Assembly (NCBI GenBank): GCA_963664405.1
Contig: OY761158.1
Coordinates: forward strand, 1,536,001-1,600,000
DNA from: Thermoanaerobaculia bacterium
GTDB taxonomy: Bacteria > Acidobacteriota > Thermoanaerobaculia > Multivoradales > Multivoraceae
Length of the DNA: 64,000 bases
Direction of reading: 5' to 3'
Shown piece by piece: positions 1 through 64,000 of this stretch. Each line of letters starts with the position of its first letter. Positions within the stretch are counted from its first letter, which is position 1. A program made the position numbers and the translations under genes. Under the pieces are notes generated by a model. That model saw nothing but the letters and a program-made list of their open reading frames with translations, searched no databases and was not told the origin of the DNA.

Positions 1-395
1 ATCGTCCGCCATGAGCGGGCCTGTACCGCGTTGCGAAGATCGACTGAAACCACTCCGAGGGCCTGTGGATCCTGTTCGAGGAACGAGAGATGACGAACAT
101 AGGTATCGATCGCCTCGACATGATTCGGGTTCGGCTCGGTACCGGGAATCGGATAGGGCACATAGAGCCCGACATAAGGAAGGTTCTTGGGCACGACGGC
201 GCCCTGGAGGGAGACGGCGTTGGCCCACTCCCACAGCACCGCCACCCTTTCCTGGGACGTCTCGACAGTCGTCGGTTCGGCCTCGACTGCGGCAACCAGG
301 CGGTCGACGCGCTGGCGCAGCTCTGCGGGAAGGTCGTAGCCGAGCGCCGGCGGGGAGAGAACCAGGAGGACGAGGAGCGGAGTCGGGAGCTTCAT
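1..395 (-). CDS. Secreted PHP/DUF3604-like protein, N-terminal part (runs off window start); paralog of 3836..6385
   Basis: Not in ORF track. Manual translation from ATG 395: MKLPTPLLVLLVLSPPALGYDLPAELRQRVDRLVAAVEAEPTTVETSQERVAVLWEWANAVSLQGAVVPKNLP, closely matching YDLSPELRQRVDRL...ILWDWANAVSLQGAVVPKNLP of 3836..6385. TAATG overlap with the upstream gene. Confidence 0.8.
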   Translation of the reverse strand, partial: MKLPTPLLVLLVLSPPALGYDLPAELRQRVDRLVAAVEAEPTTVETSQERVAVLWEWANAVSLQGAVVPKNLPYVGLYVPYPIPGTEPNPNHVEAIDTYVRHLSFLEQDPQALGVVSVDLRNAVQARSWRT

Positions 396-1501
396 TACTT
401 CTCCGTTTTCGAATAGTGGTCGAGAAAATCGAGGACGAGCCGAGTCGAGGGGTCGCCGGGGCGGCCCAGATCGCGGTTCAGGCCACTGTGATCCTTGCCC
501 TCCGCCTCGAACACTTTGGCTTCGACGCCGGCGTCGACCAGGCGCTCGACGAAGGGGATCGGTTGGCGAGGCGCGGCTTCACGCCCGTCCGAGTAGAAGA
601 CGAGAAAAGGGGGGATCGACTTGCCTGCCGCAACGTGGTGCCAAGGCGATGCCGCCTCGATCTGCTCTTCGTTGCCCGAGAACGCAAGCTTGAAAATCGG
701 CGTGCCCTCGCTCTCTCGCGACATCTCGAGAGGGACGTTGTACAGCGCGGTGTCGAGCGGGATGACACCCCGAACCTTGGGGAGACCGAGCCCAGCCTCC
801 TCGAGAAAGCGCTCGTTGGTGCCGACAAGCGCCACCATGTGAGCGCCCGCCGAGTGGCCCATCAAAAAGAGGCGACCGGGATCGCCACCGTACTCCGAAG
901 CATGGGCCACCAGCCAGGCGGCGGCCTGGGCGACATCTGTGGCCATCTCCGTGAGGCTGGCCTCGGGGCGGAAGCGGTAGTTCGACGAGGCGACCAGATA
1001 GCCAGCCGGCACCAGCGCGGCGGGCTTCCACAGCACCGCCTCCTTGTCCCCCGCCATCCACCCGCCACCGTGGACGAAGAGAACCATGGGCGCCTTCTTC
1101 AAGCCCTGCCGGAGATAGATGTCGAGACTGAGGCGCGCCGGATCGACTCCAGGCAGCTTGGCATAGCGGATATCCGCGATGCGCTCCACCCCCGCCTCGG
1201 CGACCGCCCGAGCTGCTTCCTCATAGACAGGCTCTTGGCCGACTCGCGCCTCGTCCATGAAGTCGCGAAAATCGCCAACCGTGCGGATCGTCGGAGCCTC
1301 ACTCTGAAAGAGAGAGCTATTGGTCGGTGCGTCTTCGGGCTTCTGCGCCTGCACTCCAACACTCATCAATAGGGAACAGAGAGCAGCTGCCGCCGACCAG
1401 CGGAGCTCACGAGCGCTCTTCTTCACGACTCGCCTCCTTCCATGATTGAGTTCTATGAGCCGGCCCGTCATCCTAACGCGTTCCCGGATGCCGACCGCCA
1501 T
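395..1501 (-). CDS. Alpha/beta hydrolase (HSL/BD-FAE-like esterase); true start probably downstream of 1501
   Basis: HGGGW oxyanion motif, GHSAG nucleophile elbow, C-terminal DH; signal-peptide-like segment. Confidence 0.85.
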   Translation of the reverse strand: MAVGIRERVRMTGRLIELNHGRRRVVKKSARELRWSAAAALCSLLMSVGVQAQKPEDAPTNSSLFQSEAPTIRTVGDFRDFMDEARVGQEPVYEEAARAVAEAGVERIADIRYAKLPGVDPARLSLDIYLRQGLKKAPMVLFVHGGGWMAGDKEAVLWKPAALVPAGYLVASSNYRFRPEASLTEMATDVAQAAAWLVAHASEYGGDPGRLFLMGHSAGAHMVALVGTNERFLEEAGLGLPKVRGVIPLDTALYNVPLEMSRESEGTPIFKLAFSGNEEQIEAASPWHHVAAGKSIPPFLVFYSDGREAAPRQPIPFVERLVDAGVEAKVFEAEGKDHSGLNRDLGRPGDPSTRLVLDFLDHYSKTEK

Positions 1502-1562
1502 ACTGTCGACCTCGACGACATGCCTGTAGATCCAGCGCCGTTCGGAGGCGGCGAAGCCGTGT

Positions 1563-3866
1563 TCAGAAACGGAAGGTGTACTGCAGCTTCGTGGCCAAGC
1601 GCGTGTCCTGCTGGCGAAAGTCGAAGCCGCCTCGGTCCATCTCTTGTATCCAGCTCTGGCCGAAGATGAAGAAGAGGTCGTTCCCCGGCTTGAGGGTCCA
1701 GCGCACTCGGCTCTGAAGACCGAGATTGTCGGAGCGATTGTCGTACTGGATCAGATTGGAGAAAGACAGCGAGGGCGAGACCGCGTAGTTGATCTGTGCG
1801 CTGTAGATGCGCGCGATGAAATCACCCTGCGGCAAACGCGCGAAGGTCTGGTTGGCATTGAGGCTGATCGTGAGGTGCGGAGGAGCGTTGTAGCGGATAC
1901 CGGTCGTGATCGTCTCGGCATCCCCGGACCAGAAGCTGCCGAAGGTCATCCCGAGGTTGCCCTGCCATCTGCGCTTCGCCGCCGAGGAGAAGAACACTCG
2001 CAACGGGGTGAAGTCATAGTCGCCCGGAGGTAGCACCACTCCGGCCGAGATCTCGAAAGGCTCGAAGAGTCGCTCGAAGGTGGGGTTCATATCGAAGAGG
2101 CTGTGCACTGAGTCGCCCGACTGGAAGTGCCAGTCGACGAGGGTGACGAAGAGGTTCCGACTTTCCACCAAACCGTTGTCGAGCCGGGTGAACTGGGTGT
2201 AGAAGATGTCGTGGAACATCTGCTGAATCCCCAGCCATTGATTCTTCGGCCGCGGGTTGAAACTGGCGCCGACCCGCAGCATCTCCACGTTGCTCCGCTG
2301 TACGAAGCCGAGCGCCGGGGAGAAGTTCTCCTGAATCTCGCGCCACTGCAGCTGAGCCCCCCACCTGTCGTTGGGGTAGGACACCCCGAAGCCGAAGGCC
2401 TCATCGTTGTCGGAGACCCTTTCGTTGTCGCTCTGGAGACCCCAGGCGTTGAAAACCATGTTCTTGTCGCTACCCAGAAAGGCGGAAGTCGCCAGGCGCA
2501 GATCCACCCCGAGTGTGGTGCTGTCGATGTCCAAAGCCTGATTGCCGCTGGTGACGAGGGCTCCGACGTAGGACTGCTTCAGGAAGTTCTGCCGCACGCG
2601 TCCAACGAAGAGGTCTTGGTCGTCGACGAAGGAGGTGTCGCGGGTCCGCACGCTGAGTACTCCAACCTCGCTTCGGCCCGCCCGGCCCGTGAGCTTGAGA
2701 CCGAAGTCGATGGGCACCTCCCGGCCGCCGAGCAGGCCGATTCGACGGCTGAAGAAGGGAAAGATCTCGGCGCCCGGAGGAGGAATCCCTCCCGGCTGGC
2801 CGATCCCGGTGGTGGCGAAGTTGAAGACCCCAGCGTCCTGCAGGAAGAACGACCGCTTTTCCGGAAAGAAGATCGAGAAGCGCGTCAGGTTGATCTGGCG
2901 CGAGTCGACTTCGGTCTCGGCAAAATCGGTGTTGACGGTGGCGGTCAGCTTCATGTTGGGGGTCAGGTTGTAGAACAGATCCAGCCCCGGTTTTCCCTTG
3001 AGGCTGTCCTCTCCCGTCTCGGCGCTGTCGAACCAACGTGCCGACACGAACGGCCGGACATCCAGGCCGAGGCCCTGCTCGAGGCCTTCTAGACCGACGA
3101 TCTCGCCGGCCTCAGAAACCTGAAAGAAGTCGGTTTGGAAGCGGGCCCCCGCCCAACGGGCCTCCTCGAGCTTGCGCTGGATGTGGCGGCTGATGTTGAA
3201 CCCCCAGGTTCCGTCGGAGGGGAAGTTCAGGCTCTTCCAAGGAATGGCGAATTCCGCGCTCCAGCCGCGATCCGATTGCTCGGTCGCGACAGTCCAGATC
3301 GCGTCCCACTCTTGATTGGTCTCACCATTGGCAAAAACCAGACCGTCCACCAGAACGCCATTCGGATTGGTGGAAAAGTAAAAGGCGTTGCTTTGATCGC
3401 GGAAGGTATCGAGGAGCAGAAGAATGCGGTCATCCCCGTTCAAGCCGGCGTCTCGAGCCATCTGCGCCGCGAGGACTCTGTTCGGCTCGGAGTCGTGGCA
3501 CATCACCCCGATATAGAGGTTGTCCTGGTCGCGAAGGAGCGTGACTTCGGTCCGCTCGCTCGGCCTCGCGCCGGCGGTCGGGATTCTCTGTACCAATTCG
3601 CCAATCTTCGGCGACTGCTCCCAGACCGGCTCATTCAGCACTCCGTCGATCAGAATCCGTGAGCTAACGGGGGTAACAACAGCCGCCCGCGTCGGTTCGA
3701 ACGAGTCGTCCTGCTGGGATGCAGCTTCGCACCGGACCGGGGCGATCAAGTGCCAGCCCAAAAGCGCTGCCAACGAGAGTAACGTCCGGAACGAAGGGCG
3801 CAGCGGGACCAGGCTGGACGAGCCGAGCGGAAATCTCAACGAGGAGGCTCGCCTCCGACCCACCAC
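1563..3866 (-). CDS. DUF5916 family protein with N-terminal CBM9-like sugar-binding domain
   Basis: IDGVLNEPVW; DNLYIG; WSAEFAIPW; TVNTDFAETEVD...INLTRFSIFFPEKRSFF; FFSRRIG; ends YTFRF like an outer-membrane barrel. Confidence 0.8.
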   Translation of the reverse strand: MVGRRRASSLRFPLGSSSLVPLRPSFRTLLSLAALLGWHLIAPVRCEAASQQDDSFEPTRAAVVTPVSSRILIDGVLNEPVWEQSPKIGELVQRIPTAGARPSERTEVTLLRDQDNLYIGVMCHDSEPNRVLAAQMARDAGLNGDDRILLLLDTFRDQSNAFYFSTNPNGVLVDGLVFANGETNQEWDAIWTVATEQSDRGWSAEFAIPWKSLNFPSDGTWGFNISRHIQRKLEEARWAGARFQTDFFQVSEAGEIVGLEGLEQGLGLDVRPFVSARWFDSAETGEDSLKGKPGLDLFYNLTPNMKLTATVNTDFAETEVDSRQINLTRFSIFFPEKRSFFLQDAGVFNFATTGIGQPGGIPPPGAEIFPFFSRRIGLLGGREVPIDFGLKLTGRAGRSEVGVLSVRTRDTSFVDDQDLFVGRVRQNFLKQSYVGALVTSGNQALDIDSTTLGVDLRLATSAFLGSDKNMVFNAWGLQSDNERVSDNDEAFGFGVSYPNDRWGAQLQWREIQENFSPALGFVQRSNVEMLRVGASFNPRPKNQWLGIQQMFHDIFYTQFTRLDNGLVESRNLFVTLVDWHFQSGDSVHSLFDMNPTFERLFEPFEISAGVVLPPGDYDFTPLRVFFSSAAKRRWQGNLGMTFGSFWSGDAETITTGIRYNAPPHLTISLNANQTFARLPQGDFIARIYSAQINYAVSPSLSFSNLIQYDNRSDNLGLQSRVRWTLKPGNDLFFIFGQSWIQEMDRGGFDFRQQDTRLATKLQYTFRF

Positions 3867-6385
3867 GGGCTCGACCAGGCCAAATGGCCGTCGACCTGCT
3901 CGACCCGGACGTAGTACCAGTCGCCCGGCTGACCTCCCCGATCGGAAAAGCTGAACTCGACATCGTCGCGCTGACTCGCTGCCCGCTCCACACTGACTCG
4001 GTCGCGATAGCGCCCGGCCTCGAGAACCTTCTCGCTGGGCACTCGGCCGGCGGTCGGAACGACCAGGGCGAACTCGGTAGCGGGAAACTCTTGCGGCGTC
4101 CGCACCTGCGTCGGCGCCGTCCCGCGCTCACGCTCCGCCTCGAGATCGAAACTGATTCTGGTCGAGGCCGAAGCGCCGTCGAGGGTGAGAGCAATGGCAC
4201 GGCTGGATCCCCGGGTAGCGAGGTGGAAGCGCACCCGGTCACCGTCGATCTCGAGCTGGTCGGCGTCGCGATGGGGCGTGCCGAGGTAGCGAGCACCGGT
4301 GAGCCGGCCGTTGTGGACCCGAAGCCGGCCGCGCCATGTGTGCTGGCCGCGCGGATTGTCGCGAATGGTCACGTACGACTCGGAATAGAAACGAACGATC
4401 ACCTCGCCACTGTCCGCCCCGGCCCCGGCCACTCCCGCGGTGTCGAAGCTGCCAACCACCTCACCGTTTCTGAGCAGCTCGATCGTGCGGATGGGTCCGG
4501 TGCCGATCGCCCGCCCTTCGATCTCTCGAGTCTCGGACTCCGGCAGCTCGCTCCCGATCGCCTCGCCGTTGAGCCGAGCGTCCAGGATGATCCGCTGTGC
4601 ACCGGTGGTCGCGACCGCGCGCCGCGCCTTCAGGGCGTCGAAGACCGCGTCGGAGCTCTTCGCGGGCGCCCAGGCACCGGCAAGGCCACCGAACTGGAAG
4701 ATGTTGGAGCGAACGCCCGCAGTCGACGGGTGACCCGGCGAGTATCCAGGGTGCCCGCGGTGATCGTCCGAAGCCCCGACGAAACCGACCCGGTAACCGT
4801 GCTCGAGGTAACGCTGCCCGAACCACTCGAAGGTGCCGTGCCCCGACATGATCTCGATCAAGCGCTCCATGCCGAGGTCCGAAAGCCGGAAGTCCCCGTT
4901 CTGGTGGGCGTGAGGGATGATGAGGACATCGTCAGGGTCGTGCTTCTCGCGCAACCCCCGATAGAGCATGGTCAGGTCTGGCGCTTCTTGCCCCGCGACA
5001 CGCTCGAATCCCGGACCACGAAAGAAGACGTTGTGGTGCCCACCACGCTGGCGATTGACCGACCACTCGTAACCGGGGAAGACGATGAGCTCACCCTCGC
5101 GGTGGAATTGCTCAGCGACGTCATTGAGATACTTCCAATTACCATCCGTGATGGCGAGGTCGTGCTCGCTCAAGGTGACGAAGTCGAGGCGAGCGTCGTC
5201 GCGGGCGAAGGCGAAGTAGCCCTCGGGAGTCCCCTGGCCCTCGGCGAAGCCACAGTGGCCGTGGGTCTCGCCCCAATAAATACGCTCCGCGGGGCGATCA
5301 CGCACCCAGATCGGGTTCGCGAGACCCTCGATCTTGCCATCGGGACTGCGAAACGAAAGGCGGACAACGCCGGGCTCGGCGAAGCGCAGCGGCAGCTCGT
5401 GAAGCGCCCGACCGGCGGGGAGATCGGCGATCTTCTCACCGTCGCGCAGGACCTCATAGCCCGGGATCGTCCCCGTTGCCCGATTGTAGAAAGAGTCCTC
5501 GGTGCGTACCGAGATCGTGAGCTCCTCACCGCTAGCGACGATCGACGGCGCGAACCCATGCACGCCGTAGGCCTCGCCGCCGACGACCTCGAAGGTCGGA
5601 AGCGGCAGCTCGTGGAGATCACCGTTACCCGCATCCACCAGCAAGGGCAGGGCGATCGCGTCGTTGGAGAAGATCCCGACCTCGAGTCCCCGTCCGCCTC
5701 CAGATCGGTCGCCATAAACCACTGTAACGGTGTCTCCAGCCCCCAGCGCGGCACCGCGCACGCGAAACATCGGGAAGCCCTCGGCCCCGCGAAAACCACC
5801 GTAAGGACCCCACACCGCAGCCCGATCGAGCTCGAAGCGGACTGCCGGGTTGGTGGTCGTTGCCGAGACATAGTTGTCGCCGCCAGGGTTGTCGACCTGA
5901 AGCCGCCCGTAACCGCCGGCATAGTGCTGACTGGCCACCACGCCCCCGCCCTCGGGTACTCCAAAACTGCCGACCTTCCACTCGACACGGACGGTCTGCC
6001 AGGAACCGGCACGGACGGCGGACGCCGGATCGACCGAGATCTCCCCGAACGCCTCGGGGTCCCGATCGAGAAGGGCGAAAAAGCGGGCATAGGTATCGAC
6101 CGCCTTGATCTGTTGGAGAGAAGTCTGGAAGCCCGGAATGGGGTACGGGATGCCGAAGGCGATCGACGGAAGGTTCTTCGGCACCACTGCCCCCTGCAGT
6201 GACACGGCGTTGGCCCAGTCCCACAGGATGGCTACCCGATCAACTGCGTTGTCGGCCGTCGTCGGGTTGGCTTCGATGTCAGAGATCAGTCGATCGACCC
6301 GCTGACGCAGCTCCGGCGAGAGGTCGTAACCCGACACGGGAATAGCGAGAACAACGGCAAAAAGGCCGGCGGCGGCTCGTCTCAT
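3836..6385 (-). CDS. Secreted DUF3604-like / PHP-fold metallohydrolase
   Basis: Start reassigned to ATG 6385 (MRRAAAGLFAVVLAIPVSG signal). YWGETHGH, LDFVTLSEH, PGYEW, GHHNV, IPHAH, VGASDDH and terminal YYVRVEQ..AWSSPWWV motifs. Confidence 0.8.
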   Translation of the reverse strand: MRRAAAGLFAVVLAIPVSGYDLSPELRQRVDRLISDIEANPTTADNAVDRVAILWDWANAVSLQGAVVPKNLPSIAFGIPYPIPGFQTSLQQIKAVDTYARFFALLDRDPEAFGEISVDPASAVRAGSWQTVRVEWKVGSFGVPEGGGVVASQHYAGGYGRLQVDNPGGDNYVSATTTNPAVRFELDRAAVWGPYGGFRGAEGFPMFRVRGAALGAGDTVTVVYGDRSGGGRGLEVGIFSNDAIALPLLVDAGNGDLHELPLPTFEVVGGEAYGVHGFAPSIVASGEELTISVRTEDSFYNRATGTIPGYEVLRDGEKIADLPAGRALHELPLRFAEPGVVRLSFRSPDGKIEGLANPIWVRDRPAERIYWGETHGHCGFAEGQGTPEGYFAFARDDARLDFVTLSEHDLAITDGNWKYLNDVAEQFHREGELIVFPGYEWSVNRQRGGHHNVFFRGPGFERVAGQEAPDLTMLYRGLREKHDPDDVLIIPHAHQNGDFRLSDLGMERLIEIMSGHGTFEWFGQRYLEHGYRVGFVGASDDHRGHPGYSPGHPSTAGVRSNIFQFGGLAGAWAPAKSSDAVFDALKARRAVATTGAQRIILDARLNGEAIGSELPESETREIEGRAIGTGPIRTIELLRNGEVVGSFDTAGVAGAGADSGEVIVRFYSESYVTIRDNPRGQHTWRGRLRVHNGRLTGARYLGTPHRDADQLEIDGDRVRFHLATRGSSRAIALTLDGASASTRISFDLEAERERGTAPTQVRTPQEFPATEFALVVPTAGRVPSEKVLEAGRYRDRVSVERAASQRDDVEFSFSDRGGQPGDWYYVRVEQVDGHLAWSSPWWVGGEPPR

Positions 6386-6396
6386 CGTGGTGTCCT

Positions 6397-7278
6397 TCAA
6401 TTTCTTGCCTCCTTCCCTTCGGTCTGCACGACCTCGAGTTGATCCTTCGGGGCGTAGAAGTAAGAACCGGGGCGAAACTCGTAGCCCAGGTCGCCGAGCA
6501 GCCGTCGTTGGCGTGGCGTGCAGCGATCCTTGACCTCGGAAACCGTCTCGAAGTCGTAGGCGCGCACGAACATCTGAGCGTAGTTGTAGAGGATGGTCTT
6601 TCTCGCCCTGCCCGAGAGATTGGGCGAAGGCCCGTGCCAGAGCGAGTGAGGAAACACAATGCAGTCGCCGGCCTTTCCTCTGAGCTGCACCGCCCCTGGC
6701 GGCCGCGCGCTCTGCCCCGGCTTCACGCTCTCCGGGAACGGCCTCAGGTGGCTGCCTGGCGAGACGGTGAAGTTCCCCATGTTGGGCTCGGGGGTGTCCG
6801 ACAGAAGGTAGAGGGCCTTCAACGCCAGCGGCCTGCTTGTCTCGGTGACCCGGACGCGACGCAGCGCTTCGCCGCCATCGGTGTGGGTATAACCCCTGAA
6901 CTCGGGATCCGAAGGGCGCACGATCGCCTGGGTCATGCTGAGGAGCAGGTAGGGGCCCATGATGTCGACGATCAGGTCGAAGACCTCCGGCCGATCCATC
7001 AGATCGATGAAAGCGGGATGAAAGGGAAGAAGGTCGCGGCGATCCATGAACCCCTCCGGATCCAGATCGAGGGCATGATCGAGCCGCGCATAGTGCCCCA
7101 GCGGGCCGTCGGGACTGGGCTCCCAACCGGGTATCTGTCGAATGCGGTCCAGCTCGGCATTGAAGAAATCGACTTCGTCGCTGGAGAGCACTCCTTCGAG
7201 GTGCAGGTAGCCGTCGATGGCCCACTTCTCGCGCTGTTCTTCACTGAGACACTTCATGCAACTCTCCTTCGCTGACAC
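6397..7278 (-). CDS. Phytanoyl-CoA dioxygenase (PhyH) family 2OG-Fe(II) oxygenase
   Basis: DGYLHLEGVL; HTD facial-triad motif; GNFTVSPGSH; AGDCIVF..LWHG...N.S...R. Confidence 0.85.
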   Translation of the reverse strand: MSAKESCMKCLSEEQREKWAIDGYLHLEGVLSSDEVDFFNAELDRIRQIPGWEPSPDGPLGHYARLDHALDLDPEGFMDRRDLLPFHPAFIDLMDRPEVFDLIVDIMGPYLLLSMTQAIVRPSDPEFRGYTHTDGGEALRRVRVTETSRPLALKALYLLSDTPEPNMGNFTVSPGSHLRPFPESVKPGQSARPPGAVQLRGKAGDCIVFPHSLWHGPSPNLSGRARKTILYNYAQMFVRAYDFETVSEVKDRCTPRQRRLLGDLGYEFRPGSYFYAPKDQLEVVQTEGKEARN

Positions 7279-7332
7279 GGTGGCTAGGCCGCGGGACTAA
7301 TCCTGCGCCCGTCAATATATCGCGAGCAAATC

Positions 7333-8382
7333 TCAGATCTGCGGCATCACCTTCTCGGCAAAGAGGCGCATCGACTCCTGTGCCGGCTCCAGGGCGAGGT
7401 CGTTGAAGTTGACCTGGAGCGACGCGATCTCGAAACCACCGACGAGATCCTGATAGGCGGCGATCTGATCGACAATGCGCTCAGGGGAGCCGACCCAGGC
7501 ACCGCCCTTCTCCACCTGGCTCTCGAAAGTCTCAGCGCTCAGCCCGGCGATGATCTTGTCGTAGCCGGGGTAGTCGGAAGAGCTGACACCGGCAGTCCAG
7601 TCGGAAGCCGCTGCAACCAGCGAGCTCAGATAGCCATTCAGTGGTTCGCGCGCGATCTCGGCGGCCTCGCGATCGGTCGCGGCGCAGAACATATGGAAGG
7701 CGAGCATCACCCGACCGTCTCCCGGGTGTCCGGCGGCTCGCCAGGCTTCGCGATAGAACCCAAGCAGTTCCCTCATCCTGCCGCCGGCAAGGGGAATGGC
7801 CATCACCGAGTGGCCCGCGCGACCCGCGTTGACGAAAGACTCGGGCGTCGCCAGAGCAGCCACCCAGAACGGCGGCCGCGGCCGTTGGGTGGGGCGCGGC
7901 AGAGAGGTCACATTCTCGAAGCTGTGGAAGCGCCCCTCCATCGATAGGTCTTCTTCTTCGAGCAGTCGACGCACCTGCTCCAGACCCTCGTCGAAGCGCG
8001 CCCGGCTCTCGTCGACACTGACCCCGAAGCGGGCGAACTCGTGGGGCAGAAAGGCGCGAGCGAAGCCGACTTCGAGCCGGCCGCCGGAGATGGCGTCGAG
8101 CATGCCGATCTCCCCCGCCAACTTGAGCGGGTGGTTGAAGACAGGCAGCACGGCGCCGGTGATCAGGCGGGCTTGGGCGGTGCGCATCGCCGCCGCGGTG
8201 AGAAAAACGATCGGGCTCGGGCTGTAGCCGCCATAGTCACGGAAGTAGTGCTCGACCGTACGAACCGAAGTGAAGCCGAGCTCGTCGACCAGATCGACGA
8301 GTTGGAGACACTCGGCGAAATAGGCCTCGCCACTCTTCCGCTCGGGGCCGACGTCGGGGAAGAACTGGATGCCGAATTCCAC
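7333..8382 (-). CDS. LLM-class (luciferase-like) flavin-dependent oxidoreductase
   Basis: ELGFTSVRTVEHYF; HPLKLAGEIGMLDAISGGRLEVGFARA; PRPTQRPRPPFWVA; SMRLFAEKVMP. Confidence 0.9.
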   Translation of the reverse strand: MEFGIQFFPDVGPERKSGEAYFAECLQLVDLVDELGFTSVRTVEHYFRDYGGYSPSPIVFLTAAAMRTAQARLITGAVLPVFNHPLKLAGEIGMLDAISGGRLEVGFARAFLPHEFARFGVSVDESRARFDEGLEQVRRLLEEEDLSMEGRFHSFENVTSLPRPTQRPRPPFWVAALATPESFVNAGRAGHSVMAIPLAGGRMRELLGFYREAWRAAGHPGDGRVMLAFHMFCAATDREAAEIAREPLNGYLSSLVAAASDWTAGVSSSDYPGYDKIIAGLSAETFESQVEKGGAWVGSPERIVDQIAAYQDLVGGFEIASLQVNFNDLALEPAQESMRLFAEKVMPQI

Positions 8383-8448
8383 AGGAGGAGTGTAGCCCGA
8401 GGGGCCTATTCTCCGGGCACCGACCGCTTCAACCTTTTCCGGGCACCA

Positions 8449-8862
8449 TCAGAGGGCCAACACTCGACAGCGCAGTCCTTCGACGCGGCGAAAGTGCTCC
8501 TCTCCCTCCGGGCCGACCAGGACCCCGAAGTCGAGGCTGAGAGCCGTCGCTGCAACGGCCAGGTCGTTGGCAGGAATCAGCTGGCCGCGGCGACTGAGCT
8601 CCGCAAAGAGATCCGCCCAGCGGTCGGCAACAGAGCGGTCGAAGTCGACGATTGGACAGCGCGCCACGATGGCCTCAACGCGAGCTCGGCGCTCGGTGGC
8701 GCGGCTCTCCGTATCGGCCAGGTGTACTCCGACCATGAGCTCAGCGTACACGACCGCAGGGACTACCGCCCCCTCAGATCCCATCGTACCGAGGCCGTCC
8801 TCAAAGGAGCCCTCCGATCGCTCCAGAGCGATCAGGGCGCTGGTGTCGAGCGCGAGGCCCAC
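8449..8862 (-). CDS. vapC: PIN-domain VapC toxin
   Basis: [34 protein letters not shown] motifs; downstream of an antitoxin. Confidence 0.85.
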
Positions 8863-9116
8863 GGGTTCTCCGGCGGACGATCCGCCCGATTGACTCGCTC
8901 GAGATCGTCTGCCAGCTCGGGGTCAGGCGGCGCTGCCTCGCGCCAGGCGCGCAGCCCCTCTGCCAGGGTAGCCGAGCTGCGGGTAGGGAGTGGGGAAAGC
9001 CGGGCGATCGGTTCCCCGTTTCGCTCCACCACGAACGAATCGCCCCGGTAGCGGATGCGACCGAGAACGTCTCCGAGCTTGCGCGCAAGCTCGGTAGCGC
9101 TGATCGAAGACTCCAT
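8832..9116 (-). CDS. Phd/YefM-family antitoxin
   Basis: [36 protein letters not shown]; overlaps the PIN gene. Confidence 0.85.
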
Positions 9117-9150
9117 CTTGATGTGTATTATACCTAATTACGTAAATTCA
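9117..9150 (-). promoter_or_regulatory. AT-rich promoter/operator of the Phd-VapC operon
   Basis: On the minus strand TTGAAT...TATAAT-like hexamers flank a TTACGTAA palindrome just upstream of the antitoxin ATG. Confidence 0.5.
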
Positions 9151-9209
9151 ACAACGACCAGACGGCCTCAGCGAGAGGTGCCCGCGCCGGAGAGAAGCAA
9201 GTCGGCTCG

Positions 9210-10253
9210 ATGATAGCTGCGTGTTTTACAGGCCACGGGGGGCACTGCTACTCTTCCCGACTTGCGCACCCAATTCCCCTGCGAACACCGCATGAGGACG
9301 TCGCCCTCGGAGCTCCCACCTACCGTTCCGGTACTACGACCAGGGAGCTGTGGACTTTAATGGGCTCGTGTCCTGCCAGGCCTATGAGTGCAGGCTCGCG
9401 GCGGATCAGCTTCGCCGGAGCGAGTGTGGAAATCGAGTACGAAGGGGACAGCGCAAGAGAGCTCGTTGACTTCGTCTGCGCCGAGGTCGACACCGACACT
9501 TCGGATTCTCCTGGCACAACGCTGCGCCTGACCACGACTTCTCCCGGCCAGGTTTGTCTTTCTTCTGACGGCAAGAGCATGGCGACAGGGGCTGCCGATG
9601 GACACATGGCGGCCCTCCTTATGGACCAGGTCATTGAGCGTCTCGCGCGCTCCGCGGGCAGCGGGCTCATGTTCCATGCCGCAGCTGTGGCGAGAAGAGG
9701 TAGGGGCGTAATGTTGCCTGGGCAGTCCGGCTGCGGCAAGACCACGCTCGCTGCGTGGTTGGCTGGCGGCTGTTTTGACTGTCTGACCGACGAGTTGGTC
9801 TTGTTGCCACCCGGTGAGCCGTTGGTCGCCGGACTGCCGCGCCCCCTTAAGGTCCGACGCGGCTCGTGGACGTTGTTGGGCCCCCGCACTCGCGGTTGGC
9901 CCCAGCAAAACGAGGGCCTAGTGACGCGCGATGCGCGTCTGATCCACGCGACCGCTCTGAGACCCAGCAACGCGACCGGCACGGTGCCATTGGATCTGAT
10001 CCTTTTCGCGCGCTACGACACTTCGGGAGACAACCGGTTCAGAGAGCTGACGAGTGCACAGGTGGGGTTTCGACTGATGGAGTGCCTCGTCAACGCGCGC
10101 AACCTTGCGGGTCATGGCTTCGGAGAGATCGCCCGTATCGCGCGCTCAGTGCCGGCCTACGAGGTAGGCTACAGCGAGTGCGGGCGCGTAGAAGGTGGAA
10201 TCAAGAAGCGCTTGGCTCGTCTCAGCGCTAGCAGCCCGACAACAACGGAGTAG
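9210..10253 (+). CDS. HprK-related serine kinase (HPr-rel-A / lasso-peptide-kinase-like); likely start ATG 9384 or 9360
   Basis: FHAAAV..GRGVMLPGQSGCGKTTLAAWL (Walker A), LTDELV, PRPLKV; C-terminal helix pattern typical of HprK C-domain-only kinases. Confidence 0.8.
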   Translation: MIAACFTGHGGHCYSSRLAHPIPLRTPHEDVALGAPTYRSGTTTRELWTLMGSCPARPMSAGSRRISFAGASVEIEYEGDSARELVDFVCAEVDTDTSDSPGTTLRLTTTSPGQVCLSSDGKSMATGAADGHMAALLMDQVIERLARSAGSGLMFHAAAVARRGRGVMLPGQSGCGKTTLAAWLAGGCFDCLTDELVLLPPGEPLVAGLPRPLKVRRGSWTLLGPRTRGWPQQNEGLVTRDARLIHATALRPSNATGTVPLDLILFARYDTSGDNRFRELTSAQVGFRLMECLVNARNLAGHGFGEIARIARSVPAYEVGYSECGRVEGGIKKRLARLSASSPTTTE

Positions 10254-10259
10254 TAGACC

Positions 10260-11441
10260 GTGTTTGGACTCGATTACCTGCTCTCCCCCTGTGACGGAGA
10301 AGACTTCCTGAACGACTATTGGGGTCTGAAGGCCCTATACGTGCCCGGAGAGAAGGGCAAGTTCGGGGATCTCTTCGGTTGGGAGGACATCAACCACATC
10401 ATGACCTACGGGCGGATGCGGTACCCGGACGTCAGACTGGTTCAGGAAAAGAATCATCTGCCGCAGGAGGCCCTATCGAAACTCGATCACTGGCTGACCA
10501 AGGGGGCCACGCTGGTCGTCAACTCCATTCAGAGGCTCGATCCTGTCGTCGATCGCTTTGCCTCGGCGCTGGCCAACGAGATGAACTCCCCGATCAACAT
10601 CAACTCCTATACCTCGTGGCCGGCGAAGCAGGGTTTCGACACCCACTACGATCGTCACGATGTTTTCGTGGTTCAGGTCGCCGGTTGCAAAACCTGGACG
10701 GTGGCCGCGCCAACGCATCCTTTCCCCGTCGAACAGGAGGCAGGCCGCCTCGAGCCGCCGCAGGAGCTGGACACCTACTTGGAGTGCGAGCTGAGCGAGG
10801 GAGACGTCCTATACATCCCCAGGGGTCATTGGCACTTCGCGGTGGCCAACACTCCCAGTATCCACCTCACCGTCGGCACATCGCCAAGGACGGGGGTAGA
10901 CTTCCTGACCTGGCTGGCCGAACGGCAGATGGCCCGAGACGACTTCTTTCGCCGGGATCTCCCCCTGCCACGAACCGAGGCCCTGGCGGGGAACCGCCAA
11001 GCGTCGAACCTCGAAGAGCACTGGGACGAGCTGGTGCGGCGTCTACAGAGCCTCTTTGCGGAAGCCGGACTCCGAGAGGAGTTTCTCCAATACTGCATGA
11101 CCCAGAACCGGCCTATCCACTCGCTGCAACTCCCCGAACTGGTGACTCTTCGCGAGGATCTCACCATGGAGACACCCTTCGTCATGGCTCCGGACCAGAA
11201 GGCTCTGGTCGCCTACAAGGGTGATGCGGGCTCGGCGACAGTGACAGTGCGCGGTAAGATAATCAAGTTCGAGAACCTCCCCGAAGGCCTCCTTGATGCG
11301 TTCCTCGAAATAGGGGGCAGAGTGAGCGGAGCCGATCTGCTGGCGGTCTGCCCCGACCTCGAGGTGGAACAAGTAAAGCGGTTCCTCCTCGAAATGTTCG
11401 AAAACGGTATCCTGCGTCTGGCCGAGCCTGCAGTGGGCTGA
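10260..11441 (+). CDS. JmjC/cupin_4 (ROXA/YcfD-like) 2OG-Fe(II) protein hydroxylase with C-terminal winged-helix-like domain
   Basis: FLNDYWGLKALY; QGFDTHYDRHDVFVVQVAGCKTW; LSEGDVLYIPRGHWH; SIHLTVG; C-terminal LLEMFENGIL. Confidence 0.9.
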   Translation: MFGLDYLLSPCDGEDFLNDYWGLKALYVPGEKGKFGDLFGWEDINHIMTYGRMRYPDVRLVQEKNHLPQEALSKLDHWLTKGATLVVNSIQRLDPVVDRFASALANEMNSPININSYTSWPAKQGFDTHYDRHDVFVVQVAGCKTWTVAAPTHPFPVEQEAGRLEPPQELDTYLECELSEGDVLYIPRGHWHFAVANTPSIHLTVGTSPRTGVDFLTWLAERQMARDDFFRRDLPLPRTEALAGNRQASNLEEHWDELVRRLQSLFAEAGLREEFLQYCMTQNRPIHSLQLPELVTLREDLTMETPFVMAPDQKALVAYKGDAGSATVTVRGKIIKFENLPEGLLDAFLEIGGRVSGADLLAVCPDLEVEQVKRFLLEMFENGILRLAEPAVG

Positions 11442-11493
11442 GATCCGCGCTGTTCAGATCGTTCGGCGCGCCACCGCCTCCGCGTAGGGCGGC

Positions 11494-12069
11494 TTATGTG
11501 TTGGGTAGAAAGTTGACGGTGACGACGCAGTCGAGGTAACCGGGTGCACTGAAAGTTCCGCTGACACCGGCTTGATCCGCGCCGGCGTCAGTGCCGGGCT
11601 GATATTCGACGTCCTCGAAGACGGCAAGTCCGCCGTCGTTGGTGATCGCATCCTGATCCGAGCCCCCGGGGGGGCCGAAGCCCACGTCGCTCGCGCCGAC
11701 GGCCTTGAAGTCGAGATTGACGGTCACGCCAGCGACAGGCGGGCTGACCGATGCTCGAACTACGTCGATGTCGTGATCTTCACTGAAGACGCCTACGGGC
11801 TCGTTGTGAACTCCTTCATCGAAGGGCGTCGCTTCTCGAATGAAGTCCAGCGTGTACTCACAAGACAGTGAGCCTTCCGGGCTGAATTGAGCGTGAGCCG
11901 GCAGAGAGCCGAGACCGGCCAAGGGCTCTGCCCACCTTTCGGGAACTATCTTCGAGGTTGCCACCGCGCCGCCCGAGATCGCAAGAGCCTTCAGCAGCTT
12001 GCGGCGCGCGCGGGAATGCTTCTCTTCTAACGGGGCTGGTTGGCTCTTCGGATCTCCGGTACGCGTCAT
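11494..12069 (-). CDS. Tat-signal exported protein with WxxP...LPAHAQ leader and an acidic beta-rich (Ig-like) mature domain
   Basis: GGAGGAG RBS before ATG 12069; ARRKLLK twin-arginine motif; PERWAEPLAGLGSLPAHAQFS; mature part VVRASVSPPVAGVTVNLDF...AITNDGGLAVF with two Cys. Confidence 0.75.
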   Translation of the reverse strand: MTRTGDPKSQPAPLEEKHSRARRKLLKALAISGGAVATSKIVPERWAEPLAGLGSLPAHAQFSPEGSLSCEYTLDFIREATPFDEGVHNEPVGVFSEDHDIDVVRASVSPPVAGVTVNLDFKAVGASDVGFGPPGGSDQDAITNDGGLAVFEDVEYQPGTDAGADQAGVSGTFSAPGYLDCVVTVNFLPNT

Positions 12070-12201
12070 CAACGCTCCTCCATCGACCTAAGTTTTCTCA
12101 AGTGACGAATGGATTGTAGCACGAGGTCTCGGCTCATGCCCGGTACGCGGCACTCACACGATTGTCCGGGCTGGGACGCTCCGCGATAGCATGCCATCAC
12201 C

Positions 12202-12495
12202 ATGGACGGTGCGAGTGTTCCTAAACGGAACGAGGCCCTCAAGGGTGAGCTCCTCGACGACGAGCTACTGCTCTACTACGAGAGTGAGACCCAGATCATT
12301 GCGCTGAATCCGACGGCATCCCTGGTGTGGACGCTGTGCGATGGCGAGCGAAGCTTGGCGACAATCAAAGACCTTCTCGTGGAGGCCTATCCCGATGAAG
12401 CGACTCGAATACCGATAGAGGTGACTTCGATTGTCGAGAAAATGGTGCACATCGGGGCGCTCCAACTGGAGGCCATTTCCGGCAGCGTGCCGTGA
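12202..12495 (+). CDS. Stand-alone PqqD-family RiPP recognition element (RRE)
   Basis: LDDELLLY...IIALNPTASLVWTLCDGERSLATI..LL.EAYP...EVTSIVEKMVHIGAL is the PqqD pattern; 97 aa. Confidence 0.9.
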   Translation: MDGASVPKRNEALKGELLDDELLLYYESETQIIALNPTASLVWTLCDGERSLATIKDLLVEAYPDEATRIPIEVTSIVEKMVHIGALQLEAISGSVP

Positions 12496-13046
12496 GTCGC
12501 TAAACCGAATAGACCCTGAGCCGCCAAGGCAGAGAAGCTGCCCACCACGCCCAGCTAGCGAGGGTGCTCCTACCGTGCAGAGGGAAGAGAATCTGCTTGT
12601 TGCCGGGCGCCGGCGGCACGAGGCCAAAGACTGCCAACCCGAGAGTCGGGCTTGACCTGTCGATTCCCGGAAGTGTTATTTCATCGAGGACTTCGGCCAA
12701 TCCGAGGTGTCGCTCGCGAACCTCCATCAGACGTAAAGTGAGCTCGAGTGCCACTGCACCGAGGAGCCGCAGGCCCTGCCTGTCCAGCTCATCAAAGTGC
12801 CTACGCCAACGGTGCGCCTCGCCGAAGGCCTCGATCACACGAAGCAGGTCGACGACGGATCGAAGCCGAAGCCGACCTAGCTCGAGATCTTTGATCACGG
12901 TAAGAACCTGAATCAAGAGACTGACTCTGGGCGAAGGCACCGGATAGGTCCAGTGTCTGAGATCCACGTGCTGGTGATCCCTCCAGATGGGATCCACATC
13001 GATCCGCACGCCGTACTCGCGCACGAGCCGCCAATGCTGTTACCGG

Positions 13047-13403
13047 CTACGAGAAAGCGCACTTAGTTGGCTGCGAGTCGGTTTTTTGTCCCCGCGAGGC
13101 GTGACTCAGGGTGTGGCGCAGATAGTCGAGGTACCCCTCGGGGGGTGGCGTCGTGGGGAGTTCTCGGAGGATGGGGAGAAAGTAGGCGAGGGATCGGATG
13201 GGCTGGAGCTTTGGTAGGCGCGGATCTCGGCATGCGCGTCGGGCGGAGCCGAGGAGGAGGGCGGCCTGGAGGACGGTGAGAGGCAGGTCTTGGTCGAAGA
13301 GCTGGTCGACGATGACGCGGTCGCCGTGGTGGAAGCGGTGCGGGGTGTCGGGAAGGAGTCGATAGAGGCGGAGGAGCTGGCGCCGATAGTGGCTTCGGGT
13401 CAT
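13047..13403 (-). CDS. IS-associated small hypothetical protein downstream of istB
   Basis: ATGA overlap with the istB stop; LLRLY..LPDTP...DR...LQAALLLGSARR...IRSLAYFLP; stop lies inside the terminal IR. Confidence 0.65.
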   Translation of the reverse strand: MTRSHYRRQLLRLYRLLPDTPHRFHHGDRVIVDQLFDQDLPLTVLQAALLLGSARRACRDPRLPKLQPIRSLAYFLPILRELPTTPPPEGYLDYLRHTLSHASRGQKTDSQPTKCAFS

Positions 13404-14209
13404 GAGCGTCGTCGTGCTGCGCTCCGCCTTTTGGCGCGGTCCTTGGCCTTTTTTTCAGCAGCCTCCTTGGCCTCCTTGCGGCGATAGGAGTTAGCCTCGA
13501 TCTTGACGATCTCGGCGTGGTGGGTGAGTCGATCGACGAGAGTGACGACGCAGGAGGCGTTGGGAAAGACCTCGGCCCATTCGGCGAAGGGCTTGTTGGT
13601 GGTGAGAAGAATGGGCTTGTTGCCGTATCTCCTGGAGACGACCTCGAAGAGGAGATCCGCGTGGCGGTGGTCGTAGGAGAGATAGCCGAGCTCATCGATT
13701 GCCAAAAGCGAGGGTCGGGTGTATTTGGAGAGCCTTCTCTGGAGCGCCGAGGGGGTTTCCTGGACGGCGAGATCGTTGAGCATGTCGGAGGCGGTGACGA
13801 AGCTGGCGGTGGCCCCTCGTTGCAGCGCCTGGTAGAGGAGGTTCTTGGCAATCATGGTCTTGCCGACACCGTTGGGTCCGAGGAGGATGACGTTGGTGAT
13901 GTCGTCGAGGAATTGGAGGGTGAGCAGATCCTGGATCTGCTCGCGGTCGATGCGCTGGGGCCAGGAGAAGTCGAAGTCGGCGATGCTCTTGAAGAGCCCG
14001 ACGCGGCTGGTGCGGATGCGCCGTTCGAGGCTGCGCCGTTTGCGCTCGGCCTCTTCTTTGCGCAGCAGCTGTTCGAGCCAGGGCTGTTCTCGGTAGGTGC
14101 CCCAGTCGTCGACGAGGGCGTAGAAGCCGAGGGATCGGGCGAGCTCTCGTAGTGGTTCGTCAGGGATCGTTGGACTCTTCCTGGGTCGGGCCATCGTCGT
14201 TGCCTCCAA
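13400..14209 (-). CDS. istB: IS21 helper ATPase IstB
   Basis: KSIADFDFSW; GPNGVGKT Walker A; LLAIDELGYL Walker B; LTTNKPFAEW; DRLTHHA. Confidence 0.95.
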   Translation of the reverse strand: MEATTMARPRKSPTIPDEPLRELARSLGFYALVDDWGTYREQPWLEQLLRKEEAERKRRSLERRIRTSRVGLFKSIADFDFSWPQRIDREQIQDLLTLQFLDDITNVILLGPNGVGKTMIAKNLLYQALQRGATASFVTASDMLNDLAVQETPSALQRRLSKYTRPSLLAIDELGYLSYDHRHADLLFEVVSRRYGNKPILLTTNKPFAEWAEVFPNASCVVTLVDRLTHHAEIVKIEANSYRRKEAKEAAEKKAKDRAKRRSAARRRS

Positions 14210-15668
14210 GTTGGTCGTAGTCCTCGAGGTTGTGCGGTCTCACGGAGAGATCTCGCTGTTGGAGCTCCTGGCTGAGCGGCACCGGTAAAGCCGGGGGCTG
14301 ACCGAGGCCGCGCTGGTGCCGTTCGAGTAGGAGCCGGACGGACTGGAATCGCGGTGCGTGGTTCAGGAGCGCTTCGCGCACGGCTTTGTCGAGTCGCTGG
14401 GGGCCGTACTGGCGCAGGAGTCGGAGCAGGCCGGCGGTCTGCGTTCCGAGGTTCTCGCCTCGCTCGGCGAGCTGCTGCATCAGCTCTTCGCATCGAGGCA
14501 CAGCGGAAAACAGCCGATGGAAGCCCCGGTGTCGTCGGGCCCTGCGTTTGTGAGCGAGGAGCTCCTCGAGGTGTTGAGGATCGAGGATCTGCTCGCCCCG
14601 GGAGTACGAGCGAGGGTGCTCGGCGAGGAGCTCCTGGCCATCGAGGATCCGCACCCGATGCTCGCTGGCGAGGAGCGTGACGGTCCTCTGCACATGACTG
14701 TGCGGCACCGAGTAGTCGTTGAGGTCGAAGCGCACGATCGGCGTCTTTCTGACCTTGATCTCCAGTCGCAGGTCGGTTTCAAAGTCGTCTCCGGGAAGCT
14801 CAAGCAGTCGAGGTCGTTCCTGGGCCAGGGCGCTTTTCACGGTTCGCTGTCGGTCCTGCGGCCAGGGTCTGCGCTGCGACCTCTGGCACCATTCCAGGAC
14901 CTGCCGATTCAGACGATCCAAATCGCTCACCGTTCGGGCGCCGAAGAACGAGCTTCGCAGGAAGCGGATTGCGCGCTCGACGCGGCCTTTCTCATTTCCC
15001 CGAGCCACCGCGGCGACGGTGGGAAGGAAGCCGTAGTGGCTGGCGAAATCGAGCAGCACGGGATGGAAGCGCACCGCGGTTCCCTGCCGCTCGATCACCG
15101 CGGTTCGCAGGTTGTCGTACAGAACGGTCCTGACGACGCCGTCGACGTAGTGGAAGGCCAGCTGGTGAGCGTGCAAGAAGGTTTCGAGACGAGTGTCGAG
15201 GGTGAAGTGCACGAAGACCGTGCGCGAGAACGACAGCACGAAGACGAAGGCATAGAGCCGACGATGTGCCCGGCCGACGCGGAGCCGACCGAAGTGGCCC
15301 CAGTCGACCTGCGCCTGCTCTCCTGGCAGCATGCGCAGCGAGAGAAACGCCTCGCGCTGGGGCTTCGGTCGCATCGAGGCCACCAGGTGGCGAAACTGAT
15401 CCGGGCCTCCTGGATAGCCGCGCTCCACCACCATGGTGTAGAGACGGCTCGCCGGCAGTCGTGGGTAGGTCCCGAGCACCTGCTCGATGAACGGCAGGTA
15501 AGGATCGATCATCCTCCCTCGTCGCTGCTGGGGTAGCACGCCGGACTTCTCCAGCGCCCGGCGCACGGTTGAGGGGTGCAGCTGTAGCTGTCGAGCGATC
15601 GTGCCGACTTTCCACTTCTCGACCAGGAACAGACGACGGATCTCCCCGCGCAGCTGTGCGTCGATCAC
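14160..15668 (-). CDS. istA: IS21 transposase IstA
   Basis: N-terminal HTH (TIARQLQLHPSTVRRAL); PGEQAQVDWG; LYDNLRTAV; NEKGRVER; FDLNDYSVP. Start taken at GTG 15668, just after the upstream ORF stop. Confidence 0.95.
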   Translation of the reverse strand: MIDAQLRGEIRRLFLVEKWKVGTIARQLQLHPSTVRRALEKSGVLPQQRRGRMIDPYLPFIEQVLGTYPRLPASRLYTMVVERGYPGGPDQFRHLVASMRPKPQREAFLSLRMLPGEQAQVDWGHFGRLRVGRAHRRLYAFVFVLSFSRTVFVHFTLDTRLETFLHAHQLAFHYVDGVVRTVLYDNLRTAVIERQGTAVRFHPVLLDFASHYGFLPTVAAVARGNEKGRVERAIRFLRSSFFGARTVSDLDRLNRQVLEWCQRSQRRPWPQDRQRTVKSALAQERPRLLELPGDDFETDLRLEIKVRKTPIVRFDLNDYSVPHSHVQRTVTLLASEHRVRILDGQELLAEHPRSYSRGEQILDPQHLEELLAHKRRARRHRGFHRLFSAVPRCEELMQQLAERGENLGTQTAGLLRLLRQYGPQRLDKAVREALLNHAPRFQSVRLLLERHQRGLGQPPALPVPLSQELQQRDLSVRPHNLEDYDQLGGNDDGPTQEESNDP

Positions 15669-15672
15669 GCCC

Positions 15673-16068
15673 CTATCTCCGTCGGCAACGACGAAAGCTC
15701 GTTCGCACAAACTCTCGGCAGGCCTCTCCACACTGCATGCATCGCGGATTCCTCGGGTCGTAGCGCACTTCGCGCCTCGGAGTCTCGATCCGACACAGTG
15801 TCCTCCCCGAAGTACCGCCTGGGGTACCCTGATGCGTCACTTTCTCTGCCCGCTCGCGCTGGCGCCGACGGTAGCGGGCCTGACGGGCGGCATGACAATG
15901 CCGACCTCGGAGGCTTCGCTGGTACCGATGGCCGGCCGCCCGAGTCGATTCCCGACGAGCCACCAGAGCACAAGCCCGGCAGTAACGCTGGCCACGGTCA
16001 CAGTGCGAGCACAGCGAGATACGCCGACGGCATCGAGCACAGTCGAAGAGTCGGTAGTCCGGTCGCAT
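15673..16068 (-). CDS. Cys-rich putative zinc-binding protein upstream of istA, inside the IS
   Basis: CARC, CSHCDRGQRYC..C, Arg-rich helix (HAARQARYRRRQ), KVTHQG, CMQC; stop abuts the istA start. Confidence 0.7.
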   Translation of the reverse strand: MRPDYRLFDCARCRRRISLCSHCDRGQRYCRACALVARRESTRAAGHRYQRSLRGRHCHAARQARYRRRQRERAEKVTHQGTPGGTSGRTLCRIETPRREVRYDPRNPRCMQCGEACREFVRTSFRRCRRR

Positions 16069-17041
16069 CGTCGCCTCCCATTCGACGACGACCCCGACTC
16101 TCTGCCATACTGCAAGCGCAGCTAATGCTGCGGTTTGGGGCAGAGCCCGGGGCGTTTTCTACTTCGCTTTCCCGGGCTCTCGCCGTCTCTGGTCGGCCTG
16201 CTCTATCAGAGCAGAGCCCGCACTGCAAAGCCCTACACCGACTCACGCATCTCTTCCGACCGCAAACACGCCGCCGGGACCACGCACCCGGACCGCCGTT
16301 CCGGCGGGATGATGCCGCCCTTCCTGAAGAAGGCCTAGCTTTCCCGCGGTCGCGAAGCCCTCAGCTCACTCCATCCCGGAAACTGCGCTCGCAGCCAACG
16401 GGATGCGCTTTCTCGCAGCCATCAACAAATGCAGCTCGACAGCCCATCGACCCCTGAGATACGTGAAGTGATGGGTAAAGAAACGGCTTAGCGCGCGGCC
16501 CCCAAGAGTCCGAGAGTTACTCTCGAAGCCCCCGACGCGAAGCACCTCTTCGGCGGCAGCAAATGCCTCAGAGTGGACGAGGATGTCGATATCTCCGACA
16601 GTCCTCAGGTCGAGCTCGCCGTAGAACCTGTGAGAGAAGAGAGGTCCCTTGAGGAAGAGATGATCTACCCCGCCGTCGGACAGCGCCTCGGAGATCTCTC
16701 TCATCCGAAGGAGTGCCTGAAGGGCTAGGACTCTCTGATTCCGTCGCGCCCCTTGCAGGGTCGCGCGAACGCCAGGCGGGACGTGTCTCCGGAGCCCATA
16801 CTTGCTGAGCGCCTCTCTTGCAAGCACTGCCAGACCGTGCCTGGAAAAAAAGGAGTTGAGAGCGCCCGACGAGAGACTGCTCTCCTCCAGCCGCGCCACG
16901 AAGGTTTCACGCTCACCTGCAAGTAATGGTGGGATCACCCGCCAGATCTCGCTCTCACTTGCTCCGCGAGGGCTCAGCGCGCCCCTACCGGGTGACGGAC
17001 TTTGAGCCTTTGCTAGCATCCAAGGTGCCCGCTTTCACGAC

Positions 17042-18343
17042 GTGCATAGTTCTTTTGTGTCCTCTCCGGCTTTCAGGCTGCGCTGGCTGGTGCTAGCGAT
17101 TCTACTCGTTCGCCTCGGTCCCTGGGTCTGGTTCGGCCGCGTCCAGCCCTTCACATACGACGAGAAGGAATACGACAAAATCGCGGTTCAGCTCGCCCAA
17201 AGAGGTGAGTTCGCCGTCACCCCGGGGGTTCTGACCTCGATTCGCCCTCCTCTCTACCCGGCGATGGTGGCGGGCGTCTATCGTTTGTTCGGTGTTCGCA
17301 ACTACCAGGCCGTGCGCCTGCTGCAGGTGGTATTGAACGCAGGTATCGCGGTTGTCGTCTACCTACTTGGCTACGCTCTCTACGACGCTCGCACCGGATG
17401 GTGGGCTGCAGCGCTCATAGGTTTCTACCCCTCGCTATGGGGGCACGACTACCTCCTCCTCACCGAGGTTCTTTTCACCTTTCTGCTCTGCCTAGGTACG
17501 CTGCTTCTTCTGCACTTCTTCGCACGGGAGAACTGGCCGCTACTGATCATCGGTGGCGGTCTGCTCGGCCTCGCCACTCTCACGCGAAGCGCGCTTCAGC
17601 TCTATCCGCCTCTGTTCGTCCTCATCGTCCTCGCAATGATGAAGGTCCCTGTGCCGCGCCGTTTCGTGGTGGCTGCCGTGTTCACGCTGTCCTTCGCTGT
17701 TGTCGTTGGCCCGTGGATCGCCCGCAACTCCCGCCTCCATGGCTCGCTCGCATCCGTAGATTCCACCGCCACCCGACTCTTCAAGCTCTATGGCAAGCCG
17801 CGGCTCAAAGCGATCGTGGGCAGCCCGGTGTCGACGCAAGGCTCTCGTCTGCCCGGCGGGGGATCCGCGACAACAATCCGCTGGGCGGTGAAACGGAGCT
17901 TCCTCTTCTGGCAAGTGGATAGAGAGCTGACCGGCGCGGCGGCGAGCGGCCGACTGGGTCCGATCCCACGGCAAATAGTTGTACTGCTGGCCCTTGCTAT
18001 CGGCGGCTACTATGCTGCTCTGGCCGCCCTGGGGCTCGTCGGCGCGGTTCTTCGACCCCCGCCTGACCGAATACAGCTGGTACTGATCCTTTCCTTCTTT
18101 GTGTTACTAGTGGGAGTTCACTCAATGATCCTCGGCCACTCCCGCTACCACATCCCTCTCATGCCCTTTGTCTGCCTCTTCGCGGCTCGGCTCATTGTCG
18201 TTCCGCCCCATAGAGAAGAGCGCAGACGTTTGGCGTGGGCTCTCTTGGCACTTCTCATACTCGCGGTCAGCTGGGTTATCGGCCTCGTAAGCGTAGACCT
18301 CCCCGAGCTCCTAGAGGGTCTGGGCGTCGGCCGTGAAGTCTGA
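17042..18343 (+). CDS. ArnT/PMT-like (GT39/GT83) membrane glycosyltransferase
   Basis: DEKEYDKIA; SIRPPLYP; LLTEVLF; GLATLTR; PWIARN; SRYHIPLMPF; many transmembrane helices. Confidence 0.85.
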   Translation: MHSSFVSSPAFRLRWLVLAILLVRLGPWVWFGRVQPFTYDEKEYDKIAVQLAQRGEFAVTPGVLTSIRPPLYPAMVAGVYRLFGVRNYQAVRLLQVVLNAGIAVVVYLLGYALYDARTGWWAAALIGFYPSLWGHDYLLLTEVLFTFLLCLGTLLLLHFFARENWPLLIIGGGLLGLATLTRSALQLYPPLFVLIVLAMMKVPVPRRFVVAAVFTLSFAVVVGPWIARNSRLHGSLASVDSTATRLFKLYGKPRLKAIVGSPVSTQGSRLPGGGSATTIRWAVKRSFLFWQVDRELTGAAASGRLGPIPRQIVVLLALAIGGYYAALAALGLVGAVLRPPPDRIQLVLILSFFVLLVGVHSMILGHSRYHIPLMPFVCLFAARLIVVPPHREERRRLAWALLALLILAVSWVIGLVSVDLPELLEGLGVGREV

Positions 18344-18480
18344 CCTTCGAGTGTGATGGTGAGCGACTGACCGAGCTCAGACAGCGTCGGAGTGGGCAGA
18401 CAAGGAGTGCCGGAGCTGCTACCTTCCCTACACAAGAAGCAACCCGAGTATGCGCATCCAGAACTAAAAAGGAAGCCGTC

Positions 18481-19149
18481 ATGGACAACATCGAGCCCTC
18501 GGGCGCCTTGCTCGAGTTCGACATCGCCTCCCCCGATGAAAAGTGGGAGTTTGCGGCCGTGGAATGGTGCGTTTACGCGGCAAAGTTGGGCTGCAAGATG
18601 CTCGAAGCCGCCAACCTGGACCTCTCCAAATACAACTGGGCCTTCAGCGAGGAATACACCTACACGCCTGAGCGCCTGATGGCAGGTCGTGACCTGGCCG
18701 GCTATTACTTCATGATCAAAGACGGCAAGATCAGTGGCGGTGGCGGGGTGCCGCTGGAGTGCCTCGATCTACCCGGGTTTCACGTCAAAGTCGCCTGGGG
18801 ACTCATCGCCCACCCTTCGGGCCTCTTCTACGGCCGCGAGGGGAGCCGACTGCGCGGCGAGGGTGCGAACCAGCTCAGAGCAGACTTGGCAGCCGCAGGT
18901 AGAACCGAGGAAGCAAACCCCGCACCCGCGAGGCCGACGAACACCGACGGCCCCGCCTGGCCCCCCGGAATCGGTGAGTCGCTCTCGGTGGAAAATGAAA
19001 ATGGGGGCGGGCTCCACAACTTCACCGCCTTCCACCTCAAGCCCTCGCCCGAGGTCATGGACCTGCCACAGACCGCCTGGGGCGTACCGGTGCTCACGGA
19101 AATGACGGACCAGCAGAAAGAAGACTTTTACAAGCTGATCGGCAGATAG
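18481..19149 (+). CDS. Hypothetical protein
   Basis: AAGGAAG RBS, host-like codon usage, 4 bp upstream of the Kelch gene; no recognised motif. Confidence 0.7.
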   Translation: MDNIEPSGALLEFDIASPDEKWEFAAVEWCVYAAKLGCKMLEAANLDLSKYNWAFSEEYTYTPERLMAGRDLAGYYFMIKDGKISGGGGVPLECLDLPGFHVKVAWGLIAHPSGLFYGREGSRLRGEGANQLRADLAAAGRTEEANPAPARPTNTDGPAWPPGIGESLSVENENGGGLHNFTAFHLKPSPEVMDLPQTAWGVPVLTEMTDQQKEDFYKLIGR

Positions 19150-19153
19150 AAAC

Positions 19154-20176
19154 ATGGCATCAACGCCTTCAAGTTTCAGACGATCCGGCTTCGGAGCGCT
19201 GGCGCTCCTTAGCGCGGTCGTGGCTCTCGGTCTCGTCAGCCCCTCCGAGGTCGCGGCCCAGAGCTTGGAATGGCAGGACCTGCCCGACATGCCGGTGGAA
19301 AAGTGGGAAGCGGCAACGGTCGTCATCGACGACAGGCTCTACCTCTTCGGCGGTTACACGGCGGGCGTTCGATCGAGCAAGCGGTCGGACATCTTCGACC
19401 CGAAGGATGGGAGTTGGACCCGGATTCAAGATCTACCAAGCGCGATCACCCACATCAACGCCGTGCTTGATGACCGGAAAGTTTGGTTCGCCGGCGGTTT
19501 CAAAGACGGCTACAAAGGGCACGCGATCGCCGAAGTGTGGAGCTACGACATCGACCTAGATCGCTACACCGCAGCGCCCCTGCTCCCAGAAACTCGAGGC
19601 GGAGGCGGCCTTGCCATCCTTGGCAGCAAGCTCCACTACATGGGCGGAGTCAAAGCAGACCGCGACACCAACGCAGCCGAACACTGGGTGCTCGATGTGG
19701 AGGAGTGGGCCGACGGCTCAGCGCAATGGAAAACGGCAGCTCCTCTACCGGGCCCCCGTAATCAGTTCTCGACCGTGACCCTCGACGGTGAGATCTACGC
19801 GATTGGCGGCCAGCTCCACCACGACTCGAAGCAGCTCGATCAGCCTCGGGTCGACATCTACGATCCTCGAAGCGACTCTTGGCGGAGTGGACCGCCGTTA
19901 CCCAAAGGGCATTCCCACGCCGAAGGCTCCACTTTCGTCCACGCCGGTCGTATCTACCTCGTCGGAGGCCACACCACCCCCGCAGGAGGAAAAAAGTCGA
20001 TCGATCCAGACATCCTCGCGCTGACTCCCGGTGAGTCTTGGGAGCTCGTAGGCAAGCTGCCGGTGGCGCTCTCCTCCCCCGCCGCGACCATCATCGGAGG
20101 CAAGCTCTACGTCGCCGGCGGTTCGCTCACCGGGTCCAGCGTCCAGGCGAAGATGTGGGTGACCGACGCTCCCTGA
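19154..20176 (+). CDS. Secreted Kelch-repeat beta-propeller protein
   Basis: Repeated LYLFGG / WFAGG / HYMGG / IYAIGG / IYLVGG / LYVAGG with YDP..DSW spacing; signal peptide. Confidence 0.9.
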   Translation: MASTPSSFRRSGFGALALLSAVVALGLVSPSEVAAQSLEWQDLPDMPVEKWEAATVVIDDRLYLFGGYTAGVRSSKRSDIFDPKDGSWTRIQDLPSAITHINAVLDDRKVWFAGGFKDGYKGHAIAEVWSYDIDLDRYTAAPLLPETRGGGGLAILGSKLHYMGGVKADRDTNAAEHWVLDVEEWADGSAQWKTAAPLPGPRNQFSTVTLDGEIYAIGGQLHHDSKQLDQPRVDIYDPRSDSWRSGPPLPKGHSHAEGSTFVHAGRIYLVGGHTTPAGGKKSIDPDILALTPGESWELVGKLPVALSSPAATIIGGKLYVAGGSLTGSSVQAKMWVTDAP

Positions 20177-20198
20177 CAGATGGGAGCCGTGCCTGGCT

Positions 20199-21143
20199 CT
20201 AGCCGCGGCCGAGGAAATCGAGCAGGAACTTCATCTCCTCACCGACGTTCTCAGGCACGACGTAGCCCTCCTCGTCGCTGACTTCATCGATGCGTGCTGC
20301 TACTTTCTCGACGGTGAGCTCCTTGTCGTAGATGCCGCGGGTCAAGCCCATGAAGGCCCGTCCGACCCGGCCGCCCGATGCCGATAGCGTCTCACCGTTG
20401 AGCTGACATGACTCGTGGGCGAGGTAGACAACCGCTGGAGCGACTTGTCGAGGCCCCATCTGCGCCTCGAGCTCGGCGCCCGTCATCCCGAGTCCCTCCG
20501 CCGCACCGCTTTCGTCACCGAACACATCGGTCGTCATCCGAGTGAGCGCACCGGGCGCGATCGCGTTGACAAGGACTCCGTAGCGAGCCCCTTCGATAGC
20601 GAGAGTCCGAGTGAATCCGTAGATCGCCGCTTTGGCGGCCGAGTAGGCGCTCTGACCGAACGACCCGAAGAGCCCGGAGCCCGAGCTGGTGTTGACGACG
20701 CGGCCGTAGCCCTTGCTCTTCATGTGCAGATAGGCGGGTTTGGTGACGAAAAAGCATCCCTTGACGTGGACATCGAGCACCGGCTCGAGCTCGTACTCGC
20801 CGATGTTCGGAAAGGTGCGGTTACGAATGATGCCGGCGTTGTTGATAAGGATGTCGAGTCGGTCGTACTCGGCGAGGGCCTGGGCGACCATCGCTTCGCC
20901 GCCCTCGCGAGTGGTCACCGAATCGCTGTTGGCGATCGCCTTGCCGCCCGCGCCACGGATCTCGCTGACAACGGCTTCAGCCGGTCCGGGGTCGTGATCC
21001 TGACCGCCCATGCTGGGCGAGCCGAGGTCGTTCACCACCACCGCCGCCCCTCGTGCGGCGAGGAGCAGGGCGTACTCGCGCCCCAGTCCCCCGCCCGCGC
21101 CGGTGACCAGGGCGACCCGTCCGTCGAATCGAAGCTCGTTCAT
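20199..21143 (-). CDS. SDR oxidoreductase (MFE-2/HSD17B4-like)
   Basis: TGAGGGLG; VVVNDLG; NNAGI; YSAAK; NAIAPGALTRMT. Start ATG 21143. Confidence 0.92.
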   Translation of the reverse strand: MNELRFDGRVALVTGAGGGLGREYALLLAARGAAVVVNDLGSPSMGGQDHDPGPAEAVVSEIRGAGGKAIANSDSVTTREGGEAMVAQALAEYDRLDILINNAGIIRNRTFPNIGEYELEPVLDVHVKGCFFVTKPAYLHMKSKGYGRVVNTSSGSGLFGSFGQSAYSAAKAAIYGFTRTLAIEGARYGVLVNAIAPGALTRMTTDVFGDESGAAEGLGMTGAELEAQMGPRQVAPAVVYLAHESCQLNGETLSASGGRVGRAFMGLTRGIYDKELTVEKVAARIDEVSDEEGYVVPENVGEEMKFLLDFLGRG

Positions 21144-21189
21144 CGTTTGGCGGGTGTCCCCAGTAGCTCCCTCACCGAGGCATTGTACG

Positions 21190-21400
21190 TGCCACAAGCG
21201 AAGTACGCGATTTGCCTACGCGGCAATCGATTTTCATTCCTCTACGGCCATGCTCGCGAATTCACGGCGGAGGAGCTGGCCGAGCTCTATCCGGACCCGG
21301 AGACCTTCGTCGAGAAGTACGACGAAGCGCTCGAGGAGGTGATGGATGCGGGAGTGGTCCTCGCAGAAGACGGGCCGGCGTACGCCGGTCGTCGAGGCTC
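21190..21400 (+). pseudogene. C-terminal fragment of an alpha/beta-hydrolase-domain protein
   Basis: FLYGHAREFTAEELAELYPDPETFVEKYDEALEEVMDAGVVLAED looks protein-like with coding codon bias but has no start or N-terminus; boundaries approximate. Confidence 0.5.
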
Positions 21401-21404
21401 TGAG

Positions 21405-23558
21405 CTACAACGCGAACACCCAGATGGCGGCCCCACCTTTGGGTGAGCCTAGCCGCGGCGCGTCCGCGCCCGAGCCGAACCCTCCTAGAGCTCCGGTCAG
21501 TCCAGCGATATGAAAGTTGCCCATCCCCACCACCACCGCGACGTATTGTCTGCCCCCAACTCTGTAGGTGACGAGACTCGAGCTGGGAAAGGCGTCGAGC
21601 TTCGTCTGCCACAATAGCTCGCCGCTAGTGTCATCGAAGGCCTTCAAGGACGGCTCCATGTCGCCGGAGAAGAGCAGCCCACCAACCGTCGCAAGTAGCC
21701 CGGTCGAGGGCGGAGTGACTTGATTGTGAGTCCACGCCAACTTCCGGTTGGCGACGTCGATGGCCTGCACACGACCTACCATGCCGTCGGCGGTCTCCGG
21801 GTGCGCTCCGATCGATATCCCCACGCCGGAGGTTAGAAGCCGCAGCCCCGCCCGACCCATAGTCATACACGACTCGGTCAGCGGCACGTACGCCATCTTC
21901 GTCTGCGGACTGTAGGACGTCGGCGGCCAGCTTCTAGCCCCGAACGCGCTCGGGCATACCTCGGTGGATCTCTCAACATCTGGCATCTTGTCGGGGTCGA
22001 TAGTCTTGGCGCCGGTCACCGGATCGATGGCCGTAATGACGTTCTGTATTCCGGTATCCACCGAAAACAGATATTCGCCGGTCGCGGCATCCAACGCTTC
22101 GAGAATCGCCATCTTCCCTACATTCATCACCGCCTTGCGAGCAGTGCCGTTCACCGACACGTTCACTATCTGGCGCTCGAAGACCCAATCCAGGTCCCAT
22201 TGATCGTTCGCCATGTGCTGGTAATGCCAGACCAATGCGCCGGTCTCGGCATTGAGCGCCACGGTGCAGTTGGTATAGAGCGCGTTGTTGTTTACGCCCT
22301 CCTTCTCCGAAGGATGCAAGAGCGGACCGGTGTCGTAGGTCGGCGCCACGCCAAAATAGATCAGGTTCAACTCGGCGTCATAGGTGCCCTGATGCCAAAT
22401 GGAGCCCCCACTCCTCTTCTCCAACGCCACGTCATTCCAGCTGTTCCCATAGGGATCGCCGGGCCGAGCGATGGTGTTGAAGCGCCAGGCTTCTTCGCCT
22501 GAGTCGATATCGATCGCGACGACAAAGCCACCCCTCGGTGCAAAGCTCGCCGTCACTCCCTGGATCACCTTGTCGCCTACAGCCAACGGAGCGCTTCTGA
22601 GGTTGTATGCCCCGCGCATCAAGGGCGTCTCGGTCGTGATCTCGTGATCCCAGACCAACTCCCCCGTTTTGGCGCGCAGAGCCAGCACGTGCAGATCGGA
22701 AGTGGGAACAAGAACCTTGTCTCCATGCAGCGCCAGCCCCATCTTTTGGCTGGAGGATGATTTCGGGTGGTATTGGTAGCGCCACAGAACCTGCCCATTC
22801 GAGGCATCCAGCGCAAGCACCGTATCGGGGAAGGTGTGCAGAAACATGACCCCCTGGTGTACCAACGGCATGGCCATATTGGCACCATCGCGAAGGGGCG
22901 CACGCCAGGCGAGCGCCAGGTAACCCACGTTCTCGCGGTCGATCTGCTTCAGGGGGCTGAAGGTCTGGCCGTCGTAGGTACGGCCGCTGTGCAGCCAGTC
23001 ATCGGGGGAGGGATCGAGCCGCATCTCGGCGGTCACAGGAGGGAGCTTGTTCAACAGCTCCGAAGTGCCTGCCGCCACCACGGGCGCGTCAGGCTCGTAT
23101 TCCGCGCCCTCCAGCTTCGGAATCGTCAGCTCGCTGAGGCCCTCCAGATCCGACGGCAGGACCTCGTCGCCGGCCTCGAGACCGTTGGACTCGAAAATGA
23201 ACGCCAGGATGTTGACGTAGACCTCATCGCCCAACCCACCAGGCGCGTCGATCGGCTCCGGCGGCATGCGACTAAGATGGAAGGCGAGCACTCCGGCGGA
23301 CTTCCCCCGCCACGACGTGTCGAAACGCGAACCCACGAGAGAAGGCGACACCTGCTCCCCCTGCAAGCGCGGCCCGTGACACGAGGCGCAATGCTCCCGA
23401 TAGCTCGCTCTGCCCTCGGCGACCTGGTCCGCCGTAAAGCTCGGCGTCTTCGCCAAGCTTGCTGACTGCCACGGACTCACCGCTATAAACAGCAGCCACG
23501 GGCATCCGGCTCGCCGTAGAAATGCCATCACTGAATTCCTCGCTTTTCGCCGATTCAT
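21405..23558 (-). CDS. PQQ-dependent dehydrogenase with N-terminal cytochrome c domain
   Basis: CASCHG heme motif after the signal peptide; DWLHSGR...FSPLKQI; ALDASNGQVLW; WHYQHMANDQWDLD; GGRQYVAV. Confidence 0.9.
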   Translation of the reverse strand: MNRRKARNSVMAFLRRAGCPWLLFIAVSPWQSASLAKTPSFTADQVAEGRASYREHCASCHGPRLQGEQVSPSLVGSRFDTSWRGKSAGVLAFHLSRMPPEPIDAPGGLGDEVYVNILAFIFESNGLEAGDEVLPSDLEGLSELTIPKLEGAEYEPDAPVVAAGTSELLNKLPPVTAEMRLDPSPDDWLHSGRTYDGQTFSPLKQIDRENVGYLALAWRAPLRDGANMAMPLVHQGVMFLHTFPDTVLALDASNGQVLWRYQYHPKSSSSQKMGLALHGDKVLVPTSDLHVLALRAKTGELVWDHEITTETPLMRGAYNLRSAPLAVGDKVIQGVTASFAPRGGFVVAIDIDSGEEAWRFNTIARPGDPYGNSWNDVALEKRSGGSIWHQGTYDAELNLIYFGVAPTYDTGPLLHPSEKEGVNNNALYTNCTVALNAETGALVWHYQHMANDQWDLDWVFERQIVNVSVNGTARKAVMNVGKMAILEALDAATGEYLFSVDTGIQNVITAIDPVTGAKTIDPDKMPDVERSTEVCPSAFGARSWPPTSYSPQTKMAYVPLTESCMTMGRAGLRLLTSGVGISIGAHPETADGMVGRVQAIDVANRKLAWTHNQVTPPSTGLLATVGGLLFSGDMEPSLKAFDDTSGELLWQTKLDAFPSSSLVTYRVGGRQYVAVVVGMGNFHIAGLTGALGGFGSGADAPRLGSPKGGAAIWVFAL

Positions 23559-24472
23559 CGCCGGTCGGGTAGCGCTGGAACGTGCTGCGGAACGAATCCG
23601 GACGCATCCTGGCCGAGCTGCAGCAGAACCGAGACCCCCTTGGGAAGGATATCGACTCTGGCACCCGAGGCCAGCAGCTTTTCTGTCTCCATCACGTCGA
23701 TCACCGCATCGAGGATCTCCGGATCCTGAAGTCGAATCTCGTTCAGGGTCTCGCCCACCACTGCAGGACGGGCCGCCGAAGCCTGGGCCAACTTCTGCGA
23801 CACCCTTTTCGCCGTCTCGCTCTGGATCAGACCGACGCGATTCTCACCGTCTTGGCGCATGGCGCTGGTCACCTGTACCAACCGTTTGACGACCTTCTCG
23901 GTGATGTTCTCGACCATCGAATGGTCGGTGAACGCCACCTTGCGGATATAGACCGAGCCAAGCTTGTAGCCCCATTTCTCGCTAAGTGGGGAGACGGCGC
24001 TGCGCACTGTACGACTCAGCGAGTGACGATTCTCGAGCATGTCCTCCATCTGGAGATTCGACAGCGTCGAAATAGTCGAGCTGGCGACGTTGGCCTGCAG
24101 CGAACCCTCGGGGTTGGCGTTGATGAACAGATAGGACACCGGGTCACCGACCCTCATTTCATACCAGATGCCGACGCCCATCGGCGTACCCTCTTCGGAG
24201 TTCACCATCTGGCTGCGCAGGTAATGTTCGCGTAGCTCAGTCGAGACCACGTGCTTCTTGCCGAAGACGGGGACGAGAAAAGCGCGCAGGCCGAAACGAG
24301 CCATCGGGAAGCGTAGCCCTGGCTCGTCGAGCACTCCGAGAACCTTACCGAAAAGCGTGAAGACCTGAGCCTCACACTCATTGACGACGCTGTAGAGGCC
24401 GAAGACCGTGGCCAGCTTGAGCACGATGGGCAGGAAGACCAGGCCGAACAGGAAGGTGAAGATAGAAAACAT
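23555..24472 (-). CDS. SPFH/band-7 domain protein
   Basis: N-terminal TM; LFGKVLGVLDEPGLRF; WGYKLGSVYIRKV; coiled C-terminus. Confidence 0.85.
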   Translation of the reverse strand: MFSIFTFLFGLVFLPIVLKLATVFGLYSVVNECEAQVFTLFGKVLGVLDEPGLRFPMARFGLRAFLVPVFGKKHVVSTELREHYLRSQMVNSEEGTPMGVGIWYEMRVGDPVSYLFINANPEGSLQANVASSTISTLSNLQMEDMLENRHSLSRTVRSAVSPLSEKWGYKLGSVYIRKVAFTDHSMVENITEKVVKRLVQVTSAMRQDGENRVGLIQSETAKRVSQKLAQASAARPAVVGETLNEIRLQDPEILDAVIDVMETEKLLASGARVDILPKGVSVLLQLGQDASGFVPQHVPALPDRR

Positions 24473-24482
24473 TTCTTTTCTC

Positions 24483-25460
24483 CTACTCAGCCGTGATCAC
24501 GACGCGTCCAGCGCGCTCGTAGAGAGGGACACGAAGGTTTCTTCGGTAGGCGGTGAGGGCTTCCGAGCCGCCTTTAGCCTTGACCTTGATCAGTATCGCC
24601 GACAGCTCACGCAGCGGCGCCACCTCGGCCTCGGCGTTGTTCTGGGCGATCTCGACGGCACGCTCGCTCATCGTGATCTGCTGTTCGGCGTCGGCACGCG
24701 CGGTGGAGATGTCGGCCGCCATCTGGTTGCGCGTCGAGTTGATCGCCGATAGGGCGCGATCGACCTCCGGCGGTGGATCGATCTCGGTCACCAGCGCCGC
24801 GTCTAGCTCGATTCCGTAGCGTCCGCCCGTCGACTGACACTGCTCCTCCATATACTGGTTCAGCAGCGGCAGATTCTTGCGCAGATCGTTGATCGACACA
24901 CCCTCGGAGAGCTCGAGAGATGTCGCGCTGCCCTCCTCGAGGTCGGCGCTTACCACCAGGCTCGCGCCCTTCGGATCGACGAAGGTGGCGATGCGCTCGC
25001 GGAGCACCGAAACGAAGTACCCCATCACGTGCTGGAGCGGACGCGTGACTCCGAAGAGGTAGGGGTAGAGGTTGCTTTCGCTGACCCTGTAGCGAAGCTG
25101 GCCAGTCACCCCGGTGGTGAGATTGTCCTTCGTCACGGCCTCGATCGTGTCCTGTTGCTTGGTCGGATCCCATACGATGTCGACCGACTGCGTCGCCACC
25201 GAGACCCTGTGGACTTTCTGCCATGGCATCTTGAGGTAGGGGCCACCGGGAGGGATGACTCGCACTTGCGGATAGTTGTAGCGCTGCCGCTCGTCCTCGT
25301 TGAGCGTCGGGTCGTCGGTCGGCGGACCACCGAGACGCTCGGCTCGGCCGAAGCTCGTCTTGACGGCGCGCTGGTCGGGACGGACGGTGAAAAAGCCGCC
25401 TATGCCCACCCGGATAGCGAAGTAGATCGTCAGGCCTAACAGGAATGCAATGAAGCTCAT
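24483..25460 (-). CDS. SPFH/band-7 domain protein
   Basis: TM then FFTVRPDQRAVKTSFG; PGGPYLKMPWQ; AVTKDNL; YGIELDAALVTEIDPPPEV; Ala/Glu-rich coil. Start ATG 25460. Confidence 0.88.
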   Translation of the reverse strand: MSFIAFLLGLTIYFAIRVGIGGFFTVRPDQRAVKTSFGRAERLGGPPTDDPTLNEDERQRYNYPQVRVIPPGGPYLKMPWQKVHRVSVATQSVDIVWDPTKQQDTIEAVTKDNLTTGVTGQLRYRVSESNLYPYLFGVTRPLQHVMGYFVSVLRERIATFVDPKGASLVVSADLEEGSATSLELSEGVSINDLRKNLPLLNQYMEEQCQSTGGRYGIELDAALVTEIDPPPEVDRALSAINSTRNQMAADISTARADAEQQITMSERAVEIAQNNAEAEVAPLRELSAILIKVKAKGGSEALTAYRRNLRVPLYERAGRVVITAE

Positions 25461-25662
25461 GGAAGGGTTCCCTTTCTTGTTCGCATCATTGGATCTTACC
25501 CGGCGTCCGCATCCGGAGGGCGGCTGCCGCTCGCGGCAGCGGGGTGTATGCTGTTCGCACAAGCGACAGCTACGAGCCTACGCGGTAGGCGAGTAGTTCT
25601 TAGGTAGGGCTGGGCCGGAGAAGGGGCCAAGGGCCCGTTCTCTGGGGCGAGGAGGGATTTCT

Positions 25663-27198
25663 GTGGGCGCGACTTCGAAGCTCAATCTCTGGGCCGGCTG
25701 TACGGCGGCTCTCCTGGCGGTCTCGGGGCCCACTTCGGCACTCGATCCGACGCGAGCTTGTAGTGATCTCGCGGCCTACGATGCCGGCGACGTGCGGATC
25801 ACCTTGGCAGAGGCCATGACCGCCGGCACGCAGCCGGGCCATTGCAAGGTCGAGGGCGTGATCGAGACCGAGATCCGCTTCGAGCTCCTGCTGCCCGACG
25901 AATGGAACGGCCGTTTTTTCATGGGAGGTGGCGGGGGCTACGCCGGCAGCATCGAGAACACTGCCCAGAGCCCCCTCTTCGGAGTTACCGCCCTCGAGCG
26001 CGGCTACGCGACTGTCGGCACCGATACCGGCCACCAAGATGTGGGGGTGGAAGCCGACTGGGCTCTCGACAACGACGAGCGTGAGCTGAACTTCGGCTAC
26101 AGGGCTGTCCATCTCACGGCAGAGACGGCGAAGGACATGATCCGCCACTACTACGGTCGCGAGTCGGAGTACTCCTACTTCATCGGCTGCTCGCGAGGGG
26201 GTGGGCAGGCGATGGTGGAGTCGCAGCGCTTCCCCGACGACTTCGACGGCATCGTTGCCGGGGCACCGGCCTACGATTGGCCCGGCCTCGGCGCCGTGTT
26301 CTTGCAGACGCAGCAGGCGATCTATCCCGATCCGGCGAACCTCGCCGAGCCGGTCATCACCAACGACAACCAAGCACTGCTCCAAAAGAAGCTCCTATCG
26401 AGCTGCGATGCACAGGACGGTGTCGAAGACGGATTGATCGACGACCCGCGACGCTGCGACTTCGACCCGGCGAGCCTGCTCTGCCAAGGCGACGCCGGGG
26501 CCGAATGCCTCAGCGAACCCCAGTTGGCGGCGGTGCAGACGATCTACCGCGGTGCGCTCAGCAACGGCGAGCCTGTCTACCCCGGATTCCCGTATGGCGG
26601 AGAGAACGAGCTCACCGGGTGGAAAACGTGGGTCGTCGGGCGCGAGAACGGCATCGGTATCGGCAGGCCGAGCTTGCACTACGCCTTCGGCACCGAGATG
26701 TTCAAGTACCTGATCTTCGACGATCCCGACTTCGACTATTCGACCTACGACTTCTCCACCTTCCCCGCCGATACCGCACGAGCACGGAAGATCCTCGACG
26801 CGACCGACACCGATATGTCGGCTTTCGAGGAGTCCGGCGGAAAGTTCATCTGGTGGCAAGGGTGGTCGGACTCGGCGATCACTGCGCTCGGCACCATCGA
26901 CTACTACGAGAAGTTGGAGAAGCGCGATCCCGACGCCCGCGACTTCGCCCGCCTCTTTCTCATGCCTGGTGTGCTCCACTGCTCCGGTGGCCCTGGCCCC
27001 GATCGCGCCGACTGGATGGACGCGATCGCCAATTGGGTCGAGAAGGGAGAGGCGCCCGCGCGGGTGATCGCATCGAAGCGTTCCGTCGGCGGCGAGGTCC
27101 AGATGACTCGCCCGCTGTGTCCCTACCCCGAGGTCGCGATCTACGACGGCACCGGCAGCACCGACGACGCCTCCAACTTCCGCTGTGGCAGGCGCTAG
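25663..27198 (+). CDS. Tannase/feruloyl esterase family hydrolase
   Basis: WNGRFFMGGGGG; TDTGH; GCSRGG (CS nucleophile); DFDGIVAGAP; PGVLHC; TRPLCPYP. Confidence 0.93.
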   Translation: MGATSKLNLWAGCTAALLAVSGPTSALDPTRACSDLAAYDAGDVRITLAEAMTAGTQPGHCKVEGVIETEIRFELLLPDEWNGRFFMGGGGGYAGSIENTAQSPLFGVTALERGYATVGTDTGHQDVGVEADWALDNDERELNFGYRAVHLTAETAKDMIRHYYGRESEYSYFIGCSRGGGQAMVESQRFPDDFDGIVAGAPAYDWPGLGAVFLQTQQAIYPDPANLAEPVITNDNQALLQKKLLSSCDAQDGVEDGLIDDPRRCDFDPASLLCQGDAGAECLSEPQLAAVQTIYRGALSNGEPVYPGFPYGGENELTGWKTWVVGRENGIGIGRPSLHYAFGTEMFKYLIFDDPDFDYSTYDFSTFPADTARARKILDATDTDMSAFEESGGKFIWWQGWSDSAITALGTIDYYEKLEKRDPDARDFARLFLMPGVLHCSGGPGPDRADWMDAIANWVEKGEAPARVIASKRSVGGEVQMTRPLCPYPEVAIYDGTGSTDDASNFRCGRR

Positions 27199-27241
27199 TC
27201 CCGCGCCGTAGCCCGCCGATCACGACCAGGAGAGAGCCGCC

Positions 27242-28294
27242 ATGTCACCAGCCGAGCCTGCGCCTTTGACCGATCGAGAAGGCTACTACCGTCGTCTGGG
27301 TCAGAAAAACATGGCCCCGCTGTGGGAAGTGATGAAGGGTCTGGTGCCGAACGAGCCGGTGCCCAGTCCCGCGCCGGCGATCTGGCGCTGGAACGACGTC
27401 CAAGATCTGGTGATGGAGGCGGGCGACATCATCACCGCCAAGGAGGCCGAGCGCCGTGTGCTGGTGCTCGAAAACCCGGCCCTGGCCGGGACATCCTGCA
27501 TCACCCAGTCGCTCTACGCCGGGCTGCAGATCATCCTTCCCGGCGAAGTGGCCGCCAGCCACCGCCACAGCCAGTCGGCTCTGCGCTTCGTCCTCTCCGG
27601 CGATGGGGCCTATACGGCAGTGGACGGCGAGCGCACCACCATGAGCCCGGGCGACTTCGTCATCACCCCGCCCTGGACCTGGCACGACCACGGCAACGAG
27701 AGCGACCATCCGATGGTCTGGCTCGACGGCCTCGACGTGCCCCTGGTCGGTTTTCTCGATGCCGGTTTCAAAGAGGACTACCCCGACGACAAGCAGCCGA
27801 TCACCCGGCCCGAAGGAGACTCACTGGCCCGCTTCGGCGAGGGGCTCCTTCCCGCCGGTCACGACGGCAGCTCCAACTGCTCTCCGGTCTTCAACTACCC
27901 CTACGAGCGCTCGAGAGAGGCGCTTGCCACTCTCGATCGCGACCAGGAGCGAGACCCGTGCTTCGGAGTTCGCCTCAAGTACGTGAACCCGGTCAACGGC
28001 GACTACGCCATGCCCACCATCGGCACCTTTTTGCAACTACTTCCTCAGGGCTTCACAACCGCGCCCTACCGCGCAACCGACGCCACCGTCTTCTCCCTGA
28101 TCGAAGGGAGAGGACGGACGGTGATCGGTGATGAGCTCCTCGAGTGGGGGGCTCGCGACGTATTCGTGGTGCCGGCGTGGTCTTGGTACCGGCACGAGGT
28201 CGAAGAAGAGTCCGTGCTCTTCAGCTTTTCAAACCGGCCGGTGCAGGAAAAGCTCGGCCTCTTCCGCGAAGAGCGGGGCGAGAAGACATCGTGA
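27242..28294 (+). CDS. gtdA: Gentisate 1,2-dioxygenase
   Basis: PLWEV; EAERRVLVLENP; LYAGLQIILPGEVAASHRH; TPPWTWHDHGN; WLDGLD; FNYPY; PTIG; VQEKLG. Confidence 0.93.
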   Translation: MSPAEPAPLTDREGYYRRLGQKNMAPLWEVMKGLVPNEPVPSPAPAIWRWNDVQDLVMEAGDIITAKEAERRVLVLENPALAGTSCITQSLYAGLQIILPGEVAASHRHSQSALRFVLSGDGAYTAVDGERTTMSPGDFVITPPWTWHDHGNESDHPMVWLDGLDVPLVGFLDAGFKEDYPDDKQPITRPEGDSLARFGEGLLPAGHDGSSNCSPVFNYPYERSREALATLDRDQERDPCFGVRLKYVNPVNGDYAMPTIGTFLQLLPQGFTTAPYRATDATVFSLIEGRGRTVIGDELLEWGARDVFVVPAWSWYRHEVEEESVLFSFSNRPVQEKLGLFREERGEKTS

Positions 28295-29385
28295 AGCTTC
28301 GCACAGGCTTCTTGCTCGTAGCTGTGCTGAGCGCCTCGGCGCCCTCGTTTGCGGAGGAGCCGATGGTCGAGGCCCGCCGGCGTTGGGTGGAAGAGTGGCT
28401 GGCCAGAGACAGCGACGGCGACGGTCGGCTCCGGCGTTCCGATGTGAAAGGCGCGACCGCCGAAGTGGGTTTCGCGGTGATCGATGAGAACACAGACGGT
28501 CTCGTTGACGCCTCCGAGCTGCGCCAATTCGCGAGAACGACGCTGTTCGTAAAGCACTCCTGGGTCAATCCCATCGCGGACGGAAGAGAGCTCCCGCCGG
28601 GCGTCAAGCATGCGACTTTCCTCAGCCCGTCGATGCAGCGAGAGGTGGGCTACGTCGTCTATCTTCCGCCTGGGTACACCGATTCCGCCAATGCTTCGCG
28701 TCGTTACCCTGTCGTCTACTACCTCCACGGCGGTCGGCCCGGCATCGAGACTCGCTCGATTGGGCTCACCCGTCACGTCCACGCCGCGATGACCCGTGGC
28801 GAGGTGCCGGCGGCGATCTACGTTTACGTCAATGGGGGCAAGGTCAGCCACTACAACTGGCCCGCAGGAGAATCGATGGGCGAAGACGTCTTCGTACACG
28901 AGCTCATACCCCATGTCGATGCCACCTACAGAACCATCGCCGACCGACGTGGCCGCGCCGTCGAGGGCTTCTCGCAAGGCGGTCGCGGGACCGCACGGAT
29001 CATGTTCAAGTACCACGGGCTCTTCGTCTCGGCGGCGCCCGGTGGCCCGGCGTTCTCGATGGAAAAGCAGATCTTCGAGAACGAAGGAGTCGAATACGAC
29101 ACTCGCCGGCCAGTCCCTCAGCGCTACGACTTCGGCAAAGGTAACGATGCCTATACCCTGGCCAAGGCCTACGCCGCCGATCCCGACCCACCACTCGCGA
29201 TCGCATTGTGGGTGGGGACGAAGGGGTTCAACTACGAGTCGGTGTTGGAATACATGGGATTCCTCTACGCGTTGGAGATCCCCCACCAGCGATTCGTCGT
29301 TCCCGAGGCAGAGCACTCCTCGTCGCAGCTGTACGAGCGCATTGGCGTTGAGCTCATGAACTTTCACGCGAGCAATTTCGAGTAG
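28291..29385 (+). CDS. Secreted esterase (alpha/beta hydrolase) with N-terminal EF-hand pair
   Basis: GTG 28291 overlaps the gtdA stop; signal peptide; DSDGDGRL..SD and DENTDGLVDASE EF-hand loops; YLPPGY, YYLHGG, GFSQGG. Confidence 0.85.
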   Translation: MKLRTGFLLVAVLSASAPSFAEEPMVEARRRWVEEWLARDSDGDGRLRRSDVKGATAEVGFAVIDENTDGLVDASELRQFARTTLFVKHSWVNPIADGRELPPGVKHATFLSPSMQREVGYVVYLPPGYTDSANASRRYPVVYYLHGGRPGIETRSIGLTRHVHAAMTRGEVPAAIYVYVNGGKVSHYNWPAGESMGEDVFVHELIPHVDATYRTIADRRGRAVEGFSQGGRGTARIMFKYHGLFVSAAPGGPAFSMEKQIFENEGVEYDTRRPVPQRYDFGKGNDAYTLAKAYAADPDPPLAIALWVGTKGFNYESVLEYMGFLYALEIPHQRFVVPEAEHSSSQLYERIGVELMNFHASNFE

Positions 29386-29421
29386 GGCAGCGCCGCAGAA
29401 TCGGGCCGCGCCGAAGCCCGG

Positions 29422-29862
29422 TCAGGCCGACCCGGTAAGCGGGTTGACCGTCATAAGATCGGGGAAACGGCTGAAATCGCGGTCGGCCGTCCACAGCGCC
29501 TTCACACCGTGATCGAGGCAGAGAGTGGCGACCCGAGCTTCGTGGACCAGTGGTCCACGAATCCGGCCGGCATCCAGCAGCGCTCGCAATTGCCGCCAGT
29601 GCCGCGGCCCCTCCGACAGAAGCGTCACCGTTGGCGAGGCGAGCCAGGCGTCGATCTGCTCGATCGCCGCCTCCCTCGGAGTTGGAGGCGCCCAGATCCT
29701 GGGATGGGTCGCGATGGCATAGAACTCATGCAAACAGGGCCAGGGCAAGCCCCATGCGGAGCGACCCTCGGCCAAATCGGCAATACAGGCTTCGGCGGCC
29801 TCATGCCACTCACTGTCCTCACGATGGGCATAGACGAGGATGTTGGTGTCGACCGCGATCAA
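29422..29862 (-). CDS. vapC: PIN-domain VapC toxin
   Basis: IAVDTNILVYAHR; LHEFY; HEARVA..C; WTADRDFSRFP. Confidence 0.92.
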   Translation of the reverse strand: MIAVDTNILVYAHREDSEWHEAAEACIADLAEGRSAWGLPWPCLHEFYAIATHPRIWAPPTPREAAIEQIDAWLASPTVTLLSEGPRHWRQLRALLDAGRIRGPLVHEARVATLCLDHGVKALWTADRDFSRFPDLMTVNPLTGSA

Positions 29863-30116
29863 CCGCCGCGTCCCTCGTAGGCGGCTTCACGCGTCCGGCT
29901 CCAGGACCCGTCTTGAAACTCCATCTGCAGCCCCTCGCCTCGAAACGACCTCTTGCCCAGCTTGAAGGCGGCGGGAGACCGGCGGCGCTCGAGCTCATGT
30001 CGCAGCCCTGCCTCGATCAGCTCTCGCAGCGTAGTGCCCTCCTCTACCGCCACACTCTTTGCCTCCTCGCAGAGAGCGTCACCGATCTCTACAGTAGTCT
30101 TCATATGGGTAACCAT
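29859..30116 (-). CDS. vapB: VapB-type antitoxin
   Basis: MKTTVEIGDAL...TTLRELIEAGLR ribbon-helix-helix pattern; AYEGRG tail; 4-bp overlap with vapC; ATATGG-N4-CCATAT palindrome over the start. Confidence 0.85.
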   Translation of the reverse strand: MVTHMKTTVEIGDALCEEAKSVAVEEGTTLRELIEAGLRHELERRRSPAAFKLGKRSFRGEGLQMEFQDGSWSRTREAAYEGRGG

Positions 30117-30192
30117 ATCATCTTATATGTGGACCCTTACTCACTAGAATGGACGTTGTTGCAATCAGCTACCATGACGAAGAGGCTGAACA

Positions 30193-31653
30193 CTGACGGA
30201 CTTCATCACACCTCTCGACACGAGAGACAATTCTCTAGAAAGAGTCGGTGGCAAAGGCAGGTCCCTTTCCCGCCTAGCCAACGCCGGATTCGAAACGCCG
30301 GGAGGATTTCAGTTGCCCACCTCGGCATACAGGAGCTTTGTCGCCGACAACGACCTTCAAGAGAAAATACTGGCCCTCGCCAAACCCGTCATCGTCGACG
30401 GAGCCCTTTCTTTCGAGCAGGCCTCGGCGAGTATTCGGCAGCTCTTCGACCCGCGGGAGCTCTCCCCCACTCTGGCGCGAGAGATCACTGCCGCCTACCA
30501 GGCTCTCGACGGAAGCCCGGCCGTCGGCTTCCAGGCCTTTCTCGAAGAGCACGCGCCGGACGAAGGGCTCATCAGCGGTAGTTTCCTGAGCGGCTTCGCG
30601 TCGAGGACGCTCGACGCCGAGGCCGTCATGCGAGCCATCGCCGATCGCATCCGCACGAGCTCGTCGCTCTACGAGCTCATCATCATGACCCCGGAGACGC
30701 GCTTCCTCGCCGCGCTCGAGGAGCACCCGGAAGGCAAGGCGGTCCTGGAAGCCATCGACAAGTACCTCGATGACTATGGTCGACAAGTCTTCAATCTCGA
30801 CTTCGTCGAGCCCGCCCTGGCGGAAGAGCCCTTGCCTTTTGTCATGAGCTTGAAAGCACTGGTTCGCGACGCCGGGTACGACCTCGTGGCTCGGCAGCGT
30901 GACGTTGCCAAGATGCGCAGGTCGAAGTTCGTGGCGGCCCTCAAGTTCTTCAAAGGGAAACAGCGTTTCGCCTTCCTGAACCGTTACTTCACCGCGCGCG
31001 TCAACTATCCCAGCCGCGAAGAAGCCTTGTTCTTCATGGGCGCCGCCTGGGCCGTCTTGCGCCCCTTGGCCTTGGAGCTGGGCCGTCGACTGGCGAGCAT
31101 CGGCACCCTCGAGCAGCCGGATGACGTTTTCTATCTGACCCATGACGAGCTACGAGCGGCGATCGCAGCTCGGACCGAGAATCGAGCCATGCCGGAGCTG
31201 AAGAGCAAGGCCTCGGATCAACGCGCCCTGCGCGATCGACGCTTGCGGATGAATCAGCCGGCGGCGATTCCTGATCTTCCCGACAAACAAGGCCCCTGGT
31301 CGACACTGCGAAACAACGAGGCCGGCGAGGGCGTACTGCGAGGCTTCGCGGTGAGCCCGGGCAGCGTGACCGGGGTCGCCAGCGTCATCATGTCTCCTCA
31401 GGAGTTCGGCAAGATGAAGCCGGGCTCGATCCTGGTCTGCCCCCTCACTACGCCGGCCTGGACCCAGCTCTTTCCCCATGCCACCGGGCTGGTGACCGAC
31501 ATCGGCAGTATCCTGGCCCACGGCTCCATAGTCGCGCGCGAGTACGGCATTCCCGCGGTGCTCGGTATCGGCGACGTCACCCAGCGGGTCAAGAGCGGGC
31601 AGACGATCGCCGTCGACGGTGATCGAGGAACCGTGACGATTCTGGAAGGCTGA
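30193..31653 (+). pseudogene. Rifamycin phosphotransferase / PEP-synthase-like gene with a large in-frame internal deletion
   Basis: Frame opens at CTG 30193: LTDFITPLD...VGGKGRSLSRLANAGFETPGGF (PPDK N-terminus), then jumps at LDGSPAV|GFQAFL to middle-domain sequence; AVRSS/EDxxxxSFAG ATP-grasp core absent; swivel His domain TDIGSILAHGSIVAREYGIPAV intact. Confidence 0.75.
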
Positions 31654-31698
31654 TCGTTCGCGACGCTGGCCGAGGTGGGGTGCCCTGGACGGCCGGCG

Positions 31699-34116
31699 CT
31701 AGTCGTGGCGCAGCGCGACCGTCGGCTCGGTACGAGACGCGCGTAGTGCCGGCAAGAGCGACGCCAAAAAGGCGATTGGCGCCAGAGCGGCGGCAACGGT
31801 AAGGAAGGTGAGCGGATCGAAGGGGCCGATCTCGAACAGAATCGAGCCAAGTAGGCGACTCAAGGCGAGCGCTACCGCCAACCCGATCCCGAGCCCGGCA
31901 GAACACAGTCGTATTGACTGGCCTAGAACCAGACGAAGCACCGAGCCGCGGTCGGCGCCCATCGCCATGCGGATGCCCATCTCGCCGGTGCGCTCGCGGG
32001 TGTTGGTGGCCATGACGCCGTAGAGCCCGCTCATCGCCAGCCCAAGAGCCAGGAGCGCGAAGATCGCGAAGAGGTAGCCAACGACTCGATGCTGCCACAC
32101 GCTCTCGAGCAGCCGACTCTCCATCGACTGCACATCGTAGGCCGCCTGATCGGGATCGACGGCCCGAATCGCCGCCACCACCGAATCGGCGAGGGTCATC
32201 GGATCGACCGAGGTCTTCATTACGACGAAAAAATTGTCGGGAGGGCGCGGCTGAGGCGAAGGAAGGTAGATGTCGTGCCGTGTGTCCGCCTCGTCGGCGC
32301 GGTGCTTCACCTCACCCACCACTCCGACCACGGTGCGCCAGTCTGCCGACTCCGACCCCAATCGAACCCTCTGCCCCACTGGTGCAGTGTCCGGCCAGAG
32401 GGTCTCTGCCAGCCCGCGGCTGATCATCACCACCAGAGGCGCCTCGGGACCGTCCCTGGAATCGAAGTCGCGCCCCGAGAAAAGGGGGATGTCCAAGCTC
32501 CCCCGGTAGCCCCTGCTCACTCGCGTCAGCGCCGCCGAGGGATTGCGTTTCCACTCGTCCTCCGACTGACCGTCCGCGATCACCAGGTTGCGCTCGCGGC
32601 TTTCGACCTGAGTCAGCGGCAGGCTCGAAGCCAGGGCGGCGCTCTCGACCCCGGGCAGCGCCGACAGTCGATCCAGGAACTGGCGATGGAACGAGCGCAC
32701 CCGATCGTCGTCACGGTAGAGAAGCCAGGTCAGCGAGACGCGAAAGGTGAGCACGCGCTCGGTAGCGAAGCCCACCTCATTGTTCATGATGCGCATGAAG
32801 CTGCGCATCACCAATCCCGCGCCGACCAGCAGGGTCACCGACAACGCGATCTCGGCCACCACCAACACCGAGCGCATCCGTCTCTGCGAGCGGCCGCCGG
32901 CCAAAGCCCCGGCGTCGCCGCGCAGAGTCCCGATGCCGCTACTCGAAGAGGCCCGCAGCGCCGGCACGACACCTGCCAGGACACCGCAGAGAAGAGCGAG
33001 CAGAAAGGCAAACGCCATCACCGGTCCGTCGACCGAGACGGTCATCCACGGCGGCAGATCGAAGCGCACCAGCGCCACCAGCGCCTCGATCAGCCGCCCC
33101 GCCAGCCACAAACCCAGAACGCCGCCGGCAACGGCGAGGAGCAGGCATTCGATCAATACATGCTGGATCAATCTGCGGCGACCTGCTCCGAGAGCGGCGC
33201 GCAGCGCGATCTCGCGGGAGCGCCCTACGACTCGAGAGAGCAGCAGATTGGTGGCGTTGACACAAGCGATCAACAACACCAGCAACACCGCCCCAGAGAG
33301 CAGGACAGCGTAGACCCGCACCTCGGAGATGTAGGTCTCCCGCAGCGGTACCGCCTCCAGACCGACATCGCGGTGGGTGTCGGGATAGAGCTCCGCGAGA
33401 GTCGCCGCAACACTCCGGAGCTGCGCCCTCGCTTCGTCGAGGGAGACCCCCGAAGCGAGCCTGGCGATGCCGATCACCCGGCGGCGTCTCCGGTCCTGGG
33501 ACTCGGAAACCGAGTCCAGGATGAAAACGGAGCGGTAGATATCGGTACGCGAAGGGAAATCGAAACCTCGCGGAAGGACTCCAAAAACCGTATAGGGCGC
33601 GCCATCGAGAAATACACGGCTCCCGACCACTTCCGCGTCCGAATGAAAGCTGTTCCGCCAGATTCGATGACTCAAGACCAAGCCGAAGCTGCGTGTCCAG
33701 TCGTAGTCCTCGGGCCAGACCGTGCCAACCAGAGGGGTCACACCGAGCACCGAGAACAGGTCTCGAGTGGCCGTGATCGCTGCCAGCTGTTGAGGGCGAT
33801 CGTCAGTATTGAGATTGTAGGAAAAGCCGGGCACGTACCCGCCGACGCCATCGAAGACCTCGGTCATCTCGCGCAGCTCCTCGATCTCCAGCATCGAGAC
33901 TCTCCCGGGCTCGCCCTCTCGCCTCGCCTCGATGCGCACCAGCCGCTCCGGCTCCGGAAAGGGCAAGGGCTTCAAGAGGACCGTCCTGACGATGCTGTAA
34001 ACCGCCGTCCCCGAAGCGATGCCGAGAGCGAAAACGACAACGACCAGGGCGCTCAGCGCCGGCCGGCGCCGAAAGCTGCGCAGGGCCAGGCGAAGGTCGT
34101 CAACGAAGCCGCTCAT
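31699..34116 (-). CDS. ADOP-type duplicated ABC transporter permease (MacB/FtsX x2), no adjacent ATPase
   Basis: DLRLALRSF; LLKPLPFPEPERLV; LLIACVNATNLLL..R.REIALRAALGA; EMGIRMAMGA; PALRASRTEP.VALR. Confidence 0.92.
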   Translation of the reverse strand: MSGFVDDLRLALRSFRRRPALSALVVVVFALGIASGTAVYSIVRTVLLKPLPFPEPERLVRIEARREGEPGRVSMLEIEELREMTEVFDGVGGYVPGFSYNLNTDDRPQQLAAITATRDLFSVLGVTPLVGTVWPEDYDWTRSFGLVLSHRIWRNSFHSDAEVVGSRVFLDGAPYTVFGVLPRGFDFPSRTDIYRSVFILDSVSESQDRRRRRVIGIARLASGVSLDEARAQLRSVAATLAELYPDTHRDVGLEAVPLRETYISEVRVYAVLLSGAVLLVLLIACVNATNLLLSRVVGRSREIALRAALGAGRRRLIQHVLIECLLLAVAGGVLGLWLAGRLIEALVALVRFDLPPWMTVSVDGPVMAFAFLLALLCGVLAGVVPALRASSSSGIGTLRGDAGALAGGRSQRRMRSVLVVAEIALSVTLLVGAGLVMRSFMRIMNNEVGFATERVLTFRVSLTWLLYRDDDRVRSFHRQFLDRLSALPGVESAALASSLPLTQVESRERNLVIADGQSEDEWKRNPSAALTRVSRGYRGSLDIPLFSGRDFDSRDGPEAPLVVMISRGLAETLWPDTAPVGQRVRLGSESADWRTVVGVVGEVKHRADEADTRHDIYLPSPQPRPPDNFFVVMKTSVDPMTLADSVVAAIRAVDPDQAAYDVQSMESRLLESVWQHRVVGYLFAIFALLALGLAMSGLYGVMATNTRERTGEMGIRMAMGADRGSVLRLVLGQSIRLCSAGLGIGLAVALALSRLLGSILFEIGPFDPLTFLTVAAALAPIAFLASLLPALRASRTEPTVALRHD

Positions 34117-34157
34117 GCTGCCGGCGATTCTAACCAGCTACGTTAAGCTGACACCCA

Positions 34158-36011
34158 ATGACGACCAAGAGATCCCTCCCCATCGCCGCCATCACCATGC
34201 TCGTGCTCTCGATCGTCGAACCGGCGCGCGGCTCAGAGCTGATTCGTGAAGCCATGCCCACGGAGCTGGTTCCTTCGCCAGCGGAGTACGCCGTTCTACT
34301 GCCAGATGGCTACGACGCGGAGGGCGAGCGCCTGCCGCTGCTCCTTTTGCTCCATGGCGCCGGCAGCGACCGCGAGCATCTCGACCGGGTTCGCCCCCAG
34401 ATCGAGGAGATGTGGCAGAGCGGCGAGCTTCCGCCGATGGTCGTGGCGACGCCTTCAGTCCCGCCCGGGACCGTCTACATGGACTTCCGCGACGGCTCGG
34501 CAAAGTGGGAGACCTTCGTCACCCAAGAGCTCTTGGCGCACCTGCAGTCTCGCTACCGCATCCGCAGCGATCGCGAAGGCACGATGGTGACCGGAGTCTC
34601 GATGGGTGGCTCGGGCAGCCTGCGCTTCGCCTTCCGCTATCCCGAGACCTTTGGCGCGGTCGCCGCGTTGGAGGCCGGCATCTGGCCGGCACTGCGGTGG
34701 CAAGACGTAGCGGAGGAACATCGCATCCGTCAGCCGGATCGGCTGGCGGCCCTGTTCGGTGATCCCTTCGACGAAGAGCTCTGGGAGAGCAGCAATCCGG
34801 CTTCGATCGCCGCGGCGGCGCCGTCACGCCTGCGCGACCTCGCGATCTACATCGAATGTGGCGAGGCCGACGCCTTCGGCTTTCACGAAGGCGCGGAGTT
34901 TCTCCACCAGACCCTCTGGCGTCACCGCATTCAACACCAGTACCGCCTGGTGCGCTGGGCCGATCATGTGGGCAGCAGTCGCTTCGAGCGCTCCGCCGAC
35001 CGCTTTCGCTTTCTCGCTCGCTATCTCGCGCAACCAACGCCGCCCGAACCGGATGTCGAGGCCTTTCGCGAGCGCATGGCCGAGCGCGACCGCGGGAAGG
35101 GATTTGCGCCCTTTCCATTCTGGCCGGATGAGCCGCGACGGGTCACCGAGACCGGGCAGACGAGCCCAGATCTGAGCAGCCTGCAGCAGCAGGCCGATCA
35201 GATCCGGCGCGAGCGAGGGGTGGTGCGGATCTCGGATGTTGGCTACGCGGAGATCGACGGCGTCGATCCCGAGCGGCTGAGCTTGGACGTCTACACCCGG
35301 GAGGGCCTCGCCGGCGCCCCGGTCATCCTCTACGCCCATGGCGGAGGATGGTCGCGAGGAAGCAAAGCGCAGGCTCTCTTCAAACCTGGAGTGCTGGTGC
35401 CTGCCGGCTATCTCTTCGTGTCGATGAACTACCGATTCCGGCCCGAGGCCGAGCTGAGGGAGATGGGCCTCGATATCGCAACCGCAGCGATGTGGCTGAA
35501 GCGCAACGCCAAAAAGTACGGCGGCGACCCGGAGCGAATCGTGCTGATGGGCCACTCAGCCGGCGCTCATCTAGTCTCGGCGGTCGGCACCGACGAGAGC
35601 TATCTCGAACAGGCGGGAGGATCGCTCTCGGATCTGCGCGGGGTCATCTCGCTCGACACCGCGATGTACAATGTTCCGCTGCAAATGGAGGGAGCCGGGG
35701 GCATCCAGACGGAAGCCTTCGGTACGGATCCGGCAGTGTGGCTCGAGGTCTCTCCATGGCATCACATCGAGGCCGGCAAGGGGATTCCACCCTACCTCCT
35801 CTTCATCTCCGACGGCCGCCGGGAGGCTTCGACGCAGCCGATCCCGTTCACCGAGAGGCTGAAGGCCGCCGGGGTTGATGCCGCATGGCACGAGATCGCC
35901 GGCAAGGGTCACTCGCCGCTCGATCTAATGATCGGGACCGAGGGCGACGAGACCACGCGGCTGATCTCAGAGTTCCTGGCGAGATACGCGCCCACCGCGA
36001 GCACGAGGTAG
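34158..36011 (+). CDS. Secreted double alpha/beta hydrolase (esterase domain + HSL/BD-FAE-like domain)
   Basis: N-domain LLHGAG / GVSMGG; C-domain HGGGW / GHSAG, strongly similar to 395..1501. Confidence 0.88.
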   Translation: MTTKRSLPIAAITMLVLSIVEPARGSELIREAMPTELVPSPAEYAVLLPDGYDAEGERLPLLLLLHGAGSDREHLDRVRPQIEEMWQSGELPPMVVATPSVPPGTVYMDFRDGSAKWETFVTQELLAHLQSRYRIRSDREGTMVTGVSMGGSGSLRFAFRYPETFGAVAALEAGIWPALRWQDVAEEHRIRQPDRLAALFGDPFDEELWESSNPASIAAAAPSRLRDLAIYIECGEADAFGFHEGAEFLHQTLWRHRIQHQYRLVRWADHVGSSRFERSADRFRFLARYLAQPTPPEPDVEAFRERMAERDRGKGFAPFPFWPDEPRRVTETGQTSPDLSSLQQQADQIRRERGVVRISDVGYAEIDGVDPERLSLDVYTREGLAGAPVILYAHGGGWSRGSKAQALFKPGVLVPAGYLFVSMNYRFRPEAELREMGLDIATAAMWLKRNAKKYGGDPERIVLMGHSAGAHLVSAVGTDESYLEQAGGSLSDLRGVISLDTAMYNVPLQMEGAGGIQTEAFGTDPAVWLEVSPWHHIEAGKGIPPYLLFISDGRREASTQPIPFTERLKAAGVDAAWHEIAGKGHSPLDLMIGTEGDETTRLISEFLARYAPTASTR

Positions 36012-36044
36012 CGACTCGAGGCAGGAGCCTCTCACTCCCCGCAC

Positions 36045-37955
<1,911 letters not shown>

Positions 37956-37971
37956 CCAGCATTTCTGGCGG

Positions 37972-40722
37972 CTACCCTGTGTTTTTTAGGCCAGCGGCAA
38001 GGCCGTTGATGGTCAAGAGCAGTGCTCGTCGCAGCGAGCGATCGGGCTCGCCGGCGAGGGAGCGCTGACGTTTGAGCAGCGCGATCTGCAGGTAGCTGAG
38101 CGGATCCAGGTAGGGCGCTCTCACCCGCAACGTCCGCTGCAGTGTCGGCTGCCGCTCGAGCAGCTCGGTCTGACCTGTCACCCACAAGACGTTGCGCACG
38201 GAGCTCTCGTGCTCGGCCTCGATGTCGGCGAAGATCGAATGCAGCTCGGGGCGCACCAACTCTTCTACGTAGCGCCGCGTGATCTCGAGGTCGGTCTTGA
38301 CCAGGGGCATCTCGACGCTCGAAAGGAGGGTCTGGAAGAAGCTCCACTCCTGGTGCATCTCCTTGAGTACCTCACCGAGCCCTTCCTCTCGGCCTCGCTC
38401 CAGCGCGGCACCGACGCCGTACCAGCCAGGCACGATCTGCCGCGACTGCGTCCAGCCGAAGACCCACGGGATCGCCCGCAGGCTGTCGATACCGGTGATC
38501 TCGCCGCCGCGTCGGGCCGGCCGCGAGCCGATGTTCATCTGGGCGAGCTCCTCCACCGGCGTCGAGGTCAGGAAGTACTCGACGAATCCTTCGCGCTCGA
38601 CCAAGGAGCGATAGTGCTGGTAGGCGATGGCGGACAGCCGGTCCATCGCTTCCCACCAGCGCTTGCGCACGGCTGCATCATGACGCGGCTCGGTGTGGAG
38701 CAGCGAAGCCTCGGTCACTGCCGCCAGCATGAGCTCCAGATGAGCTTCGGCAATGCCGGCGTTGCCGTAGTGATCGGAGATGACCTCGCCCTGCTCGGTG
38801 AGCTTGATGCGGCCGTCCACGGTGAGTGAGGGCTGAGCCAGGATGGCGTCGCGCGCCGGGCCACCGCCGCGGCCCGCGCTGCCACCGCGGCCGTGAAAGA
38901 GCATCAACGAGATGCCGTGGCGAGTGGCACAGTCACGAAGTGCGACCTGGGCACGATAGAGCTCCCATTGCGAGGTGGCGATGCCGCCGTCTTTCGACGA
39001 ATCCGAATACCCGACCATGACTTCAGCCGTATCGCCCTGGAGCTCGACGATCCTACGGACCGTGGGATCGGCCCAGTAGCGATCCATCACCTCGGCGGCA
39101 CAGCGTAGGTCCGCGACAGTCTCGAAGAGCGGAACCACCCGCAGCCGGGCGACCCCGGCGTGAGGATCCACCAGTCCAGCTTCCTTTGCCAACACGAGAA
39201 CGGCCATCAGATCCGAGCGATCGCGAGTCATCGAGATGATCCAAGTATCGAGCGCCTCCTCGCCGTAGCGATCCTGCGTCTCGCGCACCAGACGCGCGAG
39301 ATCGAGAACCTCTCGTGTGTGCGAGCTTGGCTCGGTAGAGGGGAGGCTCAAGGGGCGGCGGCCGGCGAGCTCGGTGGCGAGGATCTCGGCCCGCTCTCGC
39401 GGCGACCGTGCACCGAAGCCGGCACCCTCGGAATCGACGCGGTCGATGAGCTCGGCGACCGCCGCGTTGGTGACACTCGAGTCCTGGCGGATATCCATCG
39501 CCGCCAGTGTGAGCCCGAAGGTCTCGACGTCACGGATGAGGCGCTCGAGGCGGCCGCGGGCTACGTTGCGCCCGCGATGCGCCATCAGCGAGCGGTGCAT
39601 GACCAGGAGGTCCCGACGCAGCTCGCCTGCGCTCGAGTAGGTCGGGCCCGGCGGCGGCGCCCAGCTACGAGCTACCGCCAGGCCGTTCACCAGGCTCTCG
39701 TAAATGTAAGCGCAGTGCAGTCGGTAGGGCTCGTCGCGGTTGATCCGTCCGTAGCTCTCCCAGGCACCGGGCAGAGCCTCTTTGTGCCGCGCGAGTGATT
39801 GTCGTAGCTCCGCCGAAACCTCGACGATCAGGGAGGACTGGCTGAGCTCCGTGGCAAGGGCACGGACCTCGTCACGCAGCTTGCGCAGCGCGCGCTCTGC
39901 CTGGAGCCCGAGCACTTCGCGGGTTACGGCTGCGGTCACGTAGGGATTGCCGTCGCGATCGCCTCCCACCCAGGTTCTCAATCGCAGCGGGCTGCGAGGC
40001 TCCGACGGGCTCGCCCCGTGCTCCGCGAAGGCGTCGTCGAGCCGGTCTGCAGCGGCAGCGGCGATGCCGCCGAAGAGGCGCTCGAGGTAGTAGATGACGT
40101 TGCGAGCCTCGTCGAGCGGTCCTGGGCGCTCCTGACGCAGCTCGTCGGTCTGCAACATCGCCTCGATGAGCTCGACCATCCTCTCGCGGCCAAGCCGGCG
40201 TGAGCGCCCGCCGTCTTTAGCGTCTCTTCCGAGCTGGGTGTCCATCGCCTGCAACTTATCGAGGATCGAGCGCCGCGCCGCCTCGGTAGGATGAGCGGTG
40301 AAGACGGGACTGACGCGCAGTCGCGCGGCAAAGGCTGCGAGCTCTCGAGACGACACGCCGGCCTCGACCGCCCGCTCGAGCACATTCTCGATCCGGTTCT
40401 CCGCAGCCAGGAAGGAGTCGCCGACGCGGTGGTGCTGCTCGGCGGTGTTGGCGATGTGGAAGTAGCTGGTGAAGGCACGGACGAGACGCAGCACCTCCTG
40501 CATCGAGGCCCCATCGAGCTTCGCGAAGAGCTCCTTTCGCTCGGCCTCGACGGGCCTCGCCCGAAGAGTCCGGGTGGCGAGACGCACGCTCTCTTCCAGC
40601 TCGAAGAAGTCCTCGCCCCACTGGTCACGGATGACCGCGCCGAGGATCTCGCCGAGCTCGCGAATATCGGTCCGAAGCGCGGCATCGTCCTTAGCTGCAG
40701 CGTTCGGGTCGCGTCTTGCCAC
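37972..40722 (-). CDS. ppc: Phosphoenolpyruvate carboxylase
   Basis: VFTAHPTE; WVGGDRDGNP; VMVGYSDSSKDGG; FHGRGGSAGRGG; LRAIPWVFGWTQ; C-terminal GLKNTG. Start set at GTG 40722. Confidence 0.97.
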   Translation of the reverse strand: MARRDPNAAAKDDAALRTDIRELGEILGAVIRDQWGEDFFELEESVRLATRTLRARPVEAERKELFAKLDGASMQEVLRLVRAFTSYFHIANTAEQHHRVGDSFLAAENRIENVLERAVEAGVSSRELAAFAARLRVSPVFTAHPTEAARRSILDKLQAMDTQLGRDAKDGGRSRRLGRERMVELIEAMLQTDELRQERPGPLDEARNVIYYLERLFGGIAAAAADRLDDAFAEHGASPSEPRSPLRLRTWVGGDRDGNPYVTAAVTREVLGLQAERALRKLRDEVRALATELSQSSLIVEVSAELRQSLARHKEALPGAWESYGRINRDEPYRLHCAYIYESLVNGLAVARSWAPPPGPTYSSAGELRRDLLVMHRSLMAHRGRNVARGRLERLIRDVETFGLTLAAMDIRQDSSVTNAAVAELIDRVDSEGAGFGARSPRERAEILATELAGRRPLSLPSTEPSSHTREVLDLARLVRETQDRYGEEALDTWIISMTRDRSDLMAVLVLAKEAGLVDPHAGVARLRVVPLFETVADLRCAAEVMDRYWADPTVRRIVELQGDTAEVMVGYSDSSKDGGIATSQWELYRAQVALRDCATRHGISLMLFHGRGGSAGRGGGPARDAILAQPSLTVDGRIKLTEQGEVISDHYGNAGIAEAHLELMLAAVTEASLLHTEPRHDAAVRKRWWEAMDRLSAIAYQHYRSLVEREGFVEYFLTSTPVEELAQMNIGSRPARRGGEITGIDSLRAIPWVFGWTQSRQIVPGWYGVGAALERGREEGLGEVLKEMHQEWSFFQTLLSSVEMPLVKTDLEITRRYVEELVRPELHSIFADIEAEHESSVRNVLWVTGQTELLERQPTLQRTLRVRAPYLDPLSYLQIALLKRQRSLAGEPDRSLRRALLLTINGLAAGLKNTG

Positions 40723-40753
40723 CGGGTACCTCAGAAGCTCTTCCCGTTCCCCA

Positions 40754-41110
40754 TCAGCTCTTCTGATAGTGGGGCTGGTACAGCTCCACCTCGAAGTCAC
40801 CCGGCATCTTGAAGTGGGTCACGAGACCGAAACCCGCATCGACGATCCCGTCGCTGAACTCGACTCCCTTTTCTCGCATCTCGGCCACGGTCTCTTCGAT
40901 GTCGTCGCAGTAGAAAGAGATGTAGGGAGTTCCCGAAGTTTCTCCGTCGGTCGTCTCGGCGGGGTGGCAACCCATATCGGCCTCAGGAAGGTTGAAGATC
41001 AGCCATCCATCGCCGACATCGGTAAAGGGGAAGCCGAGCTTGTCGCGGATGAAGGCGCGCAGGGCCTCGGGCTCCGAGGTGTAGAACATGGTGTGAACGC
41101 CTTTGATCAT
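40754..41110 (-). CDS. VOC/glyoxalase family protein
   Basis: AFIRDKLGF; ISFYCDDIEETVAEMREKGVEF; PGDFEVELYQP. Confidence 0.88.
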   Translation of the reverse strand: MIKGVHTMFYTSEPEALRAFIRDKLGFPFTDVGDGWLIFNLPEADMGCHPAETTDGETSGTPYISFYCDDIEETVAEMREKGVEFSDGIVDAGFGLVTHFKMPGDFEVELYQPHYQKS

Positions 41111-41176
41111 TGCATCCTCCTATGCGGGAATTATAGGTCCGGGCGCGTCGATCGGCCGCAGGGGATGTAGGATTGG

Positions 41177-42061
41177 ATGAAGCAGGGAGAAACGAACACG
41201 CCACAGCCACTGGATCCGGTTCCCGTCGAAGACTTCTCCGAGCTCAATCGAGAGATGGTCACGGCACTCCGCGATGACGACGAAGCGATCCGCCGCGTGG
41301 GTCTGAGAGAGACGGCTGAAGCACTCGACGACGAGCTCGCCGCTGAGCTGCTCCGCCTCCTCCACAGCGAAGGCGGCGAGGTGTTCCGGGGGGACGTGGC
41401 CATCGCACTGGGCCCGAGCCTGGAGCTCTGCGATGTCGAGCTCGACCCCGAAGGGCGCATCCCGGACACCCACGACGACCCGATGATGATGGCTCCACTG
41501 ACTCACGGAATGTACCAGCGGGTGACGGAGGATCTCCACTCTGTCTATGCCGATGCGAACTATCCCAAGCTGGTGCGCCGCAGAGCGCTAGAGGGTGCCG
41601 TCCGGTCACCCCGGCCGTGGCAAGAAGCGGCGACCCGCGCCGCCTGGGCCTCGGACGATCCCGAGTGGCGAGCCACCGCCGTTTTCTGCATGGGGCTCCT
41701 CCACCACTGCGACTTTGCGGAGGAGATTGCGGCCGCCCTCCACTGCGACGAAGATCCCAGCCGCTACGAAGCGGTCGTTGCCGCGGGTCATCGGGCGATC
41801 GAGGCTCTGGGCGCCGAGATCCGAGCGATCGCGCTCGACGAAGAAGCCCTCCCGGAGCTGCGCTACGTGGCGGTCGAGGCAATGCCGACGCTCGCTGTCA
41901 AAGATGCCGGAGACATCCTTCTCGAGTTGTCCAACTCGGACAACGAGCGAATGGCCGAAGCCGCGGAGAACGCGCTGGAGGAGCTCACACTGATTGGCCT
42001 CGCCGAGGCCTTCGACGAAGGGCTCGACGAATTTGACGATGACATCTTGAAACCCAACTGA
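41177..42061 (+). CDS. HEAT-repeat protein
   Basis: Repeated VRRRALE / WRATAVFCMG / RYEAVVAAG / LRYVAVEAM helical pairs; acidic. Confidence 0.75.
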   Translation: MKQGETNTPQPLDPVPVEDFSELNREMVTALRDDDEAIRRVGLRETAEALDDELAAELLRLLHSEGGEVFRGDVAIALGPSLELCDVELDPEGRIPDTHDDPMMMAPLTHGMYQRVTEDLHSVYADANYPKLVRRRALEGAVRSPRPWQEAATRAAWASDDPEWRATAVFCMGLLHHCDFAEEIAAALHCDEDPSRYEAVVAAGHRAIEALGAEIRAIALDEEALPELRYVAVEAMPTLAVKDAGDILLELSNSDNERMAEAAENALEELTLIGLAEAFDEGLDEFDDDILKPN

Positions 42062-42077
42062 GTGAGGAGGAAGCTCG

Positions 42078-42386
42078 ATGCTTTATATGGTGGAAGCCGA
42101 GGGATCAATGGAGAGAGCCAACGCAATCGACGCGGAAGGAGGCCCCGGTGATTTCTTCAAAAAACTCGGCGAACGCTTCCAGCCGCAGTCGCTCTGGGCC
42201 GATCCGACCGGGCGACGGACATTCATGGTGGTCGAGCTCGAATCTGAAGCGAAGATCGCCGAGCTCATGTACGCCCTCACCTGGTTCTGCGGAACCGAGC
42301 CTATCTTCACACCGCTGATGGACCCGTCGATCTACGATGAGGCGATCGAGCAGGCCAAGAGAATCATTTCTCCTCCGCAAGGCTAA
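42078..42386 (+). CDS. Small hypothetical protein (GYD/DUF3303-like)
   Basis: GAGGAGG RBS; MLYMVE...GRRTFMVVEL...PIFTPLM pattern. Confidence 0.65.
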   Translation: MLYMVEAEGSMERANAIDAEGGPGDFFKKLGERFQPQSLWADPTGRRTFMVVELESEAKIAELMYALTWFCGTEPIFTPLMDPSIYDEAIEQAKRIISPPQG

Positions 42387-42472
42387 ACGGCCACGGCGGC
42401 GACCCCAGGCCGGGATAGAATCTCCCTCATTCGACCCGACTCCCTATTCGATTGTCCCAAGGAGGCAAAGGT

Positions 42473-45310
42473 ATGTCGAAACGAATTTTCTTGCTCCACC
42501 TGGTGGCGTGGTGTGGCGTCAGCTTCCTCGCCACGACGCCCGTTCTCGCCCAATCGGCAACCTCGCTCACCGACGATTCCGTCGTCTCGCTCCGGGTACG
42601 CTTCGGCCTCACCGACACCGAACCGAGCTCGTGGGACGGAACTGTGGACGTCACCGGTGGCCAGGTGCTCGGCTTGCGCAACTGGAACCCACACCCCACG
42701 GAAGAGATCATCGGCACCACCGGCTGGGCGCTGGCGACGCGCCAGGGGTTGAACTACCCCCGCCGCGTCTATCAGTTCGAAGACCCGCTCGGCACGGTCG
42801 AGTTCGTCTATCACCCCGGCGTCGTCGTCGACGTGGCGACCCGATCGAGGACACGCCTCCAGTTCACCACCCCACGAGGAGAGTTCGAGGTGCGACCCAG
42901 CGATCTTCGCGTCGGCCGAGCGCTCTCTTTCCTCGATGGAGCGGTGTCGGTGGATCGAGTGACGCCCGCCGAGTCCTTGTCGACGCCGGAGTATGAGAGC
43001 GACTTCGCCACCATGGTGAGTGGCGAGAACGGCGAAGTCTGGGCCGCCTGGAACGCCTACCGCGACGGCGGCAATGTGATCTTCGCGCGGCGCTTCGACG
43101 GTGCGCGTTGGCAACCGGCCATCAAGGTCACAGAGAAGCCCGCCGACATCTACCTCCCGAAGATGGGGCGCGACAGTAAGGGGCGGGTATGGGTGGTGTG
43201 GTCGGAGCAGATCGAAGGCAACTTCGATCTCTACGGCCGCTATCGAGACGGCGACGCCTTCTCAGCGGTCGAGCGCCTCACCCGGGCACCGCAGTCGGAT
43301 GTGGAGCACACTCTGGTCAGCGACTCGCAGGGCAACATGTGGCTGGTCTGGCAGGGTTTCCGCAACGGAAGATCCGACATTTTCGCCCGCCGTTACGATG
43401 GCTCGCGATGGTCTGCCGAAGAGAAAATCTCGACTTCCAAAGCCAATGACTGGAAGCCTGCGATCGCCGCCGACAGCAGTGGCCACGTCTACGTCGCCTG
43501 GGACACCTACGATCAGGGCAACTACGACGTCCTGATGCGCCGCTGGTCCGGCGACAGCTGGGGCGAGGTGGTCCCCATCGCCCAGACACCCAAGTTCGAG
43601 GCCCACGTCAGCCTCGCCTGCGACCGCGATGACCGACTGTGGGCGGCCTGGAACGAGAGCGGCTACCAGTGGGGCAAAGACTCGGGTTTCGAGATCTACA
43701 AAGAAGCCACCCGCCTCTACGAGTGGCGCAAGGTCGCAGTCGCGGTCTGGAACGGCGACCGCTGGCAGATTCCTCAGGCCGACATCAACGAGATGTTGGA
43801 GCGTGAGCTTCCGGAGTACATCCCCGGATTCAACGACCTGCCGGTGTTGCAGAGCGACGCGGAGAACCGCATGTGGCTCTTCTTCCGTCATCGCTCACAG
43901 CGCGCCCGCGACACCCCCGACTTCACACCCTCGCACCGCGCGGCGTGGCAGATCTACGGCACCGCCTTGGTAGGAGGGCAGTGGACGCGTCCGCTCCATC
44001 TACCCTTCAGCCGCAGCCGAAAGGACGTCCGCTGGGGGATCGCTTCAGACGGAGAGGGAAATCTCTTCGCATCGTGGCCGACCGACAACCGAGACTCCGA
44101 AGAGTGGTTATACGTGCACGAGCAAGTGTACGCGGGCCGACTTCCGGGCCTCACCGGCGCAGCGACACCGCCGGTGCTCACCGAGCCGATCGAGCGCGTT
44201 CACTCGACCTATGCTGTGCACCCCAACGAGGTCGAAGACCTCGCACGCATTCGCAACTACAAGATCGAGTCGGGTGGCAAAACCTACCGTATCTATCGCG
44301 GCGACACCCATCGACACACCGAGTTCTCGCACGACGGCAACAACGAAGGGTCGCTGCTCGAGACCTATCGTTACGCCATGGACGCCGCCGAGCTCGACTT
44401 CCTCGGGGTGAGCGAGCACAACAACCTGGGCGGGCAGGACAACGAGTACATCAACTGGCTGCTGCCCCAGATCGCCGACATCTTCCGCCTGGAGCCGACC
44501 TTTACTCCTATTTACACCTACGAGCGAAGCCTCAGCTACCCCAACGGCCATCGCAACATCCTAGCGGCGAAGCGCGGCATTCCCACTCTTCCTATGAGCG
44601 AGGCCGAACGGGCCGGCGAAGAAGGCGCAGCGAGGCTCTACGAGTATCTGAAACGCTACGACGCCATCGCGATCTCCCACACTTCGGCCACCGACATGGG
44701 AACCGACTGGCGTGACAACGACCCCGAGGTCGAGCCTCTGGTCGAGCTCTATCAGGGCGATCGCACCTCCGCCGAGTACGAAGGCGCACCCCGCGCCCCT
44801 ACCGCCGAGAAGCCGATCGGCCAGCAGGGCGGCTTCCAGCCCGCGGGCTTTGTCTGGAACGCGTGGGCGAAGGGCTACAAGATCGGCGTCCAGGCAAGCT
44901 CAGACCACATCTCGACCCACATCTCCTACGCGGCCACGATCGCAGAAGACCCGAGCCCCCAGGGGCTGTTGGACGCGATGCGCAAGCGACATTCTTACGG
45001 CGCGACCGACAACATCATTCTCGACTACCGGATGCGAGCCGACGGCCGCGAGTACATCCAGGGCGACATCGTCGGCGAGGCAAGCTCCTTCGAGCTTTCG
45101 ATCAACGTCATCGGCACCGCTCGCATCGAGCAGATCGACATCATCCGCGACCAGACCTTCGTCCACAACAGGCAGAACCTCGGTCAAGAGGTGAGCCTCT
45201 CGTTCGTCGACACTGACGTCTCGCCGGGCGAGCACTACTACTACGTTCGAGTGATCCAGAAGAACAAGGAGATGGCCTGGTCCTCGCCCATCTGGGTGAC
45301 GACTCGGTAG
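42473..45310 (+). CDS. Large secreted PHP/DUF3604-like metallohydrolase with a beta-propeller-like repeat region
   Basis: AAGGAGG RBS; signal peptide; repeats DSKGRVWVVW / DSQGNMWLVW / DSSGHVYVAW; YRGDTHRHT, DFLGVSEH, GHRN, ASSDH, YYYVRVIQ...AWSSPIWV. Confidence 0.85.
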   Translation: MSKRIFLLHLVAWCGVSFLATTPVLAQSATSLTDDSVVSLRVRFGLTDTEPSSWDGTVDVTGGQVLGLRNWNPHPTEEIIGTTGWALATRQGLNYPRRVYQFEDPLGTVEFVYHPGVVVDVATRSRTRLQFTTPRGEFEVRPSDLRVGRALSFLDGAVSVDRVTPAESLSTPEYESDFATMVSGENGEVWAAWNAYRDGGNVIFARRFDGARWQPAIKVTEKPADIYLPKMGRDSKGRVWVVWSEQIEGNFDLYGRYRDGDAFSAVERLTRAPQSDVEHTLVSDSQGNMWLVWQGFRNGRSDIFARRYDGSRWSAEEKISTSKANDWKPAIAADSSGHVYVAWDTYDQGNYDVLMRRWSGDSWGEVVPIAQTPKFEAHVSLACDRDDRLWAAWNESGYQWGKDSGFEIYKEATRLYEWRKVAVAVWNGDRWQIPQADINEMLERELPEYIPGFNDLPVLQSDAENRMWLFFRHRSQRARDTPDFTPSHRAAWQIYGTALVGGQWTRPLHLPFSRSRKDVRWGIASDGEGNLFASWPTDNRDSEEWLYVHEQVYAGRLPGLTGAATPPVLTEPIERVHSTYAVHPNEVEDLARIRNYKIESGGKTYRIYRGDTHRHTEFSHDGNNEGSLLETYRYAMDAAELDFLGVSEHNNLGGQDNEYINWLLPQIADIFRLEPTFTPIYTYERSLSYPNGHRNILAAKRGIPTLPMSEAERAGEEGAARLYEYLKRYDAIAISHTSATDMGTDWRDNDPEVEPLVELYQGDRTSAEYEGAPRAPTAEKPIGQQGGFQPAGFVWNAWAKGYKIGVQASSDHISTHISYAATIAEDPSPQGLLDAMRKRHSYGATDNIILDYRMRADGREYIQGDIVGEASSFELSINVIGTARIEQIDIIRDQTFVHNRQNLGQEVSLSFVDTDVSPGEHYYYVRVIQKNKEMAWSSPIWVTTR

Positions 45311-45358
45311 CGGGGAGGAGGGCCGAGCTCTAGGCCGAAGTGATGCCGAGGCTCGGCG

Positions 45359-46069
45359 TCACTTCAAACGCAACTTCTTGAGCAGGCCCTTCTTGGCCTC
45401 CTCCTTCTCTTCTTCGACCGCCTCGTCCACCGCTTCTTCGACCGCCGCCCGCATCGCCTGCTTGACCGCCCCGCCGATCTCGCTCAAAAGCTGAGAGAAG
45501 ACCTGGGAGGCGATCTCTTCGCCGGTGCCCTCGAGGTTGTTGAACACCATCTCCCGAATGTTGAGATCGATGGGCTCGTCGCGCTCTTCACTCGACAAGG
45601 TGGCGACCGCGGCCTCGATCTCGATACGGTCGATGCGCAGAGAGACCGGCTCGCCCTCCTCGTCGACCGCCTCGGACTCTTCAGGCGGTGCATCACTCGA
45701 AAGGCCGGAGAGCAGCTCGTCGAAATTGCTGGTCTCGCCCTTCGACTCGGCTCGGATCTGGGTGTCGGCAACTCGAATCAGACTAATGGCCCCCGCGTCG
45801 GCATCGAGAGAGAGGGTGAGCTCACCCAGGGCAAGGGCTGAGTTGCGACTGTAGCCTGGAGGGTTGGCGACCTCGAGCCCGCGAATCGTTCCGCGGCCCT
45901 CGGAGAGATGTAGCTCGACGGCGGCAACCGAAACGTCGACGCCGAGCATCTTGGTGCCGATGCTCTCGATCGCCGCCTTGGCGATCCCATCGAGATTCGA
46001 GCCCACGAACATGAGCAAGCCGACGATCACAACGACCACAACACCCAAGCCAATGAGCACCTTCTTCAT
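45359..46069 (-). CDS. AsmA/DUF748-like membrane-anchored protein
   Basis: MKKVLIGLGVVVVVI N-terminal TM; NLDGIAKAAIE; GTIRGLEVANPPGY. Confidence 0.7.
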   Translation of the reverse strand: MKKVLIGLGVVVVVIVGLLMFVGSNLDGIAKAAIESIGTKMLGVDVSVAAVELHLSEGRGTIRGLEVANPPGYSRNSALALGELTLSLDADAGAISLIRVADTQIRAESKGETSNFDELLSGLSSDAPPEESEAVDEEGEPVSLRIDRIEIEAAVATLSSEERDEPIDLNIREMVFNNLEGTGEEIASQVFSQLLSEIGGAVKQAMRAAVEEAVDEAVEEEKEEAKKGLLKKLRLK

Positions 46070-46080
46070 CGAACGTCCCC

Positions 46081-46245
46081 CTAGACCAGCGTTTCCAAAG
46101 TTCGTGTACATAGGTCGAGGTCATTCTGTTCGCTGGCCAGGCGCGCCGACGCAGGCATATTGGGCAATATGTCGAGGAGGCGAAACGACGCCAGCGGACA
46201 GAAGGGGCCGAGATATGTGCGCGAACTTTGGAAACGCTGGTCTAG
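46081..46245. mobile_element. Palindromic MITE/REP-like element bounded by CTAG
   Basis: Perfect 24-bp IR CTAGACCAGCGTTTCCAAAGTTCG (46081-46104 / 46222-46245); inner IR TTCTGTTCGCTGGC / GCCAGCGGACAGAA; central CATATTG-GG-CAATATG; non-coding. Confidence 0.8.
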
Positions 46246-46361
46246 TATCGATCCGTGAACGTCGATCCTATCCTGGTGAGCGGTCTCGCTAGAGAGAGTA
46301 AGATGGCTCGGCCCGAAGACCGAGGTGAGTGCAAGGCTGACGATGAGAGGAGCTCGATTCG

Positions 46362-47054
46362 ATGAGTGAACGGCGACCGACCCCGGAGATGGTCGACGGG
46401 ATGCCCATCAGCTACCCCGCCGATTGGCGCACCATCCCGGAAGACAGGTGGCGCTCGATGCGCACGACGCCCGAGGCGTATGAGCGCATGCGAGAGCTTC
46501 GCATCGAGCGCGAGCGACGGACTCCGGCGGTGGGAGACCCGGCGCCCGATTTCGAGCTTCCGATGTTGGTCGAGGGCAGTCCGGATCGCAATCGGACAGT
46601 GCGTCTCTCCTCGCTGGTCGGCACACCCGTCGGGCTGGTCTTCGGCTCCTATACCTGACCGCCCTTCCGGGTCCAGTTGGGCCGGCTCAACGACATCTAC
46701 CGCAGCTACGGGGAAAAGATGAGCTTCTTCTGCGTGTACATCCAGGAGGCCCACCCCGAAGACGGTTGGCAGGTGGAGTGGAATCTCGATGAGGGCCTGA
46801 TCTACAACCAGCCCGTCACCCTCGAGGAACGAGGCGAGATCGCCAACACCTGTGTCTTGCGCCACTCCGTGGAGATGCCGGTTCTCCTCGATGAGATGGA
46901 CAACGAGGTCGACCGTCTTTACGCCGCGCTTCCCGAGCGGCTCTATGTCATCGATCGCGAAGGGCGGGTGGCGTGGAAGAGCATCATGGGCTCTGGCGGC
47001 TTCGACGCGGAGGCCTTCGCCGACGCGGTGAGGCTGGCCTACCGGCCAGGTTGA
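46362..47054 (+). CDS. Iodothyronine-deiodinase-like thioredoxin-fold selenoprotein (UGA=Sec at 46656-46658)
   Basis: ORFs 46362..46658 and 46677..47054 are in frame across TGA: VGDPAPDFEL...LVFGSYT-U-PPFRVQ...VYIQEAHPEDGW...YAALPERLYVI, matching the deiodinase GSxTUPPF and YIxEAH motifs. Confidence 0.88.
46659..46690 (+). promoter_or_regulatory. Putative bacterial SECIS hairpin
   Basis: CCGG-G-UCC-AGUU-GGG-CCGG stem-loop; loop starts ~16 nt after UGA with G at loop position 2 (folded by eye). Confidence 0.5.
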
Positions 47055-47081
47055 GATCGGGGGATCGCGACTAGTCCCCGA

Positions 47082-47405
47082 TCACTTCCGACCCTTGCCT
47101 TTCTTCTTGTCGGCCTTGCGAAGCTCTTTCTCGATCTTCTTGAGGCTCTTCTTGGTCTGGACGTCCTCTGGAGGTCCCTTACCCTTGTTCTTGTCGGCCG
47201 TTCGCAGGGCCTTCTCGACCTCCTTGGCTGCCTTCTTCGCCTCTTTGTCTTTGGGCGGCCCCTTCGTCGCCGTCGCCGCTCCAAATCCTCCTGCGACCGA
47301 GTAGGTGACGGCCACGAGGCCGGAGGCCAGGCTCTCAACAGCCGCGAGGGGAGTGGCTGCAAGCACAGCGATAAGTAGTATCGGGAGCGAGCGGGCAGGA
47401 CTCAT
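47082..47405 (-). CDS. Small Lys-rich secreted protein
   Basis: Signal peptide; internal duplication KGPP...KEVEKALRTADKNKGKG / KGPP...KKIEKELRKADKKKGKG. Confidence 0.6.
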   Translation of the reverse strand: MSPARSLPILLIAVLAATPLAAVESLASGLVAVTYSVAGGFGAATATKGPPKDKEAKKAAKEVEKALRTADKNKGKGPPEDVQTKKSLKKIEKELRKADKKKGKGRK

Positions 47406-47512
47406 ATTCGGCTCCAGGAGTCTCTCAAAAAAATCGAAACTGGAGGGAATTCATTATAGCGGGCGACCCACCTCAGTGCCTCCACGTTCACGCCGACGGG
47501 CTCTTCGCCCGA

Positions 47513-48919
47513 CTATTCTGCGTTGGCAAGAGCCGTCTTGTACCCCGAGTAACGCGGCTGATCGATCGCGACCTGGTTGACCACGGTCGTCCTCAGATGG
47601 TCCGCCAGCCCGGGCTCGTCAAGCGGCATGGTTCCGTCGCGTAGGGCATGGACCAGTCGCCAGCGCAGCTCTTCGAGGTCGCCCGCGGCACCTAGGATCT
47701 TGCTCAAGCGTCCGCGCTCACCTTGGCCATGCGCCTCACCAACGGCGAGCTCGCGTAACACGATGTCGAGGGAGTTACCGGCCACGCGCGAGAGGAAGTT
47801 GATGCGCCCACTCGTCGCGTCCATCACCTCCCCGTGCAAGAAGTCGCGCACGCTCGAGACCAGCTCATCGGTGCGCGGCATGTCGAGGGTCGAGCTCAGC
47901 TCCAGTGGCTCGAGAAGCTCGAACGAGCCGGGGATGAGCAGGTTGACACAGTCGACCTGGCATTCCGAGGTGCGCCTGCCGATAGCCGGGCGCTCGACGC
48001 TGGGGTCGGGGCCGGTGCGGTAAATCTGAGCCATGCCGAGCGTTCCCACCGCCCACCAGAAAGAGCCGAAGACCTCCCAGAACTTGACTCGCTCGAGGTC
48101 GACCTCCTTTCCCGACACGCTCTCATAGCCGGCGAGGAGGTCCTCGTAGCTGCCGAAGCCGCCCACCGGGAGATCGCTGCGCCCGAAGCGCCAGGAGTTG
48201 GTGCAGATCCAGCCCAGGTCTCGCATCGGGTCGCCGATGTGGGCCGTCTCCCAGTCGAGGATCGCCACCACGCCTTGCGGACCGACCATGATGTTGCCGT
48301 TGCGGAAGTCGTTGTGGACAAGCGCCATCTCGGTCTCGGCCGGCAGATGATCTTCGAGCCATCTCGCCGCGTAGTCGATCATCGGTTGCGGCGTGCCGAA
48401 GGCCTTGTAGTTGTTCCAGGTCTGCTCGATGAACTCCTGCGGTGTCTGCCGGGTGAGGGTCGACTCGAGACCGTCAACATCGGGATCGATAGCGTGGATG
48501 CGGGCAAGGATCTCTCCGCATTGCCGGGCCAGAAGGGGGCGCGCTTTCGCCAGCTCCTCCGACCGAACGACACGAGCGCCCAGAGTCTCGCCGTCGAGCC
48601 ACTCCATCAGAAAGCCGTCACCCAGACCTTCCTCGGCATCGAGCAGATGCAGCACTCGCGGCTCCGGAACGCCCGCCTCGAGGGCCGCTCGCATCAACGC
48701 CGCCTCGCCTCGCAGGCCCGGCCGCCCGAGCGCATCGGGAGCCCCGCCTCCGGCCGCCCTACGCAGCGCCAGCCGGAGCTCGCCCTCGTCGGTGTCGACG
48801 ACGACACGGTAAGTCTCCTGACTGGCACCGCCCGAGAGGCGCTCGGCCTTGACCAGTTTGCGGAAGCCGCCGACGCACTCCGCCAGCACAGCTTCGAGCC
48901 GCGTGTCGAAATCACTCAC
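47513..48919 (-). CDS. APH/ACAD10-like phosphotransferase with C-terminal DUF6285-like domain
   Basis: LSGGASQETY; VPEPRV; LVHNDFRNGN; ILDWETAHIGDPMRDLGW; VAIDQPRY. Start taken at GTG 48919. Confidence 0.88.
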   Translation of the reverse strand: MSDFDTRLEAVLAECVGGFRKLVKAERLSGGASQETYRVVVDTDEGELRLALRRAAGGGAPDALGRPGLRGEAALMRAALEAGVPEPRVLHLLDAEEGLGDGFLMEWLDGETLGARVVRSEELAKARPLLARQCGEILARIHAIDPDVDGLESTLTRQTPQEFIEQTWNNYKAFGTPQPMIDYAARWLEDHLPAETEMALVHNDFRNGNIMVGPQGVVAILDWETAHIGDPMRDLGWICTNSWRFGRSDLPVGGFGSYEDLLAGYESVSGKEVDLERVKFWEVFGSFWWAVGTLGMAQIYRTGPDPSVERPAIGRRTSECQVDCVNLLIPGSFELLEPLELSSTLDMPRTDELVSSVRDFLHGEVMDATSGRINFLSRVAGNSLDIVLRELAVGEAHGQGERGRLSKILGAAGDLEELRWRLVHALRDGTMPLDEPGLADHLRTTVVNQVAIDQPRYSGYKTALANAE

Positions 48920-49038
48920 AGGCAGACCCTCACGACAGCGGGAGAATAACCCGTTCACGGATCGGAGTCGAAGCTTGGCCAGAGGCCGCAAGAGCACATA
49001 GAGTGGTGCTTCTCAGTTATCCGTGAAAGGAGCGAACG

Positions 49039-49512
49039 ATGTCAGACACACTCCAGGCCGCCCACGATCTTCTGCAAACCCATATCGGCAAAGAGCAGCC
49101 GCCCTCCGACTGGTTCACCGTCACCCAGGACCGTATCGACCAGTTCGCCGATGTCACCATGGACCACCAGTGGATCCACGTCGACCCGGAGCGGTCGAGC
49201 GCCGGGCCATTCGGAACGACGATCGCCCACGGGCACCTCACTCTTTCGCTCTTGGGTCACCTCCCGCGCTCGAGTGACGACACCGGTCTTCCTGCGCTCG
49301 AGGGCCAGAAGATGGGCATCAACTACGGCTTCGATCGGGTCCGATTTCCCTCGCCGGTGAAGGTCGGATCGCGCATTCGAACTCGAAGAACGCTACGGCG
49401 CGTCGAGATTAAGGGCGGCATGATCGAAGCGATGCACGAAGTCGTGATGGAAGTCGAGGGACAGGAGAAACCTGCGTGTGTCGCCGAGAGCCTCGGGCGG
49501 ATGGTGTTCTAG
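49039..49512 (+). CDS. MaoC-family dehydratase
   Basis: VTQDRIDQFADVTMDHQWIHVDPER...GPFGTTIAHG; INYGFDRVRFPSPV; KPACVAE. Confidence 0.93.
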   Translation: MSDTLQAAHDLLQTHIGKEQPPSDWFTVTQDRIDQFADVTMDHQWIHVDPERSSAGPFGTTIAHGHLTLSLLGHLPRSSDDTGLPALEGQKMGINYGFDRVRFPSPVKVGSRIRTRRTLRRVEIKGGMIEAMHEVVMEVEGQEKPACVAESLGRMVF

Positions 49513-49647
49513 AGCCGCCCCCGAACGACCCCCCGACTTCGAACGGCGCAGTGAGCGCGCTATCCTCCCTGTCGGAGTGGCTACCGGAAGGGTTCGAGGG
49601 GCCAGCGTAGCCCGGGCGCGACGATCGCAAACTGCTAGCATCGCGAG

Positions 49648-49992
49648 GTGATCCCCGCCCCATCGAAGGTGTCACCCGCTATCGCCGACGTGGCGAAGGA
49701 GTTCTGCGAGCGGCTACGAGCTGAGCTTGGTGTGAACGTGCTTCGAGTGCGCCTCTTCGGTTCGTTCGTGCGTGGGGGAGCCAACGAAGACTCCGACATC
49801 GATATCGCCGTGGTGCTTCGGACCCTGGACTGGGCTACTCGGGGGCGCGTTATCGACATCGCTACCGACGTCGGTCTCGCCCACGACGCACTTCTCTCAC
49901 CGACACTCTTCGATCGACAAACGTACGAGCGATGGCGCGACCAGGATCGACCCCTTGTACGAGACATCGAGCGCGAAGGGGTCGAGGTTTGA
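49648..49992 (+). CDS. Minimal nucleotidyltransferase (MNT)
   Basis: LFGSFVRGGANEDSDIDIAV (GSx10DxD); IEREGV C-terminus. Confidence 0.88.
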   Translation: MIPAPSKVSPAIADVAKEFCERLRAELGVNVLRVRLFGSFVRGGANEDSDIDIAVVLRTLDWATRGRVIDIATDVGLAHDALLSPTLFDRQTYERWRDQDRPLVRDIEREGVEV

Positions 49993-50378
49993 CCGGAGAG
50001 GGTCGGCAGGAGGCAGCGAACGCAGAGCTCGATCTCGCCGATGAGGAGCTTCGGGCCTGCCGCCAGCTGCTGGCTAGCGGTCTCGCCAGAGTAGCGCTGA
50101 CACGAGCCTACTTCGCTGTCTTTCACGCGGTCAGGGCTCGCCTGTATTCCGAGGGTCTCGAGCCGAGATCGCATATCGGAGCGCAGCGTCTCTTCAACCT
50201 ACACTTCGTGAAAACAGGCGCCTACGAACCGGCGACGTCGCGACTCCTCGCTCGACTCCAGAAGTTCCGCGAAGAAGCCGACTATGCCCAAGCTTTCGTC
50301 GTCGACGACGAAGGCGCCGGCGAAGAGATCGCGGCAGCCGAGCTGTTTGTGGCTCGGGTGCGTGAAGACCTCAGCTAG
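49989..50378 (+). CDS. HEPN domain protein (MNT-HEPN pair)
   Basis: TTG start overlaps the MNT stop; RAYFAVFHA, SH.G, FREEADY motifs. Confidence 0.85.
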   Translation: MTGEGRQEAANAELDLADEELRACRQLLASGLARVALTRAYFAVFHAVRARLYSEGLEPRSHIGAQRLFNLHFVKTGAYEPATSRLLARLQKFREEADYAQAFVVDDEGAGEEIAAAELFVARVREDLS

Positions 50379-50491
50379 TAGACCTATTCCAGCACTCTTT
50401 AGGAAGGGCATAGGCGACCAGCGGTGCTACCGCCGCCGAGCCGAGTATTCGGAGCGCGGCGCGACGGTCGAGACCGCCTTCGCCGTCAGAG

Positions 50492-50961
50492 TCAGACACT
50501 GACAGTCTGGTCCACGAAGGCCTCACGCACGTTGCCCATGGCTTGCTCGGCCTCCGCGACGATATCGAGAACAATCTGCCCAGCCGGCTTGACCGCATGA
50601 ATCAGCCCCGAGCCCGTCCCCGCGGCGTAGCTGCCCTTGGTGCCATCCACATCGTCCGGAATTCGCATCGATCCCACTCTCTGGACCGCCATGATCTCCA
50701 TCGGCTTCTTCCCCGGCTCGTCGTGCGAATCCAGCTCGGCGAAGAAGTCGTTCCTCACCAAGGCCTGTCGGTGAGCTCCACCAACTTGACCATCTGCTCA
50801 CGCGAGCCTTCCAGCCCGAAGGTTGCACTCGACAGGGTTCCGAGTCCTCCGGCGTTCGAGACCGCCGCGGTGAGCCGTGAATCGCTCTGACCCATCATGC
50901 CGCCAAGAATGATCGGGTGCTCGATACCGAGAACTTCGCAAATCGGGGTTCGTATGGACAT
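50492..50961 (-). pseudogene. Nitronate monooxygenase (2-nitropropane dioxygenase) remnant, centre deleted
   Basis: N-terminus IRTPICEVLGIEHPIILGGM...AAVSNAGGLG...LTDRPW joined out of frame to C-terminus AGTGSGLIHAVKPAGQIV.DIVAEA; only ~155 codons remain. Confidence 0.85.
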
Positions 50962-51031
50962 CGTGTTGCTCCAACAGGCGTTGAGTTGATCGTTCAGAGC
51001 GGCAGGGTCGGCTTCGGCCCGGCGTAAAGGG

Positions 51032-52235
51032 TTATCGCCGGCTCGGCATCGCGAGCGGGCTGACCGGAGAAACTACGGTCAGGGTCTCCGTCTTGGGTCT
51101 GTAGCACACCGTAGCGCTGCAGGCTTGATAGTCGACTCTCACCGGGATCTCCATGACCTCGGGTTTGTCCTGAATGGTCCAGTTCATCACCTCGGAGGTC
51201 AGGGATACCGGGACGGCGATATCGACGACACCTTCGTAGACATCCAGCGTCACTCCCAGAGCCTCGAAGGTCTTCGGGCTGGTGGCCGGATAAGAAGGGG
51301 TCCCGACTTCGCAGTCCTGGAGTCTCGTCGATGCTCACTGTGGTTGCGAAATAGCCGTCCGGGAGGTCGCCGCTGTAGACGTGCAGGCCTTCTTCGAGCT
51401 CGAGGCGCACATAGAGCACGCTGTGATACTCGAACTTCAGCGACTCATCCGCCAAGAAGGCGGTGATCTCGACTTGGTCGTTACGCAGAGACTCGTTGGG
51501 CGCCTCTTTCGGCATCAGCACGTCGCCCAGGGCCGAATCCACGATCGACCCAGCGGAGGCCCGGCTGGCGTAGTGGCGGTAGAAGAACTTCTCGGTGACC
51601 ACGCCCGACTCATCGGTTACGTAAACGCCCGGGAAGGGCAGGCCGTACATCCTCTCCGAGTCTTCCGGAGCGATCAGCGTGTTGAGGATGCCGAACTTCT
51701 TGATCACCTCCGAATCGACATCGGAGAGGAGGTCATAGCTCAAATCGTACTGATCCACGAAGGAAGTGAGGCTGGATTGCGGGTCGTAGCTGACGCCATA
51801 GACCTTGACATTGTCTGAAGCGAGATCTTCCATTCGGTTGTGCAACTCGACCAGTTGCGTGCGGCAGTACGGTCACCAAACAACGGAACGGTAAAAGACC
51901 ACAATCGCCTTGGAGTCGCCGCGGTCCTGATGGAAGTCGACCAGCTCCCCATTCTGATTGGGGAGTGAGAACTCCGGCAGGCGCTCCCCCACTTCAGGAC
52001 CGGTGAGGAATTCCCAGGTAGCCGGATATCGCCGCCCGGGGGAGCTGACCGGCGCCCTCGGCACCGTAATGCCCAGGTCGTCGGTCTTCTCGTCGGCCGC
52101 CATGCCTTCGTGGGCGCCGCGCACTGTCACCCCGCCGTCCTGGGCCCCGGCGCCCCCGGCCGTCAAGGCGACTCCGAGAAGGAGAGCTATCAGTCCGTAG
52201 AGTCGACCACTGCTCGTCATCGATGTGTCCGTCAT
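51032..52235 (-). CDS. Secreted redoxin (AhpC/TSA-like) selenoprotein with UxxC, fused to a DsbD-N-like domain; apparent frameshift near 51310
   Basis: 51873..52235 reads through TGA (51873-51875): FYRSVVW-U-PYCRTQLVEL into the 50994..51845 frame (GVSYD, LLSD, PGVYV). After TPGLR a one-base shift gives VGTPSYP...VYEG...YQACSATVCYRP, ending at 51032. Confidence 0.8.
51840..51872 (-). promoter_or_regulatory. Putative bacterial SECIS hairpin
   Basis: After UGA on the minus strand: CCGUACUGCCGCAC-GCAACU-GGUCG-AGUUGC; perfect 6-bp stem, G-initiated loop 20 nt from UGA. Confidence 0.6.
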
Positions 52236-52810
52236 CTAGTAACTCCTCTTCCAGTTCCCTCGCTTGGCCTCGGCGACCCTAACGCCACTAGGCCGCGTTT
52301 GCGAGCTCGTCTGTAATAGCACGCGGCGAGCGGAAGCGTAATGGGCGCCTCGCCGTGCAGGAACGGACCCGGGCTGTTCTCGAGCTTCTCTTCCCAGTAC
52401 GAGTACTGGCGTCGGTACGCTTCGACGCTGGCCGGCTTGGATTCCGTGCCAACCGCTTCAGGGCCAAGTAGAAGTACAAGACCGTGAAGCCAAGCAGGAA
52501 GTGGTGCAAGAGTCGGCGCCGCAGCTGCGGAACTCCGTCTCGCACCAAGCTCCATCGGTGCCAGAAGTGCGCGGCGCTATCGACGCGGTGGATCCCCCCG
52601 CGAAGCGCTCGACTCAAGCCGAGCATCTCCTCGCTAGAAACCGCCTGAAAACCGAGCGCGCGCAGAATGGACTCGGACTGCAGGAGCCACGGTCCGCCGT
52701 CCAGACTCGCGGCCGGCATCAAGATTCCGCTGTTCCGAAACACGGAGAGCGGCGGAACGAGGGCCACGGTGTGCGGAATCCCGCGCTCGTGGATTCCCAA
52801 AAGGACCGTT
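52232..52810 (-). pseudogene. Glutathione S-transferase-like remnant (5' truncated, frameshifted)
   Basis: VLLGIHERGIPHT...MPAASLDGGPWLLQSESIL (GST-N-like) and, in another frame, YWEEKLENSPGPFLHGEAP (GST-C-like). Confidence 0.55.
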
Positions 52811-52839
52811 GCTCCTCCGCCGAGCGGCGGCCTTCCCCT

Positions 52840-53105
52840 TATGGCAGGAAGGTCGGCTCCAGCGAGAAACTTTCGGGGCCTTCTCAGGGTTCACTCACGT
52901 TGCGGCCTGCACCTTTGCCCTCTGGACTTTCTCCAGATATTCCGGAGGCTTCAGCCGATCGGTCACCCGATTCGACTGCTCCGGCGGCTACCGGGGTGTA
53001 CCGACAACTCCCCGGGCGCGACTCTCACCCGCCGGCCTTCGAGACCCAGAGGTCTCCTATCTCTGTCTTTCGATCAGATCATCAGATTCCTCCTTCGTGT
53101 CGCAC
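52840..53105 (-). mobile_element. Group II intron 5' fragment (domain I), no RT ORF
   Basis: Minus strand starts GTGCGACACGAAGG at 53105. Plus-strand blocks GTTCACTCACGTTGCGGCCTG, CCGGAGGCTTCAGCCG, GACTGCTCCG..GCTACCGG, CCCGGGCGCGACTCTCACCCGC match the reverse complement of bacterial group II intron domain I as I recall it. Confidence 0.75.
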
Positions 53106-53304
53106 TGCCAGCCGACTATTTCAGGGAGGCGCCGGCTCGGGCTCGCTAACTCGGTCCCGCGGTGAGCCTGGATCCCTCGAGACTGCGGAGAACAGCCGGT
53201 TCCAAGCACTCTGTACTTTCCGCGATCACCTAGGGGTCACCAATCTGGCGGTGGGAGGCGGCCTCCGCGCACCCAGTCGCCACTGTCCCCCTCACCGTCG
53301 CCAC

Positions 53305-53356
53305 CATCATCGCCATTGTCATTGCCATCATCGCCATTGTCATTGCCATCATCGCC
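53305..53356. repeat. 21-bp tandem repeat (~2.4 copies)
   Basis: CATCATCGCCATTGTCATTGC repeated; minus strand reads DGDDGNDNGDDGNDNGDDGGDG. Confidence 0.8.
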
Positions 53357-53367
53357 GTCGTTGGGGT

Positions 53368-54493
53368 TGTGGGGGGCGAAAACCCAACTGTCCTAGGCCG
53401 CGAGTCGTCGACGGTATCGATGGTGTAATCCACCGACCAGCGGGAACGCGATTACGTCGCCCATCTCGGGCGGCTCGACGCACGGGGCACGGGACAGTCG
53501 TTCTCCAGCGACTGGTGAGTGCGCGTATCATGGTAGTAGGCGACGTAGCTGCGGAGAACTCGGCGGTGATGCTGCTCATTGAGGACCACAAGACATGGTC
53601 GAGGCACTCACGACGCATGGAGCCAATCAGCCGTTCGCAGAACGGATTCTGCCAGGGTGAGTGGGGCGCAGTCTTGACCTCTTCGATACCGATCGACTCG
53701 ATGCATCTGGCGAACTCCCCCGAGGAACTTCGTGTCGTTGCCACGGAGTAAGTAACGAGGAGCGGTGTCGTAGGGAAACGCCTCGAGGAGTTGCTGAGCG
53801 GTCCAGGCGCTGGACGGCGAGTCGGTTACGTTTGAGTGGATGATTCTGCGGCGGTCGTGCGACATGATGATCAGGACGTATAGGACTCGAAACGTCGCCG
53901 TCGGCACGGTAAAGAAATCGATGGCTACCAGGTCCTCGACGTGATTGTCGAGGAAGGCTCGCCAGGTTTGCGACGGTGGCGTTTGCCGCTTTGGCTTGTA
54001 CGTGGCGACGGTGGAATCGCTAACGCTGATGCCGAGCTTGGCGAGTTCAGACTGAATTCGCCGCTTGCCCCAAGTCGGATTGACGTTCCAAATGTCGCGG
54101 ATCAGCTTGCGCTGCTCGGGAGCGATCCTCGGTCGGCCTCCCTTGGGTCGGCTTTTCCGGCGCCAGTAGTACCTGAATCCAGCGCGATGCCCGTTGATGA
54201 TGGTGGCAGGTTGGACCAGTTGGAGCCCATCGCGCCAGTTGGGCCACACATGCTCCAGGCAGATCCAAAAGAGTCGGTCATGGTCTTCGAGTTGCGGCTT
54301 GGTCGACCGGCGATGGAGTACTGCGAGTTGGTGGCGAAGCGCGAGGTTCTCTAGCGCCAGATCGCACCTCGGCCGGAGACTCGACACGGCACTGCGAACG
54401 ATGGTTCGGAGTAGTTCCCACATAGGATGCCGACTCTACCGACCGGTACGGAAGGTGAGTGACTTCGGGGCGGACGGGTATTCGCCCCCCACA
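53368..54493 (-). mobile_element. Decayed IS481-like (rve integrase-core) element
   Basis: Terminal IRs TGTGGGGGGCGAAAACCC / TGTGGGGGGCGAATACCC; transposase inside; no target duplication visible. Confidence 0.8.
53393..54423 (-). pseudogene. Integrase-core transposase, frameshifted
   Basis: LENLALRHQL; NPTWG..RIQSELAKLG; QTWRAFL; AIDFFTVPT; frame changes near YLLR; SPWQNPFCERLIGSMRRECLDH; terminal GGLHHRY. Confidence 0.85.
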
Positions 54494-54587
54494 AGCGGCT
54501 CCGCCTCAGCTGGAGCGGTGGACCGGCGCCGCTCAGTCGTGTGTTCTCGATGCGTGCGGAGTAGCCGCCGGCGGGTGCGCTTCGCCG

Positions 54588-57173
54588 TCAATCCTTGTAG
54601 AAAGGCCACAAAGCGGTGAACTCTTCTTCGCCCATCGCGACTTCGCCGACCAACTCGATCAGCGTCTCACGGGAGATGTCCGTATTGCCCTTCATGGCTT
54701 GGATGCGCGCGCGCAGAAGGCCCTTCATGATCAGGACCTCTCGCCTCAGACGCTCGAGATTCTCCGCGCTTCGATCCGGATCACGGACCAGGCTCTCGAC
54801 GGACTCGAGGTGCAACTCGAACATCTCCAGATTGGCGGCGAAGATCTCACGGGTCACTGGAGGGCGGCGAAGGATGGCGTACTCGAGGTAGGGCCTGTTG
54901 TCCGAGTTCTCGGGTACATCCGGCCCAACGATCAGATCGAGAGCGTCGGGTCCAGCTACGAAAGTGGAGAGCAGGCGCCACACATCCGGATTGCCGATCA
55001 TCTTCAGATTGGCGCTGACTCCCGGCTGCTGCAGTCGCTCCTCCATCTGTCGAATATCGATCACCAGCGGCTCTTCGCGCCGGCCCATGAGCAGCACAGA
55101 CGTTCCGTCATACCAGAGGGAGCTTTCGGGAAAGACGTTCAGAAACCCTCTCATGATGACCCGGAGGTGCTCGGGGGAGAGGTGGAAGAGAGGCACCCAC
55201 TGCACCATGATGCCGCCAATGTCGAGGCGGTCGTAGCACAGCTGCATGAAGTCCTGGGTGTACTGGTAGACCACCGGAGGATCGGTCGGGTCTACGCTGA
55301 TGACGTCGTAGTGATGTTCTGTCGTCAGCAAGAAGTGGCGGCCGTCGTGAATCCAGAGATGGAGACGCGGATCGTTCCACGGCCGCCCATTGACCGACGC
55401 GAACAGGCGATGGGCCGGGACGACTTCGGCGACGATCTCGATGGTGTCAATCCGCTCAGGCTCCTGGTAGGAAGCCACAGCTCCCAGCGATACGCCGGCC
55501 CCAAGACCCACCAGGGCGACTCGTTTGGGATCCTCATGCAGGAGCATGGGGAGATGCGCCTTCAGAAGGAGATCCCAGATGTCGTGAAGGGAGTCCTCCG
55601 CCACTGCGACGCCGTTGACGGTCAGCGCTCGGATCTCGCCATTGGTCGCCACCCCGACGGTTCCCTCGATCCCCTCGTCGAGAAAGAGAGTTTGATCGGG
55701 CGGCAGTCGTTGGACCTGAGTGAAGCCGCCGTTGAACCAATAGATCGGTCGTCTCACCGAAGGCAGCGCGACGAGCATCATGGCGGCCAAAGCGAGAGAG
55801 GCAGAGATCATGCGCAGGCGTGGAGCTTGAACGACCATGGCCGCCAGCAGGCAGTAGATCAGGCTCAACAGCATGAGGCTGGTATTGAGTCCGAGAAAGG
55901 GGATCATCAGGAAGCCGGAGCAGAAAGAGCCCGCGATGGAGCCGATCGTGTTCCAGGCGTAGAGAACGCCGATGTCATGCCCGAGTGTGGTCACCGACCG
56001 GCTGCACCATCGAAAGAGCGACGGAAGGACCGTTCCGAAGACCGTCGCCGGGATCGCCACCACCACGAACATAGCGGCCAGCGAGAGATTCACCTTGTCC
56101 AGAGTGGTGAGTGTTTCCATCGCTCTGATGTTGTGAAACATCCATCCCAGCTTCGACTGCCCCAGGACCGAGGCCCCGAGAAGAACGGCGCTGGTGAGGA
56201 TCGAAAGAGCGACCGCCACGTCCAGCGAGCGCAGGCGATCGACCCATCGCGAGACCAGGAAGCTGCCCAGGGCAATGCCGGTCAGGAAGGCGCCCAGAAT
56301 GGTGGCGAAGGTCAGCACGTTGCCGGTCAGAAAATTGACAAAGAGTCGGGTCCAGAGAACCTCCGCGGCGAGGGTGATGAAGCCGGAGCTGAAAGCGACC
56401 GTGTAGAGAACCGTCAACCGGCTTCCGGGTAGCGAAGAGGTCAGGCCGGTGCCGTCGCTCGTGGGCAGAGGCGGAGGCTCGTCCGACCCCGCACGCTCAT
56501 CCGGACCCGACTCCGAACGTGCGCTGAGCACACAGGAGAAGACCCCCACCAGCCCGGTTATGGCGCAAGCGAGAAGCATCGTTCCGGCGACGCCCAAGCG
56601 CAGGATCAGCACATAGGCGGCCGCCAGTGATCCGAAAACAGCGCCGAGCGTGTTGAGGCCGTAGAGCAGCCCCATCCACTTGCCGATGCTTTGTGAAGAT
56701 CGGGTGACGAACTTGGCCAGAACGGGAAGAGTTCCTCCCATGAGTGTGGTGGGAGGAAGGAGGAGGACCACGGCGATCGAGAACTTGATCAGACTCGTCA
56801 GGGTGTGGGAGAGCTCCCGTCCCCGCAGGAGAGCGACCATCATTTCTTGCAGCCAGGGGATGGCGAGGACGAACAGGGTCACATAGATCGCGAGAGCGAT
56901 CTCAAGGACGCCATAGACCAGGAGTGGCCTTCGCTGACGATCGATCCAACGGCCGAGGAGGTAGCTGCCAAGCGCCAGGCCGGCCATGAAGACGGTCAGG
57001 ACGGTGCTGATGGCGTAGATCGTGGTGCCGAAGCTTAGACTCAGAACTCGCACCCAGGCCACCTGGTAGATGAGCGCCGAGAAGCCCGAGGCCGCGAAGA
57101 GCAGACACACTGCCGCGATAAGAGGTGGGCTCAGAGTCTGCGAACCGGCCGCGGAGGGTTGTTGTGTCTTCAC
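54588..57173 (-). CDS. Fused MFS-like membrane / spermidine synthase protein
   Basis: SGFSALIYQVAW; FMAGLALGS; MGGTLP; LYGLNTLG; then VALVGLGAGVS, IEIVAEV, DGRHFL, YDVISVDP, GIMVQW. Start taken at GTG 57173. Confidence 0.9.
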   Translation of the reverse strand: MKTQQPSAAGSQTLSPPLIAAVCLLFAASGFSALIYQVAWVRVLSLSFGTTIYAISTVLTVFMAGLALGSYLLGRWIDRQRRPLLVYGVLEIALAIYVTLFVLAIPWLQEMMVALLRGRELSHTLTSLIKFSIAVVLLLPPTTLMGGTLPVLAKFVTRSSQSIGKWMGLLYGLNTLGAVFGSLAAAYVLILRLGVAGTMLLACAITGLVGVFSCVLSARSESGPDERAGSDEPPPLPTSDGTGLTSSLPGSRLTVLYTVAFSSGFITLAAEVLWTRLFVNFLTGNVLTFATILGAFLTGIALGSFLVSRWVDRLRSLDVAVALSILTSAVLLGASVLGQSKLGWMFHNIRAMETLTTLDKVNLSLAAMFVVVAIPATVFGTVLPSLFRWCSRSVTTLGHDIGVLYAWNTIGSIAGSFCSGFLMIPFLGLNTSLMLLSLIYCLLAAMVVQAPRLRMISASLALAAMMLVALPSVRRPIYWFNGGFTQVQRLPPDQTLFLDEGIEGTVGVATNGEIRALTVNGVAVAEDSLHDIWDLLLKAHLPMLLHEDPKRVALVGLGAGVSLGAVASYQEPERIDTIEIVAEVVPAHRLFASVNGRPWNDPRLHLWIHDGRHFLLTTEHHYDVISVDPTDPPVVYQYTQDFMQLCYDRLDIGGIMVQWVPLFHLSPEHLRVIMRGFLNVFPESSLWYDGTSVLLMGRREEPLVIDIRQMEERLQQPGVSANLKMIGNPDVWRLLSTFVAGPDALDLIVGPDVPENSDNRPYLEYAILRRPPVTREIFAANLEMFELHLESVESLVRDPDRSAENLERLRREVLIMKGLLRARIQAMKGNTDISRETLIELVGEVAMGEEEFTALWPFYKD

Positions 57174-57186
57174 CGCAACTGTTCCC

Positions 57187-59031
57187 TCAGTGTGACGAAG
57201 CAGACATCTGGGCGAGGCGCCGCCGTGCTTCTTCTGAGCTAGGCTCGATGCCGAGCGCTTGTTCGAAGGCTTGCCGCGCGGCGGTCGGATCACCAAGCTG
57301 TTGATAGGCCCGCCCGAGACGGACGTGGAGAAGGGATCGAAAGCCGGCGGGCCAGTGCACCTGCGTCTGGTCGATGGCCCGCTGAAGAAACTTGCGGGCC
57401 TCCTCGTAGCGGCCGACTCGACCATAGTGATCGCCGAGCCGAGCGAGCGCGACGCCATTCTCTGGGTTGAGCTTCACGGCCGCCAGGTAGAGCTCGAGTG
57501 CCTCGTCTTCTCGGCCCAACTTGGCGAGGAGGTGACCGTTCGTCGCCAGGATCTCGGAGTCTTCGGGCAGCAGCTCCAGGGCTCCCTCGGAGGCTGTCAA
57601 CGCCTCCGAGGTTTTCCCCGCCCAACCCAAGGTGACGGCGAGGTTGTGGAGCGCTCTGCCCATATCAGCCGGGCCCATGAGCCGTTCCGCTCTCGAGGCG
57701 ACCCGCTTCTCGATCTCCTCCGGCAAGGGCCCGCCTTCGCTGAGACCCAGATCTCCCACTACTTCATACAGCGCCTTGGCGAGCTCGGCGTGCGCCTCGA
57801 TGTTTGGATGGAGGTGATCGAGGAAGAGCTCACTGCCGAGAATCTCCTGGCCGTGCTCGCTACGGTTGTGCAGGCGAAGAATCTCCGGGTAGTCGACGAG
57901 ATGAATCCCGTGGCCGGCCGCCACCTCGCTTACGATCACCTCGATCTCCGAAAGCGCACGCAAAGGGGCTATGTCCTCGTCCTTGGCGCGGACGAAGTAG
58001 GAGTAGGCCTCTTCTGGGCGGCCCTTCTCGAGCAGGGCGCGCCCGAGCAGGTAGAGGTTCTCCGCGTGATGGGGGTCGAGCGACTCCGCTTGCTCGAGTG
58101 CACTGAGGGCTTCGTCCGGGTTGCCTTCGGCGAGCTCCCGCCGGCCCTCCTCGAAGAGCTCGTTCCAGCGCTCGAGGGTAGATGCGCTCAACACCGAGCT
58201 CTCGCTCTTGAAGGGGCCGAAGTCCTTCAGATTGCTGGCGGGGTTGACGAGGATCACTCGCGCCCCGCTCTCTTCGGCCATGGTGACGATACGCTCGAGG
58301 CTGAATCGGTAGTGGTCGAGAACTCTCTCGCGCAGCTGCAAGTCTCTGTGGTAGGTCTCGGGGCCGTCGCGCTCGAGAATGGTGGTGACTTCTCGTGCCA
58401 TCTGCACGGAAGGCGCGGGCGGAGAGACGATCGCTTCCCGTGCCGCCTGCATGAAGGAATAGAGGCGCGAACGTGAGGCCAGGCCGACGGCGGTCGAAAA
58501 AGAGCTCGACCAGTCGCGAACCTCGGAGTAGCTACGCTCTTCGAGAAACTCGTTGTGTCCCGTGTACACGATCACCAGGTCCGGCGTGTACTGCCTGAGC
58601 TCCTCCATCAGGAGGGCTAAACGGTAGCTTGCGTAAGAGATACCACCGGCATTGATGATCTGCCAGTCGATGGCAGGATCCGCCTCTTCGAGGTAGGCCT
58701 CCAGGAACGCAGGGTAGGCGGTCCGACTGTCATAGGGCCGGCCGTAGGTGGTCGAGCCGCCGATACAAAAGGCTCGGAGAGAGCTCTTCTCTTTATGCAC
58801 CGGGAAAGTTTGAAAGTTGAAGAAGGCGAGTTTTCTGGGATCGGTGACGTAGTCGTCGCCGTCCCGTGCGAACAGAGAGACACCGGGCCGGAAGCCAACG
58901 AAAGGGTCCCTTATCTGTCGTACCGGCTTGACGCCAAGCACCGTAAGAGCCAGCTCGACCACGACGAAGAAGGTCACGGTGGTGGCTACGGCAAGGGCCA
59001 GCTTCTTCCCTAAAGGCAGCTCTGCCGGCAC
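57187..59031 (-). CDS. SGNH/GDSL-like hydrolase with TPR repeats
   Basis: N-terminal TM; CIGGSTTYG; INAGGISYASYR; YTGHNEF; DHLHP; multiple TPRs. Confidence 0.88.
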   Translation of the reverse strand: MPAELPLGKKLALAVATTVTFFVVVELALTVLGVKPVRQIRDPFVGFRPGVSLFARDGDDYVTDPRKLAFFNFQTFPVHKEKSSLRAFCIGGSTTYGRPYDSRTAYPAFLEAYLEEADPAIDWQIINAGGISYASYRLALLMEELRQYTPDLVIVYTGHNEFLEERSYSEVRDWSSSFSTAVGLASRSRLYSFMQAAREAIVSPPAPSVQMAREVTTILERDGPETYHRDLQLRERVLDHYRFSLERIVTMAEESGARVILVNPASNLKDFGPFKSESSVLSASTLERWNELFEEGRRELAEGNPDEALSALEQAESLDPHHAENLYLLGRALLEKGRPEEAYSYFVRAKDEDIAPLRALSEIEVIVSEVAAGHGIHLVDYPEILRLHNRSEHGQEILGSELFLDHLHPNIEAHAELAKALYEVVGDLGLSEGGPLPEEIEKRVASRAERLMGPADMGRALHNLAVTLGWAGKTSEALTASEGALELLPEDSEILATNGHLLAKLGREDEALELYLAAVKLNPENGVALARLGDHYGRVGRYEEARKFLQRAIDQTQVHWPAGFRSLLHVRLGRAYQQLGDPTAARQAFEQALGIEPSSEEARRRLAQMSASSH

Positions 59032-59072
59032 CGCGAAAGATTAGCACGCACTACACACGAGTCCCTCCAGTC

Positions 59073-59690
59073 ATGATTGATTTTCATCAAGCTCTGAACG
59101 TCTTCGCCCCCGATCTCTTTGCCGGGCGCACCGTCGTCGTGACCGGGGGCGGCCGTGGCATCGGGCGCCGCATCGCTCTCGGTTTCGGGCGCTACGGAGC
59201 CAATGTCGTGATCGCCAGCCGAAACCCAGAGAATCTCGATCCGACTGAGCAGGAGCTGCTTTCGCTAGGCGCCGATTGCCTGGCGATGCCAACCGACATC
59301 CGCGAGATCGGGGATGTCGAGGCGCTGCTCGCGGCGAGCCTGGAGCGCTTCGGTCAGGTGGACTTCCTGATCAACAATGCGGGTGGACAGTTCCCGGCCC
59401 GCCCGACCGAGATCAGGGACGGAGGCTGGCGTGCTGTCGTCGACCTCAATCTCAACGGCACTTGGAACATGTGCTCTCGTTTCGGGCGTCATATGCTCTC
59501 GCGCGGTTTCGGTTCGATCGTCAACGTCGTCCACATCTACTCCCTCGATCGTGGCGGCCCCGATTGGGCGCACTCGGGGGCGGCACGGCGCGGGAGTCGT
59601 CAACCTGAGTAAGAGCCTCGCCTATCACTGGGCGCACCGCAATGTGACGGTCAACGCGCTGGCGCCCGGAATGGTCGAGACGCGAGAAGC
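59073..59690 (+). pseudogene. SDR (2,4-dienoyl-CoA / trans-2-enoyl-CoA reductase-like), frameshifted and truncated
   Basis: TGGGRGIG, NNAGGQF, HSGAAR; one extra base near 59590 shifts AGVVNLSKSLAYHWA...VNALAPG into another frame; SDR C-terminus missing. Confidence 0.8.
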
Positions 59691-59792
59691 CCGCCTGTGG
59701 TGCAGAGAGCCTGGGGCGGATGGTCTTCTAGGGCGACCGTGGACGACACCACCACTTCGAAACGTACGCAAAGCGCGCTATCCTGATTGCCA

Positions 59793-61856
59793 ATGAACCT
59801 CGCGCGGAGGCCGGCTGTGCCGGTCATCACGATCGCTGCGACACTCCTTCTCGCTGCCGTCAGCGCCGGCGAGAATGTCGACTGGCCGCGCTTCGGTAAC
59901 GATGGCGGCAACGGGAAATACTCCACCCTCGACCAGATCGACGCCGACAACTTCGACCAGGTCGAGGTGGTCTGGACCTGGGAATCGGTCGACGCTCAAC
60001 TCGAGGACCGGGTTGAAGGCGCGCAGAAAGGCGGCGTAGCGCGCCCCGATCCGGAAGACGGGTTCGCCCTCGCCAACGCCGCGGAGAACGGACTGCCCAC
60101 GCAGGTTCGTCCGGGACCTTTCAAAGCCATTCCGGTGGTGATCGACGGGCGAATGTACGTGAGCACCGCTCTCGGACAGGTTGCGGCGATCGACGCGGCC
60201 TCCGGCGAGCCGCTGTGGAGCTACGATCCCCAGAGCTGGGAGGCCGGGCGACCGGCGAATATGGGCTTTCAGCATCGAGGCGTGGCCTACTGGCAGCGGG
60301 GCGACAAGAAGCGCGTGTTGATGCCGACGCACGACCGCCGCCTGCTTTCGCTCGACGCCATGACCGGCAAGCCGGACCCCGACTTCGGCAGATACGGCGC
60401 GGTGGCGATGACCAAGGATCTCGGTCGCGACATCACCGAGTCGAGGACGACCCACAGCTCGCCGCCCTCGCTGTGTCGTGACCGGGTGATCGTCGGCTCG
60501 ATCGTGTCCGATATTCCAAGCTACAAAGAAGCGCCCCCGGGGCATGTGCGCGCCTACCATGTCGAGAGTGGCGAGTTGGCGTGGGTCTTCCACACCATCC
60601 CCCAGCCGGGTGAAGAAGGCCATGAGACCTGGGAGGAGGGTTCGTGGAAGTACACAGGCGCCACCAACGTGTGGTCCCTGATCTCGGTGGATGAAGAGCT
60701 CGGCCTCGCCTATCTTCCGATCTCGACGCCGACCAACGACCTCTACGGCGGCCACCGCCTGGGAGATAACCTGTTCGCCGAGAGTCTGGTAGCCGTCGAT
60801 TGCGAGACCGGAGAGAAGCGCTGGCACTTCCAGATGGTGCACCACGGCCTGTGGGACTACGATCTGCCGACGGCGCCGACCCGGATCGATGTGAAGGTCG
60901 GGGACAAGCTGGTCAAGGCGGTGGCGCAGCCGACCAAGCAGGCCTTCCTCTTTGTTTTCGACGCCGAGACCGGCGAGCCGCTGTGGCCAATCGAAGAGAA
61001 GCCGGTGCAGACAGGGACGGTGCCGGGAGATCGCGCCTCACCGACCCAGCCCTTCCCCACCAAGCCGGCGGCCTACGACTACCAGGGGATCTCCGAAGAC
61101 GATCTCATCGACTTTTTGCCGGAGCTTCGCCGCGAGGCACTGGAGATCGCGGCCGACTACGAGCTGGTGCCGCTCTACACGCCCCCGCGTCTGGAGGGTG
61201 AGGGCAAACCGACGATTCAGCTCCCTGCCGATGGCGGGGGTACCAACTGGACCGGCGCCGCCGTCGATCCCGAGAGCGGCCTGATCTATGTGCCGTCCCT
61301 CACTCGACCGGTTACCGTCTCGCTGACCACGCCGGACCCCAATCGCTCGAATATGCGCTACACGCCGAGCCGCTGGTACGACGGCGTCCAAGGTCCCCGT
61401 GGCTTGCCGCTGGTGAAGCCGCCCTACGGCCGGATCACCGCCATCGATCTCGCCACCGGCGAGCATGCCTGGGTGGCGGCGCACGGGGAGGGGCCGCGCA
61501 ACCACCCCGCGCTCCGGGAGCTCGGTCTCGGTCGACTCGGTGCGACGAATCACACTGCGGCACCGCTGGTCACCAAGACCCTCCTCTTCGTCACCCTGCG
61601 GGCTGAGAACACGACCGGCGGCAGCCGGCGGGAACCCGATCGACCGGCCGAGATCAGTGTCTACGACAAGAAGAGCGGCGCCTACCTCGGTGGCATCGAG
61701 CTCCCGGACTCGCCCAAGTCGAACCTCATCACCTACGAAGTGGATGGCCGGCAGTATCTCGCCGTCAGCGTCGGTGGGGGGCGCTCGACGATCGGCGGCG
61801 GCGGAACCCCGGCCCGGGTCGTCGCCCTGGCACTCCGTTCGCCGGGAGCCCCGTGA
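59793..61856 (+). CDS. PQQ-dependent (glucose/quinate-type) dehydrogenase, soluble
   Basis: DWPRFGND...YSTLDQI; HRGVAYW; WVFHTIP; HHGLWDYD; WPIEE; PTQPFP; KPPYGRITAIDL; DGRQYLAV. Confidence 0.92.
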   Translation: MNLARRPAVPVITIAATLLLAAVSAGENVDWPRFGNDGGNGKYSTLDQIDADNFDQVEVVWTWESVDAQLEDRVEGAQKGGVARPDPEDGFALANAAENGLPTQVRPGPFKAIPVVIDGRMYVSTALGQVAAIDAASGEPLWSYDPQSWEAGRPANMGFQHRGVAYWQRGDKKRVLMPTHDRRLLSLDAMTGKPDPDFGRYGAVAMTKDLGRDITESRTTHSSPPSLCRDRVIVGSIVSDIPSYKEAPPGHVRAYHVESGELAWVFHTIPQPGEEGHETWEEGSWKYTGATNVWSLISVDEELGLAYLPISTPTNDLYGGHRLGDNLFAESLVAVDCETGEKRWHFQMVHHGLWDYDLPTAPTRIDVKVGDKLVKAVAQPTKQAFLFVFDAETGEPLWPIEEKPVQTGTVPGDRASPTQPFPTKPAAYDYQGISEDDLIDFLPELRREALEIAADYELVPLYTPPRLEGEGKPTIQLPADGGGTNWTGAAVDPESGLIYVPSLTRPVTVSLTTPDPNRSNMRYTPSRWYDGVQGPRGLPLVKPPYGRITAIDLATGEHAWVAAHGEGPRNHPALRELGLGRLGATNHTAAPLVTKTLLFVTLRAENTTGGSRREPDRPAEISVYDKKSGAYLGGIELPDSPKSNLITYEVDGRQYLAVSVGGGRSTIGGGGTPARVVALALRSPGAP

Positions 61857-61872
61857 TATAAGCGTCGCTACC

Positions 61873-63837
61873 GTGCCCCCCCTCAAGACCCTGCTATTCG
61901 CCTCCTGCGCCGCATCGCTGCTCCTCGCCGCCGTGGCGACGCCTGCCGATACCGACTGGCCCCACTTCGGCAACGACGCCGGCAATACGAAGTACTCACC
62001 GCTCGACCAGATCGACGCCGACAACTTCGACCGCGTCGAGGTGGTCTGGACCTGGGATTCGGTCGACGGTCAGCTCAAAGACCTGCCAAGCGCCGTACGC
62101 CCAGGGCCTTTCAGACCGATCCCGGTGGTGATCGACGGACGTATGTACGTGAGCACCGCGCTCGGCCAGGTAGCAGCGATCGACGCCACCAGCGGCGAGC
62201 AGCTGTGGAGCTACGACCCGCAGAGCTGGGAGGCGGGGCGGCCGGCGAATATGGGCTTTCAGCATCGCGGAGTGGCGGTCTGGCACAAGGGCGAGAGACA
62301 ACGAGTGATGATGGCGACCCACGACCGGCGCCTGCTCTCGCTCGACGCCATGACCGGCAAGCCCGATCCGGCCTTCGGCAAGTACGGCGCGGTGGAGATG
62401 ACCAAGGATCTGGGGCGCAAGATCCTCGAGTCGCGCACTACACACAGCTCGCCGCCGGCGATCTGTCGCGACACCGTGATCGTCGGCTCGATCGTTGCCG
62501 ATATGGCCACGCATCAAGAGGCACCGCCCGGTTTCGTGCGCGCCTATGATGCCGAGAGCGGCGCCCTGGCGTGGGTCTTTCACACCATCCCCCAGCAGGG
62601 AGAGGAGGGCACAGAGACCTGGGAGAACGAGTCCTGGCGCTACAGTGGCAACACCAATGTGTGGTCGATGATCACCGTCGACGAGGAGCTCGGCCTCGCC
62701 TATCTTCCGATCGGCACGCCGTCGAGTGACCTCTATGGCGGTCATCGCCTCGGCGACAACCTCTACGCCGAGAGCCTGGTGGCGGTCGACTGCGAGACCG
62801 GCGAGAAGCGCTGGCACTTCCAGATCGTGCACCACGGCCTCTGGGACTATGACCTGCCACCGCCGCCGAACAGGATCGACCTCGTGGTGGGCGGCAAGCT
62901 CCGCAAGGTGGTGGCGCAAGCCAGCAAGCAGGCCTTCCTCTTCGTCCTCGATGCCATGACGGGAGAGCCGCTGTGGCCGATCGAAGAGCGTCCCGTGCCG
63001 CCGAGCCAGGTGCCGGGGGATCGTGCCTCGCCGACCCAGCCTTTCCCCACCAAGCCCGCCGCCTACGATCGCCAGGGCATCAGCACCGATGATCTGATCG
63101 ACTTCACGGCCCAGCTTCGGAAAGAGGCCCTCGAGATCGCGAGTGCGTACGAGCTGGCGCCACTGTACACACCGCCTCGCGTCACGGGCGAAGGTAAGCC
63201 GGTGATCCAACTACCCAGTGAGTGGGGCGGCACCAACTGGACCGGCACCGCAGTCGACCCCGAAACCGGCATGATCTACGTGCCTTCCCAGACCAGGCCG
63301 GTATCCGTCTCGCTCACCCTGCCCGACCCCAATCGCTCGAATCTACGCTACGTGCCGGACGGCTGGTACGAGCGAGTCGAGGGTCCGCGTGGTCTGCCGC
63401 TGGTCAAACCGCCCTACGGACGCGTCACCGCGATCGATCTCGCGACCGGCGAGCACGTCTGGGTAGCGGCCCACGGTGAGGGGCCGCGCAACCATCCGAC
63501 GATCAAGCACTTGGGCCTGGATCGGCTGGGCTCCCCGAACCACGTAGCAGCGCCGCTGGTGACCAAGACTCTGTTGTTCGTCACCCATCGTGCCGAGAAC
63601 ACCACCGGCGCCGATCCCACCACCACGGATCGACCGGCCGAGATCAGCGTTTACGACAAGAAGACCGGGGCCTACCTCGGCGGCATCGAGCTTCCCGATT
63701 CGCCCAATTCGAACCTCATCACCTACGAAGTCGACGGTCGTCAGTATCTCGCAGTGAGCGTCGGCGGCGGAAGCGACCCGGGCGAGAGCGACGACACTCC
63801 GACGGGCGTCGTTGCGCTCGCGCTCGCCCCACTCTAG
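61873..63837 (+). CDS. PQQ-dependent dehydrogenase, tandem paralog
   Basis: Same motifs; near-identical stretches to the upstream gene; start GTG 61873 with signal peptide. Confidence 0.92.
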   Translation: MPPLKTLLFASCAASLLLAAVATPADTDWPHFGNDAGNTKYSPLDQIDADNFDRVEVVWTWDSVDGQLKDLPSAVRPGPFRPIPVVIDGRMYVSTALGQVAAIDATSGEQLWSYDPQSWEAGRPANMGFQHRGVAVWHKGERQRVMMATHDRRLLSLDAMTGKPDPAFGKYGAVEMTKDLGRKILESRTTHSSPPAICRDTVIVGSIVADMATHQEAPPGFVRAYDAESGALAWVFHTIPQQGEEGTETWENESWRYSGNTNVWSMITVDEELGLAYLPIGTPSSDLYGGHRLGDNLYAESLVAVDCETGEKRWHFQIVHHGLWDYDLPPPPNRIDLVVGGKLRKVVAQASKQAFLFVLDAMTGEPLWPIEERPVPPSQVPGDRASPTQPFPTKPAAYDRQGISTDDLIDFTAQLRKEALEIASAYELAPLYTPPRVTGEGKPVIQLPSEWGGTNWTGTAVDPETGMIYVPSQTRPVSVSLTLPDPNRSNLRYVPDGWYERVEGPRGLPLVKPPYGRVTAIDLATGEHVWVAAHGEGPRNHPTIKHLGLDRLGSPNHVAAPLVTKTLLFVTHRAENTTGADPTTTDRPAEISVYDKKTGAYLGGIELPDSPNSNLITYEVDGRQYLAVSVGGGSDPGESDDTPTGVVALALAPL

Positions 63838-63879
63838 GCAGGTAGGTTTACAATCGGGTCAACGATAGGAGAACGAGAG

Positions 63880-64000
63880 ATGAGCAAAAAACAAACGCGA
63901 CGGGAGTTCCTCCAGCAATCTTCTCGGCTTGTCGCCGGCACGGCGCTGGCCGGGCAGGTTGCGACGGGCGTCGAGGCACAAGAGGAGCGCCCGCCCAACA
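63880..64000 (+). CDS. Tat-exported protein, N-terminus only (possibly a sulfatase)
   Basis: AGGAG RBS; MSKKQTRREFLQ...EAQEERPPN; the PN start resembles the sulfatase RPNI motif but the window ends. Confidence 0.6.
   Translation, partial: MSKKQTRREFLQQSSRLVAGTALAGQVATGVEAQEERPPN

Follow-up and report, generated by a model that had tools for sequence, protein, structure and literature searches.

The locus described here lies in a 64,000-nucleotide stretch of a Thermoanaerobaculia genome (the window, to which all coordinates refer), and its PqqD-type protein, HprK-like kinase, nucleotidyltransferase and JmjC hydroxylase most likely decorate a small exported protein before its export. The data show which genes are present, how the leader is conserved, how the genes are linked and in which genomes they co-occur. 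From these we favor, with appreciable but far from full confidence, an interpretation as phosphorylation of Ser3 guided by an RRE, of the LPP and Bsf type, but with a Tat leader and a whole protein as the substrate. Under this interpretation the 61-residue leader of a 192-aa protein would serve at once as twin-arginine signal for export and as RiPP leader. Its W47xxP50 stretch would be bound by the PqqD protein, which would present the LPAHA/Q-F-S64 junction (the slash marks the predicted cut) to the kinase for a single or possibly repeated phosphorylation of Ser64. Were the cassette intact, its NTP_transf_5 enzyme, destroyed here by an IS21 element, would attach another moiety, probably a sugar, to the Ser64 phosphate, and the JmjC enzyme would hydroxylate the 192-aa protein somewhere. 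The decorated and possibly folded protein would then exit via Tat, an ordinary signal peptidase cutting AHA/Q, while any role for the GT-C enzyme of the locus is speculative.

The six clustered genes reported by the sequence-only reading are all real and present where it placed them, as judged by ORF calls and by searches with Pfam and NCBIfam profiles; 23 ORFs between 6.4 and 21.4 kb of the window were scanned for domain families. The serine kinase (9360..10253, plus strand) has a Walker A motif, GQSGCGKT, and its publicly called product of 297 aa places the start at 9360 within the longest ORF, 9210..10253 on the same strand. It has 37 homologs besides itself, at 26-42% identity, and by sequence it retrieved only P-loop matches among solved structures. 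The stand-alone PqqD-type RiPP recognition element (RRE; 12202..12495, plus strand) scores 41.6 bits on PF05402, and its profile matches PqqD, the lasso B1 proteins TbiB1 and TfuB1 and two PqqD-family entries of 2026, one of which, 9x8z (E 7.5e-4), is no closer to it than PqqD or TbiB1. Among the families against which the sequence-only reading had proposed to check the locus, PF05402, PF08007 and PF14907 were indeed matched; the kinase, at 78.1 bits, fell far under the cut-off of 200 for TIGR04352 (HprK_rel_A), and the PqqD protein had no TIGR04353 match at E<=0.01.

The nucleotidyltransferase had been described as split by an insertion sequence and the JmjC gene as lying 6 bp downstream of the kinase, and both observations were borne out. 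The N-terminal half of the former (16428..17019, minus strand; PF14907 positions 13-146, 95.3 bits) and its C-terminal half (12500..13037, minus strand; PF14907 positions 153-248) are separated by a 3390 bp IS21-family element (13038..16427, minus strand). The element has 40-nt inverted ends and a 5-bp AATGC target duplication, and encodes the IstA transposase (14160..15731; NF033546, 244.8 bits) and the IstB ATPase (13400..14209; NF038214, 210.6 bits); the genome holds another 20 copies of it in full length, at >=99.9% identity. Removal by script of the element and one copy of the duplication restores an open frame of 374 aa, ending at 12502, which aligns end to end, at 42% identity, with the intact nucleotidyltransferase of G008, a genome belonging to another genus within the family. 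The break is a clean one, made by a recent insertion of IS21, and, the enzyme being broken in this strain, the pathway is at best partial there.

The putative substrate or precursor is a protein of 192 aa (11494..12072, minus strand; a 61-aa leader followed by a 131-aa body), which matches no Pfam family and is the single match to our leader profile in the genome. Its leader (residues 1-61; 11890..12072, minus strand) contains R23R24-LLK, a Gly/Ala-rich h-region, W47xxP50 and L57-P-A-H-A61, and the invariant columns of an alignment of leader proteins (A1) match these features. The profile, built from five leader proteins, recovered 3137 representative proteins at E<=1e-3 (460 at E<=1e-10), an unnamed family whose members have the N-terminal ~50 residues alone in common and carry widely different bodies; VWA domains among the bodies came from an NCBIfam scan, and the other body domain types were read from the sequences. 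A logo drawn from 147 of the top 150 matches has the R in 100%, P(-18) in 97%, W(-15) and P(-12) in 100% each, Q(+1) in 85% and S/T(+3) in 99%, and S or T occupies +3 in all 82 motif-bearing leader ORFs. Some members repeat 'P-x-A-H-A-Q' ~35 residues downstream. The leader is hence the conserved part of a large family, which favors the earlier suggestion that the signal peptide doubles as a RiPP-type leader read by PqqD. Ser64 (codon at 11881..11883, minus strand), the third residue past the predicted AHA/Q cut, is proposed as the phospho-acceptor, by virtue of family conservation and its likeness to Ser3 of BsfA and LppA.

No other genes adjoin leader genes nearly as often as those for a PqqD protein, an NTP_transf_5 enzyme and an HprK-like kinase. 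The top neighbor families of 80 leader-anchored metagenome loci were PqqD (10 loci), NTP_transf_5 (9) and the kinase (8), counts that include genome loci added to the clustering, and the next family reached 5. ORF clustering found any of the three enzymes at 9 of the 80 loci and all three at 4 (tblastn gave 5/80), and on contigs of at least 5 kb the enzymes lie beside the leader gene in 6 of 23 cases; most leader genes are therefore not adjacent to cassette enzymes. Compact operons combining leader, PqqD, kinase and nucleotidyltransferase genes are nonetheless seen at five loci (L037, L048, L097, L101 and L113). Among 401 sampled genomes of the phylum the leader is present in six, and kinase matches at E<=2.4e-23, a threshold picked after the gap to the next best match (1.6e-13) was seen, fall in those six genomes and no others. 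Of the 7 leader loci of these genomes, 6 have one or more cassette enzymes within 10 kb; in the genome G442 the kinase is on another contig, where it has no partner within 10 kb. G008 has a nucleotidyltransferase, PqqD protein, kinase, two sulfotransferases, leader protein and JmjC enzyme within 6.4 kb, in a gene order that differs from that of the window locus. The predicted co-localization of leader genes with these enzymes in other genomes is thus recurrent, extending to the full agreement between leader and kinase clade in the sampled phylum.

The JmjC gene (10260..11441, plus strand) codes for a ROX-type 2-oxoglutarate protein hydroxylase with 91.8 bits on JmjC_2 (PF08007; cut-off 22) and 31.4 bits on Cupin_8, and its H-x-D...H metal site is intact, H129, D131 and H192 being invariant in 30 homologs. 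The JmjC_2 protein hydroxylases of the ROX group include E. coli YcfD/RoxA, which acts on a ribosomal protein, and human NO66 and MINA53. The enzyme described here shares with them the PF08007 domain and the invariant metal site but, instead of standing alone, is operon-linked to a RiPP-type cassette. It is possible, if on balance doubtful, that only the leader protein, PqqD, kinase and nucleotidyltransferase form a unit, and that the JmjC and GT-C genes are unrelated neighbors, the former acting on, for instance, a ribosomal protein. Such a role would be in keeping with the product name 'ribosomal protein L16 Arg81 hydroxylase' given by JGI to several homologs, with the breadth of the JmjC clade (>120 clusters at 37-58% identity), with the gene being the only JmjC_2 gene in the genome, as expected of a housekeeping copy, and with the lack of any JmjC match at the 80 leader-anchored metagenome loci. 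A JmjC of comparable similarity is also absent from the other five leader-positive genomes. Against this, the JmjC gene begins 6 bp past the kinase stop here and in G008 ends 37 bp ahead of the leader gene on the same strand, implying that its linkage to the cassette outlived a rearrangement. Moreover, among 61 relatives its clade (E 2.3e-100; next best 1.3e-26) is confined to two genomes, G000 and G008, both of which carry the cassette. At two metagenome loci, directly beside a leader gene, a PqqD domain is fused to a putative 2OG-Fe(II) oxygenase-like domain, the predicted model of which compares with 2OG-Fe(II) oxygenases at TM 0.56-0.60, a value to be taken as a lead only. Linkage of the JmjC hydroxylase to the cassette is lineage-specific, seen here and in one related genus only.

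Membership of the glycosyltransferase (17042..18343, plus strand) in the cassette is uncertain. It is an ArnT/PMT_2-like GT-C enzyme (PF13231, 35.5 bits versus a cut-off of 26.1), much as described earlier; the GT39 label is not borne out, there being no match in Pfam to the PMT family proper, which comprises the GT39 protein O-mannosyltransferases. It has no homolog in the G008 locus, ORF clustering grouped it with no ORF of other leader loci, and it is unique to this locus among those examined. Other glycosyltransferases do accompany leader genes: one locus (L034) encodes a PqqD-GT2-GT25 fusion together with a nucleotidyltransferase fused to an FUT8-like domain, and in another (L036) the leader gene and the kinase gene are separated by one for a glycosyltransferase of 1242 aa and four domains, homologs of which, forming one ORF cluster, are carried by L031 and L033. 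A second locus in the present genome contains a related HprK-like/PqqD/nucleotidyltransferase set among glycosyltransferases.

We consider it improbable that the N-terminal region is only a RiPP leader with a chance resemblance to a Tat signal, its removal taking place in the cytoplasm or falling to a protease encoded elsewhere, and the product being no Tat substrate. The 192-aa protein scores 15.2 on the Tat profile TIGR01409, just under the cut-off of 16.7, and 11 of 16 family members tested likewise fall short of it; ~20 residues separate the h-region from the AHA site; the conservation of P-A-H-A-Q-x-S far exceeds what a signal peptidase needs; and the downstream repeat of this motif in some members points the same way. 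Yet the other five members tested do reach the Tat cut-off, the RR is invariant across the 147 members, with LLK and a hydrophobic stretch rich in Gly and Ala behind it, VWA domains occur among the bodies, and the genome encodes TatC (232.7 bits). Furthermore, none of the 23 scanned ORFs belongs to a peptidase family, nor is any such family recurrent among the neighbors of leader genes, and an ABC transporter or MsbA-like exporter is likewise missing from the scanned ORFs. Tat export and an ordinary signal peptidase are presumed to substitute for the dedicated peptidase and exporter missing from the locus. The sequence-only reading was also right that lasso maturation enzymes are lacking: no B2 protease reaches its cut-off genome-wide, the best Transglut_core3 match having 18.4 bits against 26, and no family of the asparagine-synthetase-like macrolactam synthetase (C protein) was found by Pfam among the locus ORFs.

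Recognition of the exported protein by the PqqD protein, as the favored Tat-leader interpretation would have it, receives weak support from a predicted complex with leader residues 18-70. The score of 0.43 (best of three controls, 0.01) passes a mark that 116 of 157 solved complexes attained, as did 2 of 215 mismatched pairs; with scores of 0.60 or less it was attained by just 18 of the 157 and by both passing mismatches. The pass may reflect memory on the part of the predictor, since RRE-leader complexes have already been solved. Contact agreement between runs was at least 84% and the partner pLDDT at least 59. That the kinase, PqqD protein and nucleotidyltransferase act instead on a glycan or lipid-linked intermediate, the leader proteins being only co-regulated secreted proteins, is very improbable: related sets do lie among glycosyltransferases, the second locus included, and LPP clusters are placed in capsule loci in excerpts of PMC13381572, but PqqD-type domains bind peptides in every studied case cited, homologous kinases have been demonstrated to phosphorylate peptides, and the conservation of the W, the P and the +3 Ser/Thr would be left unexplained.

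In the HPr-rel-A system (TIGR04352/TIGR04353) a PqqD-family protein and a nucleotidyltransferase accompany a kinase from this superfamily, but the profile scores given above separate the present proteins from it. The paeninodin and pseudomycoidin enzymes PadeK/PsmK and PsmN, as covered in portions of a review (PMC8498205), are of the same three types, and sulfotransferase genes occur in clusters of this kind, as they do in G008; the one nucleotidyltransferase homolog that has been studied adds one or two hexoses to phosphoserine, and the nucleotidylation suggested by the sequence-only reading is conjectural. According to the same portions, however, PadeK and PsmK target a C-terminal Ser, whereas the leader family shows no conservation of its last residue, which is Ser in 7 of 147 members.

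The closest characterized systems are the Bsf lasso cluster and the LPPs of Bacillota, and the earlier statement that no characterized system of this composition was known is not supported, both using the same RRE/kinase/nucleotidyltransferase logic, with recognition of [Y/W]xxP by the RRE and phosphorylation of core Ser3 by the kinase, according to the consulted parts of PMC10368454 and PMC13381572. In the Bsf cluster of Bradymonas sediminis (PMC10368454, in part), which also has a nucleotidyltransferase gene, BsfK phosphorylates core Ser3 aided by the RRE BsfB1, and the leader has a YxxPxL motif at -17 to -12. Unlike that cluster, the present locus has no lasso cyclase, B2 protease or ABC transporter, and its substrate would be a 192-aa protein rather than a short peptide. 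The linear polyphosphorylated peptides (LPPs; LppA/K/B/S/D/N) were described by Popov et al. (Nat Commun 2026, PMC13381572), excerpts of which call them restricted to Bacillota; a term search of that paper found none of the words Tat, twin-arginine or Gram-negative. There LppK polyphosphorylates S3 of precursors of 35-200 aa that have the conserved N-terminus YxxPxVLxHQxIxFET/xxS, and deletion of the nucleotidyltransferase caused no detectable change. Differences from the LPPs include a host outside Bacillota, absence from this locus of the archaeal-type SipW-like signal peptidase I and MsbA-like exporter, and the JmjC, sulfotransferase or GT-C genes added in Tat-leader loci. The leader here also has a twin-arginine signal, the LPAHA/QxS junction and W instead of Y, and lacks the HQxIxFET remainder of the LPP motif. 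Shared with them, as far as those excerpts go, are the joint encoding of an RRE as a discrete protein, an HprK-like kinase and an NTP transferase (the last split here by IS21), a variable body behind a conserved N-terminus in precursors of up to 200 aa, a [Y/W]xxPxV motif that precedes the cut by ~10-16 residues, a Ser as third residue of the core and frequent glycosyltransferases in the surroundings. The locus would thus be a Gram-negative relative of a pathway for peptide modification whose first description dates from 2026.

The window's HprK-like kinase ORF (9210..10253) scores 78.1 bits against the HprK_rel_A model TIGR04352 (cut-off 200) and possesses a Walker A motif; the publicly called product has 297 aa, implying a start at 9360, and a scan of genome contigs with this single kinase protein as query returned one locus only, a weak match at the P-loop level. 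A JmjC_2 hydroxylase gene (PF08007, 91.8 bits) starts 6 bp past the kinase stop. On the strand opposite to these two lies the gene for the 192-aa leader protein (11494..12072), which matches no Pfam family, and the locus further includes a stand-alone PqqD gene (12202..12495), the two halves of an NTP_transf_5 nucleotidyltransferase (NTase) on the minus strand, matching profile positions 13-146 and 153-248, and a GT-C glycosyltransferase gene (17042..18343). ORF calls, Pfam and NCBIfam bear out the gene list that the sequence-only reading had given for this region, except for its 'GT39' label: the PMT family proper gives no match, and the glycosyltransferase is instead of the PMT_2 type. The NTase halves are separated by an IS21 element of 3390 bp (13038..16427), which encodes istA and istB (NCBIfam) and has 40-nt inverted ends and a 5-bp AATGC duplication. 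The whole 6.78-Mb genome contains 20 more full-length copies at at least 99.9% identity, plus several fragments. These copies point to a recent IS expansion, and in view of the 20 other full-length ones the insertion into the NTase gene is itself recent. Removal by script of the element and one copy of the duplication yields an open NTase frame of 374 aa, which aligns end to end at 42% identity with the intact NTase of G008, a genome that shares the family, but not the genus, of the window strain. The NTase step is knocked out in the window strain by the IS21 insertion, and the locus represents a natural NTase knock-out.

The leader, i.e. the N-terminal 61 residues of the 192-aa protein, displays R23R24-LLK, a Gly/Ala-rich hydrophobic stretch, P44, W47xxP50 and L57-P-A-H-A61, and is followed by Q62-F-S64. 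A five-protein profile searched against 1.84 billion representatives recovered 3137 proteins at E<=1e-3, of which 460 reach E<=1e-10, with the similarity confined to the first ~50 residues and the bodies being very diverse; VWA domains were matched among these bodies in an NCBIfam scan, while other domain types were assigned by sequence reading only. In a logo of 147 of the 150 best matches, anchored on the P-x-H-A site and with the columns forced by the anchor not counted, an arginine (100%), P at -18 (97%), W at -15 (100%) and P at -12 (100%) are joined by Q at +1 (85%) and S or T at +3 (99%). At the C-terminus these proteins show no conserved residue, Ser being present there in 7 of the 147. 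NCBIfam has no dedicated model for the leader, the generic Tat model being the sole match: the window protein scores 15.2 against its cut-off of 16.7, which 5 of the 16 family members tested pass. TatC is present in the window genome, and a leader-profile search of that genome finds one leader protein, for whose body an Atlas feature search gave weak leads only (0.78-0.81) to bacterial Ig-like domains. One leader subfamily, comprising the database proteins P0047, P0048, P0050, P0064 and P0066 and the leader ORFs of the loci L079, L081 and L107, shows a second 'LD-x-[IV]-[IV]-P-x-A-H-A-Q'-like motif ~35 residues past the first, which may be a further processing or recognition site.

Among 401 genomes sampled from the phylum, six are matched by the leader profile, and kinase matches at E<=2.4e-23, a threshold chosen after the gap was seen, are confined to the same six; the next best match is at 1.6e-13, and at E<=1e-8 the kinase is matched in 18 of the 401. 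These genomes have seven leader loci, and one or more of the genes for PqqD, kinase and NTase lie within 10 kb at all of them except one, on contig C27 of genome G321, which has none of the three within that distance. In another of the genomes, G442, the kinase stands alone, on a contig other than that of the leader locus. The G008 cluster packs the NTase, PqqD, kinase, two Sulfotransfer_3 genes, the leader protein and a JmjC gene into 6.4 kb, in an order different from that of the window. A metagenome scan with a closer, four-sequence leader alignment as query gave 80 loci, mostly short. Clustering the ORFs of these loci together with those of added genome loci identified PqqD (10 loci), NTP_transf_5 (9) and the kinase (8) as the commonest neighbors of leader genes, the next ORF cluster occurring at 5 loci, and five metagenome loci have compact leader-PqqD-kinase-NTase operons. 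Any of the three enzymes is encoded at only 9 of the 80 metagenome loci (6 of 23 for contigs of at least 5 kb); hence, many leader genes are located away from the enzymes. At L096, L097 and L113, two of which are near-identical, an ECF-type sigma factor is also encoded a few kb from the cassette.

No JmjC gene was found at any of the 80 leader-anchored metagenome loci. The search of the other leader-positive genomes likewise gave no JmjC at comparable similarity, and both results speak against membership of this gene in the cassette. On the other side, the JmjC clade is found among 61 relatives in the window genome and G008 only (E 2.3e-100), precisely the genomes that have the kinase clade, with the next match (1.3e-26) covering the catalytic domain only. 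It follows the kinase in the window and in G008 lies 37 bp ahead of the leader gene on the same strand. It is the only JmjC_2 gene of the window genome, its H129, D131 and H192 are invariant across 30 homologs, and the clade comprises over 120 clusters, with identities of 37-58%. The ~100 C-terminal residues of the JmjC protein were considered as a RiPP recognition element (RRE) and rejected (hhalign against a PqqD alignment, 1.1% probability over 31 columns); Pfam is empty for this segment at E<=10. As a separate observation, the longest contigs listed for a leader protein (P0003) and a JmjC protein (P0303) both measure 423,001 bp, which is a hint only that the two proteins share a contig.

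Other leader loci encode further candidate tailoring enzymes. At L034 a 140-aa leader gene is flanked by genes for a 716-aa PqqD-GT2-GT25 fusion (10442-12592) and a 724-aa protein with NTP_transf_5 fused to a FUT8-like domain (7064-9238), the kinase being on another contig of the genome. At L036 a 1242-aa four-domain glycosyltransferase, with homologs of the same cluster in L031 and L033, is encoded between the leader gene and the kinase. Therefore, sugar addition is a recurrent theme. L079 (3540-4478) and L081 (2006-2932) each encode, directly beside the leader gene, a fusion of PqqD with an unnamed domain of ~200 aa that has the conserved stretches GWH[TS]N, RVYCTW and LWHCIQ; the Atlas model of the latter domain resembles 2OG-Fe(II) oxygenases (TM 0.56-0.60), a structural lead only, and oxidation may be a second recurrent theme. 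The window genome also encodes a second HprK-like protein, only distantly related to the window kinase (E 8.4e-6; L023, G000:C1:5838001-5858000), and tblastn gives a weak PqqD-like match next to it. This HprK-like gene is surrounded by those for GT2, GT4 and GT32-type glycosyltransferases and lies near that for an 825-aa protein with a GT1-like domain fused to NTP_transf_5; no protein of the leader family is encoded there. PQQ-dehydrogenase-like proteins are encoded within ~10 kb of the cassette at three loci, namely the window (21405-23558; TIGR03075, 338.6 bits; TIGR04528 'acido-empty-quinoprotein', 301.5 bits), L013 (1-396) and L034 (3733-5325), but this proximity may be fortuitous, as genomes are likely to hold many members of the family. 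A luciferase-like monooxygenase gene lies 1-2 kb from the cassette in the window (7333-8382) and in G008 (L013, 4351-5355), the products being 34% identical over 181 aa; the shared position could be due to inherited synteny, or the protein could be one more tailoring enzyme.

We propose that the stand-alone PqqD protein, as the RRE of the window, most likely binds the WxxP stretch of the leader and that the kinase most likely phosphorylates Ser64. The NTase, where intact, would extend the Ser64 phosphate, and the JmjC enzyme would hydroxylate the same 192-aa protein. A predicted complex of PqqD with leader residues 18-70 scored 0.43, the best of three controls reaching 0.01. Of 157 solved complexes 116 reach the mark used, as do 2 of 215 mismatched pairs, and scores that pass it at 0.60 or under include only 18 of the 157 solved complexes and both passing mismatches. 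Between runs, 84% or more of the contacts are the same, and the partner pLDDT is at least 59. This prediction lends weak support to binding, and the pass may reflect memorization by the predictor, since similar complexes have already been solved.

Tat can carry bulky, already decorated cargo. Tentatively, and as something we hold to be somewhat short of probable, the Tat signal peptide might itself be a RiPP leader. By way of this leader, thousands of full-size proteins, whose bodies are unrelated and include VWA domains, would receive a cytoplasmic mark at the third position past the signal-peptidase site and be exported by Tat afterwards; this mark would consist of a phosphate to which sugars are attached, with a hydroxyl in addition in the window lineage and a sulfate in G008. 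If true, Gram-negative bacteria would possess a leader-guided pathway of protein phosphoglycosylation, in which RiPP machinery (RRE, kinase and NTase) tags whole exported proteins, beyond small peptides, with the tag being read from the export signal itself. It would also provide a rationale for the use of Tat, namely that the cargo is already modified before export, and name a substrate family for many orphan kinase/PqqD/NTase cassettes. The window locus would add a protein hydroxylase to this toolkit and be the first case of a RiPP-type cassette that has recruited a JmjC enzyme.

The closest parallels are the linear polyphosphorylated peptides (LPPs; LppA/K/B/S/D/N), which their description states to be restricted to Bacillota (Popov et al. 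2026, PMC13381572). According to the same paper, their precursors of 35-200 aa combine a conserved N-terminus, YxxPxVLxHQxIxFET|xxS, with variable bodies, LppK adds up to four phosphates onto S3, and deletion of the NTase had no visible effect. A term search of that paper did not find the words Tat, twin-arginine or Gram-negative, and the literature searched has no description of a Tat-leader version of the pathway. In the phosphorylated lasso cluster Bsf of Bradymonas sediminis, Ser3 is phosphorylated by BsfK with assistance from the RRE, and YxxPxL occupies -17 to -12 (PMC10368454). A review reports the addition of one or two hexoses to phosphoserine by the NTase of pseudomycoidin, and the presence of sulfotransferase genes in clusters of this type (PMC8498205). 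The window PqqD profile is no closer to one than to another of its matches, which are PqqD, the lasso B1 proteins TbiB1 and TfuB1, and two PqqD-family entries of 2026. The W(-15)xxP(-12)xV(-10) and S/T(+3) of the leader family have the same geometry as the LPP and Bsf signatures, offset by one or two residues. The dedicated pump and peptidase of the LPPs would be replaced by Tat and the ordinary signal peptidase. If the proposed mechanism is correct, the LPP family, described in 2026, would extend well beyond Bacillota. What the window adds to these known systems is an operon-linked hydroxylase, a possible GT-C partner and an NTase gene disrupted by nature.

Follow-up and report, generated by a model that had tools for sequence, protein, structure and literature searches.

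A Tat-type leader carrying a putative RRE docking motif is linked to PqqD-family, HprK-like kinase and nucleotidyltransferase genes in several bacterial phyla

Within the window (the whole 64,000-nucleotide stretch analysed here), the gene of a 191-aa protein, P0001, lies on the minus strand at 11494..12069. Its ORF extends over 11494..12072, and the likely start codon is the ATG at 12069, which has a GGAGG Shine-Dalgarno sequence 7 nt ahead of it. The protein, referred to below as the precursor, combines a Tat-type leader with an acidic, Ig-like β-sandwich cargo. Head-to-head with this gene, on the plus strand, is a gene for a discrete RRE of the PqqD family (97 aa, 12202..12495); the divergent intergenic region (12073..12201) measures 129 bp, matching the ~130 bp initially annotated. 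A scan of 11300-12600, the intergenic region included, gave no sigma-70-type promoter sites.

The N-terminal part of the precursor reads RRKLLK...PERWAEPLAGLGSLPAHA, followed by a predicted cut and then QFS; the leader and the QFS residues quoted in the initial annotation are exact in the 191-aa translation. The leader core runs from R22R23 to A60 (RRKLLKALAISGGAVATSKIVPERWAEPLAGLGSLPAHA; 11890..12006, minus strand; genome positions 1547890-1548006) and comprises a Tat motif, an h-region, an RRE-type motif and an AHA site. Its Tat signal features are R22-R23-K-L-L-K, the h-region ALAISGGAVATSKIV and A58-H-A60. The stretch W46-A-E-P49 fits the motif [Y/W]xxPx[aliphatic] and is followed by AHA|Q-F-S63. 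Q61-F62-S63, the first three residues past the predicted cleavage site, are encoded at 11881..11889 (minus strand), and S63, in the 'Ser3' position, is the proposed phospho-acceptor. The pattern RR.{15,30}W..P.{5,8}LPAHA, which the initial annotation had suggested for a search, matches once, at the precursor gene, when the 6.78-Mb genome is translated in six frames. The Tat model TIGR01409 did not match the precursor at E ≤ 0.01; its cut-off of 16.7 bits was exceeded by 5 of 11 scanned leader-family proteins, the other 6 falling under it. TatC and three LepB-type peptidases are encoded elsewhere in the genome.

The cargo domain (about residues 64-191; 11497..11880, minus strand) is predicted by AlphaFold2 to be all-β over residues 65-191, with a mean pLDDT of 81 for the precursor and about 90 for the mature part. 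In the 131 residues past the predicted cleavage site there are 22 D+E and 3 K+R. The two cysteines of the cargo, C70 and C181, covary in 35 full-length homologues (both present in 16, neither in 17, the second only in 2) and probably form a disulfide. An acidic, β-rich mature domain with Cys near both ends, as initially annotated, is what the composition, the model and the alignment return. Foldseek against the PDB retrieved generic Ig-like sandwiches only (RhoGDI, pilins, MSP and adhesin domains; TM-score ≤ 0.37 on the query), and no specific fold family can be named for the modelled cargo. The best score of the precursor in the ESM Atlas was 0.88, below the 0.9 level, yielding leads only (transthyretin/CarboxypepD_reg-like and 'Tat signal'), and a PDB sequence search with P0001 gave no meaningful match.

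The RRE matches PF05402 with 41.6 bits (cut-off 23.4), and 24 homologues were aligned with it. Its profile matches lasso B1 proteins (TbiB1, TfuB1), PqqD and 9x8z_B, lasso B1 being closest. Assignment to the PqqD of the PQQ pathway was rejected (TIGR03859, 32.9 versus a cut-off of 46; NF002535, 25.6 versus 101). No pqqA, pqqB, pqqC or pqqE neighbours of the RRE gene were found in the Pfam-scanned ORFs, 395 to 34116, and the same ORFs include neither a lasso macrolactam cyclase (Asn-synthetase-like C) nor a transglutaminase-like B2. A PQQ-dependent dehydrogenase is encoded 9 kb from the RRE gene. The 6.78-Mb genome holds 3 PF05402 matches in all, and a random 20-kb window would hold one in ~1% of cases.

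For the PqqD-leader complex envisaged in the initial annotation, prediction with leader residues 16-68 and author-built alignments gave a weak pass, with a score of 0.42 against 0.00 for the best of 3 controls. The mark applied is passed by 116 of 157 solved complexes and by 2 of 215 mismatched pairs; at scores ≤ 0.60 lie 18 of the 157 solved complexes as passes, along with both passing mismatched pairs. The runs had a contact agreement of at least 89% and a partner pLDDT of at least 61. Because RRE-leader complexes have already been solved, the pass may reflect structures already seen by the predictor.

Upstream in window coordinates lies the gene of an HprK-like P-loop kinase (9210..10253, plus strand; likely start near 9384). 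The kinase matches TIGR04352 (78 bits, cut-off 200) and TIGR04355 partially, and its best PDB matches are HPr(Ser) kinases, at a weak E of 6e-4. Its homologues are about 280 aa long, and the window copy spans positions 3-280 of 282 in their profile; an N-terminal domain of about 90 residues has no role assigned by the matches. A JmjC_2 (cupin) oxygenase gene (10260..11441, plus strand; PF08007, 91.8 bits) is convergent with the precursor gene. JmjC_2 was rejected as a core component: it also adjoins a 36%-identical precursor in a second genome, G008, and has 0 homologues in 76 other loci, a distribution that suggests a lineage-specific accessory.

On the other side of the RRE gene, the gene for a nucleotidyltransferase of the NTP_transf_5 family (PF14907) is split. 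The C-terminal fragment occupies 12500..13024 (minus strand; profile positions 153-248) and the N-terminal fragment 16428..17019 (minus strand; 95.3 bits, positions 13-146), the listed ORF of the latter extending to 16366, inside an insertion sequence. This IS21-family element (13038..16427, minus strand) carries istA (14160-15731), istB (13400-14209) and an extra ORF (13047-13403), has Pfam IstB/rve matches and 40-nt terminal inverted repeats (13038-13077 and 16388-16427), and is flanked by AATGC on both sides. With 22 near-full-length copies in the genome at ≥ 99.9% identity, it appears to be active and recently spreading. No contig of four sequencing runs joins the nucleotidyltransferase gene across the element, the uncovered parts being uninformative. 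The gene structure indicates that the nucleotidyltransferase step has been knocked out by the insertion in this genome, and the local system may therefore be decaying; an unbroken NTP_transf_5 gene is found in G008 and at 15 of the 21 cassette loci described below. Farther on, a PMT_2 (GT-C type) membrane glycosyltransferase gene (17042..18343, plus strand; PF13231) is a possible accessory. In locus L076, too, a PMT_2 gene is found directly beside that of NTP_transf_5, a link that is weak because it comprises 2 loci only.

The leader defines a large protein family for which Pfam and NCBIfam hold no model. Word-based protein homology searching found 2 relatives only, and an exhaustive search was used for the family counts: 718 representative protein clusters (50% identity) match the precursor at E ≤ 0.001. 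Among the best 150 of the 718, most match the leader only (query residues about 10-70), and their consensus is RRxLLKxLAAxGGA..LPxxWxKPVVxxGxLPAHAQx[S/T]. When the two word-search relatives are added to these 150, 145 of the 152 proteins fit RR.{8,30}W..P.{3,14}P..A, and the H and A of P-A-H-A-Q are kept in at least 144 of the 152. In the 144 aligned representatives, position W+5 is V, I, L or A in 139, the residue at +1 is Q in 131, and that at +3 is S or T in 142. Conservation covers the whole 45-residue leader, beyond W..P, and the motif is far beyond chance. Behind the common leader the cargoes vary (a VWA domain in P0064, for example) and are folded domains of about 100-300 aa.

We then consider the genomic surroundings of the leader. 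Loci were collected with a DNA pattern encoding the leader only, and 76 unique loci were kept, 68 of them with a leader ORF. The residue at +3, absent from the search pattern, is S or T in all 91 leader ORFs from these loci. A homologue of the window kinase is present in 21 of the 68 leader loci (E 1e-17 to 1e-54), a homologue of the window PqqD in 17 and NTP_transf_5 in 15, and blind clustering of all locus ORFs put the same three families at the top of the neighbour ranking. The leader gene is ≤ 400 bp from a cassette gene in 18 of the 21 cassette loci, usually in one operon, which comprises four genes in L014 and L027, and the cassette is missing from all 8 loci that have no leader ORF. The 21 loci belong to Chloroflexota, Desulfobacterota, Lentisphaerae, Verrucomicrobia and Gammaproteobacteria. 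Cable bacteria are among the Desulfobacterota hosts.

The remaining 47 of 68 leader loci lack the cassette or PqqD within the fetched DNA, some flanks of which are short. Where the leader loci of a genome came without the cassette, a PqqD-kinase pair was found elsewhere in 5 of 5 genomes tested; 4 of the 6 loci with such a pair, on flanks of only about 1.5 kb, also hold NTP_transf_5. Among 61 relatives, the leader is present in 3, and the top three scores for TIGR04352 come from the same 3. When 301 genomes of the phylum were searched, each of the six strongest kinase hits (E ≤ 1e-33) fell in a genome that also bears the leader; in G051, the seventh genome with the leader, the PqqD-kinase pair is weaker. 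Of the 15 kinase-positive genomes in the phylum sample, 9 (kinase E 1e-21 to 1e-31) gave no match to the leader, and kinases of this broad type therefore function in other settings too. Every leader-bearing genome tested also holds such cassette genes. The initial annotation had named, as the finding that would count against it, a motif occurring mostly apart from PqqD; among the genomes tested, the motif was seen only in those that hold the cassette, and neither this outcome nor the weak pass of the complex prediction refuted the annotation. These co-occurrence counts overstate independence, because the genomes are partly kin (three of them of genus g63).

The composition of the loci varies around this core. 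G008 encodes the full-length 36%-identical homologue with NTP_transf_5, PqqD, kinase, sulfotransferases and JmjC_2 in another gene order; homologues of its sulfotransferases gave 0 matches in the 76 other loci. Kinase-GT2 fusions occur in L024, L061 and L071, and in L032 and L085 the kinase is fused to fucose pyrophosphorylase and GHMP kinase. In G081 and G326 the next gene after the leader gene encodes a glycosyltransferase of 1250 aa with four domains, and G189 has a same-sized ORF in the same place. Precursor genes may be numerous: one array, L035, holds 7, and G006 has 12 leader genes, only one of which lies within about 5 kb of a PqqD match, itself weak. Neither an S24/S26 peptidase nor an MsbA-like exporter is among the 83 ORFs flanking the 21 cassettes, which include two ABC ATPases of a type other than MsbA-like. 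A Pfam scan of the window locus likewise found no MsbA-like export pump, and the SipW-type peptidase model TIGR02228 had 0 matches in the window's own genome.

What was observed directly is the motif with its conservation, its linkage to the cassette genes and its co-occurrence with them; on this basis we propose, with somewhat better than even confidence, that the 191-aa protein is a substrate of the RRE, kinase and nucleotidyltransferase, its N-terminus joining a Tat signal with an RRE docking motif. In the cytoplasm, the PqqD-type RRE would bind the W..P.V stretch and hand the chain to the kinase, which would phosphorylate Ser63, the third residue past the cleavage site. In intact systems, NTP_transf_5, often with fused or neighbouring glycosyltransferases, would extend the phosphate on Ser63. 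The modified, folded Ig-like domain would then exit via Tat, and housekeeping signal peptidase I (LepB) would cleave after AHA, so that a dedicated leader peptidase or ABC exporter would be unneeded. Part of the precedent comes from the 'linear polyphosphorylated peptide' (LPP) gene clusters of Bacillota (Popov et al., Nat Commun 2026, PMC13381572). One observation from that work stands against the proposal: phosphorylation was absent from the LPP S3T variant, whereas Thr occupies +3 in about a third of the leaders here.

The leader-cassette linkage and the likeness to LPPs support in silico the core idea of the initial annotation, that the export signal doubles as a RiPP leader. Its binding and export components are at the stage of prediction; the linkage across phyla and the fit of W..P.V to the published motif speak for it. 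The related idea that signal peptidase acts as leader protease gains from the lack of a linked dedicated peptidase in the loci and from the signal-peptidase homologue of Bacillota, with cleavage itself predicted. The lasso framing, which had spoken of a 'missing B2 peptidase', was not supported, neither lasso cyclase nor B2 being in the locus, and the cyclase-less LPP pathway is the right comparison rather than a lasso pathway. A broader generalization, to which we give slightly less than an even chance, is that entire proteins have acquired RiPP-style leaders by co-option of Tat signals, with the RRE serving as a Tat 'proofreading' adaptor until residue 3 is phospho(glyco)sylated, Tat and the housekeeping peptidase replacing a dedicated exporter and peptidase, and one enzyme set serving many dispersed, hypervariable cargoes.

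Other explanations share part of this evidence. The leader might be of RiPP type and only resemble a Tat signal, with release or export by another route and AHA|Q cut by an unlinked dedicated protease. The failure of the precursor and of 6 of 11 relatives to reach the Tat model would fit this, as would the conservation of P-A-H-A-Q far beyond the need of a signal peptidase, which suggests more specific recognition. We consider it unlikely, given that RRxLLK and a Gly/Ala/Ser-rich h-region form the Tat pattern, that 5 of the 11 relatives do pass the model and that no peptidase or exporter recurs beside the cassette. Moreover, folded cargoes of extracytoplasmic type (Ig-like with a Cys pair, VWA) need an export route, and Tat is the route that takes folded proteins. 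The LPP leader peptidase, on the other hand, is dedicated and RRE-dependent (PMC13381572), which favours a specific protease. An improbable alternative of similar weight is that the cassette acts but the RRE docks elsewhere, in the n- or h-region or off the leader, W..P...LPAHAQxS being a site for the kinase or transferase, for sorting or for a cleavage factor. Conservation of the entire leader rather than W..P alone, a complex prediction that passed weakly and came without a contact listing, and the unassigned N-terminal domain of the kinase leave room for such a site; against it, the stretch fits the RRE motif in the identity and spacing of its residues (W/Y, P at +3, aliphatic at +5, the modified Ser 17-18 on; PMC13381572), and the RRE profile is closest to motif-binding lasso B1 proteins (TbiB1, TfuB1, 9x8z_B).

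That the precursor is an ordinary Tat-exported protein, adjacent to pqqD by chance in a rearranged, IS-ridden region, we regard as very improbable. The active insertion sequence with its 22 near-identical full-length copies, a gene order unlike the usual operon and the PQQ-dependent dehydrogenase 9 kb off would all be in keeping with chance, but the linkage is seen again in 21 loci spread over at least five phyla, co-occurrence extends to every leader-bearing genome tested, and the rarity of PF05402 matches makes fortuitous proximity a ~1% event per random 20-kb window. The differing gene orders and phyla also argue against copies of one mobile island. Chance adjacency is already contradicted by these comparative data.

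RRE-guided modification through a leader is known for peptides, and is here apparently applied to folded, exported proteins, the RRE docking site being apparently written into a general export signal. If the substrate reading proposed above is true, it would account for a sizeable family of Tat proteins (718 clusters) that are so far unannotated and 'hypothetical', and RR...W..P.V...LPAHAQx[S/T] would become a simple rule for finding substrates genome-wide. It would further provide a testable case of cytoplasmic modification coupled to Tat export, and LPP chemistry would reach beyond Bacillota into several other phyla. The broader generalization would add a way, shared across phyla, of making exported proteins with a phosphoglycosylated N-terminus, with many cargo genes served by one enzyme set, as many precursors are by one enzyme in some RiPP families.

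The closest known system is the LPP family (PMC13381572). Its RRE recognises a leader with [Y/W]xxPxV, core Ser3 is polyphosphorylated by an HprK-like kinase, and the leader is cut off by a homologue of signal peptidase in an RRE-dependent manner; the same source gives [Y/W]xxPx[L/V/I/A/F/Y] as the motif of discrete lasso-type RREs. Both systems combine a discrete PqqD-type RRE, an HprK-like kinase and an uncharacterised NTP transferase and lack a lasso cyclase, and both have precursors that are conserved at the N-terminus but vary towards the C-terminus (35-200 aa in LPPs). They also share the [Y/W]xxPxV leader, a third residue past the cleavage site that is modified in LPPs and a conserved Ser/Thr here, frequent glycosyltransferase neighbours and, as proposed here, leader removal by an enzyme of signal-peptidase type. 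The differences begin with the docking motif, which here lies within a twin-arginine signal peptide and has W rather than Y: the leader is W-x-K-P-V-V-x-x-G-x-L-P-A-H-A|Q-x-[S/T], whereas that of LPPs is YxxPxVLxHQxIxFETxxS. The SipW-like (archaeal-type) signal peptidase I and the MsbA-like exporter of LPP clusters are not linked here, the cargoes consist of entire folded domains (about 100-300 aa), and many genomes have several dispersed precursor genes (12 in G006, besides the 7-gene array of L035). PMC13381572 calls LPPs restricted to Bacillota, whereas the hosts here are Chloroflexota, Desulfobacterota, Gammaproteobacteria, Verrucomicrobia and Lentisphaerae.

Phospho(glycosyl)ated lasso peptides offer a second parallel. 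In the pathways of paeninodin and pseudomycoidin, a Ser of the precursor receives a phosphate from an HPr-kinase homologue, and a nucleotidyltransferase adds hexoses to this phosphate (PMC8498205). A PqqD-type B1 binds a Y/WxxP leader there and sulfotransferases are encoded nearby, as in G008; no cyclase or B2 is present here, and the modified Ser is C-terminal there versus Ser/Thr at +3 here. DUF2063-type RREs are paired with DUF2282 precursors bearing Sec signal peptides, with no specific RRE motif predicted for them (PMC12710340); they are a precedent for RRE-associated precursors that start with a general-secretion signal, which is Sec there and Tat here, and the enzymes are other ones. 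TIGR04352 'HprK-related kinase A' and ScmC/ScmD of SynChlorMet also place an HprK-like P-loop kinase beside a PqqD-family protein, but the window kinase belongs to a different subfamily: it reaches 78 bits against the TIGR04352 cut-off of 200, and the ScmC/ScmD scores are far below their cut-offs. Lastly, REMPs such as TorD and DmsD are all-helical cytoplasmic chaperones that bind Tat signals and supervise cofactor insertion. They share with the system proposed here a cytoplasmic binder of the twin-arginine leader and a substrate that would be finished before export, whereas the binder here would be a winged-helix RRE guiding a covalent modification.

The precursor ORF lies on the reverse strand (11494..12072), with a likely ATG start at 12069 and a GGAGG motif 7 nt ahead of it, and encodes the 191-aa protein P0001, whose N-terminus reads ...KHSRARRKLLKALAISGGAVATSKIVPERWAEPLAGLGSLPAHA, then QFS. 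This translation is identical to the leader quoted in the initial annotation, and the head-to-head pqqD gene, placed there ~130 bp away, lies across a measured gap of 129 bp. The mature part is acidic, with 22 Asp and Glu versus 3 Lys and Arg over 131 residues, and AlphaFold2 (35 homologues) modeled residues 65–191 as a confident all-beta domain (mean pLDDT 81.2, domain blocks 84–98) and the leader at low confidence, in agreement with the acidic, beta-rich domain anticipated from the sequence. Foldseek matched this cargo to generic Ig-like sandwiches only. Within the subfamily, C70 and C181 covary (both present in 16 members, neither in 17, only one in 2), which fits a predicted disulfide joining the first and last strands, as had been suggested for this Cys pair. 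A GC-rich hairpin (CCGCC...GGCGG, 11474–11492) lies in the gap separating the stop codons of the converging JmjC and precursor genes and may be a terminator common to both.

Two metatranscriptome runs from a single study yielded contigs that cover the precursor gene at 11653–12065 (1 difference) and at 11689–11911 and 11895–12081 (0 differences). Outside the insertion sequence, these are the sole near-identical contigs across 9200–17100, the kinase, JmjC and RRE genes being without such cover in the same two runs. The contigs are uninformative on strand and level, RNA libraries can contain DNA, and the runs had been found using this very stretch; at most, they hint at transcription of the precursor gene.

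The divergent gene (12202..12495, forward strand) encodes a PqqD-family RRE (PF05402, 41.6 bits versus a cut-off of 23.4), and its profile matches include TbiB1 (36 bits), PqqD, 9x8z_B (“PqqD family protein”, 32 bits), TfuB1 and 9x90_B. Assignment to the PQQ pathway was rejected because its TIGR03859 score of 32.9 is under the cut-off of 46; a PQQ-dependent dehydrogenase with a cytochrome c domain, encoded 9 kb away (21405–23558), is therefore probably unrelated to it. Two further PF05402 matches occur in this genome, at 5.85 and 6.12 Mb. An HprK-like P-loop kinase (9210–10253, forward; TIGR04352, 78 bits, below the cut-off of 200) and a JmjC_2 oxygenase (10260–11441, forward; Pfam-type domain match) are encoded on the other side of the precursor gene. 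Just upstream of the kinase is a type II toxin–antitoxin pair, a PIN-domain protein (8449–8862, reverse) overlapping a weak Phd/YefM-like antitoxin (8832–9116, reverse). The NTP_transf_5 nucleotidyltransferase gene is in two reverse-strand pieces, 16366–17019 (profile positions 13–146) and 12500–13024 (positions 153–248), split by a 3390-bp IS21-family element (13038–16427; istA, istB and a third ORF at 13047–13403) with 40-nt terminal inverted repeats and AATGC on either flank. The element is in active expansion in this 6.78-Mb genome, which holds 22 near-full-length copies at ≥99.9% identity, plus fragments, and the insertion is therefore recent. The window's copy of the enzyme set (RRE, kinase and nucleotidyltransferase) is thus incomplete, and the nucleotidyltransferase step is, judging from the gene structure, disrupted. 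A scan of the ORFs between 395 and 34116 revealed neither a lasso cyclase nor a B2 peptidase, so the lasso context assumed in the initial annotation was wrong. Whole-genome searches found one TatC, three LepB-type peptidases, each far from the window, and no SipW-type peptidase.

A word-based protein search with P0001 returned two relatives only, having the leader in common and differing in the mature part, and an exhaustive HMMER search matched 718 representative clusters (50% identity) at E ≤ 0.001. Among the best 150 of these 718, on which family composition was judged, ~35 are full-length homologues and most others match query residues ~10–70 only. The pattern RR.{8,30}W..P.{3,14}P..A is present in 145 of 152 proteins (the best 150 plus the two from the word-based search). 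Alignment of 144 leaders on W..P.{7}P.HA gave the consensus R-R-x-L-L-K-x-L-A-A-x-G-G-A-x-A-A-x-x-x-L-P-x-x-W-x-K-P-V-V-x-x-G-x-L-P-A-H-A-Q-x-[S/T], with V, I, L or A at W+5 in 139, Gln at +1 after AHA in 131, and Ser or Thr at +3 in 142. In the leader ORFs of the DNA loci fetched with a search pattern from which the +3 position was absent, all 91 carry Ser (57) or Thr (34) there. No Pfam or NCBIfam model covers the family in profile scans; the generic Tat model TIGR01409 scored above cut-off in five of 11 leader proteins scanned and did not match P0001 at E ≤ 0.01. Cargo domains vary, for example a VWA domain in P0064, a relative sharing the leader, and cargo length after the cleavage site has a median of 136 aa and a maximum of 308 in the fetched loci. 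The motif occurs once in the window genome. Elsewhere, leader genes with differing cargoes form arrays: seven within 10 kb of one gammaproteobacterial contig (L035, 9845–19450), and five around a PqqD–kinase pair on an Arenicellales contig (L071, 9887–18572).

Linkage of the leader to the enzyme set was assessed by scanning the DNA of the GTDB set, one genome for each species, with a degenerate pattern encoding only P..W..P......LPAHAQ. At least 126 stretches matched and 80 loci were fetched; dropping four duplicates (L021, L036, L037 and L048) left 76 loci from 57 assemblies, with L070 and L082 partly overlapping. A recognisable leader ORF is present in 68. Using the window genes as phmmer queries, homologues of the kinase (E 1e-17 to 1e-54), PqqD and NTP_transf_5 were found in 21, 17 and 15 of these 68 loci, respectively, and in none of the eight fetched loci lacking a leader ORF. 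When 4435 ORFs were clustered all against all, blind to the queries, the same three families came out as the most frequent neighbours (21, 17 and 15 loci) behind the leader family itself, followed by a generic ABC ATPase (10 loci). The leader gene is <400 bp from a cassette gene in 18 of the 21 cassette loci, usually in the same-strand order leader–NTase–PqqD–kinase or leader–PqqD–kinase–NTase, and the hosts are Chloroflexota, Desulfobacterota (including two cable-bacterium records), Lentisphaerae, Verrucomicrobia and Gammaproteobacteria. JmjC_2 had no phmmer homologue in the 76 other loci and is taken as a lineage-specific accessory.

Counting against linkage, 47 of the 68 leader loci have no cassette within the fetched DNA. 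At the level of genomes, whole-genome search of five picked for their cassette-less leader loci showed, at another place in every one, a PqqD gene adjoined by a full-length kinase homologue (E 6e-23 to 9e-47), with NTP_transf_5 at four of six of these kinase–PqqD loci (flanks of only ~1.5 kb fetched). Among 61 relatives, the leader protein is present in three (G000, G008 and, with 12 dispersed copies, G006), which also give the three best TIGR04352 matches, the only top ones spanning most of the profile. In G008, a full-length homologue (36% identical) occurs with NTP_transf_5, PqqD, the kinase, two sulfotransferase-like genes and JmjC_2, in an order unlike the window's. In a 301-genome phylum sample, seven genomes have robust leader matches (E ≤ 1e-10), and two further weak matches cover the first 24–37 profile positions only. 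The six best kinase matches (E ≤ 1e-33) all fall within these seven genomes, the seventh (G051) having a weaker PqqD–kinase pair. Kinase matches at E 1e-21 to 1e-31 also occur in nine further genomes that have no leader; the broad kinase type is therefore not exclusive to the leader family. Three of the positive genomes in this sample are of one genus, and the counts are therefore not independent.

Binding of the leader by the RRE was addressed by complex prediction, using our own alignments of the RRE (25 sequences) and of leader residues 16–68 (110 sequences). The PqqD–leader complex proposed in the initial annotation was predicted with a score of 0.42 (best of three controls, 0.00), with contact agreement ≥89% and partner pLDDT ≥61 across runs. 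This counts as weak support: 116 of 157 solved complexes reach the pass mark, as do 2 of 215 mismatched pairs, and passes at 0.60 or under comprise 18 of the solved complexes and both passing mismatches. Because RRE–leader complexes have already been solved, the pass may reflect likeness to those structures.

The domains encoded by the accessory genes suggest glycosylation. L024, L061 and L071 have the kinase joined to a GT2 domain, and L032 and L085 have it joined to a fucose pyrophosphorylase and a GHMP kinase. In G081 and G326, a 1250-aa protein with four domains by Pfam scan (GT28/GT1-like, DXD, GT2 and Anp1) is encoded after the leader gene and ahead of the cassette; G189 (L148) has an ORF of equal size and position, the domain content being known from G081 and G326 only (ORFs at L146 8290–12060, L147 6312–10040 and L148 6337–10107). 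Of 106 candidate ORFs flanking the 21 cassettes, 83 were scanned; they include GlcNAc-type transferases (L057, L083), a sulfotransferase (L071) and a PMT_2 gene (L076) with a window counterpart at 17042–18343, and no S24/S26 peptidase or MsbA-like exporter. In L057, a 1169-aa fusion (4633–8142) of hydroxyproline O-arabinosyltransferase-like, GlcNAc-type transferase and 2OG-Fe(II) oxygenase domains lies between cassette and leader gene, and may be the counterpart of the window's JmjC step, with hydroxylation and then glycosylation. One of the 21 cassette loci, L024 from a cable-bacterium record, has a glutamine cyclotransferase gene (6775–7611) adjoining the kinase–GT2 fusion and the leader gene, which would fit pyroglutamate on the conserved Gln at +1.

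A literature search for RRE or PqqD combined with twin-arginine found nothing relevant, and one for HPr kinase, PqqD and nucleotidyltransferase returned lasso papers and the “linear polyphosphorylated peptide” (LPP) clusters of Bacillota. As described in excerpts of that report (Popov et al. 2026, PMC13381572), LPP precursors of 35–200 aa have a conserved N-terminus (YxxPxVLxHQxIxFETxxS) and variable C-termini, core Ser3 receives up to four phosphates from the kinase, leader removal by a signal-peptidase homologue requires presentation by the RRE, RRE specificity is set by Y versus W in the motif, and LPPs and paeninodins are, per the authors, restricted to Bacillota. Another RRE group, with Sec signal peptides on its precursors, offers a looser precedent in the part of the source available (PMC12710340). 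The leader family here shares the enzyme trio and the motif logic of LPP, with agreement at the aromatic residue, at Pro +3 and at the aliphatic residue +5; the conserved Ser/Thr lies 17 residues past W (18 past Y in LPP) and again occupies position 3 after the cleavage site. Comparative genomics and this close experimental analogue make it the best-supported reading that, as initially proposed, one N-terminal segment would act both as an export signal and as a leader recognised by the RRE, and signal peptidase would be the leader protease. Unlike in LPP, the motif here is the c-region of a Tat signal, the cargoes are folded domains, the hosts belong to phyla other than Bacillota, and two LPP-defining features are missing: a SipW-like peptidase dedicated to the leader and an MsbA-like pump. 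The system is cyclase-less and LPP-like; given these two missing features, we treat it as a variant that would work in the manner of LPP rather than as a member of the LPP class.
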